DNA of 64,000 nucleotides from Geosiphon pyriformis uo1. Taxonomy: Eukaryota > Fungi > Glomeromycota. The notes beneath the pieces are model-generated. The model searched no databases. It worked only from the letters and a program-made list of their open reading frames with translations, and was not told the origin of the DNA. A program made the position numbers and the translations under genes. Positions 1-64,000 of this stretch are shown piece after piece. The stretch is from positions 1,370,757 through 1,434,756 of the forward strand of contig JAAOMT010000134.1 of assembly GCA_016748015.1 (NCBI GenBank), written 5' to 3'. Positions within the stretch are counted from its first letter, which is position 1, and every line of letters begins with the position of its first letter.

Positions 1-952
1 TTTGTTCCGACATTTTCTGATTCTGCCACTTTTGGATGGGGTTGTTGGTGCTGGTTCTCTGTAGGATTATACCTTACAGGGAGCACCAAATGTTACAGAT
101 GACTATTTCTGGTATTGGATTAAATAACAAACTCATAACTTGGTGCTAAAAGTTATTCGCATTGATGTTAATAATCTGAAGGTTTTGTATCTGAAGGTTT
201 TGGTTTGAGTTCTTTGTATAATGGACAGAGATTCAATAGTGGTTTTATCTGTAGCTTCTCAAAATCGCAATTCTGTTAATTTTTCTCTTGGCGTGATAGC
301 CGGCAATTCTCTGGTAAGTATTCCATATCTTCTGTACATGTCCTATCCTTTCACAGGAGTCTTTTACCAGGCAATCTTTAATGTCAGTAATTTAGCACTT
401 TATCTAACCAATTAGTGCACAACAATAAAATCAAGATAAAATAAAGAAAAAAATAAAAGAAAATCATAAATAAGCCAAGACGATTTACAAGTTAGTATTC
501 CATCAATAGCTGTGATCAAGAGCTATTGTTCCAGTGTGGTTAAGTATTAACTACTATCAACATGAAGTGTTAATAGTGGCAGCAGGTTTGAGATAACAAA
601 CAGTTATTTATTTGTGGTTTGGAAAGTTGTCAAGATAAAATCTAAATGGAGAGGTCTGTTTTTTTAGCTTCTAATCATACTGCTATATATACATAATTGA
701 GAATTCTAAATTCCTCAATTCTTCACAACAAGAATCTTGAAATTTCTGGAATTCTGCAATTTCTTTGAAAAGAATCCTGGAATTTTTGAATCCTGCAATT
801 TTTTGTGAGAATCCTGTAATTCCTAGAATCCTGTAATTTCTGAAATCTTGCAATTCCTGAGAGGAATCCTGGAATTCCACATTTTACTATGTCTACTTCT
901 GATTGGTTAATAACTATGCTAATATATATTCTCTATATTTTTATGAGTAACA
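1..952 (-). mobile_element. Gypsy family B copy B1 (5' LTR 91-952, PBS, start of gag; rest lies left of the window), inserted in the RNaseH-integrase spacer of A1
   Basis: TGTTAC...GTAACA termini; matches LTR 25642-26477; PBS at 72-88; flank CTAC at 953-956. Confidence 0.9.
72..88 (-). promoter_or_regulatory. Primer-binding site TGGTGCTCCCTGTAAGG (probably tRNA-Ile(UAU))
   Basis: Starts with TGG, 2 nt inside the LTR; the same motif follows every 5' LTR of both families; tRNA identity inferred from the GAGCA-CCA 3' end of eukaryotic tRNA-Ile(UAU). Confidence 0.8.
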
Positions 953-993
953 CTACTAATAATTAAGTTGGTTTGGTTTGAGAAATTGTACTA

Positions 994-3687
994 TTACTGG
1001 ATGGTAAGTTTAGAGAAAGCATCAGCATTTTGATAATTTGCTCCTTTGCAGTGTTAAATATCATAGTTGAATTTATCCAAGTGGAGTATCCAGCAAGTTA
1101 TTTGTTTGTGTTCTAGCTTTTTTTTATTGCACAGCCAAACCAAGACTTGATGATCTATTACTACTAAGAATTTTACACCAAGAAAATATTGATCTTAGTA
1201 ACTAGTAGTCCAAACTACTGCTAAATACTCTTGTTCAGTAACTGAATAGTTCTTTTCTGCTGGTGTGAGAGATCTACTGACATATGCTATGGCATGTTTT
1301 CCGCCATTTTCATTTTTTTGTGAAAAAACAGCACTAAGTTCATAGCCAGATGTATCAGTATAGAGAATAAAAGATTGGTCCAGATCAGGTTGCTTGAGAA
1401 TTGGTTTAGTAACAAGTTTTTCTTTCAGAATTTTAAAAGCTTTTTGTTGATGAGTGCTTCAGTAATAATTAACATTTTTCCTGAGTAGCTGATTGAGAGG
1501 AAAGGCAATTTTGGAAAAATCCTTAATAAATTTGCAATAGTAAGAAGCCAAACCAAGAAAAAAGTGTAGTTCAGGAACATTTATTAGTTGTCTAATGTTC
1601 TGAACTTTTTTAATTTTAGCTAAGTCAGAGAAGATTTCATTTTTTGTAATAAAATGACCAAGGAACTGGGTGAATTGTTATTCAAAAAAAGATTTGATTA
1701 AGTTGATTTTAAGGCCAGCATTTCTGAGCAGGTCAAAAATCTTTTGTAAATGTTCAAGGTGTTCATCCCAGATTTTTGAATATACCATTATGTCATCTAA
1801 ATAAATCAGAACAAAGTTTTCTTTTACTAATTCAAACACTTTATCTATTAGGCATTGAAAAGTGGGAGGAGCATTGATGAGACCAAAAAGCATGACTGTA
1901 AATTCATAGATGTCATACTTGGTGATGAAGGCAGTTTTTTTTCTACTTTTTGGATCCATCTCTATTTGCCAGAATTTAGCAGTTAAGTTAATGGTTGAGA
2001 AGAAAGCAGCACCATTGAATTTATCTAGCATTGCATCAATTTTGGGAAGTGGGTACATGTCTCTTATAGTGATGACATTTAGTTGGTGGTAGTCAATACA
2101 GAAGCACAGGGTTCCATCTTTCTTGGATACCACTACAACTGGGAAAGCCCATTCACTCTTGGTTTCTTGTATAAATCCAAGATCTTTTATCCAGTTTATC
2201 TTTTTTTTGATGAACTCATCATTGCATCTATTGAATTGATAAGGCTTTAAATAGATGGAACAAGTTTTTTTTGTGGTAATGGTGTGTTGTATCACATGGG
2301 TTTGTCCAGAAGTATCACTTTTTTTTGAGATAATTGGGCTATTTCTAGCCAACAGATTTTCAATGTCCACTTTTCTTTCTTTAGGGGAAGGTTCTCTTTG
2401 TTTTACAACTAATAATTGGATTTCAGGTAGTTTATTCTCAAAAGACTTTTGTATTTCTTTAAGTTTTTCTTGAGGTATCAAGCTAATTGGTTTCTAATCT
2501 TTGTAATAGATTAGGCAGGATTTGCATTCATCACTTGGTGAATACAAAAATTTATTACACCAGCACTGTGTATAAGGACCATGCCATCAATAATTGTATT
2601 TGGCTTTCTTGCCAAGTTTTTTGTCAAAAGTTTTTCTGAGGATATTATAGTAGGGCCAGCAGATTAGCTTGCCATTTACCATAATTCCTTCTTTGTCAGT
2701 TTTAACATTGTCCAGTGGCTTGCCATTGCTGGTGAAAATAGTATAGACAAGTTTAGCAGTTTCTTCTTGTTCTTCTTGATCTTCTTTTTCATTGTTTTCA
2801 TCATTATCTGACTTATCTGATTGTTTTTCTTTTTGGTTTTGTTTGGATACTGGAGGGATTGTCTAATGACAGCACTTAACCATAATAGGTTTCTCACCAC
2901 ATCTGATGGTCAGCTTACAGAGTTCATAATCAAGCAAGGCTTTTGCTTTCTTAAACCATTTATTGGCAACTATTATGGTGTATTCTTTGGCTTCAAATAC
3001 TTCCATATCAGTTTCAATGCTGATGTCATTGATTCGGACAGAAACAGCTTTGGCTATGCCCAGATCTTTCTTCTTGTTACCATGTACATTGGTTATTGGT
3101 TTTGTGGATGGTTCATTAATTTTTCTGCCAATTGCTTCTAAAAAGTGTTTGGCAATAACACTAACAGATGATCTACTGTTTAGGATCAGATCAATAAAAT
3201 AACCAGCCACTTGGGCTTTACAAATAAGAGGAGTAATATTGCTGTTGTTAGCAAGTTTAGCTTGATGTGAATGTTTGTTGGTCTTTGGTGTCATTTTTTT
3301 GGATATTAATGATTTATGAAGATCTTTTCTGAACTGTAGGTGGGTCATTAGTTGACCAAATGTAATATGTACTGGGATTTTCATGAGATCTTTAACAACA
3401 AAATAAAAACCAGATTTTTGTATTATTTCTGGGGGTTCTAACTTTGGAAGATTCTTGAAAACTTTGGCCTTTGGTGGCTCATTGTTATCAGCAAATGATT
3501 TGAATGCTTTGTTTGAGTCCAAGACGAAATCAACCTTGGCTTTCTTCTTTTTTTTGGTTGATTCAGAGGTGTTGATTGCTAGTTTATCCATATCATGATC
3601 ATCATTAGTTAGATTAAAAGCATAAAAAGAGTTTTCTTCTGGTTGGCTTGCACTTTTATCTTTTGGAGGTGCATCTATCAGTTTAAA
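994..3687 (-). pseudogene. pol: A1 pol (protease-RT-RNase H), stop-interrupted
   Basis: ORF 2863-3591 (ILNSRSS = decayed DSG protease site) and ORF 1678-2481 (FCIDYHQLN, YPLP, YLDD); ends TAA TAG. Confidence 0.93.
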
Positions 3688-5228
3688 GGCTAATAAACAG
3701 TGGCTTCAACTAAGAGATCTTCTTCAAAAAAATTGATGTTAGCATGATTGGGTCTTTGATTAGGAACATTGTTGTTGATGGTTTTGTTGTTTTGATTGTT
3801 ATTGTTTCTAGAAGCTGGAGAAGGCAGGAGAGGATTGTTACAGTCTCTTGAGAAGTGTTCAATTAGTCCATAGTGATAGCATACAGGTGGGCCGCAATTT
3901 TGCTGTCTTTAATATGGTGGTTGTTGGGGCTAATTGAAGTGGAGTTCAAATCTAGATTTTTCGGATTGTTGATTTTTTTTAACAGCTTGGGCTAAGAGTT
4001 CCAGTAACTAGACAAGATTAGCTGTGAGTTTATCTATTAACTGTTTATTTGGGTCTTGAGTTTGGGTAGCAAAAGAGGCAGCAGCCATTTGTGAAGCAAA
4101 AGCCATGGCAGAAGCAGGAGCAAAAACTGGAAGTGTAAATTCCAAATGCATCCTTTGGTTATCTTCAATTTTTTGTGCCAGTTTAATAGCCATGTCCATT
4201 GTTGGGTTGTCTTTTAAAGCCAAGAGAGGCCAAAGAGTATATGATAGATTAGTTCTCAGTTCTTTTGTGAAAGAATGTATTTTTTGCTTTTCTGTTCAAT
4301 TTCTTCCAGAGTCTACTCATTTAATGAGTTTTCTTATTGCTTTGGCATATTCTGTCACAACCTTATCAGGGCCTTGAATTCTCCTTTCTAATTCCATATG
4401 CCATTTTGAGATTAAGATAGGAGTTCTAAATTTAGTTTCAAACTGGGTTGTAAAAGAGGTGTTTTCTTTTCCAACATTAGTTGGTGTCCATCTAATTATT
4501 CAGTGTTGAGCATTGGCATCTGTTTCTTGTGAGAACCAGATAGCAGGAGAGCCTTGAAGATAGCCACCAATGATTTGGAACTTGTATTCTTTATCATACT
4601 GGTTGGCTGTAACAGCTCTCTCAAAATTATCCAACCATTCAATTAGATCTTGTGCATCATCTTTAAATAGTAGTAGTGGGGTATTGTTTTTTTTTCTTAG
4701 AGCAGTTTGCATATCTTGGAGAGTGGCCAGAATGTTTGCTTGTATGGGATCATTAGCCATTGGTTCAGGGATAACTGTTTGTGTAGATGAGTCTGATTCA
4801 CTTAATAAAAAGTCAAAAACAGAGACAGTTTGATAGCTTTCTTCTTTTGTTTTAAAAAAAGTTTCAGTTGCTTAATGGGCAGCAATCCAAATGTGGATTT
4901 AATAATTCAGATATTCGGAATTAAAGGGCTGTTGTTCAAAAGTTGTGAAGTATAAAAGTTGATTGATGCTGTTGTTTCTTTTTTCAAAGTTGTCTTCAAA
5001 ATAAGTTTAATCAAAGTAATAAGTTGTATAGACTGTGTAGATTTCAGCTGAATGCTTGTTCAGAAACCAGTTCCAAAAATCTTAGAATTGTCTATTGGAT
5101 TGATCTTTAATAGAGAAGCAAATCAAGCAGGAGGGCAAAGGATTGAGTTCAATAAAGTCTAGATTGTTTTTGTTGTATGCTTCAAAGTGTTCTTCTGATT
5201 ATTGTGGCAGGTATAAATAATAACCCAT
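3675..5228 (-). pseudogene. gag: A1 gag
   Basis: Capsid-like EWLDNFERA..AN (ORF 4500-4760); decayed CCHC knuckle near 3840-3885; colinear with A3 gag. Confidence 0.88.
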
Positions 5229-6716
5229 ACAATAAGAAACAGAGTGAATTTTGACAATCTTACAGAGAGCACCACTTTTATGTTATGGATTGGAGTAACA
5301 AGTTAATGGATAGCAAGGGAGAACAGGATTGTAGGGTGATGAAAATAATCAAAGGGAATTCAACTTCAAAGAGCAAATTAAATAAGTATGGATTCAATGT
5401 ACGAGATCAGTCTTATAAAATATCTCAGTCACTATTTTTTTTAAAAAGTAACTGGAGAATCTGAAGGTAGAGGAATAGTCCATACTGTTAACAAATGATT
5501 ATGCCTGGTATAATTCTATGCCTCATGTCAGCACTCTTAGAATTTAATATTAAGTATTAGATGTGCTCTTCAGTCATGTTTTATTCAATAATCTTTAAAT
5601 ACTACACTTATACATTTCAGAAAAAAAGTAAGAATTAACCAACAAGTAATCTTTTATTCCAAGATGTTCAGATACTTGAAGGTAGAGAAAGAGAAAATTA
5701 GTGATAAGAGAAGAATTAAGATGAAAGTTGTTATTTTATTTATTCTTAATTATTTTGAACATGCTTTTCTATAGCTAAGAAATTCATTGCATATATAGTT
5801 GTCAAAAGTGGTTAATGATCAGGTCAACAACTAAGTCAATGATCAGGTCAATGGTCAGGTCATTGATTAAGTCAATGATTGTTATCTAAAAATAGTGTGG
5901 TTAATACATGTGATAATTAATAAGAAGTATAAGTTTCAATCATAACAATAGTGTTATTGTTGAAACTTATACTTCTTATTAATTATCACATGTATTAACC
6001 ATTGATGTTATATAAATTAGCCACACTATTTTTAAAAAATGATTATTAATCTAATTATTGACCTGATCATTAACTTGATTATTGACCTTATTATTAATCT
6101 GATCATTGATCTAGTTATTGATCTAATCATTGACTACTTTTGATAGCTATATAAGTGATGAATTTTTTAACTGTAAAAAAGCATGTAGAAATTAAGGAAA
6201 TAAAAAAAATAAAATAACAACTTTATCTCAATTCTTCTCTTATCACTAATTTCTCTTTTCCTACCTTCAAGTATTTGAACATCTTAGAATAAAAAATTAT
6301 TTGTTGGTTATTTCTTACTCTTTTTTTGAAACATGTAATTACAGCATTTGAAGATTATTGAATAAAATGTAACTGAAGAGTACATCTGATACCTGATATT
6401 GAATTCTAAAAACACCAATGTGAAGCATAAAATTATACTAGTGTGTGATCATTTGTTGACAATACAGACTATCTCTCTACTTTTAGATTTCTGGTTATCC
6501 TTGAAAAGTATAGTGACTGAAATATTTTATGAGATTAATCTTGTACAATAAATTCATACTTATTCAATTCACTCTTTAAAGTTGAAATCTCTTTGATTCC
6601 TTTTATTACTCTACAATCCTGTTTATTCTTGCTATCCATTAGCTTGTTACTCCAACCTGTAACATAAAAGTAGTGCTTCTTGTGAAGTTGTCAAAATTCA
6701 TTTTGTTTCCTATTGT

Positions 6717-8049
6717 ATGGGTGATTATTTATACCTGCCACAACAATCAGAAGAACACTTTGAAGCACACAACAAAAACAATCTAGACTTTATTAAACTT
6801 AATCCTTTGCTCTCCTGCTTGATTTGCTTCTCTATTGAAAAACAATCTAGCAGATAATTCCAAGACTTTTGAAACTGGTTCCTAAACAAATATTTAGCTA
6901 AAACTTATACAGTTTATACAACCTATTATTTTGACCAAGCTTATTTTGAAGACAACTTTGAAGAAAAAAACAACAATATCAATCAGCTCTTATATTCTAT
7001 AATCTTTGAACAACAGCCTCCTGATTTCAAATATCTGAATCATTAAATCCACATTTGGATTACTGTTCATCAATTAACTAAAACTTCCCTTGAAACAGAA
7101 AAAGAAAGCTATCAAACCACTTCCATTTTTAATCTTTTTTCAAGTGAATCAGAACACTTTACACAAACAGTTATACCTAAACCAATGGTTCAAGACCCTC
7201 TGCAACAAAACATTTTGATTGCTTTTCAAAGTATACCAACTGCTTTAGGGCAAAAAAACAACACACCATTACCATTATTCAGAGATAATACTCAAGATTC
7301 AATTGAATGGTTAGATGACTTTGAGAGAGCTGCCACAGCAAACCAATATGATAATGAATACAAGTTTTAAATCATTAGTGGTTACCTTCAAGGCTCTCTT
7401 GCTACTTGGTTTTCACAAAAAACCAATGCTAATGCTTAGCAAAGAATCATTAGATGGACACCAGCAAATGCTGGAGAAGATAATACTTCTTTTACTACTT
7501 AGTTTGAAACAAAATTTAGAATTCTTATCTTGATATTCAAATGGCACATAGAATTGGAAAAAAGAACCCAAGGCCCAGGAGAAATAGTAACTGAATATGC
7601 TTGCTCCTGCTTCTGTCATGGCTCCAGCTTCACAAATGGTTGCTATCTCTTTTGCCACTTACACTCAAGACCCCAATAAACAATTAATAGACAGATTTAC
7701 TGCTAACCTTGCTTGGCTATTAAAATCATTAGCTCAAGCAGTCAGAGACAACTAGCAACTTCAAAGACCCAGATTTGAACCCCATTTTAATCAGCACCAA
7801 CAACTACCATATCAAAGACAACAAAATTGTGGTCCACTTATATGCTATTACTGTGAACTAACTGGACACTTTTCCAGAGACTGCAACAATTCTTTATTGC
7901 CTTTTTCAGTTCCTAAAAATAATGACATCCAGAATAACAAACTTAACAATAATAATGTTCTCAATCAAAGACCCAATCATGTCAACATTAATTTCTTTGG
8001 AGAGGATCCCTTAGTTAAAGCTACTGTTTATCAATTTTTAAACTGGTGG
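6717..8049 (+). pseudogene. gag: A2 gag with ~220-bp internal deletion near 7600
   Basis: ATG GGT GAT start; ORFs 7185-7370 and 7897-8085; CYYCELTGHFSRDC knuckle. Confidence 0.87.
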
Positions 8050-8521
8050 GTGTATTTCCAAAGAGTAAAAGTGCAAGCCAATTAGAAAAAAATCTCTTTT
8101 TTGCTTTTAACCTAACTAATAACAATCATAATATGAATGAACTGGCAATTAATACCTTTGACTTGACAAGAAAGAAAAAGAAAACTAAGGTTGATTTTAT
8201 TCTAGATTCCAACAAAGCCTTAACTTCCACCACTGACAACAATAAGCCATCAAAGACTAAAGTTTTTAAAAATTCTCCAAAGTTGGAACCTCCAAAAATA
8301 GTACAAAAATCTGGCCCCTACTCTGTTGTTAAAGATCTCATGAAAACCCCAGCACACATTACATTTGGCCAACTAATGACCCATTCACAGTTTAGAAAAG
8401 ACCTTTGCAAATTATTGATACTAAAGAAAAAAACACCAAAAACTAACAAGCATTCTTATCAAGCTAGACTTGCTGACAACAGCAATGTTACTCCTCTAAT
8501 TTGCAAAGCCTAAGTGGCTGG
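8037..8521 (+). pseudogene. pol: A2 pol, N-terminal part (up to the B2 insertion)
   Basis: ORF 8046-8513 matches ORF 13494-13985; begins at TTTAAAC 8037-8043. Confidence 0.85.
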
Positions 8522-9309
8522 TGTTACAAGTAATTATTTCTGGTGTTGAATTAAATAACAAATCTGTAACTTGGTGCTAAAAGTTATTCGTGTTGATGTT
8601 ATTAATCTGAAGGTTTTGTATCTAAAGGTTTCAGTTTGAGTTTTTTGTATTGTTACGGGTTGGAGTAACAAGCTAACGAATAGCAAGGGAGAACAGTATT
8701 GTATGGTGATGGAAATAAACAAAGAAGGAATTACAATAAGGAAGCAAATTGAATAAGTAGGAATTCAATATGCATAATCAGTCTTATAAAAATCACAGTC
8801 GCTAATCTTTTCTTAAATTTGAAGGTAGAGGAATAGTCCGTGATTGTCAACAAGATAACACCACTGCTATTATTCTATGCCTCAACTTGGCGATTCTTAG
8901 AATCAATAACAGGTATCATTGTACTTTTCAATCGTTTTTTTATTCAATAAATTACAAGAGCAAGCCAATTGCTTCTCAGGCTAATTCTAACAAATACAAA
9001 TCAAAAAGAGAAAAAGATAAGGTATGTAAATGCCAACAAGTAGATACTTGAAGGTAAAAAAAGGGGAATAAGCAATTATGAGAGGAAGTAATTGATATTG
9101 TTTATTTCGTTACTTTGATCATGTTTTTTTACAGCTAAGGGAATTATTGCTTATATAGCTATCTAAAGTGGTCAATAACCAAATCAACGATCAGGTCAAT
9201 AATCAGGTCAACAATCAGGTCAATAATCAGGTCATTGATCAGATCAATGATCACTATCTAAAAATAGGGTGGCTAATTATATGACATCAGTGGCTAATAC
9301 ATGTGATAA

Positions 9310-9966
9310 TTAATAAAAACTATGTGTTTTAACCATAACATTATCCTTTCCAAAGAGATTGAGCTCTGGCAAAATCAAACTATTTATGGGATAGTCTATG
9401 TGAAAGGTTTTGTTTAACTCAAAACTAACTAGTTTGTTGAAGTCTTTTGTGGATAGAGTATATAGTACTTGAGACAAAATAAGCTTTGTATCCAAGAAAC
9501 CAAATCTTTGTATAAGAGTTCTGGCTCTTCTAGCAATGGTCAAAACTCTTGGGACATCCAATCGTATAATGCCCAAAATTTCCACTTGTATCTCTGAAGT
9601 TGTTTTCTTCATGAGCTTCATGTCTTTTATGATTTTACCAAGATGACCATAGAGTTCTAGTTGTCTTCCATATGACAAGTTTTTGTCTATGGGCAAGATT
9701 TCTTGTATTGTTTTTCCAATTGTGCTGGAAGGTGAAAGTATTGCTACTGTTATGCTTTCCAGCAGGTATTTATCCATTTTGCCACCAATTCTTTCTCTTC
9801 TGGTAGTTGTTTTCTTTGGTCTAATAACAGTGTGAGTTTTACTGTTGTCTGTTATAGTGGTTTGTTTTCTGATAGTCAGAGTAGCATTTGGATAGTTCTT
9901 GATCCAATACTCATGGAGAGTATAGAAAGTGTTTTGAATGTTTTAATCCAGGAAATAATTGTTCAT
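9310..9966 (-). pseudogene. A3 ORF3, ~218-aa protein of unknown function; runs through the PPT and ends 30 nt inside the 3' LTR
   Basis: ATG 9966 is in frame with ORF 9310-9777 (one CAA>TAA stop between); same ORF in A2, A4, A5. Confidence 0.8.
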
Positions 9967-10007
9967 GTCGATTGAAGATACCTCTGTTTTGGGAATGATG
10001 CATTTAT

Positions 10008-11321
10008 TTATATCTGATTTTTGCTGATTATTTGGGTTGGTATTACCACAACAGGTAACCAATCAGGTCGTTTGTGATATTTCTTGAGTCACATGCCATG
10101 AACAGGACGATTACTGAATATTGTTCCATATTGATCTTGTAAGATATAAGAACTATTGTTCAAAACTTTGTTGACTATAAAGAGTCTTTTCCATCGGCTA
10201 GAGAATTTATCACTATAGACATTGTTTCTGTCTGAACGGTATTCCAAAACTAAGTCATCAACACTTAAGAAAAGTGTTTTATAAGTCTTTTTCTTTTTGA
10301 GCTTCTCTTGGAATTGTTTTATCTTTTCAAAGGCAATTATTCGTGCTTCTACCAATGAGTCAAGAATAGTACCAAGTCTTCTTTGCAAAATGTCCTTGTA
10401 ATTTCCTATTGTTATTTCTTCAAAAGGTATTGTTTCTATATCCATTTTTATTGGTAAAGTTGCCATTTATCCATAGAGCAGATAAAAGGGTTCATAACTT
10501 GTTATGTCATGATTCACAGTTCTGTAAGCAAACAAAGCTGAAGGCAACATTTTGCCCCATAGGTTGGTTTCTTCACTGGTTTTGGCTAGGGTTTCACATA
10601 GTGTTCTATTAAAATGTTCCACTAGGCCATTTGTTTGGGGATGATAAGGAGAAGAGAGTTTATGACATATTCCCATTTTTCTGCAAAGTTCTTCAACCAG
10701 TGTACTGAGAAAAGCTCTTCCTCTATCAGATAAAAGTTCTTTGGGGCAGCTGTAGTGACAGATAATATCTTCATAAATGAAATTGGCAATTGAGACTGCT
10801 GTTTGATCTGGGGTGGCTCTTGTTTCTACCCACTTTGTAAGATAGTCGGTAGCTGTGATAATGTATCTGTTGCCATCAGGAGTTACTGTTAAAGGTCCAA
10901 CAACATATATACCAATTTTATTAAATGGTTAACCAACAAAAATTGGATGGATATCTTCCTTGCGATTGGGTTTTCCTCTTCTTTGGCAGGTATTACAGGT
11001 TTTAATGTATTCAGCAATGTCTTTTCCCAAGGTAGACCAATAATAGCAAGCTAAAGTTTTCTGAATTGTTTTTGTTTTTCCAAAGTGTCCAGCTAATGGA
11101 TCAGTGTGCATATTGTAGATCACAATTTCTCTTTCTTCAAATCTAATGACTTTCTGGGGGCGGTTAGGATCTTTTCTATTTCTTTTATATAACTGGTTCT
11201 GACAAATCAAATAGAAATTTCATTGTTTGTGCAAATGTTCTCTTTGCTGTCAAGTATAGTCCAGCAGGTATTGTCCTTTACCCAAAAATTTCATTAAAGC
11301 AGAGTAGTTGTTTAAGTTCAT
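10008..11321 (-). pseudogene. A3 integrase, stand-alone ORF (~437 aa)
   Basis: Own ATG at 11321; HHCC (HTDPLAGHFG..CNTC), LSDRG, QTNGLVEHFNRTL, decayed GPF/Y motif; ORFs 10929-11210, 10467-10676 and 10089-10466 share one frame. Confidence 0.92.
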
Positions 11322-11387
11322 TATCGTGTTTGTTTGTGGGGGAAGTTACAAATAATTAAGTTGGTTTGGTTTGAGAGGGTTTTACTA

Positions 11388-14081
11388 TCACTGGATGGTA
11401 AGTATGAAAAGAGCATCGGCATTTTGATGATTAGCTCCTTTACGGTGTTGAATGTCATAGTTGAATTCGTCCAAGTGGAGTATCCAGCAAGTTATCTGTT
11501 TATGTTCCAGGTTTCTTTTGTTGCATAGCCAAACTAAAGCTTGGTGATTTGTTACCACCAAAAATTTCACACCCTTAAGATATTTGTCCCAGTAGCTGGT
11601 AGCCCAAACTACTGCTAAGCATTCTTGTTCAGTGACTGAGTAGTTCTTTTCTGCTGGTGTGAGAGTTCTACTGGCATATGCTACAGCATGTTCTCTGTTA
11701 TTTTCATCTTTTTGGAAAAGAACAGCACCAAGTCCATAGCCAGATGTATCAGTGTAGAGGATAAAAGGTCGATCCAAATTAGATTGTATGAGAATGGGTT
11801 CTGTAACCAGTTTTTTCTTCAGAATTTCAAATGCTTTTTGTTGATGAGTGCCCCAGTGATAATTGATGTTTTTCCTAAGTAGCTGATTGAGAAGAGCAGT
11901 GATTTTAGAGAAATCCTTGACAAACTTGTGATAATAAGAGGCCAAACCAAGAAAAGAGCATAGTTCATGAACATTCATTGGTTGTCTAATGTTTTGAACT
12001 TTTTCAATTTTGGCTAGATCAGAGAAAATTCCATCTTTTGTAATAAGATGGCCAAGAAACTGGGTGGATTGACGTTCAAAAAATGATTTGATTGGATTGA
12101 TCTTGAGACCAGCATTTCTAAGGAGGTCAAAAATTTTTTGCAAATGTTCAAGGTGTTCATTCCAGGTTTTTAAGTATATCATTATGTCGTTCAAGTAGAC
12201 TAGAACAAAGTTTTCTTTTACTGATTCAAATACTTTGTCCATTAAGCATTGAAAGGTGGGAGGAGCATTTGTAAGACCAAAAGGCATGACTGTAAATTCA
12301 TAGGTATCATACTTGGTGATGAAGGCAGTTTTCTTTCTGCTTTCTGGATCCATCTCTACTTGCCAGAATTCAGCAGTTAAGTCAATAGTTGAGAAGAAAG
12401 CAGCACCATGGAATTGGTCTAGCATTGCATCAATCTTGGGAAGTGGGTACATGTCTCTTTCAGTAATAGCATTTAATTGGCGATAGTCAACACAAAAGTG
12501 TAGGGTTCCTCCTTTCTTGGATACCACTACAACTGGGAATGCCCATTCACTCTTGGTTTCCTGTATGAATCCAAGGGTTTTCATTCGGGTTATTTCTTTT
12601 TTGATAAACTCATCATTGTGCCAGTTGGATTGATAGGGCTTCAAATAGATGGGGCAAGTTTTTCTGGTGATGATGGTGTGTTGTATCACATGTGTACATC
12701 CAGGAGGTTCACCTTCTTTTGAGATAACTGGACTGTTTCTAGCCAGCAGGTTTTCAATGTCTACTTTTCTTTTTTCTGGAGAGGGTTCTCTTTGTTCTAC
12801 AACCAGTGATTGGATTTCAGGTGGTTCGTTTTCAAAGGACTTTTGGACTTCTTTTATTTCCTCTTGGGGTATCAAGCTGATTGGTTCCCAATCTTTGTAA
12901 TAGATCAGGCAGGACATGCATTCATTGCTAGGAGAATACAATGGTTTGTCACACCAGCACCGAGCACAAGAACCATGTCACCAATAATTGTATTTGGCTT
13001 TCTTGCCTGGCTTTCTGTCAAAGGTTCTTCTGAGCATGTCATAATAAGGCCAGCAGATCAGCTTGCCATTGACAATGATTCCTTCTTTATCTGCCTTGAC
13101 ATTATCCAGTGGTTTGCCATTGCTAGTGAAGATGATATAGATGAGTTCAGCAGTTTCTTCTTGTTCTTTTTGTTTTTCTTCTTTCTCACTTTTTTCATCA
13201 TCTGATTCATCTGATTCATTTTTTTCTGGGCTTTGCTTGGGTACTGGGGGAGTTGTCCAATGGCGACACTTAACCACAATGGGTTTCTTACCACATCTGA
13301 TAGTTAGTTTACAGAGTTCATAATCAAGCAAAGTCTTTGCTTTCTTGAGCCATTCATTGCCAACAATAATGGTGTATTCTTTTGCTTCAGACACTTCTAT
13401 ATCAGTTTCAATGCTGATGCCATTGATGCGGACAGGAATAGCTTTGGCTATGCCAAGCCCTTTTTTCTTATCACCATGCACATTGGTCATTGGTCATGTG
13501 GATGATTCATCAATTTTTCTGCCAATTGCTTTAAAAAAGTGTTTGGCAATAACACTAACAGATGATCTACTGTCTAGGATTAAATTGATGAAGTAGCCAG
13601 CCACTTGGGCTTTACAAATTAGAGGAGTAACATTGCTATTGTTAGCAAATTCAGCTTGGCGAGGGTGTTTGTTGGTTTTGGATGTCTTTTTCTTTGGAAT
13701 CAGGAATTTGTGAAGATCTTTTCTGAATTGTGGATGGGTTATCAATTGGCCAAAGGTTATATGTGCTGGGGTTTCCATAAGATCTTTGACAACAGAATAG
13801 GGACCGGATTTTTGTACTATTTCTGGGAGTTCTAACTTTGGAGAATTCTTGAAAACTTTGGCTTTTGAGAGCTCATTGTTGTCAGCAGTTGATGTAGAAG
13901 CTTTATTGGAGTCCAGAACGAAATCAACTTTGGCTTTTTTCTTCTTTCTTGTGGATTCAGAGAGGTTGATTGCTAATTCATCCATGTCATGGTCATCATC
14001 AGTTAAGTTAAAAGCATAAAAGAGGTTTTCTTCTGGTTGGCTTGCACTTTCACCCTTTGGAGGTGTGCCTACCAGTTTAAA
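11388..14081 (-). pseudogene. pol: A3 pol (protease, Cys motif, RT, RNase H) in the -1 frame relative to gag
   Basis: ORFs 13494-13985, 12978-13490 and 11388-12941 share one frame; ILDS, CVDYRQLN, MPFGLTNAP, YLND, YTDTS, NYSVTEQECLA, NADAL. Confidence 0.96.
14043..14081 (-). promoter_or_regulatory. Programmed -1 ribosomal frameshift signal (U UUA AAC plus downstream hairpin)
   Basis: Heptamer at 14075-14081 in X XXY YYZ phase with gag; -1 shift enters the pol frame; conserved at 3681-3687, 8037-8043 and 54194-54200. Confidence 0.85.
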
Positions 14082-15622
14082 GGCTGATAAACAGTGGCTT
14101 CAACTAGGGGATCCTCTCCAAAGAAATTGATGTTGGCATGATTGGATCTTTGGTTGGGCACATTGTTGTTGTTGATCTTGTTGTTTTGAGCATCATTGTT
14201 TTTGGGGACTGGTGGAGGCAGTAGAGGATTGTTGCAATCTCTTGAAAAGTGTCCAGTTAATCCACAGCGATAGCATACAGATGGGCCACAATTTTGTTGT
14301 CTTTGATAAGGTGGTTTCTGGGGCTGATTGAAGCGTGGTTCAAATCTGGGTCTTTGTGGTTGCTGATTTTCTCTGACTGCTTGAACTACGGGTTCTAATA
14401 ACCGAGCAAGATTTGCTGTAAGTCTGTCTATTAACTGTTTATTTGGATCTTGAGTGTGAGTGGCAAAAGAAGTAGCAGCCATTTAAGGGGCAGGAGCCAT
14501 GACAGAAACAGGAGCAAAAACTGATAGTGTGGATTCCAAGTGCATCCTTTGGTTATCTTCAATTCTTTGTGCTAATTCAATGGCCATATCCATGGTGAGA
14601 TTATCTTTTAGGGCCAGGAGGGGCCAAAGAGCATATGATAGATCAGTTCTCAATCCTTTTGTGAAGGAGTGAATTTTCTGCTCTTCTGTCCAATTTTTTC
14701 CAGTGTCTACTCATTTGATTAACTTTCTGATTGCTTTGGTGTATTCGGTTACAACTTCACCGGGATCTTGGGTTCTTCTTTCCAATTCTATACACTATTT
14801 TGATATTAATATTGGGGTTCTGAACTTGTTTTCAAACCAGGTAGTGAAAGAAGTGTTGATTTCTCCCACATTTGCTGGTGTCCATCTAATGATTCTTTGC
14901 TGAGCGTTGGCATCTGTTTCTTGTAAGAACCAGGTAGCAGAGGATCCTTGAAGGTAGCCACCAACAATTTGGAACTTGTACTTATCATCATATTGATTGG
15001 CTGTAACAGCTCTTTCAAAGTCATTCAACCATTCAATTGGATCTTGTGCATCACCTCTAAATAATGGTATTGGGGTGTTGTTTCTTCATCCTAGAGCAGT
15101 TTGTATACCTTGGAGGGCAGCCAGAATGTTTGCTTGCATGGGGTCATTAGCCATTGGTTCAGAGGTAACTGTTTGTGTAGACGAGTCTGATTTGCTTGAT
15201 AAAAGATCAAAAACAGGGGCAGTTTGGTAGCTTTCTTCTTCTGTTTCAAAGGGAGTTTCAGTTGCTTGATGGGCAGCAATCCAAATGTGGATTTGATGAT
15301 TCAGATATTCGAAATCAGGGGGCTGTTGTTCAAAGGTTGCAGAATATAAGAGCTGATTGATACTGTTGTTTCTTTCTTCAAAGTCATCTTCAAAATAAGC
15401 TTGGTCAAAGTAATAGGTTGTATAAGCTGTATAGGTTTTAGCTGAATGCTCGTTCAAGAACCAGTTCCAAAAGTCTTGGAATTGTCTACTGGATTGTTTT
15501 TCAAGAGAGAAGCAGATTAAGCAGGAGGGCAGAGGATTAAGTTTAATAAAACTTTGGTCATTTCTGTTGTGTGCTGCAAAGTGTTCTTCTGATTGCTGTG
15601 GCAGATATGAGTAATCACCCAT
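14069..15622 (-). pseudogene. gag: A3 gag (~517 aa: N-terminal domain, capsid, CCHC knuckle)
   Basis: ORFs 15086-15622, 14795-15028 and 14069-14482 share one frame; CYRCGLTGHFSRDC. Confidence 0.93.
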
Positions 15623-16193
15623 ACAATGAGGGAATAAGTGAATTTTGACAACCTCATAGGGAGCACCACTTTTATGTTACGGGTTGGAGTAACAAGCTAA
15701 CAGATAGCAAGAGAGAACAGTATTGTATGGTGATAGAAATAAACAAAGAAGGAATTACAATAAAGAAGCAAATTGAATAAGTAGGAATTCAATGTGTGTG
15801 ATCAGTCTCATAAAAATCACAGTCACTAATCTTTTCTTAAATCTAAAGGTAGAGGAATAGTCTGTAATTGTCAACAAGATAACACTACTGTTATTATTCT
15901 ATGCCTCAACTCAACAATTCTTAGAATCAATAACAGGTATCATTGTACTTTTCAATCATTTCTTTATTCAATGAATTACAAGAGCAAGCCAATTGCTTCT
16001 TAGGCTAATTCTAACAAATACAAATCAAAAAAGGGAAAAGATAAGGTATGTGAATGCTAACAAGTAGATACTTAAAGGTAAGGAAAGGGGAATAAGCAAT
16101 TATGAGAGGAAGTAATTGATATTGTTTATTTTGTTACTTTGATCATGTTTTTCTACAGCTAAAGGAATCATCACTTATATAGCTATCTAAAGT

Positions 16194-16289
16194 GGTCAAT
16201 GATCAGGTCAATGATCAGGTCAATGATCAAGTCAATGATCAGGTTAATAATCAGGTCAATGATCAGGTTATTGATCAGGTCAATGATCA
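16194..16289. repeat. 12-bp tandem repeat (GGTCAATGATCA) x8 in the A LTR, just upstream of the TATA box
   Basis: Directly visible; 4-11 units in all eight A LTRs. Confidence 0.95.
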
Positions 16290-16869
16290 CTATCTAAAAA
16301 TAGGGTGGCTAATTATATGACATCAGTGGCTAATACATGTAATAATTAATAAAAACTATGTGTTTCAATCATAACAGTATAATGGACAGAGATTCAATAG
16401 TTGTTTTATCCGTAGCTTCCAAGAATCGCAATTCTGTCAATTCTTCTCTTGGCATGATGGCCAGCAATCCTCTGGTAAGTATTCTATATCTTCTGTATGT
16501 GTCCTACCCTCTCGCAGGGGTCTTTTACCAGACAATTCTTGACATCAGTAATCTAGTGCTTTATTCAACCAATTAGTGCACAACAATAAAATCAAAATGA
16601 AATAAAAAAAAGAAATAAAAGAAAAATAAAGAAAGAAAAAAATAAGCCAAGGCAATTTGCAAGTTAGTATTCCATCAATAGCCATAATCAAGAGCTATTG
16701 TTTCAGTGTGGTTAAGTATCAATTACTATCAATATGAAGTGTTGATAGTAGCAGTGGGTTTGAGATAACAAACAGTTATTTATTTGTGGTTTGGAAAGTT
16801 GTCTAGATGAAATCTAAACTGAGAGGTCTGTCTTTTTAGCTTCTAATCCTACTGCTATATATACATAAT

Positions 16870-17035
16870 TAAAATTCTTCAATTCCTCAATTCTTTACAA
16901 CAGGAATTCTGGAATTTCTGGAATTCTGCAATTCCTTTGAGAGGAATCCTGGAATTCTGGAATCCTGTGATTTCTTGTAAGAATCCTGTAATTCTTGGAA
17001 TCCTGTAATTCCTGAGAGGAATCCTGGAATTTCAC
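16870..17035. repeat. GGAATCCTG/GAATTCTG repeat array in the B LTR U3
   Basis: Also at ~700-880, ~26265-26405, ~36600-36705, ~41115-41200. Confidence 0.85.
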
Positions 17036-17120
17036 ATTTTACTACGTCTATTTCTGATTGGTTAATAACTATGCTAATATATATTCCCTATATTTCTATA
17101 AGTAACATTATTCCCTTCTT

Positions 17121-17780
17121 TTAATATTGAGCTCCATTGAAATCTAACTCTGTTAATTCCCCTTCTTGAAGTATTTCTTGAATTTCATTTTTAAGAATTA
17201 CTTGTGTTATTTGAGTCTGTAATTCTTCAAATTGAGCATTGGTAATCTTTCCTAATTGATTACTGGTAACCATATCCATTGCTTTGTTAAGTAAGATTTC
17301 TGGTCGATCTTGAAATGCTGTGTGTATTTGGTATATGGCTCAGACCTATGTAGATAAGTTGTTTTTTCTCACAAAATGTTTTAATTGTTGTAATATTCTT
17401 GTATCAAATAATTGCTTTGTTTTATCCGTATATAGATTCTGAATATTCACGTGTTGTCCTAAGTAAAAATAACAATAGTTTCTTGGAAAATGTTGTATCC
17501 ACCAATTCCAAGTTTCTTTAGTCAACTCTTGGTATAGTGATTCTTTTGTCAACTCTTTTATTGCTAATTTTACTTTCGTAATGATTTTGTCAATGGTATT
17601 TTCTGTTTTTTTCTGTGTTCTATGTGGCAATGTCTTTCTAGTGTCTTGATATCAGATGGTTTGTTGATTAATTGTAATTTCCATCTCTTGGTGTTGAATC
17701 AATTAAAAGAGTTGTTGTGTTAGTGAATGGATATTGTCTATAATTTTCATTTTTCTGATATTTCTTGTCACATTTATCAT
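17121..17780 (-). pseudogene. B2 ORF3, ~219-aa protein of unknown function between integrase and PPT
   Basis: ATG 17780 lies 24 nt after the integrase stop, in frame with ORF 17346-17630; frame continues to TAA at 17121; internal stops are compatible with C>T or G>A changes. Confidence 0.68.
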
Positions 17781-17804
17781 GTCTTTATATATTCTTTTGA
17801 TGAA

Positions 17805-19187
17805 TTAATTTAACGTGTTGTTGTCAATGATAATGATTGGTTCCAGATTTTGTAAAATCTCCTCTGGTTGGACTAGTATCTTCTGTACTCTTAATTGTGG
17901 AATATTACTGGTGGATGATAGTGTAATGTTGTGGTATGATTTCAGTTGATCTCCATGTGCTGCTTTGGTTAAGATTTTGTTATCCAGTCTTAATTTGTAA
18001 GCTCCATTCCCTAGAATTTCTTCTATGTGAAATGGTCCATCCCATTTGGGGTTGAATTTTTTATTCCATTGTTTTTTTGCTTTGGTACAATGTAAGAGTA
18101 CTTTGTCTTCAATCTTGAATTCAACTGGTTTGTCTAGTAGTTGATTATCATGTCTTTTTTTCTGTTTCTCTTGTGACTTTTGTATATTATCAGCTGCTTT
18201 TTTTTGTTTGTTTTCTAATGTTTCCATTAAGTCATATGTTCTTCTTAACAATGTTTTTTGGAAATTTTTTTCTGTTATTGGTTCAGTTGGATATGTGTTA
18301 ACCTTTATCTCAACTGGTAATGTTGCTGTTCTACCGTATATCAATTCAAATGGTGTTGTTTGTGTGGTGTCTTACTTCATTGTCCAATAAGCAAATAATA
18401 CTGATGGTATAAACAAATCCCATTCATTCTGGTTTTTTTGGCTGAGTTTTGCTATTGCTTCACACAATGTTCTATTAAATCTTTCAACTAATCCATTGGT
18501 TTGTGAATAATATAATAATGATAATGGTCTCTTAATTCCGAATCTTTGGCTTAATTCTGCTAATGTTCTATTCACAAAATGGGTTCCTTGGTCTGATAAT
18601 AATTCTTTTGGACATTCATGTCGACAAATCAGATATTGATAGACGAATTCGGCAACAGATTCTGCATTCACTCTTTGAATTGCTTTGGCTTCTGGCCATT
18701 TAGTAAGATAGTCCATGGCTACTGCAATATATCTGTTGTCTCTGCTGGTAATTATTAATGGTCTGACTAAATCAATTCCAATATGGTCAAATGGTTGTTC
18801 CACTTTAATTGGTCTCAATAGTTTGCTGGGTCTTGTTTCTTCTCTTCTTTGACAAGCATCACAATTTTGCACATATTGGATGATGTTTGGATACATTGAT
18901 GGCCAATAGTATTTCTTTTTGGTTCTTTCTATGGTTGCTTCTTTATGAAAATGTCCTGCCATTAGATCTGAGTGTATGTTGAACAGTATTGTCTCCTTTT
19001 CTGGTTCTGTAATTATTCTGGTTGGTTAATCTGAATCTTTTCTATTTTTCTGATAAAGTATATTTTGGTGAATGATAAAATATTTGGATTGTTGTTTGAT
19101 CCTCTTTTGTTCTGGTTGAGATAATTTCTTCTTAAACTGTTGAGTATTTATATAATATTGAAGTTGTTAATATTTTTGTGTGTTTAT
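17805..19187 (-). pseudogene. B2 integrase, separate ORF in a different frame from RT
   Basis: HSDLMAGHF..CDAC, IGIDLV, LSDQG, NGLVERFNRTL, WDGPF; presumed start is ATA at 19187 (inferred ATG>ATA). Confidence 0.9.
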
Positions 19188-21074
19188 TTTTTGTTATATT
19201 TTCGTGAGTATTGTTTGGGTTTTGTTATATTTTTGGGTTGAAATGTTCTTAGATTTGTCTCATTTGTGACAAACTGTTGGCATTTCTATTGTCTTTTCCC
19301 TTTTTATAATGTATGGTATAAGTATATAGTACAAGTGCCATTTTCTATCTTGATTGTCTACCATTTCCAAATTCTTGTTTTTGGAGTGATGTTAGTCCTT
19401 TGTGATCTGTATACACTTTAAACTTCTGGCTCAAGTATTCTTTCCATTTCATGACTGCTCAGTATATTGCTAAGTATTCTTGTTCCAGTGTTCTATAGTT
19501 CTTTTCGGCTGGTGTTAAGTCTCAGCTGGCAAATACTACTGAATGTTCTCTTCCATCCAGTTTTTTCTGAGATAGTACTGCTTCCAATGCTTGACCTGAT
19601 ACATTAGTAGTAATGATGAATGGTTTGTTGTGATCTGAATAGATCAATACTGGCACTTAAATGAGCTTTCCTCTTAAAATGTCAAAAGCTTTTTGTTGCA
19701 TTTCCATCCATTCATATTTCACATTCTTGGTTTGTAGATGGTTGAGTGGCTGAGCTATTTTAGAAAAGTTTTTGATGAAGCAACGATAATAGCTTGTAAA
19801 TCCCAAGAATGATTTTAGTTTGGTCACATTGGTTGGTACTAGAAAGTTCTTTACTATTTCTATCTTGTCTGGGTCTGTCTTGATACTGTCTTTGCTGACT
19901 ATATGTCCCAGAAACTTCAGTTCTGTTTTGCCAAAGAAGCACTTGGTAGCATTTAGCTTTAACTCTGCTTGTCACAGTCTTTCGAATACTTGTTGAAGAT
20001 GATGGAGATGATCATCAAATGTTCTTGAGAATATATTGGTGTTGTCTAAGTACACAACTACTGATTTTCACAATAAGCCAGTATACACAATTTTTATTAG
20101 CTGTTGGAAGGTTGCTGGGACATTGGTTAAGCCAAATGGTATTACTTCAAATTCAAAATTTTTTTTTCTTGTGATGAATGTCGTTTTCTTTTTGTCGGCT
20201 GGATCCATGGCTACTTGCCAGTAACCACTATCCAAGTCCAATGTTGTAAACCATTTGTTTCCTCCAAAAGCATCAAATAGTTCTTGTATCTGTGGAGTTA
20301 GATAGCTGTCTCCACAAGTTACACCATTGAGTTTCCTGTAGTCTACACAAAATTGGATTTTTCTATTCTTCTTACAAACAAGTACTACTGGTGACAACCA
20401 TGGGCTCATTGATGACTGAATTAACCTATTGTCAAACATTCAGTTGATCTTTTGATGGATGATTTCATGGCTGGCTAGTGGTACCCTATATGCTCACTGT
20501 TTGATTGGTATTGCATTCTCAATCTTGATTTGATGCTGGATAATATCAGTTCTGCCAAATTTGTTTTTACTAGTGAAGATGTCATTGAAATTATTAAGTA
20601 ACATTTTTAGTTGTATCTGTTGAAGTGGGTCTAGATTTCCCATATTTATCTGTTCCAATTGTTCTGACTGTAACAGATAACATTTATTTCATCTGTAGAT
20701 GGTTTGTGATGTAATGTTCACATATTCACAAAGCTATGGAAAATCTGAAATGCTGCTTGGTGTTTGATCTTCAATTTCCATGGTTAAATATCTAAGAGTG
20801 GTTCCTTTTGGTATTTTTACAACATTTCTGGTGTTGTTGTAGATGGGAATTTTGATATGGTTATGGCTTTTGGCTGGTATGTGTAGATTGATAAGTCCAA
20901 TTTCTCCTAATTCACAAAGGATTGCTTCTGCTTCAAAAATCTGTTTGTGTTCCTTCTCTTTTCTTTCTATTGCTAATATGTATTGGCTATATGATGAAAT
21001 GAAAATTGTTTGACCAGTTGAGATAACTTTTCCTTAGCCAATAATTTTTTTCTCTACCATATTGACTGGTATAT

Positions 21075-21480
21075 TTATTCTACCTGTGGATCCAAATTTC
21101 TGTATTCCTCTTGCTGTTATCTCTAGTTCTTTTCTGTTTCCTACTGATATTAATTGAGCTATTTTAACCAGAGGCAAGAAGATTGCTTGTACTATCTTTT
21201 TGTTTGGCTTTATAATATAGGTCTTTTCTGAGTCATTTTGTAGCATGGCGATAATATTTCCTATATATCCTGTGTTAATTATTCCTCTTCTGATATTTAT
21301 CTCTCTTTTCACTAGACTACTCTTAGATGCTAATTAAACTATTGTTGTTGCCAGAATTTCCAGTGCTATTTTTAAATCAATGCAGATGCGTGAATGTGGT
21401 TCCAATTGAATGGCATCTTTTCCTAAATACCTCAGATTAAACCTGGCATCAGTATCATGTGTGCATTCTGGCATAATACC
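21075..21480 (-). pseudogene. dut: Trimeric dUTPase domain of B2
   Basis: Five motifs in order: HDTDARFNLRY, ASKSSLVKR, GIINTGYIG, KIVQAIF, RGIQKFGSTG. Confidence 0.9.
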
Positions 21481-21701
21481 TTCATTATTATCGCTGAACC
21501 ATTTAAGTTCTTGTTCCTTGGCAAGGTCAAGGAGTGCAATATATTGTTCAAAGTCTGAATCAGAGTTTAAATCTGAGTTGGAATTGTTGTCATTGTTATC
21601 GCCATATTGGACAGAGCTGGAACCAGTGTTTTTGTCATCATTATTGTCAGAGTTTGAATCGGGATTAAAAATCGATTCCGATTCTAATGCACAGCTGCTA
21701 A

Positions 21702-21889
21702 TTGGTTCCTCTTCCTCTGGGATTGTGTATATCATGTGTAGTGGTGGATTGTAAATGAGGTCACACTCATTACAATATTGAAAGTCACATGGAATTTGGT
21801 TTCTCTTCTTCTGGGATTGTGTAGATCATATGTGATGGTGGATTGTAAATAAGATCACACTTATTACAATATTGAAAGTCACATGGAAT
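21702..21889. repeat. 94-bp tandem duplication in B2 pol
   Basis: Units start at 21702 and 21796; single copy in B3 and B5. Confidence 0.92.
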
Positions 21890-24800
21890 CAAACAGTGGT
21901 TACATAGTCAAATATTTATTTCTTCCAACTATTGCTCTTGTTCTTTTCAAGTAGGTGTCAACTGTTGATAGTACTCGTGGAATTCTTCTGGATTGTTCTC
22001 AATGTTACTAAATATGTCAAACATTAGGACATATTCAGGTTCAGGCAAAAATAGGGGGTTGTTTTTGATTTCTAGTAGTTTATTGATTGTCACACCTTTT
22101 GCCTTCGCACTTGTTATTCTCCAGAGTTCATGTTCATTGTATGGATATCCTTCCAATTGTTATAATGCTTGTTTTTAGGCATTGTCAATTGGTGTTCTCT
22201 TGTGTACCCAATCATTGATTAGTATTGTATACTGACAGATTTCATCACATGTTCTTTTTCTCCCAGGAATGTTGTTCCACATTCCTTCATCAAGGAGAGT
22301 TTCCTCACAAGCTAAACATAGTGTATTATCCCATTTTCCCATTTGTTTTGGTCTTCCAAAGCATTCAATGAGACATGTGTGGCAATAAAACTTAGTTGCT
22401 GTCTGGTATTCCTCATCATCATTACAGCATGTGCCCATTGACGACAATTTCTTGTCACAATCAATGCATATGAGCTTTGGTCGGTAATAGCTTGATAATT
22501 GTGATAGTATATATGTATAAGAGGTGTAACTGGCAGTTGGTAGTGGGTCTTTTTCTTTCACTTTTTCTTTTCCTTTTTCTCTCTTATCCTATTCCCAAAT
22601 TGGTGGTTCTTCTAAGTCGTGATCGGTGTTCCAGGCTTGGTTTGCATTCCAAGTAGGTTCTGTTCTCTTCTGTTTTCCTTTGCCGTTGTCATCCCATGAG
22701 AGTATTGGCAGCAGCTCGTTGTGTTTTTTGTCAGTCCACAAGATTTGATATGCTTCTCAAGTAGGTTTTGGTTTTTTTTTTTCGAGATCAATTAAAGATG
22801 CTGTGGTGTTGGTAGCTTTGAAGTGACCACACATTGCTGGTACTTGTGTGTGTCAACCATTCTGGCTGAGTACTAGTTTTTAAGTCATCTAATCAAGCAC
22901 AGCATTGGTTTTGAATAGCTAGTCATTACTAACTAAAACTTGGTATTGGGTGGCTTTTATCACCAGAACTTTAATGAGTACTACAATGCTATTGACTTCA
23001 ATTGGGAAGTTATCGATTTCACCAATTGGGGTTTTGGTGGCTCCATCTGTGGTGATAATCCTGGCACTGGCAGCACAATCAACTTGGTGACCTAATTGAT
23101 CTATGAGTTGTTGTATGATGATATTGTCTGCTAAACTACTGTTAAGGATTAATTTGATGGAATGGCTATCGATCTTGGTGTCAGTGTACATGGCCATAAT
23201 CAGTTTCTCTTCAAGTGCTGCTCTACTGAATAATGGCATATCTAATGGTTTCTCGAGTTTGAATAGAAAAATGGCATCCAAAGATTCATTTTCGGTAATT
23301 GTAGCAGGTGGGATATTATTGGTAGGTGGTTGTTGTTGTTTGATTCTCTGATTGCTAGATGTGGCATCTTCTGGAGTTATCAGAAGGCTTAAATAGTATT
23401 GAGAATTCGGGTTTTGGGTGGGACCAGTGCCCGGATTCCACTGACAAGATCCTGATTGTTAATAGGAAGAGCTGGGGATTGGTTAATATACAACCATCGC
23501 CGATCTCCAGTTTTGGGTAATCCTCGATCTTGGGTTCTTTGATGTCATTTGAGCTGGGTTTGCTGGTAGTGTTTGAATGATGGGTGTTTGATAGATTGCT
23601 GGTGGCTGTGGTTGATATATTACTTGTGGCTGCACTTGATAAATTGCTTGTAGTAGCGGTTGATAAACTGGTGGTTGATAAATTGGTTGGTGTGTCATAG
23701 ACAGATAAGTGGGTTGGTATTGGTCTTAATTTGGGTGATGGTTCGGAGTCTGGAACTGGTAATTGGGGTTTCTATATTGATTTCCCAATCATAGATTGCT
23801 ATAAGTATGGCAGTTGGCTCTGATGTGCTCTTGTTTATCACAGTTGTGGCAGATGCATGTCTCTGGCTGCCACGACTGATTGAATGACGATGATAGACAT
23901 GACTAATTTTGGAAATGATTCGCATTTCCCTAATTGTTATGCCATTGAAGAGGTTGATAAATTATGTGATTGTCAGTTAAGTATCTCTCTAATTTCTGAT
24001 TAATTGAATTACTGAATTGCTTCAATTTGGAATCCAATTCAGATGATTTATTCATTGTTAGATTCACAGCTTAGGTGTGATTAGCTTCTAGTTCAGCTGT
24101 TTTAAAATCTCTGGCATAGATGACTGTGATTGGAAGATCTACTGGGTGCATTGGACGTATTTTTTGTAGGATGCCACTGTGTAATCTTCTAATAAATTGA
24201 TTTAAAATCTGTGGCACTGTGAAATAGTCAGCTTGGATGGCTTGTATTTGGCATAGATTTCTATGGAAGTGTTCTAAGTAGGTAATGACTGCTTTAGTGT
24301 CCCTTTGTTTAATGGTGGTAAATGTGTTGGTCAAGTGATTGATATTATTGTTATTACTAAAGTATCTCAAGAATTCTGTTTTGAACTCATTGAAGATTTG
24401 TGGTTTGGTGGCTAGGCTTTGATACCATGAGTCGGCAGTATCTTTGAGAAAATAGGGGATCACTTGAAGGGCTTTACCATCATTCTATCTATTGGTCATT
24501 ATGGCTTTTTTAACATTGTTGAGCCATATTTGGGCATCATTCTCTTCACCAGTAAAATTGTCAAGTTTTGCGATTGGTGCATAGGCCATTGGATCTAAGT
24601 TGGGTTGTTGTGGTGGTAGTTGAAGTGGTTGTTGTTGTACAGGTTGTTGGGGTGGTAGTTAAAGTTGTAGTTGTAGGGATTTGGCTACTGGATTAATTGG
24701 TGGTTGATCGATGACAATTACTGAAGGTAAGTTTTGTTGATTTATTAAATCAGAGTTTCAATTATCTTGAGTTGACAGTGTCTAAATATTCGGAGTTTCA

Positions 24801-26481
24801 ATTTCTGGATTTTCTGGGTTTAGATTTTGCTGGGTTTGAAGATTTAGGGTTTCAAATTCCAGGTTTTCAGTGATCAGGTTCTGGTAAGTGAATTCTTGAT
24901 CTTCAGCTTCTTCTTCTTCCTCTTCTTCTAATTCTGTTACTTTCCATGGATCAGAAATTCCGAAATTTGGGGGAGGTGGTGGTGATCAAAGTCCTGATGG
25001 CATTGATGATTACAAGTTAAATCCTTCAAAATACACGCCATATGGTCCTAATAACTCTGCTTTCTTTTGTTTACTTTGGAATGAGAATTGTCCAAATGCT
25101 GATGTCATGTTTGATGTGGCCACACTGGTAGATGTAATATTAATGGCACTTCCAGGTGTATAGTAGTATAATGGATTAGTTGGAGACTCAGCTTTTGTTT
25201 TCTTCCAAATAGGTGGTTGTATTCTTTTGGGTGTTACTGCTGGTGTTTGCAGTTTTTCTTTGCCTTTGTTCACATAAGTAATAGAGTATCTTTGCTGTGT
25301 GTGGTGTTCAATTTCTTTGTTGATTTCTGTGATGATAGAGGTGAAATTGTGATTTATTAGCAGGTTGGTATTTTGAATTAATTCACTGTAAAAGGCTTCT
25401 CTTGCTGATTTAATATTTACTGGTGTTCCTAACAGATAGGCAATTCTTTCATTGATGTAGAAATTGAAAGCTGATTCCACTAATATGTGGTTGTGATTTA
25501 ATCCCAAATGTTGACAGTAGTGTTAAAATAAGAATTTTGCAAATCCTAAATGGTTTGCTTCTATGTTTTCTGATTCTGCCACTTTTAAATTTGTGTTGGT
25601 GCTGGTTTTCTGTAGGATTATACCTTATAGGGAGCACCAAATGTTACAGGTGATTATTTCTAGTGTTAAATTAAATAACAAATCTGTAACTTGGTGCTAA
25701 AAGTTATTTGCATTAATGTTATTAATCTGAAGATTTTGTATCTAAAGGTTTTGGTTTGAGTTCTTTGTATAATGGACAAAGATTCAATAGTTGTTTTATC
25801 TGTAGCTTCCCAGAATTGCAATTCTGTTAATTCTTCTCTCAGCGTAATGGCTGGCAATTTTCTGGTAAGTATTCTGTATCTTCTGTATATGTCCTACCCT
25901 CTCGCAAGGGTCTTTTACCAGGCAATTCTTGACATCAGTAATCTAGTGCTTTATTCAACCAATTAGTGCACAACAATAAAATCAAAATAAAATAAAATAA
26001 AAAAATAAAAAAAAAATAAAAAAAGAAAAGAAATAAGCCAAGGTGATTTACAAGTTAGTATTCTGTCAATAGCCGTGATCAAAAGCTATTGTTCTAGTAT
26101 GGTTAAGTATCAATTACTATCAATATAAAGTTTTGATAGTGGCAGTGGATTTGAGATAACAAACAGTTATTTATTTGTGGTTTGGAAAGTTGTCTAAATA
26201 AAATCTAAACTAAGAGGTCTGTCTTTTTAGCTTCTAATCCTACTGTTATATATACATAATTGAAATTCCTCAATTCCTCAATTCTTTACAACAGAAATCC
26301 TGGAATTTCTGGAATTCTGCAATTCTTTTGAGAGGAATTCTGGAATTCTAGAATCCTGCGATTTCTTGTGAGAATCCTGTAATTTCTGGAATCCTAGAAT
26401 TCCACATTTTACTATGTCTACTTCTAATTGGTTAATAACTATGCTAATATATATTCTTTATATTTCTATGAGTAATACTGG

Positions 26482-28689
26482 CTACTTTATTAATTTGATC
26501 CTAAACAGTGGATTATCTGTCAGTGTAATTGCCAAACACTTTTTGGAAGCCATTGGAAGAAAGATTGATGAATCTTCTATCTGGTCTATGACCAATGTAC
26601 ATGGTGACAAAAAAAAAGGTCTGGGTATAGCCAAAGCTGTTCCTGTTTACATTAATAGTATTAGCATTGAAACAAACATGGAAGTATTTGAAGCAAAAAA
26701 GTATACTATCATTGTTGATAATGAGTGGCTTAAAAAAGCCAAAGCACTACTTGACTATGAACTTTGTGAGCTAACTATTAGATGTGGTGAGAAACCCATT
26801 ATGATTAAATGCTGTTATTGGACAACTTCTTCAGTAACCAAACAAAACCAAGAAAAAGAACAATCAAATGAATCAGATGATGATAAGAGTGATGATGAAA
26901 AAGATCAAGAAGAACAAAAAGAAACTGCTGAACTTGCTTATACCATCTTTACCAGCAATAGCAAGTTACTGGACAATATTAAAGCAGATAAAAAAGGAAT
27001 CATAATAAATGGCAAGCTAATCTGCTGGCCCTACTATGATATTCTCAAAAGAACTTTTGACAGAAAGCCTGGCAAGAAAGCCAAATACAGTTATTAGTGG
27101 CATGGTCCTTGTGTCAGGTACTGGTGTGATAAATTTTTGTATTCTTTTAGTGATGAATGCAAGTTCTGTTTAATCTATTACAAAGATTGGAAGCCAATTA
27201 GTTTAATACCCAGAGAAAAACTAAAAGAAGTACAGAAATCTTTTAAGAGTGAACCACTTGAAATTCAATCACTAGTTGTAGAACAAAGAGAACTTTTCCT
27301 TAAAGAAAGAAAAGTGGACATTGAAAATTTGTTGGCTAGGAATAGTTTAGTTATCTCAAAAGAAAGCAATACTCCTGGACAAATCCATGTAATACAACAT
27401 ACTATTATCACAAAAAAAACTCATTCATTCATTTGAAGCCTTATTAATCCAATTAATACAATGATGAGTTTATCAAAAAAAAGATAAACTGGATGAAAGA
27501 TCTTGGATTCATACAAGAAACCAAGAGTGAATGGGCTTTCTCAATTGTAGTGATATCCAAAAAAGATAAAACTTTATGCTTCTGTGTTGACTACTGTCAA
27601 TTAAATGCCATCACTATAAGAGACATGTACCCACTTCCCAAAATTGATACAATGCTAGATAAATTCAATGGTGCTGCTTTCTTCTCAACCATTAACTTAA
27701 CTGCTAAATTCTGGCAAGTAGAGATAAATTCAGAAAGCAGAAAGAAAACTGCCTTCATTACCAAATATGGCACCTATGAATTCACAGTTATGCCTTTTGG
27801 TCTTACCAATGCTCCTTCTATTTTTCAACACCTAATAGACAAAGTATTTAAATCAGTAAAAGAAAACTTTGTTCTGGTCTATTTAGACAATATAATGGTC
27901 TACTCAAAAACCTGGGATGAACACCTTGAACATTTGCAGACGGTTTTTAACTTGTTCAAAAATATTGGCCTTAAGATCAACCCAATCAAATCTTTCTTTG
28001 GACACCAATCCACCCAGTTTCTTGGTTATCTTATTACAAAAGATAGAATCTTTTCTGACCCAGCTAAAGTTGAAAAAGTTCAGAATATCAGACAATCAAT
28101 AAATGTTTCTGAACTATGCTCTTTTCTTAGTTTGGCCTCTTACTATCACAAATTTATTAAAGATTTCTCCAAAATCGCCTTTTCTCTCAATCAGCTATTC
28201 AAAAAAAATGTCAATTATTACTGGGGTACTCATCAACAAAAAGCTTTTGAAATTCTGAAAGAAAAACTTGTTACTAAACCAATTCTCAAGCAATCTGATT
28301 TGGATCAATCTTTTATCCTTTACACTGATACATCTGGCTATGAACTTGATGTTGTTCTTTTACAAGAAGATGAAAATGGCAGAAAACATGCCATAGCTTA
28401 TGCTAGTAGATCTTTTACACCAGCAGAAAAAAACTATTCAGTTATTAAACAAGAATGTTTAGCAATAGTTTGGGCTACTAGTTACTGGAATCAATATTTT
28501 CTTGGTGCAAAATTCTTAGTGGTAATAGATCATCAAGTCTTGGTTTGGCTGCACAATAAAAAAAAGCTGGAACACAAATAAATAACTTACTAAATACTCC
28601 ATTTAGATGAATTTGACTATAATATTTAATACTGCAAAGGAGCAAATCATCAAAATACTGATGTTCTCTTTAAACTTACCATCTAGTGA
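26482..28689 (+). pseudogene. pol: A2 pol, remainder (protease-RT-RNase H)
   Basis: ORFs 26414-27097, 27137-27436, 27493-28581; ends TGA TAG at 28687-28692. Confidence 0.92.
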
Positions 28690-28753
28690 TAGTACAATCT
28701 CTTAAACCAAACCAACTTAATTATTAGTAACTTCTTTACAAACAAACACAATA

Positions 28754-30061
28754 ATAGACTTGGACAACTACTCTGCCTTAATAGAATTTTTGGGTAAAGG
28801 ACAATACTCACCAGAATACACTTGACAGCAAAAAAAACATTTGCACAAACAATTAAATTTCTATTTAATTTGCCAGAACCAACTATATAAAAGAAATAGA
28901 AAACATTTTGACTGCCTTTAGAAAGTCATCAGATTTGAAAAAAAAGAAATTGTAATATACAACATGCACACTGACTTATTAGCTAAACATTTTGGAAAAA
29001 CAAAGACAATTTAGAAAACTTTAGCTCATTATTATTGGCCTACCTTAGGAAAAGACATTGCTGAATACATCAAAACCTGTGACATCTGCCAAAGAAGAGA
29101 CAAACCCAATTGCAAAGAAGATATCCATCCAATTTCTATTAGTCAACTATTTAACAGAATTAGTATAGATGTTATTGGATTTTTAACAATAACTCTTGAT
29201 GGCAACAGATATATTATTATAACTACCAATTATTTTACAAAGTAAGTAGAAGCAAAAGCCACTTCAGACCAAACAGCAGTCTCAATACCCAATTTTATTT
29301 ATGAAGATATTATCTGCCATCATGGCTGCTCCAAAGAACTTTTATTTGATAGAGGAAGAGCTTTTTTTAGTACACTGGTTGAAGAACTTTGTAGAAAAAT
29401 GGAAATACATCATAAACTTTCCTCCTCTTATCAATCTTAAACAAATGGCTTAATAGAACATTTTAATAAAACACTATGTGAAATCTTAGCCAAAACCAGT
29501 AAAGAAACAAACTTATGGGACAAAGTACTGCTTTCATTTTTGTTTGCTTATAGAACTGTAAATCATGACATAACAAGTTATAAACCTTTTTATCTGCTCT
29601 ATAAACACATGACAACACTACTAATAAAAACTAATATTAAGATAATACTCTTTGAAGAAATTACAATAAGAAATTACAAAGACATTTTGCAAAGAAGACT
29701 TAGTACTATTTTTGACTTCTTAGTAGAAGCATAAATAATTGCTTTTAAAAAGATAAAACAGTTTCAAGAAAAGCTTAAAAAAAAGAAAACTTATAAAACA
29801 CTTTCTTTAAGTATTGGTAATTTGGTACTAAAATACTATTCAGACAGAGACAATGTCTATGGTGATAAATTCTTTAGCTGATAAAAAGAACTCTTTATAG
29901 TCAACAAAGTTTTGAACAATAGTTCTTATATTCTTTAAGATCAATCTGGAACAATCTTCAATGATTATTCTGTTCATAGTACATGACTTAAGAAATATTA
30001 TAAACGACTTGATTGGTTGTCTGTTGTGATAATACTGACTCAAATAATCAACAAAAATTAA
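28754..30061 (+). pseudogene. A2 integrase ORF
   Basis: Colinear with 10008-11321; CDIC; FAYRTVNH. Confidence 0.85.
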
Positions 30062-30108
30062 GTATTAATAAATACACCATTCCCAAAACAGAGGTATCTT
30101 TAATTAAC

Positions 30109-30765
30109 ATAAACAATTATTTTTTGGATCAAAACATTTAAAATGCCTTTTATACTCTCCATGAATATTGGATCAAAAACTATTCAAATATTATTCTGAC
30201 CATTGGAAAACAAATCACTATAACTAATAACAATAAAACACATACTGTTATTAGACCAAAGAAAACTAATACTTGAAGAGAAAAAATTGATAGCAAAATA
30301 GATAAATATCTATTGGAAAGTATAACAGCAGCTATACTCCCACCTTTTAACACAATTGGAAAAACACTTCAAGAAATCTTATCCATAGACAAAAACTTGT
30401 CATATGGAAGGCAATTAAAACTTTATGGTTGCATTAGTGAAATTATAGAGGATATAAAACTTATAAAGAAAACAACTTTAGAGATACAGGCAGAAATTTT
30501 GGGCATTATATAATTAGATATCCCAAAAGTTTTAACTATTGCTAAAAGAGCCAAAACTTTAATACAAAGATTTGGTCTCTTGGATACAAAACTTATTTTG
30601 ATTCAAGTATTATATACCTTATCCACAAAAGACTTCAACAAACTATTTAGCTTTGAGTTAGATAAAACCCTTCAAATAGATTACACTATAAATAGCTTGA
30701 TTTCACCAGAGCTCAATCTCTTTGGAGAGAATGATATTATAATTAAAACTTATACTTTTTATTAA
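30109..30765 (+). pseudogene. A2 ORF3
   Basis: ORFs 30313-30513 and 30580-30765 match A3 ORF3. Confidence 0.78.
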
Positions 30766-31463
30766 TTATCACATGTATTAGTGACTGATGTTATATAAAT
30801 TAGCCACTCTATTTTTAGAAAGTAATTATTGATTTGATCAATAACCTGACCATTGACTTGATTATTGACTTAATCATTGATCTGATCATTGATCTGATCA
30901 TTAACCTAGTCATTGACCTAATTATTGACCACTTTTGATAGCTATATAAGCAATGAATTTCTTAGCTATAGAAAAGCATATAGAAATCAAGGAAATAAAA
31001 AAAATAAAATAACAACTTCATCTCAATCTTTTTCTTATTGCAAATTTCTCTTTTCCTATTTTTAAGTATCCAAACATTTTGGGATAAAAGATTACTTGTT
31101 GTTTATTCTTTATTCTTTTTCTGAAATGTGTAATCACAGCATTTGAAGATTATTAAATAAAATGTGACTGAAAAATACATCTGATACCTGATATTGAATT
31201 TTAAGAGCATCGACATGAAGCATAGAATTATACTAGTGTGTGATCATTTGTTGACAGTACGGATTATCCCTCTACCTTTAAATTTCTGGTTATCCTTGAA
31301 AAATATAGCAACTGAGATATTTTATAAGACTAATCTCGCACATTGAATTCATACTTATTCAATTCACTCTTTGAAGTTGAAATCCCTTTGATTCCTTTCA
31401 TCACTCTACAATTCTGTTCTTCTTTGCTATCTATTAGCTTGTTACTCTAACTCATAACAGTAG

Positions 31464-34400
31464 TTTCACTTAACAGTTCTATGAAATTTTTAATTGTATT
31501 GTATATAAAAATCTTGATGTGTTTGTGGTTTTTGGCTAATATATAAAAATTAGTGATGCCAATTTTTTCTGATTTACAAATGTTTGTTTTAGCTTTAAAA
31601 ATCTGGAATTAATTTTTTACTTCCTTTCTATAACTAATATATACTAATTATATGATAAAATAGAAATTAATTGATAGGTGAAGATAATTTTTTTTTTATT
31701 AATGATCTTTTCTTTTGCTATATTAACTGATATTTCTACTTTACCCATAAATCTGAATTCTTTTATTTCTTTTGCTGTAATCTCTAACTCTTTTTTTGTT
31801 CCTACTAATACTAACTGAGCTATTTTAATCAGACACAAGAATATTGTCTATGCTATCTTTTCATTTAGTTCAATAATATATTCTTTTTTTAAGTTATATT
31901 GTAGTATTATAATAATATTTCTTATGTATTTTGCATTAATTATTTTTTTTCTAATATTAATCTTTTTTTTACTAAACTAAATCTAAATGCTAATTGAATC
32001 ATTGTTGTTGTTAGAATTTTCAATGCTATTTTCAGATTTATACTAGTACATAAATAAAGTTTTAATCTGATAAAAGTTTTTCTTGAATATCTGAAATTAA
32101 ACTCTGTATTAATATTATGTGTATATTTTGACATGATATCTTTACTGTTATTATTAAACCATTTAAGTTTCTGTTCTATTAAGAGATTTGGAAATACAAT
32201 ATATTGTTTGGAATTGTAATTGAAGTTTGAATCATTATTGTTGTTGTTGTTATAGTAAATAATATTGGAACTGTTATTGTTGTTATCATTAGAGTTTAAG
32301 TTATGATTAGAGTTCAATTCCAATTCCAATGCACATTTGTTGATTGGTTTTTTTTCTTTAAGAATTGAATAAATCATGCACAATAGTAAATTGTAAATAA
32401 TATTACAATTATTACAATATTCAAAGTCACTGAAAATTAGACAATATTTACAGAGTCTAGTGTTTAGTTATTCCAAATGCTGCTTTTGCTTTTTTCTAGT
32501 GAATGTTAGATCTTGATAGTGTTTGTAAAATTGGTTTGAATTGCTCAAGATATTAATATGAGTTGAAAATAAAAATAGTCTCAACAGATTTTGGTGAATT
32601 GTTTTTGATTATAAATATTTTACTAGGTAAAGTACCTTTGACTTTGGCACTTGTTATTTACCAAATTTTATCTTCATTGTATGGGTAGCCATTCAAGCAT
32701 AAAAGTACTTGGTTTTATGCAGTATTGAAAAACATTCTTCAATTTATCTAATTACTTATAAGAATCATGTATTAATACAAAGCATCACATATTTCTTCTT
32801 GACCAGAAATGTTATTTCACATTCTTTTGTTAAATAAAGTTTCTTACAAGTAAAACATGGTTTGTTGTCCCACTTTTTTTGTTATTTTGAATACCCAAAC
32901 ATTTTCAGTAGCATAGTTTGTAGTAATAGTAAGTGTATGTTCAATAGTTTTCTTTAGGTAAAATCCAAGCTCTCATAGAGAAAAGATTTTTCTTATAGTT
33001 AATATATCTAAATAGAATATATAATAGTTTTTTCTTGTGTTTATAAAGTATGATCTATTCTACTTACTAGTTATTTTTTCAGTAACTATGGTGGCTTCTG
33101 GTTTATTCTTTTTCTTCTTTTTTATTATTATTCTAAAAGAGTATCAGTAATAATTTGTTGTGCTTGTCTTTAATTTACGAAACTTAATAGGCTTCTCAGG
33201 TAGGTTTTTCTTTCTCTTTTTTCAATTTGATCAATAATTGCTTTTTAAAGAAGCTTTGAAGTGTCTGCAGATAACAAACATTTAAGTATGTTGATTATTA
33301 AATGTTAATTGAAGCTTTTAAGTGTTCCAATTAAATATGGCATTGGTTTTAAACAGCCAGTCATTATCAACAAAAGCTTGGTACTGTATGGCTTTTATTA
33401 CCAGAACTTTAATTAGTGAGATGCCATTGATTTTAAAGAGGAAGTTATTAATTTTGCTAATAAAAGTTTTCATTATTTTATTGGCTGTAATAATTTTGGT
33501 ACTGGCAGCATAATTAACTTAGTAACTTAATTGATCTATAAGTTGTTATGTGATGATATTGTCTACTAACTTACTATTAAAAATTAGTTTAATAAATTGT
33601 TTATCAACTTTGACATTTGTATATATGGCTGTAATGGGTTTAGTATTAAGAGTGGCTCTATTAAATAGAAATAACATTATTGATTCTTCTAATTCAAAAA
33701 GAAATATGGCTGTAAGTAACTTGTCTTTAATAATAGTTGCTAATGAAATGTTGTTGGTAAATGGTGTTTTTAGGCTTTCTAAATTGTTAGATGAGTTGGT
33801 TTTTGGAATAACCAAAAGACTTAAATAGTTCTAGAAATTTGGATTTTGGATGTATTCACTTTTTAAATTCTATTGGCATAATTCTAATAGCTGATTTGAT
33901 AAACTAGGAATTAATTAGTATATTACTATTGTCAATTTCTAATTTTGTTGGATATAAGTGATTCTCAGCCTTGAATTTCTGATTGGTATTGGCACAGTAA
34001 TTTGGGATGGTGTTTGAATTTGTTGGAATTAATAAATCACTTATGGCTGTAGTAATTGATAAATTATCAATGTTGGAGTTTGATAAACTAGAAATACATA
34101 TATAGGTTGTTGTATTATTTAAAAGTAATAAGACTGATAGTATTTTTAATTCTAAATATAATTTGGAGTTTGAAACTGGTAATTGGAGTTTTGATATTGA
34201 TTTTCTGATCATTAATTATTAAATTTAGAATGGCAATTTGCTTTTAGATAGTTTTGTTTACCACAATAGTGATAATTATGTATTTCCTGTTGTCACAATT
34301 AATTTGATGATAATGAATGCAATTAATTTTGAAAACAATTGAAGTTTCTTTGATTGTTATGATGTTGTAAAAATTGATAAATTGTCTGATTATTAGCTAA

Positions 34401-36773
34401 GTATTCCTCTAATTTCTGATTGATAGAGTTATTAAATTGCTTCAACTTAGAATTCAATTTAGATAATTTATTTATTATTAGATTTATGGCTTGGGTGTAA
34501 TTGGCTTTAAGTTTGGCTGATTTAAAATCTTTGGTGTATATTATTGTATTTTGAAGAGTATTTGAATACATTAGATGTATTCATTGTAACAAACTACTGT
34601 GTAATCTGCAAATAAACTGGTTCAAAATCTGTGCTGCTGTAAAGTAGTCAATTTAAATTGCTTAAATTTGATACAGATTTCTGTAAAAGTGTCCCAAATA
34701 AGTAGTAACTGCTTTAATATTACTTTGTTTAATTGTAATAAAACTAGTTAATAAGCAATCAATACTGTTGTGATCACTAAAATATTGTAGAAACACGGTT
34801 TAAAATACATTAAAATTTTGTAGTTTGTTTACAAGATTTTGATATCACAAATTGGTAGTATTTTGGAAAAAGTATGAAATGGCTTGAATTGCTCTAATAT
34901 TATCTTATCTGTTAATTGTAATGGTTTTTTCTACATTATTTAGCCATGCTTAGATATTGGTCTCTTTATTGGTAAATTTTTTTAGTTTGACAATAAGTGT
35001 ATATGTTATTAGTGTAAGTTGTTATTAAGATTGTAATTGTGATTGTGGTTATGGTTGTGGTGTGGTGATTAGTGCAACTGATAGATTAATTACAATAACT
35101 AGAGATAAGTATTGCTAAAAAATAAGAGCCAGGTTTGGATTGTTTGGGTTTTATGGAGTTTAAACAATCAGAATTATGATTTTCAAATTAATTTGGATTA
35201 AGTTTTGACTATTATTTCTTTGATTGCTGTTTTTTTTTCTGACTTGGTATCTTTTTAATAACTAATAGATTTGAAATTTGGTTGAAATAGCAGTAATCAA
35301 AGTCCTAATGATATTGTTAGTTACAGTTTAAAAATTTTAAAGAAATTGTTATAGGTTTCTAATAATTTGGTTTTCTCTTGATTATTTTGAAACAGGATTT
35401 GAGATAATAGTGTTTTTATGACTGTTGTAGATATAACTGCTAATATAATATAGATGGTACTTTCAGATATATAGTAATATGACAAATTGATAAGTAAAAC
35501 AACTCTTGGTTTCTTTTAATTAGGTGGTTGTATTTTTTTTGGTGTTTTTGCTAGAGTTTGTAATTTTTCTTTGTCTGCAAAGATAATAAGAAATCTCTGT
35601 TGAGTGTATTTTTTAATTTTTTTGTTTACTTTTGTGATTAATAAGACAAACAAATAGTTTGATAAAAGTGTGATGCTATATAATAATTTATTATAGAAAT
35701 TTTTAAAGGCAGTTTTTGAATCTTTTTGGTTTTCCAAATAAGATTTAATTTTTTTATTGATATAGAAATCGAAAGCTAATTTTATTAACCAATATTATTT
35801 GTCAATTTAAAGTAAATTTGGTAATATTAAAATAAGAATTTTATGAATCTTAAATAATTTTTTTCTATAATTTCTTGGTCTGCCACTTTTTCAGATAATT
35901 AATGTTGGTGCTGGTTTTTTGTTAAATTATATTTTACAGAGAGCACTAAATGTTACAGATAATTATTTGGGGTGTTAGTACAAATAACAAACTCATAACT
36001 TAGTACTTAATAGCTGATAATGTTGGTAATTTCTAAAGGTTTTGAAGTCTGAAGGTTTTGGTTAAGTCTTTTGTATAATGAACAGAGATTTAATTGATGG
36101 TTTTTTTTATGAATTTTTTTTAGCATAGTGGCTTGTTTATTCTGACAATTATGCTCTTCTGGTAAGCTATTCTTAAATTTCTACTCTTATTCTCAGGTCT
36201 TTTATCAGACTATTTTTGATGTCAAATATTTAGTGCTTAATCTCTTTAATTAATTAGTAAACAACCAAAAAACAAAACAAAAAAAAATATAAAAAAATAT
36301 AAAAAAAATTAGTATTTTATTAATAGTTATAATCAAGAGCTATTAGTCTAATATGATTAAGTGTTGAATTCTATCAACATAGAGTGTTAATAATAGTAAA
36401 GTAATTAATACTCTTTAATCAAGCAATAATAACATGGATTGAATGATAATTAAATATTTTTATTAATATTAATAAGTTTCTATTTCAAATTATAGAAAAC
36501 TATCTTTTAAAGAAAAAGTATTGTAGTTTTAAAGTCTATTGAATTCTGTATACTTTTTTGTTTCTAATACTCTTATTATATATACATAATTTGTATTATA
36601 TGAGATTCTTGAAAATTCTGCAATTTCTCAAGAAAATTCTGGAATTTTAGAATTCTATAATTTTCCAAAAAAAATCCTAAAATTCTGGAATCCTGCAATT
36701 TTCTATTTTACTATGCTTATTTCTAATTGACTATTCTATTTATTATTATAATTCCTAATTTTTATAAATAATA
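31464..36773 (-). mobile_element. Gypsy family B copy B3, old (5' LTR ~35951-36773; gag, protease, Cys-rich domain, dUTPase ~31735-32150); interrupted by A2/A1
   Basis: ORFs 35516-35737, 34323-34571, 33546-33815, 31940-32383 and 31644-31838 match B2; decayed PBS ~35932-35948. Confidence 0.88.
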
Positions 36774-36777
36774 ATAT

Positions 36778-39700
36778 AAAGAATTTTAATTAAACTCCAA
36801 AAAATTCATGAATATAAACCAAAAAAACTTTAGGAACACTTTTAAAGAATATTGATTTTTTGAGTAACAATAATGATAATGCTTTATTAAATATCCTTTC
36901 AGTTTTTTTTTCTCTTTAAAAAATCTGGTTAATATGTCTGTTAAGAAGTTTTTTGTTTTGGATATTAGTTTAAACAAAGTTAATAGGAAATTGTCTTAAG
37001 AAAAACTTATTGTAATCAAAAAATTGTTTTCAAAAATCAATGGTTTTGGAAAAGCATCTATTTTCTCAAAATTTACTAGTGTTATTAAAGCTATGTTTAT
37101 TTTCAAATCTAGTATAATACAGATAACAAATTTAACAAAGACTGAAAATATTTTAGTAAATACCAATCTTAAGAAATCTGTAGTATAATTAAATTAGACT
37201 GTAGTAGTTAAAAAAATTTTTGTAAGAATTTTTGTAGAGGCTATGTATATTGTGCTTTTTGAATTTAAAAGTTATTAAGTCAATCAAAATACAACTAATA
37301 AGACTATGGCAAAAAACTATTATTGAATTTAAGTAATCTGATTATGCTAATTTAACTGTGACAAAATAATCTATTTTAATTAAAAAAGATGCTATAAAAT
37401 TTATTAGGACTAATATGGACAAGGAAACATGAGATACAAGAGACTGCAATAGAACACTATTCATTATATTGCTAGTAAGTACAATTATTTTTGATATATA
37501 AAATTTTATTAGATTAATAGGTAAAAAAAACTTGTATTATTAACTGATATTTAATTATATATATTAGAGTTAGATGTACTATGGTGTGTTTTGATTCAGA
37601 GTTTTTATTAAATACTGTTATAAAAATTATACTAATACTTAAAAATGCTAATTTGTATTGATTTTATCTAAATTTAACCAAATATGTCAAGTATAGAAAC
37701 TTAAATTATATTATATTAAGTTGTGTTGTTTGTAAAAAAGTTTTTTCTGGTAATTTATTCTGTAAAGTGTTCTCTAAAGCAAATAAAAGCAGACTAATTG
37801 TTATTTATATTAAGTAATTAAGTTTTATAGCTTATTTAGTGTTTTTTAATAGTGTTTCTTAAATAAAAATTGTTAATAAATTTTTATTTTCTCTTTTTCT
37901 AATACAAAATAATTTTTTAAGTTTTGGTCTTTCTTTAGAAATAAAGTTTTCCTTACTAATATCAAAAGCAATAAATAATAAATTTGTTGTTCTCAAGTAC
38001 AGTTTTGCTAGTTTTGTTAAGCAAGTTAACTAGCTGGCTAAGAAATTAAATACATTTGAGTCAATGGTTTTCCAGTTTAGCTTTAAATGTCAGCTGTTAG
38101 TAATTTCTTTATTACAAGATTTAAAAAAAAAATAAACAATTTGTTAATTATAATTATGGGTCTATTGGCCAAAGTAGATAATAAGAGTTTGAATTTGGAC
38201 ATCTTTCTTTAATAATAACTAATTTGATTTAGAAAATTGCTATATACAATGTTAAGAATATAAACAATTCTGCTAAGCAAGAAAATATTATTTGTTAACA
38301 TAAAGAAATAAACAATTTGATTTCTATTATTACTAAGACAAAATTAAAATGTAAGATTTATTTATAAATTGTTAACAAGTTTAATAATATTTAAGTGTTT
38401 ACCTTTGGTTTAAATTCTGGTTACTTGGATTTTGATGTTATAATTATTATGAATATTATATTGGTAAGACATATATACAAAGTTTTTAAGATTGCTAATC
38501 AGCTTTTGTCTGTTAAGCTGCTTTTTAAAAATAAACTTTCTGTGTTAATTTTAAAGTTGTATGTTAATACTGCTTTGGTAATGTGTTTGGCTTAAGCTGA
38601 AAAAATTAACTTACTAATTATGAAGGCTATAAATAAATTTTTTTTTATAATTTTGGGTGGTAGTTTTAATAAAAATAATTCTTATAAATGTACTAGCTTT
38701 AAGAAGTGTCTTGATTTAAGACTAGTTAATTTTTTAGTAAGAAGCTCAGTTACAAAAATTTCAACATAAAAAAATTTTAAAAGTGCTAAAAAAACAATTA
38801 ATTACATATTTGTTTCTTTAAATTTAATTAATACAATAATAGATTGTGCAGTTTTAGATATTAGTAAGCACTTTAATATTAATTATTAGGCTGTTTTTGT
38901 ATCTGTAAATTTAAGTAATTTATTGAATATATATTTAATTTTTTTTATAAACAAGCAAATTAGAATTTTTGGAAATTTAATTTTAAAAATACTAATAATA
39001 CTAAATAGACTAGTTTCAAAAATGCTATTATGATTAATATTACAATATTTTTTAACAAGTTTATAACAACCAAAAAATTTTTAGATCTAAATATAATATG
39101 AAATATTATTTATAAAATAATGTGTCTATTAGCCAATAAGATGCTTAAAAAAAAATAGTTCAAGAATTTTAATGATATTTTTACCAAAAAATTTTTTAAG
39201 TTCTATAAGTTAGAAGTTTTGGTATTGAAAATTGTTAAATTTTTACATATAAGACTCAGTAGTAAGTTTGCTTCTTTGATGAAATACTAGATGTTTCTGA
39301 ATAGTAATAAAACTTTGTATATTTAAGTTTTGTTGGATTCTAATGCTAATTTTAATAATATAAGATTTGTTTTATCTGATATAAGAAAATTCTATTATAT
39401 TTTTAAACTTGTTAAATTACTAAAAACTAAAGAATTAATTATTAGATCTGCTATTAACAAGTATATAGAGAGCTTTGCTGTTAATAAGAATTATATAATC
39501 AAAAGTATTGAAGCATTTATTTTAGAAAATGGTTTTAAATTATCTAGTTGTTAATAATAAATTAGTTTTGATTTTTAAAGAGATTAAATCTAAAATTAAT
39601 ATAATAATAGAGAGTTAAACAAAGAAAAAATTGGGTTTGGACAGTGTTTTCAATCTGTGGTGTTGTTAATATCTGCTGCTAACTTATGTAAATAATAATA

Positions 39701-41047
39701 CTTTTTCTGGTATTATTATTTATAATAATATGTTATAGATAATTAAGAATTTATTTAATAAAAAAGCCACTAACTTGTTTAGTATTACTAATATGCTTTA
39801 AAAACATTTCAATGTTTTGGTTTTTAAAATGTTTTTGCATCTTTTAAACTTTTGTTTAGTATATAAATTCATATTTCAATCTTAGAAAAAGGTTTAAGTG
39901 TTAATAATTTTTAAACTTTACAAATAAAAAAATGGTTTAACCAATACTAAACTAATTTTTTTGATTAAAACTACTTAAAAAATTCTTTTTAAGATACTTT
40001 TAATAGAATTTTATTAGTCTGTAAAAGATTTAATATTCTTTATAATAACAATTTTTCTGTATTAAAAAACATTACTACTTAGTTTCTTATTTTATAATAG
40101 ACTTAGTAATTAAGAATATATTAAAAAAGAATTATAAACTTTGACTGGTCTTGTAAAATATGTAAAAAGTTTATAATTCTGTTGATTGGCTTTATTTAAA
40201 AAATAGTTTGATTCGAATAAAAATGTGTGAGCAGTTTATTAGGTTTTTTGATAGTATTTATAATAATAAAATTAATTAAGTTATAATAAATTATGAACTT
40301 ATAAATAAGTACTAGATGTATAATAGTCTGAATTAAAATAATGTTTTCTTCTTTCTGCTTTGAAAAAATTTTTATGATCTCTTTTTATGTAAAGTTAAAA
40401 GACATAAAAGCTTATATAATTATTATATTGACTCTAAATTTGTTGCTAAAATTAATAAAATTAAAAACCAAGCTAAATAGACTTCTTATCTAGTGGTTAA
40501 TACTTTTATTAATAATACAATTTAGGTAAAAAATAGTTAAGTTGCTATTTAATATATTTTGAATATTGTCAGTAAATTTTTTAATATTAATGATATTTTA
40601 TTTAATAATAAAAAACAGTAGTTATTTCTATTAATCAAAAAATCAATAGTGCTTTATTATTAATAAGTAGTCTACCTATTTCTGTTGTATAAAAAAAGAG
40701 TTCTATAGATATTTAAGTATTTTTTTGTTTTTTAAAAGTCTATTTAAACTTAATTTAATAAAAACTTATTTGAATATTAAGTTTTTTGCCAATATAATCT
40801 TAAAAAAAGCTATTTTAAATAAGCAGTTTCTTTATTTGGTCTTAGCTATACTGCAATCTATTGTTAATTATAAGATTCAATTTAATTTTATTTCTAAAAG
40901 TATATATAACAAATGAGACATACTAATTAAAAAAAGTTTAAGAATAAAAGCTAGGCTTACCAAAAAATTTTTCCAATAAGACTTTTTGTCATCCATTTTT
41001 GTATAACTTGAAAACATTCGAGCAAGTGCAAACAAAGAGTAAAATAA
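36778..41047 (+). mobile_element. Highly decayed LINE (ORF1 ~36800-38140; ORF2 with APE endonuclease and RT from ~38215)
   Basis: KIAIYNVKNIN..ITKTKL (APE NVxG/ETK), ILGGSFN (GDFN), LTNTKLIFLI (NxRPIxL), NM*KVYNSV (DxxKAYDSV), TFINNTI (F.DD); no LTR. Confidence 0.75.
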
Positions 41048-42806
41048 TATTACTTATGAAATAGAAATTATAATAGATAAAAAAATAGCCAATAAGAAAA
41101 AAGTGTAGTAAAAAAAGAAATTCCAGAATTCTAGAATTTTTTTTAAGAAATTACAGAATTTTAAAATTTTTTTCAAAAAAATTGAAAAATTTTAAGAAAT
41201 TTTGTATAACACAAATTATATATATATAATAAGAATGTTAAAAGCAGAAAAAAAAATTGCAAAACAGTTTAAAGTTCAGAACAATTAAAGATAAGTAATT
41301 ATTTAATACTTTTTTCTTTAAAAGATAGTTTTTTATAACTTAAAATGAAACTATATTTATATTAATAAAACATTTATTATTATTCAAATTTATATTATTA
41401 TTATTTGATTAAGAAATATTAATTAATTCCATATTATCAACACTTTATATTAATATAATTTAATATTTAATTATACTAACCAATAGTTTTTGATCATGGC
41501 TATTAACAAGATATTAATTTTTTATTTTTATTTTTTTATTTTGTTTTCTTTATTGTTTACTAATTAATTAAAAAATTAAGTACTAAGTAATTGACATCAA
41601 AGATAGTTTGGTAAAAGATCTGTAAAACAAAAGTAGAAAAACTTAAAAATAGCTTATTAGAAAAGCATAACTGTTAAAATAAACTGGCCACCATGCTAAA
41701 GACAAAAATTGGAAAAAACTATCATTTGAAACTCTGTCTATTTTACAAAAAACTTAACCAAAACTTTCAAACTCCAAAATCTTCAGAAACTATTATTATC
41801 AATAATTATTAAGCACTAAATTATGAGCTTGTTATTTGTTTTAATATCCCAAATAATCACTTATAAAATTTGGTGTTTTTTGTAAGATATAATTCAACAG
41901 AGAACTAGCACTATAACAACTATTCAGAAAAGTGGCAAAATTAAAAGTAATAAAAACAAACTATTTAGAATTTGCCAAATCTTTATTCTAATAATATTAA
42001 CAATAGTTAAGATTAATTAACAATTATTTTTTAACCAAATCAGTCTTTTATTTTTATATCAATGAAAGAATTGTATATTTTTAAAAGAACAAACAAATTT
42101 TGAATTAGCAAAAAGAAATTTCTATAACAAATTACTTTAATACACTAATTTATTATTGAATTATAATTTTGTTTTAATTATTACTAAAATTAATTGCGAA
42201 ATTAAAAAATATATTCAACAAATATTTTCAATAACATTTACAAACAAAAACAACAACAAAATACAAATATTAGTAAATACACTTAAATCAATACAACTTT
42301 TTAACTAGAAGAAACCCAAAGTTGTTTTTTTATTATATTTATCTTATCATTATATATTAAGAAATACTATTTATATATCATTAGAATCCATATTACTGTA
42401 AACTGCAAAGACATCTATAACTTAAGTTTTATTTTAAAACAACCAAAAAAAAGCCAACTATTAAAAACATACAGTGATTATTTCAAAGAATTTAAATTGT
42501 AAGCAACAATACTATTAAGACTTTGATTATTACTACTTCAACCAAATTTTAGATCTATTAATAATTGGACAAACACTGATTTAGAAGAAAAAAAAGACAG
42601 TAATTAGAAAAATAATTATTAAAACCTGATTTTAAATAATCTGAAAGTCCAAACTTTAATTGTTTAAATTCAGCAAAACCCAAATAATCTAAATTCTGCT
42701 TCTATTTTTTTATAAAACTTACTTTTAATTATTTCAATTAATTAATTGCCAATAGTACCAATTTAATAACTTTAACAATAACAACTTACACAAATAGTAT
42801 ATATAC
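41048..42806 (+). mobile_element. Gypsy family B copy B4, old (5' LTR ~41048-41868, PBS 41871-41887, 5' part of gag); interrupted by B5
   Basis: Matches the B LTR and gag N-domain; PBS decayed to TGGTGTTTTTTGTAAG. Confidence 0.82.
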
Positions 42807-44612
42807 TGTTATATATAGAAAAAACAGATAGACCAATAGAAAAATAGTAGTTAACATGTGAGTACATTGTTTAGCAATATGGAGTATTATCAAGAATTAT
42901 GACACATTGCTTAACAATATGAAGCAATGTCAAAAAATCATAACACATTGTTCAGCAATATGAGCATTGCTTAAAAAAGTATAGCATATCACTTGAGAAT
43001 ATAAGTAATTTTATAAAACTTAAATTATATATATATAACAAGAATATTAGAAGCAGAAAAGACAAAATCTCCAATTAGAGCCAATACTATGATCTCTCAG
43101 TGTTACTTATAAAAAAAATGTATAAAGAAAAATAGTAAGAAAACAGATAGACCAATAGAAAAGTAGTAGTTAACATATAAGCATATTGCTCAGCAATATA
43201 GAACAATATTAAAAATTACAGCACATTGCTCAGCAATGTGGAGCAATATTAGAAAATTAGGGCACATTGCTCAAGAAATTACAGTGAACTCTTTTTATAG
43301 TCCCTCTGGTTATAGTTACTATCTTCTTATAATCACATTTTTTTAAAAACGAAAACCATTTATATATAATATTATCTTCTTATAGTCACTTTTACTATAT
43401 ATATCTCCTTATAGTTCCTATTCTCACAAATATAATAGCAGAATATAAGTAATTTCCACTCTCTATAGTCACACTATAATCATATGATATTAGATATGAA
43501 CATCAAATGTTATCTCATATTTAATTGAACATATACAATCAGGGAGATTTCCTGATTTGTCAATGAAAATTATTCTTTTTATGATAGTAAAAAAAATTAG
43601 AGAAGTTTCTAAAAACAATTGTAGAACACTAAACAAAATTTCTGAAATATTATAATATTCAATTATTCTTTTTTTTTATAAGCTGCCACTGCCATCAGAA
43701 GACAATAACAGAACTATTATATTTGACTTGTTGTTTATGGGTATTATGAGAGTTTTAATAATAGTTGACATATAATACAGTACTGCTGCTCTTGATGTTT
43801 TAGAAACTGGTAGTGCTTTAGAGGCTGGTAGTGCTTTGGAGACTGTTGCTGTAAGTATCAATGAAGTTATTTTGGATCAAACTTTGGCTAATGAGATTAC
43901 TTTTTCTCCATATTAGAAGAAGAAATTAACAGACCTATAAGTGAAAATAATGGCCCAATGGGATTTTTTGAAAACAAGTTTGTTAATGGGACATTGCTCA
44001 AGCAAATCAACTGGGAATAGAGTTCAAATTTATCTTTTCTTAGGAAAAGAAATGTGACCAGTAATAAAATTCAGAGCATAAAAATTCCAATATATATTCA
44101 ATAAATACATTTTTACACCAACTTTGGCATCTGTGATTAAAAAAAGGCTTCATACTAGCAATCATATTCATTATTCGACCAATATTTAGTATTAGTGAGT
44201 GAAAGTTTGACTGATAGTTTTAAAGATGTATTAAAAATCAACTTTTTTAAAGCAAATAAATCCGTGTTAAATGCTTTTTATAATTCAAACATAATCACAC
44301 AGAATGGAAATTTGGACCTAGACTCAACATATCATGTTTTAAAAATGCCAATTATAAATAGTAATGCACTCAATCCAAGGTAAACAAAACTATACACAAT
44401 ACAATATATTTCTAACTTCTTAAAGAATATTTATTAGGCTGTTACACAATTAACTTGATAAGCTTCGAAAACATGATCACTTAAAAGAGGTATTAGAGAG
44501 TTAATAATAGGTAATAGTTGTGATTTTATTAACAGATTTACATTTTTTGATAATCTGTTTCTTCACTTATTACTGGAATTGGTTTCCAAGTACTTAACAA
44601 TGTTTTCTTAAT

Positions 44613-45464
44613 TTATCTTGCTTTAAGAAAGTCTATTCTTTTTATCTGTGCAATTTTACTGAATTTTTTTATTTCTTTATTTAATATCCATTCATAACCA
44701 ATATAATGAAAAACATGATTAGAGACATTTGGATTTAAAAACTGTGTCTTTCTTATCTGAACTCGAAATTGATTTGATTCAGCAATAAAGCTAGGACATG
44801 TATGAGACCTGTATATTTTATTTTTAGAATATCTGATAACATTAAAGAGGTTAGTATGCAATCTCTCAAATTTGATACAGTTATGCACTATAATTTCCCA
44901 ATGCCATTGTGAAGGTGTAAAAAGAATCAATGATTTGAGCATTTTGTTAATTTTTTTAAGTATTGCATCATGGCCTTAATGTTGATTTGAAAGTTTAGAT
45001 CAAGAAATTACAATTTTTTCTTGAATTAGCTTGCAAACTTCAGACTTCAATCGTAGCCATTGTTCTTTATCAGCAATTTCAATTAATTGGTAAATAGGAT
45101 GACACTGAGCAGACCAAATTGGTGTAAACATTCATCTAGCCATGAGTCTTAATAAAGACCTATTGAAACAAACTCTAGTGTAAAAGTTAATAATTGCTTG
45201 TAAATAAAAAAAAACTTGTTCATACTTTAACCTGAACATGGGATCTGTTTCATTTTGAGCCTATTCTAAGTAACTTTCAACAGATAGATTTTTCTTAAAA
45301 ACAACATATGGCCACATTAATTCAGAAGTCATTGCATGCCTATATATATTACATATTGAATTCTACGACTTATGATGATTAGGACATTTTTTAAAAAACT
45401 GCAGTTGACTTTTACTCTGATATCCCTAATATTGTGTAAAGTATTTTATATTAATATTCCAATT
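44613..45464 (-). pseudogene. 5'-truncated ~285-codon gene fragment inside pogo; tentatively DUF6589-like putative transposase, C-terminal half
   Basis: One frame through ORF 44613-44942 with only Q/W/R-type stops; motifs GY.S..QL..FKKC.NHHKS, ELMWPY, HPIY, GHDAILKKINK.LK; family assignment from memory only. Confidence 0.55.
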
Positions 45465-45848
45465 GATATAGGCATTGCTGTGTTTGGAGGGTTTGACAAC
45501 ATAACATTGTGCTATCTTTTACATAATTATACAAGTATGCAAAAAATCAAATTAACAGCTTTTATTATTGATCATTAGTTAGAAGTAAAAGGCAAAAATT
45601 GTCACAGATGCATTATCGAAATTAGGTTTTTTTTTACCGAGAATCTGTCATTTGCACTTAGAATCCTACAGTTGGATTAAAACCTTTATTTTTATAATTT
45701 GGCCACTTTTTATAATCTGAGGTATCTCATATGACATGAGATACTTTACATGTCCGATTAAATATAAGGCAAAATAACATTTGAAACATAACAGATACAT
45801 CAATGCGTTATAAAAGCAAAATACAATAAAAAGTGTGTTCTTATTAAC

Positions 45849-47408
45849 ATGTCAAAAAACGCAAACCAAAAGTAAGCAGCAATCTCCTTGAAGACTAAAA
45901 AGGCTCTTTGTCAGTACAAACTAAAGCATCCTGACTACTCAGCAAATAAACTTATCAAAATATTTAATCTAAAAGTTGACTGTTCTACTGTAACAAAGAT
46001 ATTCGCAAAATCAGATTGATAGATTGAAAAGAATGTATCTAACAACTCTGGTCAATTGACAAAGGACAGGAAAGAGATGTTTCTGAAAATAAATAATATA
46101 CTAAGAGAATAGATACTTGGAGCACTAGCTATCAACTGCATTTTTACTGGAAAAATTTTACAAACAAAAGCCTTCAAGTTTGCTGAAAAGTTTCTAGAAG
46201 AAAATAACTTTAAAGCATCAGATGGTTGGTTAAAAAAGTTCAAGAAACATCATAATTTGCACCACATTAAGATGTATGGTAAAGCAAACAGTGCCCCCTT
46301 GGAAATTTTACTAGAGAAACAAAAGAAGCTGTATGAAATTATCAGCAAATATGATCTAAATGATGTTTACAATGCTGATGAGACAACATTATTCTTTAGA
46401 ATGCCACCAAATACAACTTTGGCAACAAAATTTATCTCTGGCATCAAGTGTGATAAGAGTCAAATTACCATACTTCTTGCTTGTAATGCAACAGACAGCA
46501 TCAAATTGCAGTTTTTAATTATTGACAAAGCCACAAAGCCATGATGTTTTCGCAATATTAATATGAATACACTTCCAATTACTTATTGTTACAATACAAA
46601 AACATGAATGCAAACCAATATTTTTAGTGAATGGCTTAATTTATTAAATGAAAAAATGCGTCACAAAAAAAAAAAGATTTTTCTATTGCTTAATAATACT
46701 GGTCCCCATGGTAAAGAACCTTCCATATTATCTAATATTATAATTAGATACTTACCATCTAATACAACATCCCATTTGCAACCATTAGATGCAGAAATTA
46801 TTGCATTTTTTAAGACACAATACCAAAAGTTGTTTCTTTTCCATCTTATTAATCAGTATAATGGCAAGATTCCAATATCAACAGTAACATTAAAGGATGC
46901 AGTTGACTTTCTAATTAATGTGTGGTTAGTGGTAACAACAACTACAATTCAAAACTGTTGGTGTCATACAAAAATTCTGAATAATAGTCAAATGCTAGCC
47001 CATCTATTAGATATTGAACAAGAACTCCTACAAGAAGTACAAATTCTTATTGAGCACATTGATATTGACAAGCTATTGGCAATAGATTTCATTAATATTG
47101 ACAAGTTTAAATCATTATTCACTTATGCTTCAAAGGATAAAATTGTGGATCTTATTAACAACAAGTATAGTGAAAATTCTAATGCAAATGAAGATTTAGA
47201 AAGTGAAAATGAAAATGAATCTTTGCTTTTGCTATCTACACATCAAGGTAAAATTGCACTTGAAGATACATTGTGCTATTGTAAAGAGCAGTATAATGAA
47301 AAAGTTGATTCAGACTTTTTTAAAACTTTGAGAACATTAATTCATAATACTGTTCTCAAAGTTCAAGAAGAAAAAAAACAGTTGCAAATAGATAGCTTTT
47401 TTAAATAA
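45849..47408 (+). pseudogene. pogo/Tigger transposase (CENP-B-type HTH plus DDE/D domain)
   Basis: FKASDGWLKKFKK, VYNADETTLFF, LLLNN..PH (D>N), LPSNTTSHLQPLD; single frame with internal stops. Confidence 0.93.
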
Positions 47409-50400
47409 AATATATATAATTGGTTATTATATTATAAATGTGATATATAGATCATGTGATAAGATATTAATCATTTTTTATAGTCCCATCTCTCTATAGT
47501 CACTACAAATATGCTGACCAAAAGGTGTGATTATAAAGAGAGTTCACTATATAGCATATTGCTCAAGAATATGAATAATCTTGTAGAACCTAAAATTATG
47601 TATATATAGCAAGAACATTAAAAACAGAAAAAACAGAATAAGTACCAAGACTTCTTAGTTCTAGACTTTTTTCTTATCTATTTACTAATTACTTCACAGA
47701 TAGTTCATATTTATTGAAGGGAAATCATCAAAATATCAATAAAATACTTATCTATATCTAATTTATATTACTTCTATTTGATTGAGAAATATTCATCAAA
47801 ATTCTGACTATCAACACTTCATGTTGAAAGTTGCTAATACTTAACTATATTGAAACAATAGCTCTTAATCATGGCTATTGATGGGATACTAACATTTATT
47901 GCTTTGACTTATTTCTTTACTTCTTTTATTTTTTTTTCTTTCTGTTGTTATTTCTTATTGTTAACTAATTGATTAAAAAGATTGAGTACTGAATTATTAA
48001 TGTCAAAGATAGTCTGGTAAAAGACCCAGAAAGAAAAATATAAAATTTATAAATTAACAAATAGCTTATCAGAAGAGCATGACTGCCAGAATAAACTGGC
48101 CACTAAGCTGAAGAAAGAAATTTGATGGAATTGCAATTCCAGGAGGCTACTAATAAAACAATCATCGAATTTCTGCTTATTATACAAAGAACTCTAACCC
48201 AAAATTTTCAGATCACAAAAACTTTCAGATATTATCAACCATATTAGTTATTGAGCACCAAATTACGAGTTTGTTATTTGATTTGAGACCCCAAATAATC
48301 ACTTGTAACACCAGTTACAACTTTTTAGTTAGAATTATTAATATCAATAAATAATTATTTACTATCTAAATTACCTTTTCTATTATTAACACTTTATGTT
48401 GATAGTATCTACTACTTGATCATATTAGAACAATAACTCTTGATTACAATTATTGATGGAATACTAACATAAATTGTCTTGGCTTAAATTTCTTTATTTC
48501 TTTTCTTTCTTTTATTTTTTTTTTATTGTTGTATATTAATTGATTAAAAATTAAGTATTAAATTACTAATATCAAAGATTGCTTAGTAAAAAACCTCAAG
48601 TGAAAGGATAAAACATTGGAAATTAAGAATTACTTACTAGAGAATTGCTGGCCATTAAGCCAAGAAAAGAATTGATGGAATTGTGATTCTGAGAGGCTAC
48701 TGAAAACAACATTTGAATCTCTGTTTATTATACAAAAAACTTAACTAAAACCTTCAGATAATACCCATTATATCAGTTATTAAGCACCAAATTATGAGTT
48801 TGTTATTTGATTTAAGATCCCAAATAATCATCTATAACATTTGGTACTCCCTATGAAGTATAATCTTACAAAGAACCAGTATCAACAACAACCATTTAAA
48901 AGTGACAGAATCTGAAAAAAGAGGAACCAACTATTTAGAATTTGCCAAATTCTTATTCCAATACTACTGTTAACATTTGGAAATAACTAACAACCAACTA
49001 TCAACAGAATTAGCTTTCAACTTCTATATTAATAAAAGAATTAAATATTTTTTAGGAGAACCAGTAAATATAGAATCAGCAAAAAAAAATTTTTACTGTG
49101 AATTAATTCAATACACCAGTTTACCATTAAACTACAACTTTACCCCAATTATTATTGAAATTAACAGAGAAATTGAAAATTACACCCAACAAATATTTCC
49201 TATTATTTACACAAAAAAAGACAAAGAAAAACTACAAACACCAGCAGAAACACCAAAAAAAATACAACTACTTACTTAAAAGAAACCAAAAGTAGTTTCT
49301 TCTATTTATTTATCATATTACCATATATCAAAAAGTATCATCAATATAATATCAGCAGACATGTTCACATCAACTGTGAAAACACTGTTAGCAAGAATAA
49401 TATTTTAAAGCAACCAAGAAAAAGCTAATTTATTAAAAACTTATGGCAATTATTTTGAAAGATTCAAATTACAATTACAATGCCATCAGGATTTTGATCA
49501 CTGCTATTTCAACCAGATTTCAAAACCACTAATCTTTAAGAGATAATAGAATCAGAAGAAAAGGAAAACGAGAATCAAAAATTTAATTATCAAAACCTGA
49601 TTTCAGAAAACCTGGAAATTCAAATCCCAATTGTTTCAACCCAGCAACATCAGAACAATTCGAACTTCACCATTACTAATCAACAAAACTTACCTTCAGT
49701 AATCATGATCAATCCATCCCCCATTGCACCAATAGCTGAACAACAACAACAACAGCCACTACTACCAGCTCAGCAACAACTTCAACTACAATCACAACAA
49801 CAATAACTACTAGTACCAATGACTTATGTTTCAATTGCCAAACTTGAAAAATTTACTGGTAAAGAAGATAATGCACAAGTATGGCTCAATAACATAGAAG
49901 AAGCCATTGCAGCCAATAGATGAGATGATGTCAGAGCATTGCAGACCATCTCATATTTTCTTCAGGATACTGCCAACTTATAGTATCAAAATCTAATCCA
50001 AAAATCTCAAGATTTTAATAGATTCAAAGTTGAATTTTTGAAATATTTTAGTAACAATAATAGCATCAATCATTTAACTAACATTTTTACAACTATTAAA
50101 CAAAAAAAAACTAAAGCAGTCACTACTTATTTAGGACACTTTTATAGAAACCTGCACCAAATACAAACAATTAACACAAACTACTTTACTGTACCACAAA
50201 TTTTGAATCAATTTATTCATGGCCTGTACAGTAGTCTCTTATAACAGATACATCTAATACACTCATAAACACTTTAAGATGTCATTACTTATGCCTGAAA
50301 TTTTAAATTGGCTGAATTAGAAGCTAACCATGTTCAAACCATTAACTTAGTAATAAACAGATTATTTGAATTGGATTCTAAGCTAAAACAATTCAGTAAT

Positions 50401-52653
50401 TCTATCAACCAAAAATTAGAAGGATATTTAGCTAACAATTAGACAATATATTAGCCATCCTAGCATTGTAATTTAGGAAATACCAATTGATTTTAGCAGT
50501 AACTATCTTTGTTGTTATTATCATCCTCAGTGAATCAATCATGATAATCAGAGATGTGTGTCTGCTACAACTGTAGGAAACAAAGCCATTTGAGAATAAA
50601 TTGTTACACCAAAAGTAATAACTCACAATCAGAAAATCAATATTGCAACCCTAATTACTAGTTCCAAACTTTAAGCTATTATCCAAATTAAGATCAGTAC
50701 CTATCTTATTATGCCCAAATAATACAACAACCAATATACACACCCCCAGTATATTAGACTGCCACACCAGTAATTTATTAACCACAGCCACAACCTATCT
50801 ATCAACCACAATCCCAAGTAATCTATTAGTCTTAACAAATTCAAATACCACTACAAATTCCAGTTCAGATAACATCCAGAAACCAAAGACTGAGAATAAC
50901 CCAAAACTGGAGATCAGTGATGGTTGTTTATTAGTCAATTCCAAGCTTCTCAAACCAACTGTCAGAATCATGTTAGTGGAATTCAGAAACTGAATATGCC
51001 TAACATCCGAATTTTTAGAACTGTTTAAGTCTCCTAATTAGTTCAGAAGACACTTCATCTAACAAACCAAAATCCAACCAAAAGCAGCCTTTCATCAGCA
51101 ACATTCTACCAGCAACCATCATTGACAATAACTTATTAGAAATCATTTTTCCCTTTAAATTCAAAGAACTAGCAATTACACTCTTATTTAGTGGAGCTGC
51201 TCTTAACACCAAATCAATCATGGTCATATATACTAATACAAAAGTTGATGGCCACTTGATCAAACTAATCCTTAATAGTGGGTCAATAGGCAGCATTATC
51301 ACCAAACAACTTATGGACCAATTAAGTTACCAAGTTGATTGCACTGTTAGCACCAGAATTATTACAGCCAATAGAACAACTAAAACTCTTATTGGCAAAA
51401 TTGATGACTTTCTATCTAAAGTCAATGGTATTATTACACCTATAAAGGTTCTTGTTATGAAAGCCATACAGTACCAAGCTCTTATTAGTAATGACTGGTT
51501 GTTCAAAACCAATGCCATGCTTGACTGGAATACCCAAAAATTACAACTGAACCAAAACAACTAGAACATATAAGTACCAGCCACTTGTGGTCATTTTAAG
51601 ACCACTTTCAACAAACAGCCACTAATCAAGTTTAAAAAAAAAGAAAAAAAACCTACTTGGGAAATGTATCAGGTATCTTGAACTGAAAAAAAACACAATG
51701 AATTACTACTGGTACTTACTTGGAGAGAAAAGGAAAAAGTGAAAGAAAGAAAAAAAAAATTTCAAGCAAACATCTTTACTTATGTACCATATACTAATAC
51801 CATTCAACCATAGCTAAACTATTGTTAATCCAAGCTAATTTGTGTCAATTATAGCAAGAAATTGTCAACAATGGGTGCATGTTGTGGTAACAATGAGGAA
51901 TGGCCAACAGCAATCAAATACTACTGTTATGATTGAAACTTATACTTCTTATTAATTATTATATGTATTAGCCATTAATGTTATAAAATTAGCCACTCTA
52001 TTTTTAGAAAGTAATCATTGATCTGATCAATAACCTGATTATTGATTTAGTCATTGACATGATTGTTGATTACTTTTGATAGCTATATAAGCAATAAATC
52101 TTCTAGCTATAAAAAAGCATATAGAAATCAAAGAAATAAAATAAATAAAATAACAACTTTCATCTCAATCATTCTCTTATTGCTAATTTCTTTTTTTCTA
52201 TCTTTAAGTATCTGAATATCTTGAAATAAAAAATTACTTGTTGGTTGTTTTTTACCTTTTCCTAAAATATATAATTGCAGCATTTGAAGATTATTGAATA
52301 AAATGTGACTGAAGAGTACATCTAATACCTGATATTGAATTATAAGAGCACTGACATGAGGCATAGAATTATACCAAGTGTGATCATTTGTTAACAGTAC
52401 AAATTATCTTTCTATCTTCAGATTTCCTGGTTATCTTTAGAAAAGTATAGTAACTGAGATATTTTATGAGACTGATCTTGCATATTGAATCCATATTCAT
52501 TCAATTCACTCTTTAAATTTAAATTCTCTTTGATTTCTTTTATTACTCTACAATTCTGTTCTCTTTTGCTATCTGTTAGCTTGTTACTCCAACCCATAAC
52601 ATAAAAGTGGTGCTCTCTGTGTAGTTGTCAAAATCTACTTTGTTTCCTATTGT

Positions 52654-54206
52654 ATGGGTAATTATTCATACTTGTCACAACAATTAAAAGAACACTTTGA
52701 AGCACATAACAAAAATAATCTAGATTTTATTGAACTCAATCCTTTGCCCTTCTGCTTGATTTGCTTCCTTATTAAAAAACAATCCAGCAAACAATTCCAA
52801 GACTTTTGGAACTGGTTCCTAAATGAGCATTTAGCTGAAACCTATACAACTTATACAATCTATTATTTTGACCAAGCTTATTTTAAAGACAACTTTGAAA
52901 AAAGAAACAACAGTATCAATCAGCTTTTATACTCCACAACCTTTGAACAACAGCTCCCTGATTTCGAATATCTGAATCATCAAATCCACACTTGGATTGC
53001 TGTCTATTAAGCAACTGAAACTCACTTTGAAACAGAAGAAGAAAGCTATCAAACCATTTCTGTTTTTGATCTCTTTTCAAGTAAATTAGAACACTCTACA
53101 CAAACAGTTATACCTAAACCAATGGCTCAAGACCCTCTGCAACAAAACATTCTGATCATTCTTTAAAATATACAGACTGCTTTAGGGTAAAAAAACAACA
53201 TCTCATTACCATTATTCAGAAGTGATGTTCAAGATTCAATTAAATGATTGGATGACTTTAAGAGAGCTGTCACAGCAAATCAATATGATAATGAATACAA
53301 GTTTCTAATTGTTGGTGGCTATCTTCAAAGCTCTTCTGCTACTTGGTTCTCACAAAAAACCAATGCCAATGCTTAGCAAAAAATCATTAGATGGACACCA
53401 GCAAATGCTAAAAAAGATAATACCTCTTTTACTATCCAGTTTGAAACAAAATTTAGAACTCCTATCTTGATATCCAAATGGCATATAGAATTAGAAAGAA
53501 GAACTCAAGGCCCAGGAGAAATAGTAACTGAATACACTAAAGTCATTAGAAAACTAATTAAGCTGTAAACTCTAGTAGAAATTAGACAGAAAAGCAAAAG
53601 ATTCATTCCTTTACAAAAGGATTAAGAACTGATCTCTCATATGCTTTTTGGCCTTTTCTGGCCCTGAAAGATAATTTCACAATGAATATGGCCATTGAAC
53701 TTGCCCAGAGAATAGAAGACAACCAAAGAATGCACTTAGGATTTACTCTTCCAGTTTTTGCTCCTGCTCCTGTCATGGCTCCAGCTTCACAAATGGCTGC
53801 TATCTCTTTTGCCACTCACACTCAAGACCCCAATGAACAATTAATAGACAGACTTACTGATAACCTTGCTCAGCTATTAGAACCATTAGCCTAAGCAGTC
53901 AAAGACAACCAGCAACTCCAAAGACCCAGATTTGAACTCCACTTTAATTAGCCCCAACAACCACCATATCAAAGACAACAAAATTGTGGCCCACCTGTGT
54001 ATTATCACTGTAGACTAACTGGACACTTTTCCAGAGACTGCAACAATCTTCTATTGCTCTCTTCAGCTCCTAAAAATAATAACACCCAGAATAACAAACC
54101 CAACAATAATAATATTCCTAATCAAAGACCCAATCATGCCAACATCAATTTCTTTGAAGAGGATCCCTTAGTTGAAGCTATTGTTTATCAGCCTTTAAAC
54201 TGATAG
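52654..54206 (+). pseudogene. gag: A4 gag
   Basis: ORFs 52654-53010, 53682-53894, 53997-54203. Confidence 0.88.
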
Positions 54207-56881
54207 ACACACCTCCAAAGAGTAAGAGTGCAAGCCAACCAGAAAAAAACCCCTTTTACACTTTTAATCTAATTAATGATGACCATAATATGGATGAACT
54301 AACAATCAATATCTCTGACTTAACAAGAAAGAAGAAGAAAGCCAAGGTTGATTTCGTTCTAGATCCCTACAAAGCCTTAACTTCCATTGCTGACAACAAC
54401 AAACCACCAAAGGCTAAAGTTTTTAAAAATTCTCCAAAATTGGAACCTCCAGAAATAGTACAAAAATCTGGTCCTTATTCTGTTGTTAAAAATCTTATAG
54501 AAACCCCAACACACATTACATTTGGCCAACTAATGACCCATCCACAGTTCAGAAAAAATCTTCACAAATCATTAATACCAAAAAAAAAGACACCAAAAAC
54601 CAATAAGCATTCTTGTTAAGCTGGACTTGCTAATAACAGCAATGTTACTTCTCTGATTTGCAAAACCCAAGTGGCTGACTATTTTATTGATTTGATTCTA
54701 GACAGTAGATTATCTGTTAATGTAATTGCCAAACATTTTCTGGAAGCCATTGGAAGAAAGATTGATGAACTTTCTATCTGGTCTATAACCAATATACATG
54801 ATAACAAAAAAAAAGGTCTGGATATAACCAAAGCTGTTTCTGTTCGCATTAATAGTATCAGCATTGAAGCAGACATAGAAGTATCTAAAGCAAAAAAATA
54901 TACTATTATTGTTAGTAATGAGTGGCTTAAGAAAGCCAAAGCACTACTTGACTATGAACTTTATAAGCTAACCATCAAATATAATAAGAAACCCATTGTA
55001 ATTAAATGTTGTTATTAGACAACTTCTTCAGTAACCAAACAGAACCAAGAAGAAAAACAATCAGATAAATCAGATGATAATAAGAGTGATGATAAAAAAG
55101 ATCAAGAAAAACAAGAAAAAACTGCTGAATTCACCTATACTATCTTTACTAGCAATGGCAAGCCACTAGACAATGTTAAAGCTGACAAAGAAAGAATCAT
55201 GATAAATGGCAAGCTGATCTGCTGGTCCTACTATGACATCCTCAGAAGAATCTTTGATAAAAAACCTGGCAAGAAAGCCAAATACAGCTATTGGTGACAT
55301 GGTTCTTGTGCCAGGTGCTAGTATGATAAATCTTTGTATTCTCCTAGTAATAAATGCAAGTTCTGCCTAATCTATTATAAAGATTGGGAGCCAATTAATT
55401 TGATACCTAGAGAAGAACTAAAAGAAGTACAAAAGTCTTTTGAGAGTGAACCACCTGAAATCCAATTCTTAGTTGTAGAATAAAGAAAACCTTCCTTTGA
55501 AGAAAAAAAAGTGGACATTGAAAATCTGTTGGCTAGAAATGGCCCAATTATTTCAAAAGAAAATGACACTCCTAGACAAACTCATATAATACAACACATC
55601 ATTACCACAAAAGAAACTTGTCCCATCCATTTGAAGCCTTATCAATCTAATTGACACAATGATGAGTTTATCAAAAAAGAGATAAACAGAATGAAAGATC
55701 TTGGATTTATACAAGAAACCAAGAGTAAATAAGTTTTCTCAGTTGTAATAGTATCCAAGAAAGGTGGAATCCTATGCTTCTGTGTTGACTACCACCAACT
55801 AAATGCCATCACTATAAAAGACATGTACTCACTTCCCAAAATTAATGTAATGCTAGATAAATTCAATAGTGCTGCTTTTTTCTCAATCATTAACTTAACT
55901 GCTGGATTCTGGCAAGTAAATCCAAAAAGCAGAAAGAAAACTGCTTTTATTACCAACTATGACACCTATGAATTTACAGTCATGCTTTTTGGTCTTACTA
56001 ATACTCCTCCCACTTTTTAACACCTAATAGATAAAGTGTTTAAATCAGTAAAAGAAAACTTTGTTTTGGTTTACTTAGACAACATAATGGTATATTCAAA
56101 AATCTGGGATAAACATCTTGAACATTTACAGAAGATTTTTGACCTGCTCAGAAATGCTGGCCTTAAAATCAACCTGATCAAATTTTTTTTTGGATGCCAA
56201 TTTACTTAGTTCCTTGGTTATTTTATTACAAAAAATGGAATCTTCTCTGACCTAGCTAAAGTTGAAAAAGTTCAGAACATTAGACAATTAATAAATGTTC
56301 TTGAACTATGCTCTTTCCTTGGTTTGGCCTCTTACTATTGCAAATTTATTAAGAATTTCTCCAAAATCGCCTTTCTTCTCAATCAGCTACTCAAATAAAA
56401 TATCAATTATTACTGGGGCACTCATTAACAAAAAGCTTTTGAAATTCTGAAGGAAAAACTTGTTACTAAACCAATTCTCAAGCAACTTGATCTGAACCAA
56501 CTTTTTATCCTCTACACTAATACATCTGGCTATAAACTTGGTGCTATCCTTTCACAGAAAGATGAAAATAGCAAAGAACATGCCATAGCATATGCCAGTA
56601 GATCTCTTACACAAGCAGAAAAAAACTATTCAATTACTGAACAAGAATGTCTAACAGTAGTTTGGACTACTAACAACTGGGATTAATATCTTTTTGGTGC
56701 AAAATTCTTAGTGGTAACAGATCATTAAGCCTTGGTTTGGCTGCACAATAAAAAGAAGCTGAAACACAAATAAATAACTTGCTAGATACTCCACTTGAAT
56801 GAATTTGACTATAATATTCAACACCACAAAAGAGTAAATCATCAAAACACTAACACTTTCTCTAGACTTACCATCCAGTAA
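54194..56881 (+). pseudogene. pol: A4 pol (protease-RT-RNase H)
   Basis: ORFs 54290, 54671, 55823; ends TAA TAA at 56879-56884. Confidence 0.9.
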
Positions 56882-56945
56882 TAATACAACTTTTTAAACC
56901 AAACCAACTTAATTATTAGTAACTTCTTTACAAACAAACATGATA

Positions 56946-58260
56946 ATGGACTTGGACAACTACTCTGCCTTAATGGAATTTTTAGGTAAAGAACAATACT
57001 CACCAGAATACATTCAATAGCAAAGAAAACATTTGCACAAACAATCAAATTTCTATTTGATTCACCAGAACCAGCTATATAAAAGTAATAAAAAAGATTC
57101 TGACCACTTCCAGAGAGTCATCAGATTTAAAGAAAGAGAAATTGTAATATACAACATATACACTGACCCATTAGCTGGACACTTTGGAAAAACAAAGACA
57201 ATTCAGAAAACTTTAGCTTGCTGTTATTGGCCTACTTTAGGAAAGGACATTGCTGAATACATTAAAACCTGTGACATCTGCCAAAGAAGAAACAAACCCA
57301 ATTGCAAAGAAGATATTTATCCAATTTCTGTTGGTTAATCATTTGACAGAATTGGTATAAATGTTGTTGAATCTTTAACAATAACTCCTAATAACAACAG
57401 ATATATTATTACAGCTATTGACTATTTTACAAAATGAGTAGAAGCAAGAGCCACTCCAGACCAAATAGCAGTCTCAATAGCTAATTTTATTTATGAAGAT
57501 ATTATCTGCCATTATGGCTGTCCCAAAAAACTTTTATTTGATAAAGAAAGAGCTTTTTTCAGTACACTGGTTAAAGAACTTTGTAGAAAAATGGGAATAC
57601 ATCATAAACTTTCTTCCCCTTATCACTTCCAAACAAATGGCCTAGTGAAATGTTTTAATAGAACACTATATAAAACCCTAGCCAAAACCAGTAAAGAAAC
57701 AAACTTATGGAACAAAGTATTGCTTTCAGCTTTGTTTGCTTATAGAACTGTGAATCATGACATAACAAGTTATAAACTTTTTTATCTGTTCTATGGACGC
57801 ATAGCAACACTACCAATAGAAACTAATATTGAGACAATACCCTTTGAAGAGATCACAATAGGAAATTACAAAGACATTTTGCAAAAAAGACTTGGTATCA
57901 TTCTTGACTCCTTAGTAGAAGCACGAATAATTGCTTTTGAAAAGATAAAACAGTTCCAAGAAAAGCTTAAAAAAAAAACAAACCTATAAAACACTTTCTT
58001 TAAGTATTGGTAATTTAGTATTGAAATACTGTTTAGATAGAAACAATGTCTATGGTGATAAATTCTCTAGCTGGTAGAAAGAACTCTTTATAGTCAACAA
58101 AGTTTTGAACAATGATTTTTATATTCTTCAAGATCAATTCAGAACAATTTTCAATAATCATTTTGTTTATGGTACACAACTCAAAAAATATCATAAACGA
58201 TCTGATTGGTTGTCTGTTATGATAATACTGACTCAAATAATCAGCAAAAATTAAATATAA
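56946..58260 (+). pseudogene. A4 integrase ORF with its own ATG
   Basis: ATG GAC TTG GAC AAC at 56946; ORFs 57033-57338 and 57591-57989. Confidence 0.88.
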
Positions 58261-58301
58261 ATAAATGGTTTATTTCCAAAACAGAAATATCTTCAATCGA
58301 C

Positions 58302-58958
58302 ATGAACAATTATTTTCTGGATCAAAACATTCAAAATGCTTTCTATACTCTCCATGAGTATTGAATCAAAAACTATCTACATGCTACTTTGACTATTGGA
58401 AAACAAACCACCATAATTGATAACAGTGGAACACATACTGTTATTAGATCAAAGAAAACTACTACCAGAAGAAAAAAAATTGGTAGCAAAATGAATAAAT
58501 ATCTGTTAGAAAGTATAATAGCAGTTATACTTCTACTTTCCAGCACAATTGGAAAAACACTCCAAGAAATCTTACTCATAGACAAAAACTTGTTATATAG
58601 AAGGCAATTAGAACTCTATGGTTACCTTAGTAAAATCATAGAGGATATAAAACTCATAAAAAAAACAACTTCAAAGATACAGGCAGAAATTTTGGGCATT
58701 ATATGGTTAGATGTTCCAAGAGTTTTAACTATTGCTAAAAGAGCCAAAACTCTAATACAAAGATTTGGTTTCTTGGATACAAAACTTATTTCACCTTAAG
58801 TATTATATACCTTATCCACAAAAAACTTCAACAAACTAGTTAGCTTTGAGTTAGATAAAACTCTTCAAATAAATTACACCATAAATAGCTTGATTTCACT
58901 GAAGCTTAATCTCTTTGAAAAAGATGATGTTATGATTAAAACTTATACTTCTTATTAA
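58302..58958 (+). pseudogene. A4 ORF3 (218 codons)
   Basis: ATG 58302 in frame with ORF 58389-58799; stop lies inside the 3' LTR. Confidence 0.8.
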
Positions 58959-60384
58959 TTATCACATGTATTAGCCATTGATGTCATATAAATTAGCCAC
59001 TTTATTTTTAGAAAGTAATCATTGACCTGATTATTGATCTAGTTGTTGATCTAATCATTGACCACTTTTGATAACTATATAAGCAATAAATCTCTTAGCT
59101 ATAAAAAAACATGTAGAAATCAAAAAAATAAAATAAATAAAATAATAACTTTCATCTCAATCATTCTTTTATTGCTAATTTCTTTTTTTCTATCTTTAAG
59201 TATCTGAACATCTTGAAATAAAAAATTACTTGTTGGTTGTTTTTTATCTTTTCCTAAAATATATAATTGCAACATTTGAAGATTATTGAATAAAATGTGA
59301 CTGAAGAGTACATCTGATACCTGATATTGAATTATAAGAGCACTGACGTGAGGCATAGAATTATACCAGTGTGTGATCATTTGTTGACAGTATAGACTAT
59401 TTTTCTACCTTCAGATTCCCCAGTTATCTTTAGAAAGTATAATAACTGAGATATTTTATGAGACTAATCTCACATATTGAATTCATAGTAATTCAATTTG
59501 CTCTTTGAAGTTGAATTTCCTTTGATTCCTTTCATCACCCTACAATTCTGTTCTTCCTTGCTATCCATTAGCTTGTTACTCCAACCCATAATACTACTGT
59601 TACCTATACATCCTTGAATGCTTCAGATAACTTAAGCAACAAAGAAAATAGGACAATGAATCATGTCTGGCCTGTAAAGAAATGCTTTTGGACAAAGAAA
59701 TATAGAATAACATTTCTGGAAAAAAAGAAATGTGCAACAAATTATGCCAATACATGATTCTAATCAGCAATTGAATACACAAAAGAACACCAATAAACAC
59801 TGTCTGGAGAAGAACAGTAAAATGCTTAGATGATTGTTTACATAATAATGACAAAATTTGACAAATAATCCTCACCAAGATTGAAGACATGTCAAAAGAA
59901 GAAATAAGAAAAATCAAAAATAACCTGCCAGAACCCATAGAACTCGAGTCAACTTTGAACTCTAATATTATCTTTGATAATATAAATTCAAAACAATTCC
60001 ATGAACATTATTAAGACTTAGCACCCACCAAAAAAAAGCAAGAGCAATGTTTAGAACAACTAAACATCCAACTATGTGACCACTGTTTGATTTCATGTGA
60101 TTTTCAATATTGTAATGATTGTAATCTTATTTACAATTCACCACTATGCATAATCTACATGATTCCAGAAGAGAAAAAACCAATTAATTATTATGTATCA
60201 AAATCAGAATTAAAGTTTAATTCTGATTCAAACTCTGATAATAACAATAAAAACAATGGTTTTAGCTCAGTTCAAAATGACAACACCAATAACAATAATT
60301 CAGATTCCAATTCAAACCAGAACAATACATTGCACTTCTAGACCTTATAAAAAAACAAGAACTGAAATGATTCAGCAATAATGA

Positions 60385-60790
60385 TGAAAGTAGTATGTCA
60401 AAATGTGCACATAATACTAATGCAGAATTTGATTTTAGATATTCTAGAAAAAATGCTATCAAATTAGAATCACATTTGTGCATATGCATTGATCTGAAAG
60501 TAGCACTGAAAATTTCAACAATAACAATAGTTCAACTAACATCTAGGAATAGTTTAGCAAAAAAAAGAATCAACATCAAAAAAAAAAAATTGACACAAAA
60601 TATATAAAAAATATCATTGCAATGCTACAAAATAACTTGGAAAAAGAATATATTATTGAACCAAATAAAAAGATAGCACAGGCAATATTCCTACTTTTAG
60701 TTAAAATAGCTCAGTTAATGTTAGTAAGAAAAAAAAAAAAATTAAAAATAACAGCAAGAAGGATAAGTAGATTCAGATCCACAAGTAAGA
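60385..60790 (+). pseudogene. dut: dUTPase domain of B5
   Basis: AHNTNAEFDFRY, SRNSLAKK, KIAQAIF, RRISRFRSTS. Confidence 0.82.
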
Positions 60791-62605
60791 TAGATATATC
60801 AGTTAATATAGCAAAGAAAGAAATTATTGACAAAAAAGAAATTATCTTTACCTGTTAATCAATTTCTATCCTGTCATATAACTAGCACATATTAGCCATA
60901 AAAAGAAAAGTAAAAGATCAAGCTCAAATTTTTGAAGTAAAAACAACAATTTGTGAATTAGGAAAGATTGGACTTACTAATTTTACATACCAGCCAAAAG
61001 CTTGAAACACATAAAAATTCTCATCTACAATACAACTGGAGACATCATTAAAATACCAAAAAAAACCACTATCAGATATTTAAGCACTAAAGTTAAAGAC
61101 CAACCAAATACCATTCCAGATTTTCCACAACTGTGTAGATATGTAGATATTATATCATAAACAATATATGGATAAAAAGAATGCTATTTGCTCTAACCAA
61201 AACAATTAGAACAAATAAACTTGGAAAACTTAGATCTATTCCAACAAATGCAACTCAAAATATTACTTAACAATTTCACTGATATCTTTGTTAATGAAAA
61301 CAAATTTGGCCAAACTGATATTATCCAGCATTAGATCAAAACTGGAGATGCAATGCCAATCAAACAAAAACATACAGAGTATTACCAATTAGCTATAAGA
61401 TCATCTAACAGAAAATTAATCAGATATTAGACAACAGGTTAATTCAATCATCAATGAGTTTATGGTTGTCACCAGTAGTACTAGTCTGTAAGAAAAATAG
61501 AAAAATTTACTTTTGTGTAGATTACAGAAAACTCAACAGTATTACTTATGGAGATAGCTATCCAATTCCACAAATTCAGAAATTATTTGATGCTTTCAAA
61601 AAAAAGAAATGGTTCTCCATATTAAATTTGAATAGTGATTACTAACAAGTAGTCATAAATCCAGCCAATAAGAAAAAAACTGTATTCACAATTAAAGAAA
61701 GAAATTTTAAATTTGAAGTAATGCTATTTGATTTAACCAATGCACTGACAACTTTCCAATGGCTAATAGAATTGTCTATACTAAACTGCTATAGAAATCA
61801 GTAGTTGTGTATTTAGATAACACTAATGTGTTCTTAAAAACTTTTAATAATTATCTTTATTATCTACAACAAATGTTTGAAAGACTAAGAAGAGCAGAGC
61901 TAAAGTTAAATGCCACTAAATACTTCTTTGGCAAAACAGAATTGAAATTTTTGGAACATATCATAAGCAAAGGCAGCATTAAAACAGATTCAGATAAAAT
62001 TGAGATAGTCAAAAACTTTTCGGTACCAACAAACTTGACAGAACTACAGGCATTTTTGGAATTTGCTAAATACTATTGCTGCTTTATACAAAACTTCTCA
62101 AAAATAGCTCAATCATTCTATCAGCTTTAAGCCAAGAATGTGAAATATAAATGGACTGAAAAGCAACAAGAAGCTTTCAACATTTTAAGAAAAAAGCTCA
62201 TTTAAGCACCAGTATTGATCTATTCAGACCACAACAAACCATTCATCATTACCACCAATGTATCAGATCAAGTATTGAGAGCAGTATTATTGCAGAGAAG
62301 ACCAGATAAAAGAGAATACCCAGTAGCATATGTTAGCTAAAGTTTAAGTCCAGCTAAAAAGAACTATGAAACACCAGCACTAGAACACTTAGCTATTTAT
62401 TGGGATAGAAGAAATACTTAAGCCAGAAATTTGATATTTACACTAATCACAAAGGGTTGACATCAATTCAGAAGCAAGAATTTAGAGACAACTTTCATGC
62501 TAAATAGAAAAAAAAAATGAAAATACTGATAGTTTGTTGCAAATAAAACAAATCTAAGAACATTTCAACCCAAAAATATAACAAAAGATAAATATACAAA
62601 AATAT

Positions 62606-64000
62606 TGTTACAGATTAGAGTAATAAGCTAACAGATAGCAAAAAAAAACAGAATTGTAGGATGATAAAAGAAATCAAAGAGAGTTCAACTTCAAAGAGTG
62701 AATTGAATAAGTATGGATTTAATGTGCAAGATTAGTTTTATAAAATATCTCAGTTGCTGTACTTTTCAAAAGATAACCAGGAATCTGAAGGTAGAAAGAT
62801 AGTCTGTACTGTCAACAAATGATCATGTCTGATATAATTCTATGCCTCACATCAGCACTCTTAGAATTCAATATCAGATATCAGATGTACTCTTCAGTTA
62901 CATTTTATTCAATAATTTTCAAATACTGCAATTACACATTTCAGGAAAAGAGTAAAGAATAACTGACAAGTAATCCTTTATTCCAAGATGTTCAGATACT
63001 TGAAGGTAAGGAAAGAGAAATTAGCAATAAGAAAATGATTGAGATGAAAGTTGTTATTTTATTTATTTGATTCTTGATTTTTACATACATTTCTACAGCT
63101 AAGAAATTCATTACTTATATAGTTATCAAAAGTGGTTAATAATTAGGTTAACAACTAGGTCAATGATTAAGTTAATAATCAGGTTAACAGTCAGGTTATT
63201 GATCAGATCAATGATTAAGTCAATGATCAGGTCAATGGTTAAGTCATTGATTAGATTAATAATCACTTTCTAAAAATAGAATGGCTAATTTATATAACAT
63301 CAATGGCTAATACATGTGATAATTAATAAAAAGTATAAGTTTCAACCATAATATTATCCTCTCCAAAGAGATTGAGCTCTGGCAAAATTAAGTTATTCAT
63401 GATGTAATCTATTTGAAGAGTTTTATCTAACTCAAAGCTAACTAGTTTGTTGAAGTTTTTTGTGGATAGAATATATAATACTTGAGATAAAATGAGTTTT
63501 GTATTCAAGAGACAAAATCTTTGTATTAAAGTTTTGGTTCTTCTAGCATAATTAAAACTCTTGGAACATCTAATCATATAATGCCCAAAATTTCTGCCTG
63601 TATCTCTGAAGTTGTTTTCTTTATGAGTTTCATATTTTCTATGATTTTTCTGAAACAACCATAGAGTTTTAATTGTCTTTTATATGACAAGTTTTTGTCT
63701 ATGGATAAGATTTCTTGGAGTGTTTTTTCAATTGTGCTGAAAGATGGGAGTATAGCTGCTGTTATACTTTCCAACAGATATTTATCTATTTTGCTACCAA
63801 TTTTTTCTTTTTTGGTAGTAGTTTTCTTTGGTCTGATAATGGTATGTGTTCCACTGTTATCAGTTATGGTGATTTGTTTTCCAATAATCAGAGTAGCATT
63901 TGAATAGTTTTTGATCCAATACTCATGGAGAGTATAGAAGACATTTTGAATGTTTTGATCCAGAAAATAATTGTTTATGTTAATTGAAGATATCTCTGTT
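62606..64000 (-). mobile_element. Gypsy family A copy A5 (3' LTR 62606-63353, PPT, ORF3 63323-63978; continues right of the window)
   Basis: LTR and ORF3 match the other A copies; flank ATAT at 62602-62605. Confidence 0.92.

Follow-up and report, generated by a model that had tools for sequence, protein, structure and literature searches.

A separately started accessory gene under purifying selection downstream of integrase in a Ty3/Gypsy retrotransposon family of Geosiphon pyriformis

The open reading frame downstream of integrase in a Ty3/Gypsy retrotransposon family of Geosiphon pyriformis, here called ORF3 of family A, is a real and separately started accessory gene. It was under purifying selection between subfamilies, at a strength like that of reverse transcriptase (RT), while the family spread. 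ORF3 stands above chance because of a selection test and because distant homologues exist. The window analyzed here is a 64-kb stretch of one Geosiphon contig and is a nest of decayed LTR retrotransposons. A preliminary description of the same DNA had suggested that ORF3 could be a transactivator, an RNA-binding factor, or a silencing suppressor in a polycistronic element, and this interpretation is partly supported: the layout holds, but the arguments given do not support these functions, which stay candidate roles. The ORF3 described there belongs to copy A2, whose parts are as follows.

8651..16376, minus strand: copy A2 of the family A Ty3/Gypsy element with both its LTRs, flanked by the 4-bp target duplication ATAC; it lies within the family B 3' LTR
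15675..16376, minus strand: 5' LTR of A2 (TG...CA), 92.3% identical to the 3' LTR
14069..15622, minus strand: gag of A2, interrupted by stops, with a CCHC zinc knuckle (PF00098, E 4.7e-06)
11388..14099, minus strand: pol of A2, coding for protease, RT, and RNase H in the frame -1 to gag
10008..11321, minus strand: integrase of A2, a separate ORF that starts 66 nt past the RNase H stop and is interrupted by stops
9967..10007, minus strand: spacer of 41 nt from integrase stop to ORF3 start, with an out-of-frame ATG at 10003
9310..9966, minus strand: ORF3 of A2, 218 codons, with the ATG at 9966, the stop TAA at 9312-9310, and the last 31 nt within the 3' LTR
9341..9351, minus strand: polypurine tract of A2, where the ORF3 codons read G-K/E-D-N/D
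8651..9340, minus strand: 3' LTR of A2, whose first LTR base is 9340
9170..9253, minus strand: seven 12-bp tandem repeats in U3 of the A2 3' LTR, 57 nt past the ORF3 stop

Family A carries the hallmarks of Ty3/Gypsy elements, including TG...CA LTRs, a primer site, a purine tract, and 4-bp target duplications (ATAC in A2, CTAC in A4, and ATAG/GTAG in A3). Pfam domains in A2 follow the Ty3/Gypsy order of gag, protease, RT, RNase H, and integrase, the protease match falling just short of the cut-off (E 0.0014). The solved RTs closest to that of A2 include Ty3-G Gag-Pol (E 4.5e-73). The A2 integrase has the zinc-binding and core domains; a chromodomain was absent in Pfam scans, and the ORF closes soon after the C-terminal module. 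Integrase is usually fused to pol in Ty3/Gypsy elements, whereas in family A it is a separate ORF. The position of the pol end is identical across A1-A4, and stops close RNase H there in all four copies. The gag/pol/integrase/ORF3 layout of the preliminary description is thus real, with integrase as an ORF apart and ORF3 having its own ATG. The primer binding site of A2 lies at 15651-15674 on the minus strand (TGGTGCTC...), six bases away from the 5' LTR. The overlap of gag and pol, in the -1 frame, lies at 14085-14150 on the minus strand and by eye holds no obvious canonical slippery heptamer.

Relative to integrase, ORF3 is read in the -1 frame. It runs across the purine tract at 9351-9341 and places 31 nt, stop included, in the 3' LTR, close to the 30 nt described before. 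The crossing into U3 is most simply a run-on tail, because the primer tract and the LTR end fix the codons F-G/E-G/E-D-D-V and a stop follows a few codons later. Ahead of ORF3, a TAA closes integrase 41 nt before the ORF3 ATG in A2 and A4 (two of three copies), while A3 is without that stop. The next stop in the integrase frame overlaps the ORF3 start as ATGA, and this arrangement of bases may permit stop-start coupling at the integrase-ORF3 junction. No stop-start overlap is present at the pol-integrase junction of family A. Some longer annotated proteins join integrase and ORF3 with a frame change at the join, and such annotations look like predicted splices. The other copies of ORF3 in the window are listed here.

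30109..30765, plus strand: ORF3 of A3, without ATG, 3 stops
58302..58958, plus strand: ORF3 of A4, 2 stops
63323..63978, minus strand: ORF3 of A5, without ATG, 1 stop and a 1-nt deletion; the element is cut by the window end

ORF3 was found in all four window copies that retain the 3' end, and the A3, A4, and A5 frames share 65-77% amino-acid identity with A2. The position, frame, and 218-codon length claimed for A2-A5 at the place of env all hold, but the frame is open in none of the four copies. In A2 a single codon, the eighth (9945-9943), is an internal stop. The stretch is covered along its full length by contigs from a single DNA run. Open proteins of 218 residues that start at M make up 20 of the 120 matches listed (the best 120 of 131), and all 120 listed relatives are from Geosiphon pyriformis, one of them apparently being the annotated product of A2 itself. 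A further homologue search was dominated by Geosiphon copies (best 120 of 141 matches listed).

The selection test was carried out on window copies A2-A5 and covers one branch and 39 sites. Pairwise counts divide the copies into A2 on one side and A3, A4, and A5 on the other. The test used sites at which the A2 base differs from the base common to A3, A4, and A5, and the changes at these sites were split into those that C>T/G>A decay of A2 can explain and those that it cannot. ORF3 transitions with G or C in A2 number 21 synonymous and 8 non-synonymous (omega 0.20, p 2.9e-05), and transversions number 6 and 4 (omega 0.12, p 1.6e-03). The non-decay classes therefore sum to 27 synonymous and 12 non-synonymous changes, with omega 0.12-0.20, whereas the changes that decay can explain comprise 4 synonymous and 9 non-synonymous changes with omega 1.13. 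Shifted-frame controls gave 10/19 and 3/25 synonymous/non-synonymous. The RT-RNase H region gave 42/18 and 13/16 in the same two classes, with an RT omega of 0.18-0.20, and no difference was found between ORF3 and RT (Fisher p 0.55). Among A3, A4, and A5 themselves the changes look neutral (transition pN/pS 0.74-1.32), as expected after insertion. The purifying selection between subfamilies on which the preliminary description had staked its reading is therefore present (omega 0.12-0.20). The changes private to single copies of ORF3 are mostly C>T/G>A (77 of 134). As a separate observation, CpG observed/expected in the window is 0.11 and private C>T changes have similar rates in the contexts CA, CT, and CC, and they do not show the preference for CpA that marks classical RIP.

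Divergent relatives exist as well. Searching 1.84 billion representatives with a profile yielded 27 matches, comprising 23 Geosiphon proteins and four environmental proteins. The four environmental relatives (E 7e-20 to 2e-06) are 28-35% identical to ORF3 and align from residue 1. Two of them are full-length and close with EGDDV followed by two or three residues. This EGDDV stands at the place of the Geosiphon G/E-E-D-D-V, which in A2 is encoded by the purine tract together with the opening bases of the LTR. From this EGDDV ending, the environmental relatives probably sit in retrotransposons and share the overlap of ORF3 with the purine tract and LTR. A metagenome scan with ORF3 and two viral-contig scans found no DNA context for ORF3 relatives. 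A metagenome scan with integrase gave three loci, and the two examined are unrelated elements. One of these (L001:3196-7296) is an unrelated Gypsy element in which, by eye, a dUTPase lies between RNase H and integrase and a chromodomain lies at the C-terminus.

The first 40 residues of ORF3 are conserved (about 45% identity). Two helices are conserved as well, near 91-113 (LP...GRQ-E) and near 144-151 (IA-RA--L), as is the stretch P--L--L---DF--L near 165-179. Basic residues at 56, 95, 101, 140, 147, and 161 are kept in every distant relative that covers them. The basic patch RPKKTTTRRER, to which the preliminary description had drawn attention, was read correctly in A2, but it fails as a functional clue. 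Among window copies it is exact in A2 only, at residues 49-59, and it is an insertion peculiar to Geosiphon: the four distant proteins have other residues or gaps there and keep a single basic residue. Both full-length distant relatives have a slightly acidic pI (5.7-6.0).

The predicted protein is not an envelope protein by the features that could be read from it. No transmembrane stretch was found in four Geosiphon proteins, the best 19-residue hydropathy being 1.28-1.37; across seven family A-type proteins the best value is 0.81-1.37, as measured by a hydropathy scan and not by a trained predictor. The same scan found no hydrophobic N-terminus or signal peptide, which agrees with what had been described, and the proteins have 0-1 Cys. 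The signal peptide and transmembrane anchor by which env and env-like proteins are recognized are thus lacking in ORF3. It is very improbable that ORF3 is a functionless passenger or an env-like membrane protein. Such a reading would draw on the broken state of all four window copies and on the position of env, but it is already largely refuted by the purifying selection, by open homologues at 28-35% identity, and by the missing hydrophobic stretch.

Searches for a known family or fold gave nothing firm, so the expectation that no characterized accessory protein would match was borne out across the family, PDB-sequence, and AlphaFold/Foldseek searches. ORF3 had nothing at the cut-off in Pfam, PHROGs, or NCBIfam, and an Atlas family search assigned it no family. 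The Atlas leads, scored 0.91 on just 131-134 features in common, were a coat family of closteroviruses and a phage repressor of translation, and neither recurred with the distant homologue as query. Sequence matches in PDB to DAP kinase (E 0.53), TAF6 (E 0.5), and TM1506 (E 0.52), each from a different query, were treated as chance. The TAF6 histone-fold match came from a mixed profile and was not recovered with a distant-only profile; the model breaks its central helix at a conserved turn, whereas a histone fold has a long continuous central helix. A first fold built on 22 close copies (pLDDT 39) was discarded. A second AlphaFold model, made from 27 rows for the relative P0246, has a mean pLDDT of 49.9 and a pTM of 0.39. 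Its best-predicted part is formed by helices 96-113, 119-130, and 134-150 of P0246 (pLDDT 55-71), and in this low-confidence model the conserved R140 and R147 fall within the predicted three-helix region. Foldseek with the second model found nothing at E 0.001 in viral and PDB libraries. Full structural alignment against 48,161 chains reached a best Z of 4.6, with none at 5, the level that the alignment tool itself calls a common arrangement. The weak structural neighbors include several DNA-binding helical domains, among them the CHD1 C-terminal domain (Z 4.0, rmsd 3.1, 74 aligned) and DnaA domain IV (Z 3.5, rmsd 3.1, 69 aligned). Neighbors of this kind at Z 3-4 lean toward nucleic-acid binding by the predicted model and do not constitute a match.

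One role that these results bear on is help to the particle or its RNA. ORF3 would then bind the genomic RNA or Gag and act in packaging, in reverse transcription, or in the movement of particles between the nuclei of the coenocytic hypha. It is a soluble protein selected as strongly as RT, and the closterovirus coat and phage repressor hits are at most a lead in this direction. However, no capsid or nucleocapsid protein matched by fold or family, a zinc knuckle is already supplied by gag, and the Atlas leads are absent with the distant homologue. We consider such a role unlikely.

A second element in the window repeats the arrangement of family A.

17110-26479, minus strand: family B element, with a separate integrase ORF and its own ORF3
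17121..17780, minus strand: family B ORF3, 219 codons, 4 stops, ending just ahead of the purine tract

Family B has the same four-ORF layout as family A, and its ORF3 gave 116 matches, all in Geosiphon. The ORF3s of the two families are alike in length, position, and helix order. No homology between them was detected, with an hhalign probability under 1% on three occasions, a best cross-HMM E of 0.13, one of 16 pairs above shuffles, and none of 10 above shuffled HMM scores. Both ORF3 starts (9960-9970 and 17775-17785) lie in the same context, GACATGA. Between protease and RT of family B, at about 21250-21480, there is a dUTPase-like stretch (PF00692, E 0.057, under the cut-off).

A separate integrase ORF 66 nt past the RNase H stop needs some mechanism for translating downstream ORFs, and split integrase and ORF3 are paired in families A and B. 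ORF3 could in principle be a translational transactivator like the caulimovirus TAV, serving reinitiation at the integrase ORF and at ORF3 itself, and spacers of tens of bases fit reinitiation of the CaMV type (excerpt of PMC5902531). Pfam, however, gave no caulimovirus family even with E limits of 1-5, and splicing, internal promoters, or a cis-acting stop-restart would do equally well. According to the same excerpt, TAV is made from its own 19S message and no TAV-like activator was known outside Caulimoviridae (PMC5902531). Two families in one genome are moreover not independent proof of co-occurrence, and we judge a TAV-like activity of ORF3 improbable. It would be a long shot to go further and take family A as a fungal "complex" Gypsy lineage of four separately started genes (gag, pol, integrase, and ORF3) in which ORF3, a protein of undescribed fold, is a trans-acting TAV-like translation switch outside the plant pararetroviruses.

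The nesting of the elements bears on another role. ORF3 could be a split-off targeting subunit that attaches to integrase or the pre-integration complex and directs new insertions to heterochromatin or to other elements. Its position is that at which chromoviruses have a chromodomain or a CR motif, and the family A integrase is without a chromodomain and short after its C-terminal module. The window copies lie inside or beside other elements, and A1 and A3 lie head to head on either side of one 4-bp site. This shared site is a single case, however, and nesting is expected without targeting in a genome that is 41% LTR sequence (excerpt of PMC11952901). ORF3 is also not fused to integrase, having another frame, its own ATG, and an integrase stop that precedes this ATG by 41 nt in A2 and A4, and no continuous read-through from integrase to ORF3 was found among the annotated proteins checked. 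Targeting by ORF3 seems unlikely to us.

The nest itself has three levels between 5952 and 31459, with A2 in the family B 3' LTR and family B in the gag of A3. The 5' LTRs of A1 (minus strand) and A3 (plus strand) stand head to head with four bases between them (ATAG, 5948-5951), which match the right-hand duplication of A3 (GTAG, 31460-31463). A1 and A3 thus apparently inserted at a single target site. In family A, each of the four target sites seen is centered on TA (ATAC at 8647-8650, GTAG at 31460-31463, CTAC at 51921-51924, and ATAT at 62602-62605), and this shared center suggests that the family A integrase may have a target sequence preference.

The reading to which we give most weight, tentatively, is that ORF3 is a soluble, mostly helical accessory protein that binds DNA or chromatin at its own LTR and sustains transcription despite host silencing. 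This weight comes from the conserved basic helices, the U3 repeat array, and the heavy loss of cytosines taken together. Translation of the protein would depend on reinitiation on the element RNA or on a shorter message. The predicted three-helix core, which spans roughly residues 99-155 in Geosiphon, holds conserved basic residues and would contact nucleic acid. The target would be the LTR, perhaps the 12-bp array in U3, where ORF3 would work as an activator or a counter-silencing factor. The array has eight units in the 5' LTR of A2 (16194-16289) and is possibly an enhancer array. Tandem arrays in U3 are also frequent in LTRs without such a gene. In Rhizophagus, a relative of Geosiphon, methylation and small RNAs target Gypsy elements (excerpt of 10.1101/2021.03.30.436303). 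What probability remains belongs to roles for ORF3 that we have not thought of.

Extra ORFs of LTR retrotransposons are known and are almost never given a function, and none is described for Glomeromycota in the literature found. No description of this ORF3 was found there either; Repbase, the Geosiphon genome paper, and the supplements of PMC11952901 may hold the family. Excerpts of a survey of fungal LTR elements (PMC3248453), a paper on transposable elements of AM fungi (PMC11952901), the Troyka paper (PMC12440569), and an envelope paper (PMC13524379) do not mention such an ORF. If ORF3 is a counter-silencing or a targeting protein, it would help to explain the LTR expansion to 41% of the Geosiphon genome (excerpt of PMC11952901). 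Well over 200 "hypothetical proteins" in the Geosiphon annotation are retrotransposon ORF3 copies. The many open copies, the measured purifying selection, and the divergent homologues make direct expression and assay of the protein feasible, and the separate integrase gene raises the question of how a third and a fourth ORF are translated in a eukaryote.

Among known systems, lentiviral nef and foamy virus bel/tas are accessory genes at the 3' end that overlap U3. ORF3 differs from them in that its overlap with U3 is only 31 nt, it has no N-terminal glycine for myristoylation, and its element is without env. It has no sequence match to nef or bel in Pfam or PDB, and fold searches with its low-confidence model produced no hit at E 0.001 or Z 5. 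The caulimovirus P6/TAV protein is much larger than ORF3. Like ORF3, it is encoded by the last ORF of a retroelement in which several ORFs have starts of their own, but it has its own promoter and message and no sequence match to ORF3, whose host is a fungus (excerpt of PMC5902531). The parallel with TAV, nef, and bel that had been drawn is not backed by any sequence match to those families. Nor does the overlap with U3 carry a functional argument, since it spans only 31 nt and has a Gypsy precedent in plant CRM group A chromoviruses (excerpt of PMC3059260). The coding region of these elements also crosses the purine tract into the 3' LTR and occupies the place of the chromodomain, as ORF3 does; the CR motif of CRM group A, however, is joined to the integrase C-terminus and sits within the LTR, whereas ORF3 is separate, has 218 residues, and has only its last 10 codons in the LTR (excerpt of PMC3059260). 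By this measure ORF3, which is not a domain fused to the integrase C-terminus, differs from CRM group A; Pfam scans gave no chromodomain family.

ORF3 sits more comfortably with the sense additional ORFs (aORF-3S) of LTR retrotransposons, which are extra sense ORFs after integrase conserved like core proteins (excerpt of PMC7264820). It lies in sense between pol and the 3' LTR, is present in all four window copies that have the 3' end, and is conserved like the core proteins. Diverse non-env ORF3s occur in rotifer elements, and the ORF3 of rotifer Vesta6c (210-230 residues) is about the size of the Geosiphon protein (excerpt of PMC5408684); non-env ORF3s are also noted in a review (excerpt of PMC6431247). 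In contrast to the aORF-3S and bdelloid types, no transmembrane or enzyme domain was found in ORF3, its host is a fungus, its integrase is a separate ORF, and its frame enters U3. VANC of the VANDAL elements is, like ORF3, a lineage-specific accessory protein of transposons in a methylating host, and it is an anti-silencing factor, the action tentatively proposed above for ORF3 (excerpt of PMC13547354). VANC is a product of plant DNA transposons and has its origin in MAIN-like proteins (excerpt of PMC13547354). No similarity to it was detected in ORF3, and the likeness would be one of function. Transposon accessory proteins that modulate integration or silencing are nonetheless a recognized class, as the same excerpt sets out (PMC13547354).

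Follow-up and report, generated by a model that had tools for sequence, protein, structure and literature searches.

An inherited, clade-wide Ty3/Gypsy organisation with integrase in a separate ORF

In canonical Ty3/Gypsy elements, including Ty3, Tj1 and DGLT-A, integrase is part of Pol, as described in the available portions of PMC5911963 and PMC12440569. This does not apply to family A of the window (the whole 64-kb stretch of DNA analysed here, a nest of decayed LTR elements), in which integrase is not the C-terminal part of Pol. The locus raises the questions of whether the split is ancestral or a product of decay, and how a free integrase would be made. Split from Pol, integrase would also need its own way into the particle. 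The layout of copy A3 is as follows:

16376-8651, minus strand: copy A3, a Ty3/Gypsy-type element with LTRs about 91% identical
15675-16376, minus strand: 5' LTR, starting with TG and ending with CA
14069-15676, minus strand: gag frame with a CCHC zinc knuckle (PF00098 in 14072-14482), broken by several stops
14075-14081, minus strand: TTTAAAC heptamer at the gag/pol overlap, common to the four copies
11388-14099, minus strand: pol frame with protease, reverse transcriptase and RNase H, C-terminus ...LTIQ, two internal decay stops
11382-11390, minus strand: Pol stop codons, TGA TAG (TAA)
11322-11381, minus strand: spacer, 6% G, ATG-free, unstructured (z -0.35)
10008-11321, minus strand: integrase in an ORF of its own, about 437 codons with five decay stops
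9310-9966, minus strand: extra ORF 3' of integrase, about 218 codons with an uncertain start, reading frame preserved across four copies
8651-9340, minus strand: 3' LTR, about 91% identity to the 5' LTR

The Pfam domains of A3 follow the Ty3/Gypsy order (zinc knuckle, protease, RT, RNase H, integrase core), with pol matching PF00078, PF17917 and PF17919 as well as PF08284, the last below its cut-off. A TGG resembling a primer-binding site follows the 5' LTR, 6 nt into the internal region, and the target-site duplication is 4 bp long (ATAC in A3, CTAC in A4). The best PDB match of the family integrase profile is Ty3 Gag-Pol (E 4e-51), and in A3 itself the first catalytic Asp has been lost through decay. 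LTRs with TG..CA ends, a target-site duplication, the gag-PR-RT-RH-IN order and an HHCC/DDE/GPY-F integrase are common to canonical Ty3/Gypsy elements (Ty3, Tj1, DGLT-A) and the elements described here, whereas integrase is here a separate ORF, often followed by a third ORF. TTTAAAC is found at the matching place in all four copies (14081, 8037, 54194 and 3687), and from the type of motif we take it to be the likely -1 frameshift site at the gag/pol overlap. The family is very abundant in run X1 (61,796 contigs).

Other family A pieces in the window lie head to head and nested (5948-7597 and 7601-8520), with inverted LTRs at about 5948. A3 sits inside another element, and A1, A2 and the 7601-8520 piece share one breakpoint in the protease region; this layout suggests insertion into earlier copies together with rearrangement. 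The remnant of a Tc5/pogo-type DDE transposase (PF03221, PF03184) occupies 46113-47408 on the plus strand.

An earlier note on this DNA had reported that Pol terminates behind RNase H in all four A copies, with two stop codons in a row, and re-examination bears this out at every position. The stops read TGA TAG TAA in A3 (11390-11382, minus strand), and the other three junctions are:

954-996, minus strand: A1 junction, stops TAA TAG at 996-991; cut at 954, before the integrase start
28687-28756, plus strand: A2 junction, stops TGA TAG at 28687-28692; start decayed to ATA
56879-56948, plus strand: A4 junction, stops TAA TAA at 56879-56884; 67 nt; ATG

In A2, the last Pol codon is itself a stop. 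Remeasurement returned the reported distances from stop to start, 69 nt in A3 and 67 nt in A2 and A4. The note had also credited integrase with its own ATG and an A at -3, which is right for the two starts it named, 11321 (minus strand) and 56946 (plus strand); in A2, the start is ATA. Its statement that the linker keeps no frame needs a small correction, as the 69-nt linker of A3 is in frame with Pol, although four stops lie inside it.

Could the stops have arisen by decay? The comparison within the family rests on the four copies of the window, which are 81-86% identical and differ mostly by transitions. Across 732 aligned Pol codons, 709 are free of stops, 16 are a stop in one copy and seven in two, and none is a stop in three or four copies; in contrast, the two adjacent junction codons are stops in all four. 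Over the 430 codons of the integrase frame, compared in three copies, there is no position at which all three have a stop. As the junction stops occur in 4/4 copies and no other Pol codon is a stop in at least three, the stops predate the decay. It is scarcely credible, then, that they are C>T/G>A decay products inherited by all copies from a single dead one: mutation has been heavy and each stop could have come from a sense codon by one transition, but the lack of any other stop in three or four copies, the split in a second family of the window (family B) and the intact relatives with the same split all speak against this, and loci L007 and L014 contradict it. Run X1 lists no variant at the junction stops, although it likewise misses the TGA/TAA difference among the window copies; it does list one-base deletions at 11338, 11343, 11377 and 11379, showing that the spacer varies in length.

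Two further constructions were tried and rejected. An intron that begins at the first stop and ends at the TAG located 28 nt ahead of the integrase start does not restore the frame (read by hand). An ancestral spacer of 68 nt, which would place a Pol-frame stop on the integrase ATG, requires both shared stops to be mutations, and A2 and A4 show 67 nt.

The split in family B lies at the following position:

19185-19251, minus strand: family B junction, RNase H stop at 19251; integrase in another frame

The family B integrase start has apparently decayed to ATA about 64 nt past the stop (read by eye), and the family is the sister of A3 on the RT tree (97/89). Between its protease and RT, a dUTPase-like stretch was noticed by eye (21100-21450, minus strand); among related Pol proteins, P0313 carries a dUTPase domain and P0310 a NUDIX domain.

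Outside the window, the DNA survey covered 83 metagenome loci, 39 of which have RNase H at most 1.5 kb upstream of integrase. Twenty-three of these are fused (integrase 29-41% identical to the query), 10 are split with an ATG at the conserved start, and six were set aside as distant copies with broken frames. L014 is an eleventh split locus, young and complete, with LTRs 96.8% identical and with 966 codons of gag-protease, 1114 of RT-RH plus tail and 434 of integrase, followed by a third ORF. L007 has one Gag-Pol frame of 1479 codons and an intact integrase frame of 422 codons. All eleven split loci show a Pol stop followed by an integrase ATG, two of them with intact long frames and one of these two with both LTRs. 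The stop-to-start distances are -5, 33, 65, 66, 77, 92, 113, 166, 281, 368 and 730 nt and fall in all three frames. At L009, one of the 10 split loci, a single stop separates Pol from an integrase in the same frame, and readthrough is possible there.

The protein databases give the same picture. With the RT-RNase H query, proteins of 496-1581 residues were searched, a range beyond which longer fusions lie, and the best 120 of 4178 matches were taken. At 44% identity or more (109 of the best 120), integrase is present in one of the 109, a gene model; Pol ends within 30 residues of the RNase H end in 84 of the 109, three of which are cut short of it, and the remainder carry tails of 32-373 residues. 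Below 44%, 7 of the 11 matches among the best 120 of 4178 carry integrase. One Pol subgroup (P0316, P0327, P0330, P0337, P0349, P0367, P0374, P0399, L007 and L014) continues for 160-590 residues past RNase H with acidic stretches and a Cys/His-rich motif, and this extension had no Pfam match in P0330, L007 or L014.

The integrase query, run against proteins of 237-755 residues, gave 868 matches at E 1e-20. Among the best 120 of these (39-65% identical), 97 have Met at the query's first column, and 15 start at a later Met, 54 residues before the zinc-finger His; named relatives come from Rhizophagus (R. irregularis and R. clarus), Entrophospora, Cetraspora, Gigaspora and Acaulospora. Among longer proteins there were 751 integrase matches, and three of the best 120 are close (46-52%). 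All three are fungal gene models, two joining RNase H to integrase and one gag to integrase, and the remaining 117 have 30-45% identity and, among the rows examined, are mostly fused Pol proteins of the ordinary kind. The fused proteins of mycorrhizal fungi, P0123, P0124 and P0376, are joined at three different points with the RNase H end lost, as gene-prediction joins would be.

These data bear on the idea that recoding still fuses integrase to Pol, whether by readthrough, by frameshift or by an intron that removes the stops. The single in-frame stop of L009 and three fungal database proteins annotated as fused would fit; however, the annotated fusions are mutually inconsistent and drop the RNase H end, the stop-to-start distances occupy all three frames, most loci have a closed integrase frame past the Pol stop, A3 has its four in-frame stops, and an invariant Met would be superfluous in a fusion. 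We consider recoding highly improbable. No close intact relative with a single RT-RH-IN frame was found among the matches examined, and no intron that removes the stops. The split Pol/integrase layout is inherited and is not a result of decay; in calling it ancestral design, the earlier note is supported both by the four-copy comparison and by intact relatives with an identical split.

The N-terminus of the separate integrase was examined in 78 full-length, hand-picked proteins, for which an invariant Met is partly circular, the fair count being the 97 of 120 given above. The HHCC and DDE residues (H72, H79, C109, C112, D139, D199 and E235) are invariant in 78/78, and the GPY/F motif (G-P-Y/F) is found in most of the 78 and is decayed in the window copy. 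All 78 chosen integrases have D, E or N as their second residue. Under the NatB rule, Met followed by D, E or N gives an acetylated N-terminus, and the residue-2 pattern is as would be expected for a true, acetylated N-terminus. In the relatives, Y/F12, P19, Y/F37 and Y/F45 are conserved and correspond to the YPYY region, a match made to the description in the available part of PMC2836005 and not to its alignment.

To place the lineage, trees of both enzymes were compared. In the RT-RNase H tree (96 rows, careful run), 34 of the 38 split-type rows form one branch (100/96) that includes both window families and leaves L035 outside. The Ty3/Gypsy organisation with a separate integrase is real, inherited and clade-wide. 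In the RT tree, 37 split-type rows fall in a branch with 56/90 (bootstrap 56), again with L035 outside, so that monophyly of all split rows does not follow; its rows were gathered by likeness to the window, so that the clustering is partly built in, and 29 of its split-type rows are proteins ending after RNase H and not loci. The RT tree omits four rows under 300 residues and the long-branch P0225, and both sets were thinned by identity. The RT rows are nested among fused Gypsy-type Pol at 40-46% identity, in a tree made without named clades or a Copia, BEL or retrovirus outgroup. In the integrase tree (81 rows, quick run), the stand-alone integrases, two Ginger1-like animal proteins, so labelled by their OTU/Ulp1 domains, and four fused proteins separate from 38 fused ones (SH-aLRT 100). 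A search of viral contigs gave three weak, unrelated matches only. Family A is a decayed member of an old Ty3/Gypsy lineage, likely one of mycorrhizal fungi, whose Pol ends after RNase H.

Two entries near this lineage are unusual. P0129 (12 members) is a truly fused RT-RH-integrase whose integrase lies near the stand-alone ones and lacks the N-terminal helix region, possibly as an outgroup or a re-fusion. L035 is split by 281 nt with an RT outside the main branch, which possibly reflects a second origin or a long-branch effect.

How would the separate integrase be expressed? We favour, with a probability of roughly 55%, a stop-and-restart route in which ribosomes translating the full-length RNA terminate at the Pol stop and resume at the next AUG, a proposal that rests on sequence features. 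They would restart at the integrase AUG either where stop and start overlap or once they have scanned a short way through a G-poor, AUG-free spacer (67-69 nt in family A). Integrase is not delivered by Pol, and to be packaged it would have to bind Gag, RT or its own template RNA. The integrase starts have a purine at -3 in 19/22 and G at +4 in 18/22, and an in-frame stop lies 6-177 nt upstream of the start in 22/22. At L021, the integrase ATG overlaps the Pol stop; judged from protein only, the ATG-overlap pattern fits 8 of 105 Pol ends, compared to a background of 2.2%.

The 11 spacers shorter than 200 nt, a cut chosen after the data were seen, contain one ATG, where dinucleotide shuffles give 8.9 (0 of 1000). 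Stretches of the same lengths taken immediately before the stop (23 ATGs versus 17.5 in shuffles) and non-coding DNA after the third ORF (29 versus 23.3) show no such depletion. The eight short spacers with verified RNase H have one ATG versus 4.2 (P 0.037), and the depletion is weak over all 14 spacers (23 versus 30.4, P 0.04); CAT and GTA are depleted in the spacers too. The overlap at L021 together with the ATG-poor short spacers favours stop and restart. In contrast, the long spacers of L004 (368 nt), L035 (281 nt) and L014 (730 nt) hold 7, 3 and 12 ATGs, which is the shuffle level, and are AUG-free in the last 82-151 nt only, so that simple scanning from the stop cannot work there. The layout for reinitiation, an overlap or an AUG-free spacer, is therefore present at L021 and at the short spacers and absent at L004, L014 and L035. 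In five cases the ATG-free zone ends 32 nt or less upstream of the Pol stop, regardless of spacer length. No calicivirus-type UGGGA motif was found in A3, and it is absent near the stop in most loci. The 730-nt spacer of L014 (6703-7432) contains one short motif three times and several small hairpins.

The same region could instead serve a subgenomic mRNA, made from an internal promoter or by splicing of the 5' LTR onto an acceptor close to the spacer, which we regard as possible, though on balance doubtful. The good Kozak context and the true N-terminus would fit it equally well, as would the long spacers that are AUG-free only near their ends. A branch-point-like TTAAT with a TAG 28 nt before the start occurs in three of the four family A copies, and run X1 has this TAG by its majority letter at 11350 (A>T, 166,551 of 216,060 depth). 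Such an mRNA would also uncouple the integrase dose from the pol frameshift; as pol is likely made by frameshifting, restart would be expected to yield little integrase. However, in L003, L009, L018, L035 and A3 the 58-116 nt preceding the start contain no AG, L009 and L018 have out-of-frame ATGs after their last AG and ahead of the start, and the overlap at L021 leaves a leader no room. Out-of-frame and in-frame ATGs at -7, -21 and -27 of L021 would be met first by ribosomes scanning a subgenomic RNA, which again favours restart.

In a subgroup of loci, a conserved RNA hairpin of 49 nt, with a purine-rich bulge of 11 nt and a small apical loop with a bulged A, precedes the integrase AUG:

L001, 581-629: hairpin
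L002, 18-66: hairpin
L005, 181-229: hairpin
L007, 4459-4507: hairpin
L012, 486-534: hairpin
L016, 4-52: hairpin
L017, 171-219: hairpin
L023, 488-536: hairpin
L025, 15-63: hairpin

In eight loci, the hairpin ends between a few and about 15 nt before the AUG. Both sides change in 8 of its 13 pairs and 93% of the cells pair, a level reached in 0 of 500 shuffles, and the model recovers the held-out ninth copy, L025, at the same place (E 2e-10). Since the hairpin stands directly before the AUG in nine loci, scanning would be hindered there. IRES-like internal initiation, through the unstructured A/C-rich spacer or, in this subgroup, through the covarying hairpin, could take advantage of such a position; however, neither the window nor any other split locus has the hairpin, and Rfam searches with the hairpin loci, the L014 spacer and copy A3 gave no credible match, which leaves an IRES improbable. 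The hairpin pattern had no match in viral contigs. Its role could be that of a tether for the terminating ribosome or of a packaging signal. Together, the long AUG-containing spacers and the subgroup hairpin keep a subgenomic RNA or an IRES viable beside restart, and the lineage may use more than one expression route.

A third ORF of 120-280 codons follows integrase in 10 of 17 loci (L001, L003, L005, L006, L007, L009, L012, L013, L014 and L031; about 145 residues), and some of the others run straight into the LTR. In L005, integrase and the third ORF are coupled by ATGA, a further point in favour of restart. The third-ORF profile collects 461 clusters at 50% identity, and the relatives' protein gives an all-helical model with pLDDT 96.3. 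No match was found in Pfam, PDB sequences, Foldseek PDB or viral searches; the best VIA comparison has Z 5.3 (rmsd 3.4, 69 aligned), and this is not proof of a new fold. The window's extra ORF does not match the relatives' profile, its homology being positional only.

Restart after termination is known from other systems. According to the available part of PMC5972666, LINE-1 ORF2 is translated by restart after a spacer of 63 nt, and SART1 and a hypovirus also use stop and restart. The LINE-1 spacer is close to the 67-69 nt found here, and in both a second long ORF lies behind a stop on one RNA. However, LINE-1, SART1, calicivirus, influenza B and hypovirus are non-LTR elements or RNA viruses, and the mechanism here is predicted. 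With the TAV protein of cauliflower mosaic virus, restart does not depend on spacing over a range of a few to 700 nt (PMC5972666, available part). Tolerance of this type would cover the range of -5 to 730 nt, and both systems have several long ORFs in a row; in contrast to TAV, no transactivator is known here, and the third ORF is similar to nothing searched. Foamy viruses likewise produce an enzyme separately from Gag and package it via the genomic RNA, but there the whole of Pol, including integrase, comes from a spliced mRNA.

Among LTR elements, Tat elements have an additional RNase H in its own ORF, i.e. a Gypsy enzyme domain outside pol (PMC10508981 and PMC13468544, available parts), but this ORF is an accessory RNase H and integrase stays in Pol. 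Troyka was considered and rejected, as it has CG..CG termini and a 3-bp target-site duplication and occurs in animals only (PMC12440569, available part), compared to TG..CA and 4 bp here. Ginger1 has a stand-alone Gypsy-like integrase with the YPYY region, HHCC, DDE and GPY/F (PMC2836005, available part). The YPYY region is found here as well; however, Ginger1 is flanked by terminal inverted repeats, lacks RT and carries a protease domain at its C-terminus, whereas the present elements have LTRs, gag and RT-RH, and no OTU/Ulp1 domain is listed among the Pfam domains of the best 120 integrase matches. In the open literature, with Repbase, GyDB and subscription journals outside the search, we found no LTR retrotransposon clade with a separate integrase ORF, including in the available parts of PMC6839031, PMC5751038, PMC11673190 and the preprints bioRxiv 10.1101/2021.03.30.436303 and 10.64898/2026.05.21.726589. 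In its fullest form, the proposal would be an undescribed LTR branch that expresses gag-pol, integrase and a new-fold protein polycistronically by restart, aided by the hairpin or the third protein, that packages free integrase and that is of the type of the Ginger1 ancestor; as a whole, this combination is tentative and rather unlikely.

Integrase within Pol has been treated as a rule for LTR retroelements, as it sets the dose and ensures packaging, and a large, successful lineage breaks this rule. Gene finders stitch the Pol and integrase ORFs into false fused proteins, and stand-alone integrases may be miscounted as DNA transposases. The split lineage makes it possible to test directly by what route a free integrase enters the particle, and to test reinitiation downstream of a very long fungal ORF; it may also offer a natural intermediate for the proposed Gypsy origin of Ginger1.

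Follow-up and report, generated by a model that had tools for sequence, protein, structure and literature searches.

A lineage of fungal Ty3/gypsy elements with a split integrase

The split between RNase H and integrase that we describe here in Ty3/gypsy elements is real and lineage-wide, and sequence comparison makes it very probable that their integrase occupies a reading frame of its own, opened by a conserved start codon. Two families of these elements, A and B, lie nested and decayed in a 64,000-nt stretch of Geosiphon pyriformis DNA (the window). Family B has a spaced junction with a conserved spacer core; a hairpin is carried by a sub-lineage of relatives, not by the window. The window copies are dead, and what we say about mechanism rests on intact relatives.

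Two decayed families and their junctions

The window elements have the domain order Gag-PR-RT-RH-IN, and the best solved-structure match of the integrase is Ty3-G Gag-Pol (E 2.8e-50). A check for polypurine tracts found a purine-rich run ahead of both 3′ LTRs; inspection of the sequence alone for primer-binding sites found TGG near the A2 5′ LTR and none in B2. All 120 matches listed for the protein of the B2 protease region come from G. pyriformis. The families are 44% identical in RT-RNase H and 39.5% in integrase, and within the window we found no LTR or gag matches between them. The LTR pairs are 88.8% (B2), 90.8% (A2), and 88.6% (A4) identical. Decay in the window is almost purely by transitions, which make up 53/54, 57/60, and 57/62 of the differences in three LTR pairs.

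Table 1. Features of the window and of hairpin-bearing loci (window positions unless a locus is named)
Feature	Position	Strand	Description
B2 3′ LTR	16377..17105	-	88.8% to 5′ LTR; ends approximate
B2 5′ LTR	25767..26475	-	ends approximate
B2 integrase frame	17805..19187	-	460 codons, 3 internal TAA; N-terminal extension, HHCC, rve, SH3_Tf2-1
B2 RT-RNase H frame	19252..20556	-	8 internal stops
B2 Gag	24071-24484	-	Retrotrans_gag; Gag and protease region together 22919..24484
B2 protease region	22919-23458	-	100% identical to a Geosiphon pyriformis gene model
TAA ending B2 RT-RNase H	19249..19251	-	
B2 spacer	19188..19248	-	61 nt, A/C-rich, unstructured, ATG-free; second TAA, 31-nt tandem duplication
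39-nt run identical in B2 and B5	19220..19258	-	end of RNase H, stop, spacer; 62548-62586 in B5
Decayed integrase start, B2	19185..19187	-	ATA; column 1 of integrase profile
B5 junction	62555..62590	+	TAA, 30-nt spacer with second TAA, ATA; LTR cut at 62606
A1 junction	954..996	-	TAA TAG and part of spacer; truncated by B-family LTR
A2 junction	11319..11390	-	TGA TAG, 66-nt spacer, ATG of integrase
A3 junction	28687..28756	+	TGA TAG, 64-nt spacer, start decayed to ATA
A4 junction	56879..56948	+	TAA TAA, 64-nt spacer, ATG
Hairpin loci	L002:4462-4506, L003, L004, L007, L012, L016, L019, L024, L025, L085:160-204		

Family A appears to insert repeatedly into family B copies and into other A copies, and its insertions show apparent 4-bp target duplications (8647-8650 / 16377-16380; around 51922 / 59591). 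Just ahead of its gag stop lies a slippery heptamer (U UUA AAC type; 14075-14081, minus strand; 54194-54200, plus strand) whose register would let a −1 shift lead into the protease frame. Family B has ∼2.3 kb of coding-like sequence with no assigned role between protease and RT (20560-22900, minus strand) and a 5′ ORF ahead of gag (25010-25522). A fragment of a DDE_1 (Tc1/pogo-type) transposase lies at 46608-47408 on the plus strand (E 2.9e-21).

As the initial annotation had it, Pol of B2 and B5 ends at TAA (19251-19249 on the minus strand and 62555-62557), followed by a 61-nt spacer out of frame in B2 and a 30-nt spacer in frame, with a second TAA, in B5; the presumed integrase start reads ATA in both copies (19187-19185 and 62588-62590). 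The N-terminal integrase extension that it ascribed to both is visible in B2 only, because a family-A LTR at 62606 cuts B5 after six codons. The B2 ATA stands 71 codons ahead of the first zinc-finger His. The second TAA is common to both copies (62579-62581 in B5, 19227-19225 in B2), and the 31-nt difference in spacer length results from the tandem duplication in B2, which has a 14-nt unit at 19189-19202 and 19220-19233. Across RT-RNase H, 287 of 1233 bases differ between B2 and B5 (23%) and the longest identical run is 23 nt; both TAAs of each copy fall inside a 39-nt identical run (P ∼1.4e-4 for that one place). RNase H ends in tandem stops in all four A junctions, the three complete ones having 64-66-nt spacers. 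With these stops, and with no cross-matches between their LTRs or gag, the two families differ in both parts and yet are both split, as had been proposed.

The stops could be decay of a once-fused Pol, by C-to-T change in dead copies, but we regard this as highly improbable. The step from CAA to TAA is a single one, and the LTR-pair differences are nearly all transitions. However, the intact relatives described below are split as well, and the spacer is better conserved than coding DNA while varying by 31-32 nt. TAA occupies only 4 of the 53 CAA/TAA codon positions in B2 RT-RNase H and integrase.

Family B copies were also sought in DNA reads of one sample (three runs, region 18900-19600), which gave 7055 contigs in run X1, 1 in X2, and 0 in X3; the window itself may come from X1. 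The annotation had predicted an ancestral ATG at 19187. In the X1 contigs ATG (19185 T>C on the plus strand) accounts for 64% of the depth (198,929 of 313,171 units), and this majority again speaks against decay. Relative to the B2 spacer, joints in these contigs leave out 31 and 32 nt. A constant in-frame linker, named beforehand as contrary evidence, was not seen, B spacers being 29-30 and 61 nt long. The deepest of 30 bins of the X1 family contigs, 19236-19259, lies inside the 39-nt run. The stop positions are absent from the 40 difference rows listed for X1 (all at least 57%; 153 further rows), and we infer that TAA is in the majority at the family-B stops.

Intact relatives and phylogeny

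We compared B2 integrase with the best 120 of 1105 near-length homologues (392-453 aa), a search design unable to show fusions. None of these 120 had an RT-RNase H match. The start lies at most three columns from the profile start in 100 of the 120 and exactly 71 residues ahead of the first zinc-finger His, as does the B2 ATA, in 73. The second residue of those integrases is Asp (63), Glu (19), or Asn (18); Met-Asp, Met-Glu, and Met-Asn N termini belong to the NatB class. Because the near-length search was blind to fusions, longer proteins were searched as well (best 120 of 440), and the close ones proved to be four Glomeromycotina gene models with profile columns missing at or near the join.

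Of 571 metagenome loci, we examined the best 80. The 11 that have RNase H upstream and an integrase score above 400, a cut set post hoc with the scores already seen, are without exception split and begin integrase with ATG at profile column 1; both RT-RNase H and integrase hold 0-2 stops each in these loci. L084 is a twelfth close, largely intact split relative. Spacers of the 12 measure −8, 30 (L011), 62, 63, 74, 89 (L001), 110, 163, 278, 308, 365, and 727 (L018) nt and fall in all three frames; the −8-nt case, L021, is a stop/start overlap (ATGGATAA). The 28 fused junctions among the metagenome loci have integrase scores below 380; two fused proteins reach 424 and 408 but lie outside the split RT branch. 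Eight candidate split loci (L034, L042, L058, L065, L067, L068, L073, L080) were set aside: because they score below 365, lack a column-1 ATG, and have linkers like those of fused kin, we read them as single frameshifts or stops, and L058 entered the trees as fused. Viral contigs gave three weak loci only and no match to the hairpin.

Restoration of a fused Pol, through intron removal or read-through, appears very unlikely. The spacers of B5, L010, and L011 are in frame, and three Glomeromycotina gene models inside the split branch (P0121, P0122, and P0128) show RT and integrase in one protein. In each of these models, profile columns are missing at the join or close to it, as expected if introns had been predicted there. 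Against a fused Pol, integrase is out of frame with RT-RNase H at 9 of the 12 intact junctions, tandem stops occur among the in-frame junctions, and the L001 and L005 spacers contain no GT. Moreover, RNase H stops where it normally does, at its last motif, and integrase begins with Met at a fixed column.

The RT-RNase H tree (80 rows, mixture model, quick search, unrooted, no named reference elements; 30 single-stretch matches of 150 used as RT representatives) has one 21-row branch, SH-aLRT 97, that holds 13 of the 14 split rows and none of the 52 fused rows. The remainder of the branch is five RT-found proteins without integrase and the three gene models; a smaller tree recovered the same branch with SH-aLRT 91. 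L031 is split and yet lies outside. The branch is nested among fused gypsy rows, and the named hosts of its members are Geosiphon, Rhizophagus, and Cetraspora. The unrooted integrase tree places 11 of 14 split rows on one branch (support 97), with L011, L023, and L031 apart at weak support. That the split is a lineage trait, as first suggested from the window, agrees with its presence in both A and B and with an RT branch of split rows free of fused members; mapped onto trees, the trait gathers on one RT branch, whereas in the integrase tree the split rows do not form one branch.

The relatives show further features. Extra ORFs stand behind integrase in the window (9310-9942 and 17346-17651, both minus strand) and in two relatives (L002:5890-6333 and L018:8758-9450); the ORFs behind integrase in A, B, and the relatives had no Pfam match above cut-off, and BLASTP, Pfam, and Atlas, the last giving leads only, found no homology among them. 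Pol-frame tails of 268-587 aa, acidic and partly Cys/His, follow RNase H at L002:3494-4438, L018:4942-6702, and L084:137-940; in the two that were scanned, Pfam gave nothing above cut-off. At L011:1-2919, Gag comes after a long Cys-rich repeat region (>450 aa). In L093, L099, L102, and L104, integrase lies upstream of RT. Eukaryotic LTR-retrotransposon sequence also sits inside bacterial MAGs (L084, L085, L087-L089, L093-L104), likely through binning contamination.

Spacers, start signals, and routes to integrase

A purine occupies −3 at 18 of 21 integrase starts against a background of 56% (P=0.004). Seven spacers of 30-163 nt together hold one upstream ATG, where 5.9 are expected (P=0.019); spacers of 278-727 nt hold 22 against 23 expected, i.e., no depletion, and their last 81-150 nt are ATG-free. 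An ATG-free zone of at least 60 nt precedes the start in 14 of 17 loci vs. 27% of background gaps, uncorrected for spacer composition. In L026 the upstream frame extends 65 nt beyond the integrase start. Folding of nine hairpin-free spacers, both B spacers included, gave stabilities not above those of shuffles, and the A and B spacers are unstructured.

For family B, we give about an even chance to termination followed by scanning reinitiation. Ribosomes would finish RT-RNase H at its stop, remain on the RNA, scan the short unstructured spacer, and restart at the integrase ATG. Integrase output would then lie below the Pol level, its N terminus would be fixed by initiation without protease, and the protein would be packaged into the particle in trans, via RNA or Gag/Pol binding. 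Reinitiation seems the simplest reading for short, ATG-free spacers like those of family B. Simple scanning that begins at the stop cannot pass the 22 upstream ATGs of the 278-727-nt spacers; given this misfit, internal entry or a subgenomic RNA would be indicated in some sub-lineages. The fungal viruses CHV1 and HvV190S reinitiate, and in TURBS-type reinitiation stop and start lie within ∼20-30 nt, according to the excerpt of PMC10275272 that we used. Only L021, L011, and B5 fall in this range; B2 (61 nt), family A (64-66 nt), and 10 of the 12 intact relatives (>30 nt) lie beyond it.

A further candidate signal was found in nine metagenome loci of one integrase sub-branch, which carry a covarying hairpin from 3 to ∼35 nt ahead of the integrase ATG. 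It consists of a 4-bp stem, an 11-nt one-sided bulge, and an 8-bp stem that contains a bulged A and is capped by a triloop. Across its 12 pairs, 94% of cells are paired and 8 pairs have changed on both sides; the covariation beats 500/500 shuffles and all slid controls, the structure having been read from the same sequences. With a model built from the nine loci, one of eight loci searched, L085, gave a tenth and independent example (E 4.7e-11) in which every pair is standard. Rfam gave 0 matches at E up to 1 for 18 loci. Hairpin and RNase H occur together on one locus, L002.

This hairpin would suit a separate integrase gene for which ribosomes enter internally at the spacer, independently of upstream translation, a reading that we consider rather unlikely. 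Internal entry would also accommodate a spacer that is A-rich single strand in A and B and structured in the sub-lineage, junction geometries from −65 to +727 nt, long spacers with upstream ATGs but ATG-free ends, and the wide ATG-free zones. However, the hairpin model has no match in the window or in the remaining 71 of 80 metagenome loci, and overlap junctions are better explained by stop and restart.

Spliced subgenomic RNAs express env of retroviruses and Pol of foamy viruses, and integrase could likewise come from a subgenomic RNA, made by splicing or from an internal promoter. A Kozak-like context and ATG-free leaders resemble an ordinary 5′ UTR, and long spacers would be accounted for. 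We nevertheless hold this route to be unlikely: splice acceptors (branch point plus YAG) are not in excess across 17 loci (4 vs. 3.7 and 8 vs. 7.8), and 5 of 21 loci lack any AG in the 40 nt nearest the start. An internal promoter, for its part, would need neither the 8-nt overlap junction nor a covarying RNA structure.

Tentatively, and with rather less confidence than in reinitiation, we suggest an old, truly polycistronic clade of fungal LTR retrotransposons in which Gag, RT-RNase H, integrase, and a fourth protein would be made from separate cistrons of one genomic RNA, with a new class of signals that includes the hairpin and with integrase packaged in trans. The protease of L018 is separate from RT too. 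Four cistrons are present in this intact locus, namely Gag-PR, a long-tailed RT-RNase H, integrase, and an ORF of 230 aa, with gaps of 33, 727, and 41 nt (L018:3360-3394, 8716-8758).

Known systems and significance

In textbook LTR retrotransposons and orthoretroviruses, integrase enters the particle only within Pol, and protease frees it. The elements described here share with Ty3/gypsy elements (Metaviridae), such as yeast Ty3, their LTRs, Gag, the order PR-RT-RH-IN, and an integrase with HHCC, rve, and SH3 parts. Canonical members cleave integrase from a Pol polyprotein, whereas in the window elements and their relatives it lies outside Pol; we therefore class them as a Ty3/gypsy variant and not as canonical members. 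A survey of 25 fungi, in the part drawn on here, reports for the most part either a single fused ORF or gag and pol apart (PMC2864245).

LINE-1 offers a similar spacing, with non-overlapping ORF1 and ORF2 frames ∼60 nt apart: in the excerpted text of PMC4091050, ORF2 lies behind a 63-nt spacer, requires upstream translation, and is made by low-level reinitiation. However, LINE-1 is a non-LTR element whose downstream ORF is the whole EN-RT, and its spacer and AUG are described there as dispensable; here integrase lies downstream in LTR elements, and both spacer and start look conserved. CHV1, HvV190S, SART1, and TURBS viruses likewise place a second cistron behind a long ORF, fungi included (PMC10275272, same excerpt), and the 8-nt overlap of L021 is alike, but at most junctions of the present elements 30-727 nt separate stop and start, farther than TURBS distances. 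Tat elements carry an extra RNase H in its own ORF, likewise a Pol-type enzyme in a separate ORF of a Ty3/gypsy element, in the passages of PMC10508981 and PMC13468544 consulted; that ORF is an additional domain and integrase stays in pol, whereas here integrase itself is separate. Ginger and GIN are gypsy-type integrase-only proteins (PMC2836005, in part), unlike the split elements, where integrase stands directly behind RT-RNase H inside an LTR element. We found no description of an LTR element with a separate integrase ORF in the portions consulted of the literature searched, main texts only, with Repbase, GyDB, and subscription journals outside its scope (including PMC2864245, PMC10508981, PMC13468544, PMC5006619, PMC5911963, PMC6431247, PMC4427930, PMC11952901, PMC10275272, PMC4091050, 10.1101/2021.03.30.436303, and 10.64898/2026.05.21.726589).

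LTR sequence makes up 41.2% of the G. pyriformis genome in the section of PMC11952901 used here, and the split layout may therefore be common in these fungi. The layout explains the many integrase-only gene models of Rhizophagus, and tools that assume a single pol ORF would label split elements as broken. The natural intact junctions are material for testing reinitiation and internal entry in fungi. A clade with a free integrase must handle translation, dosage, and packaging of the enzyme in another way.
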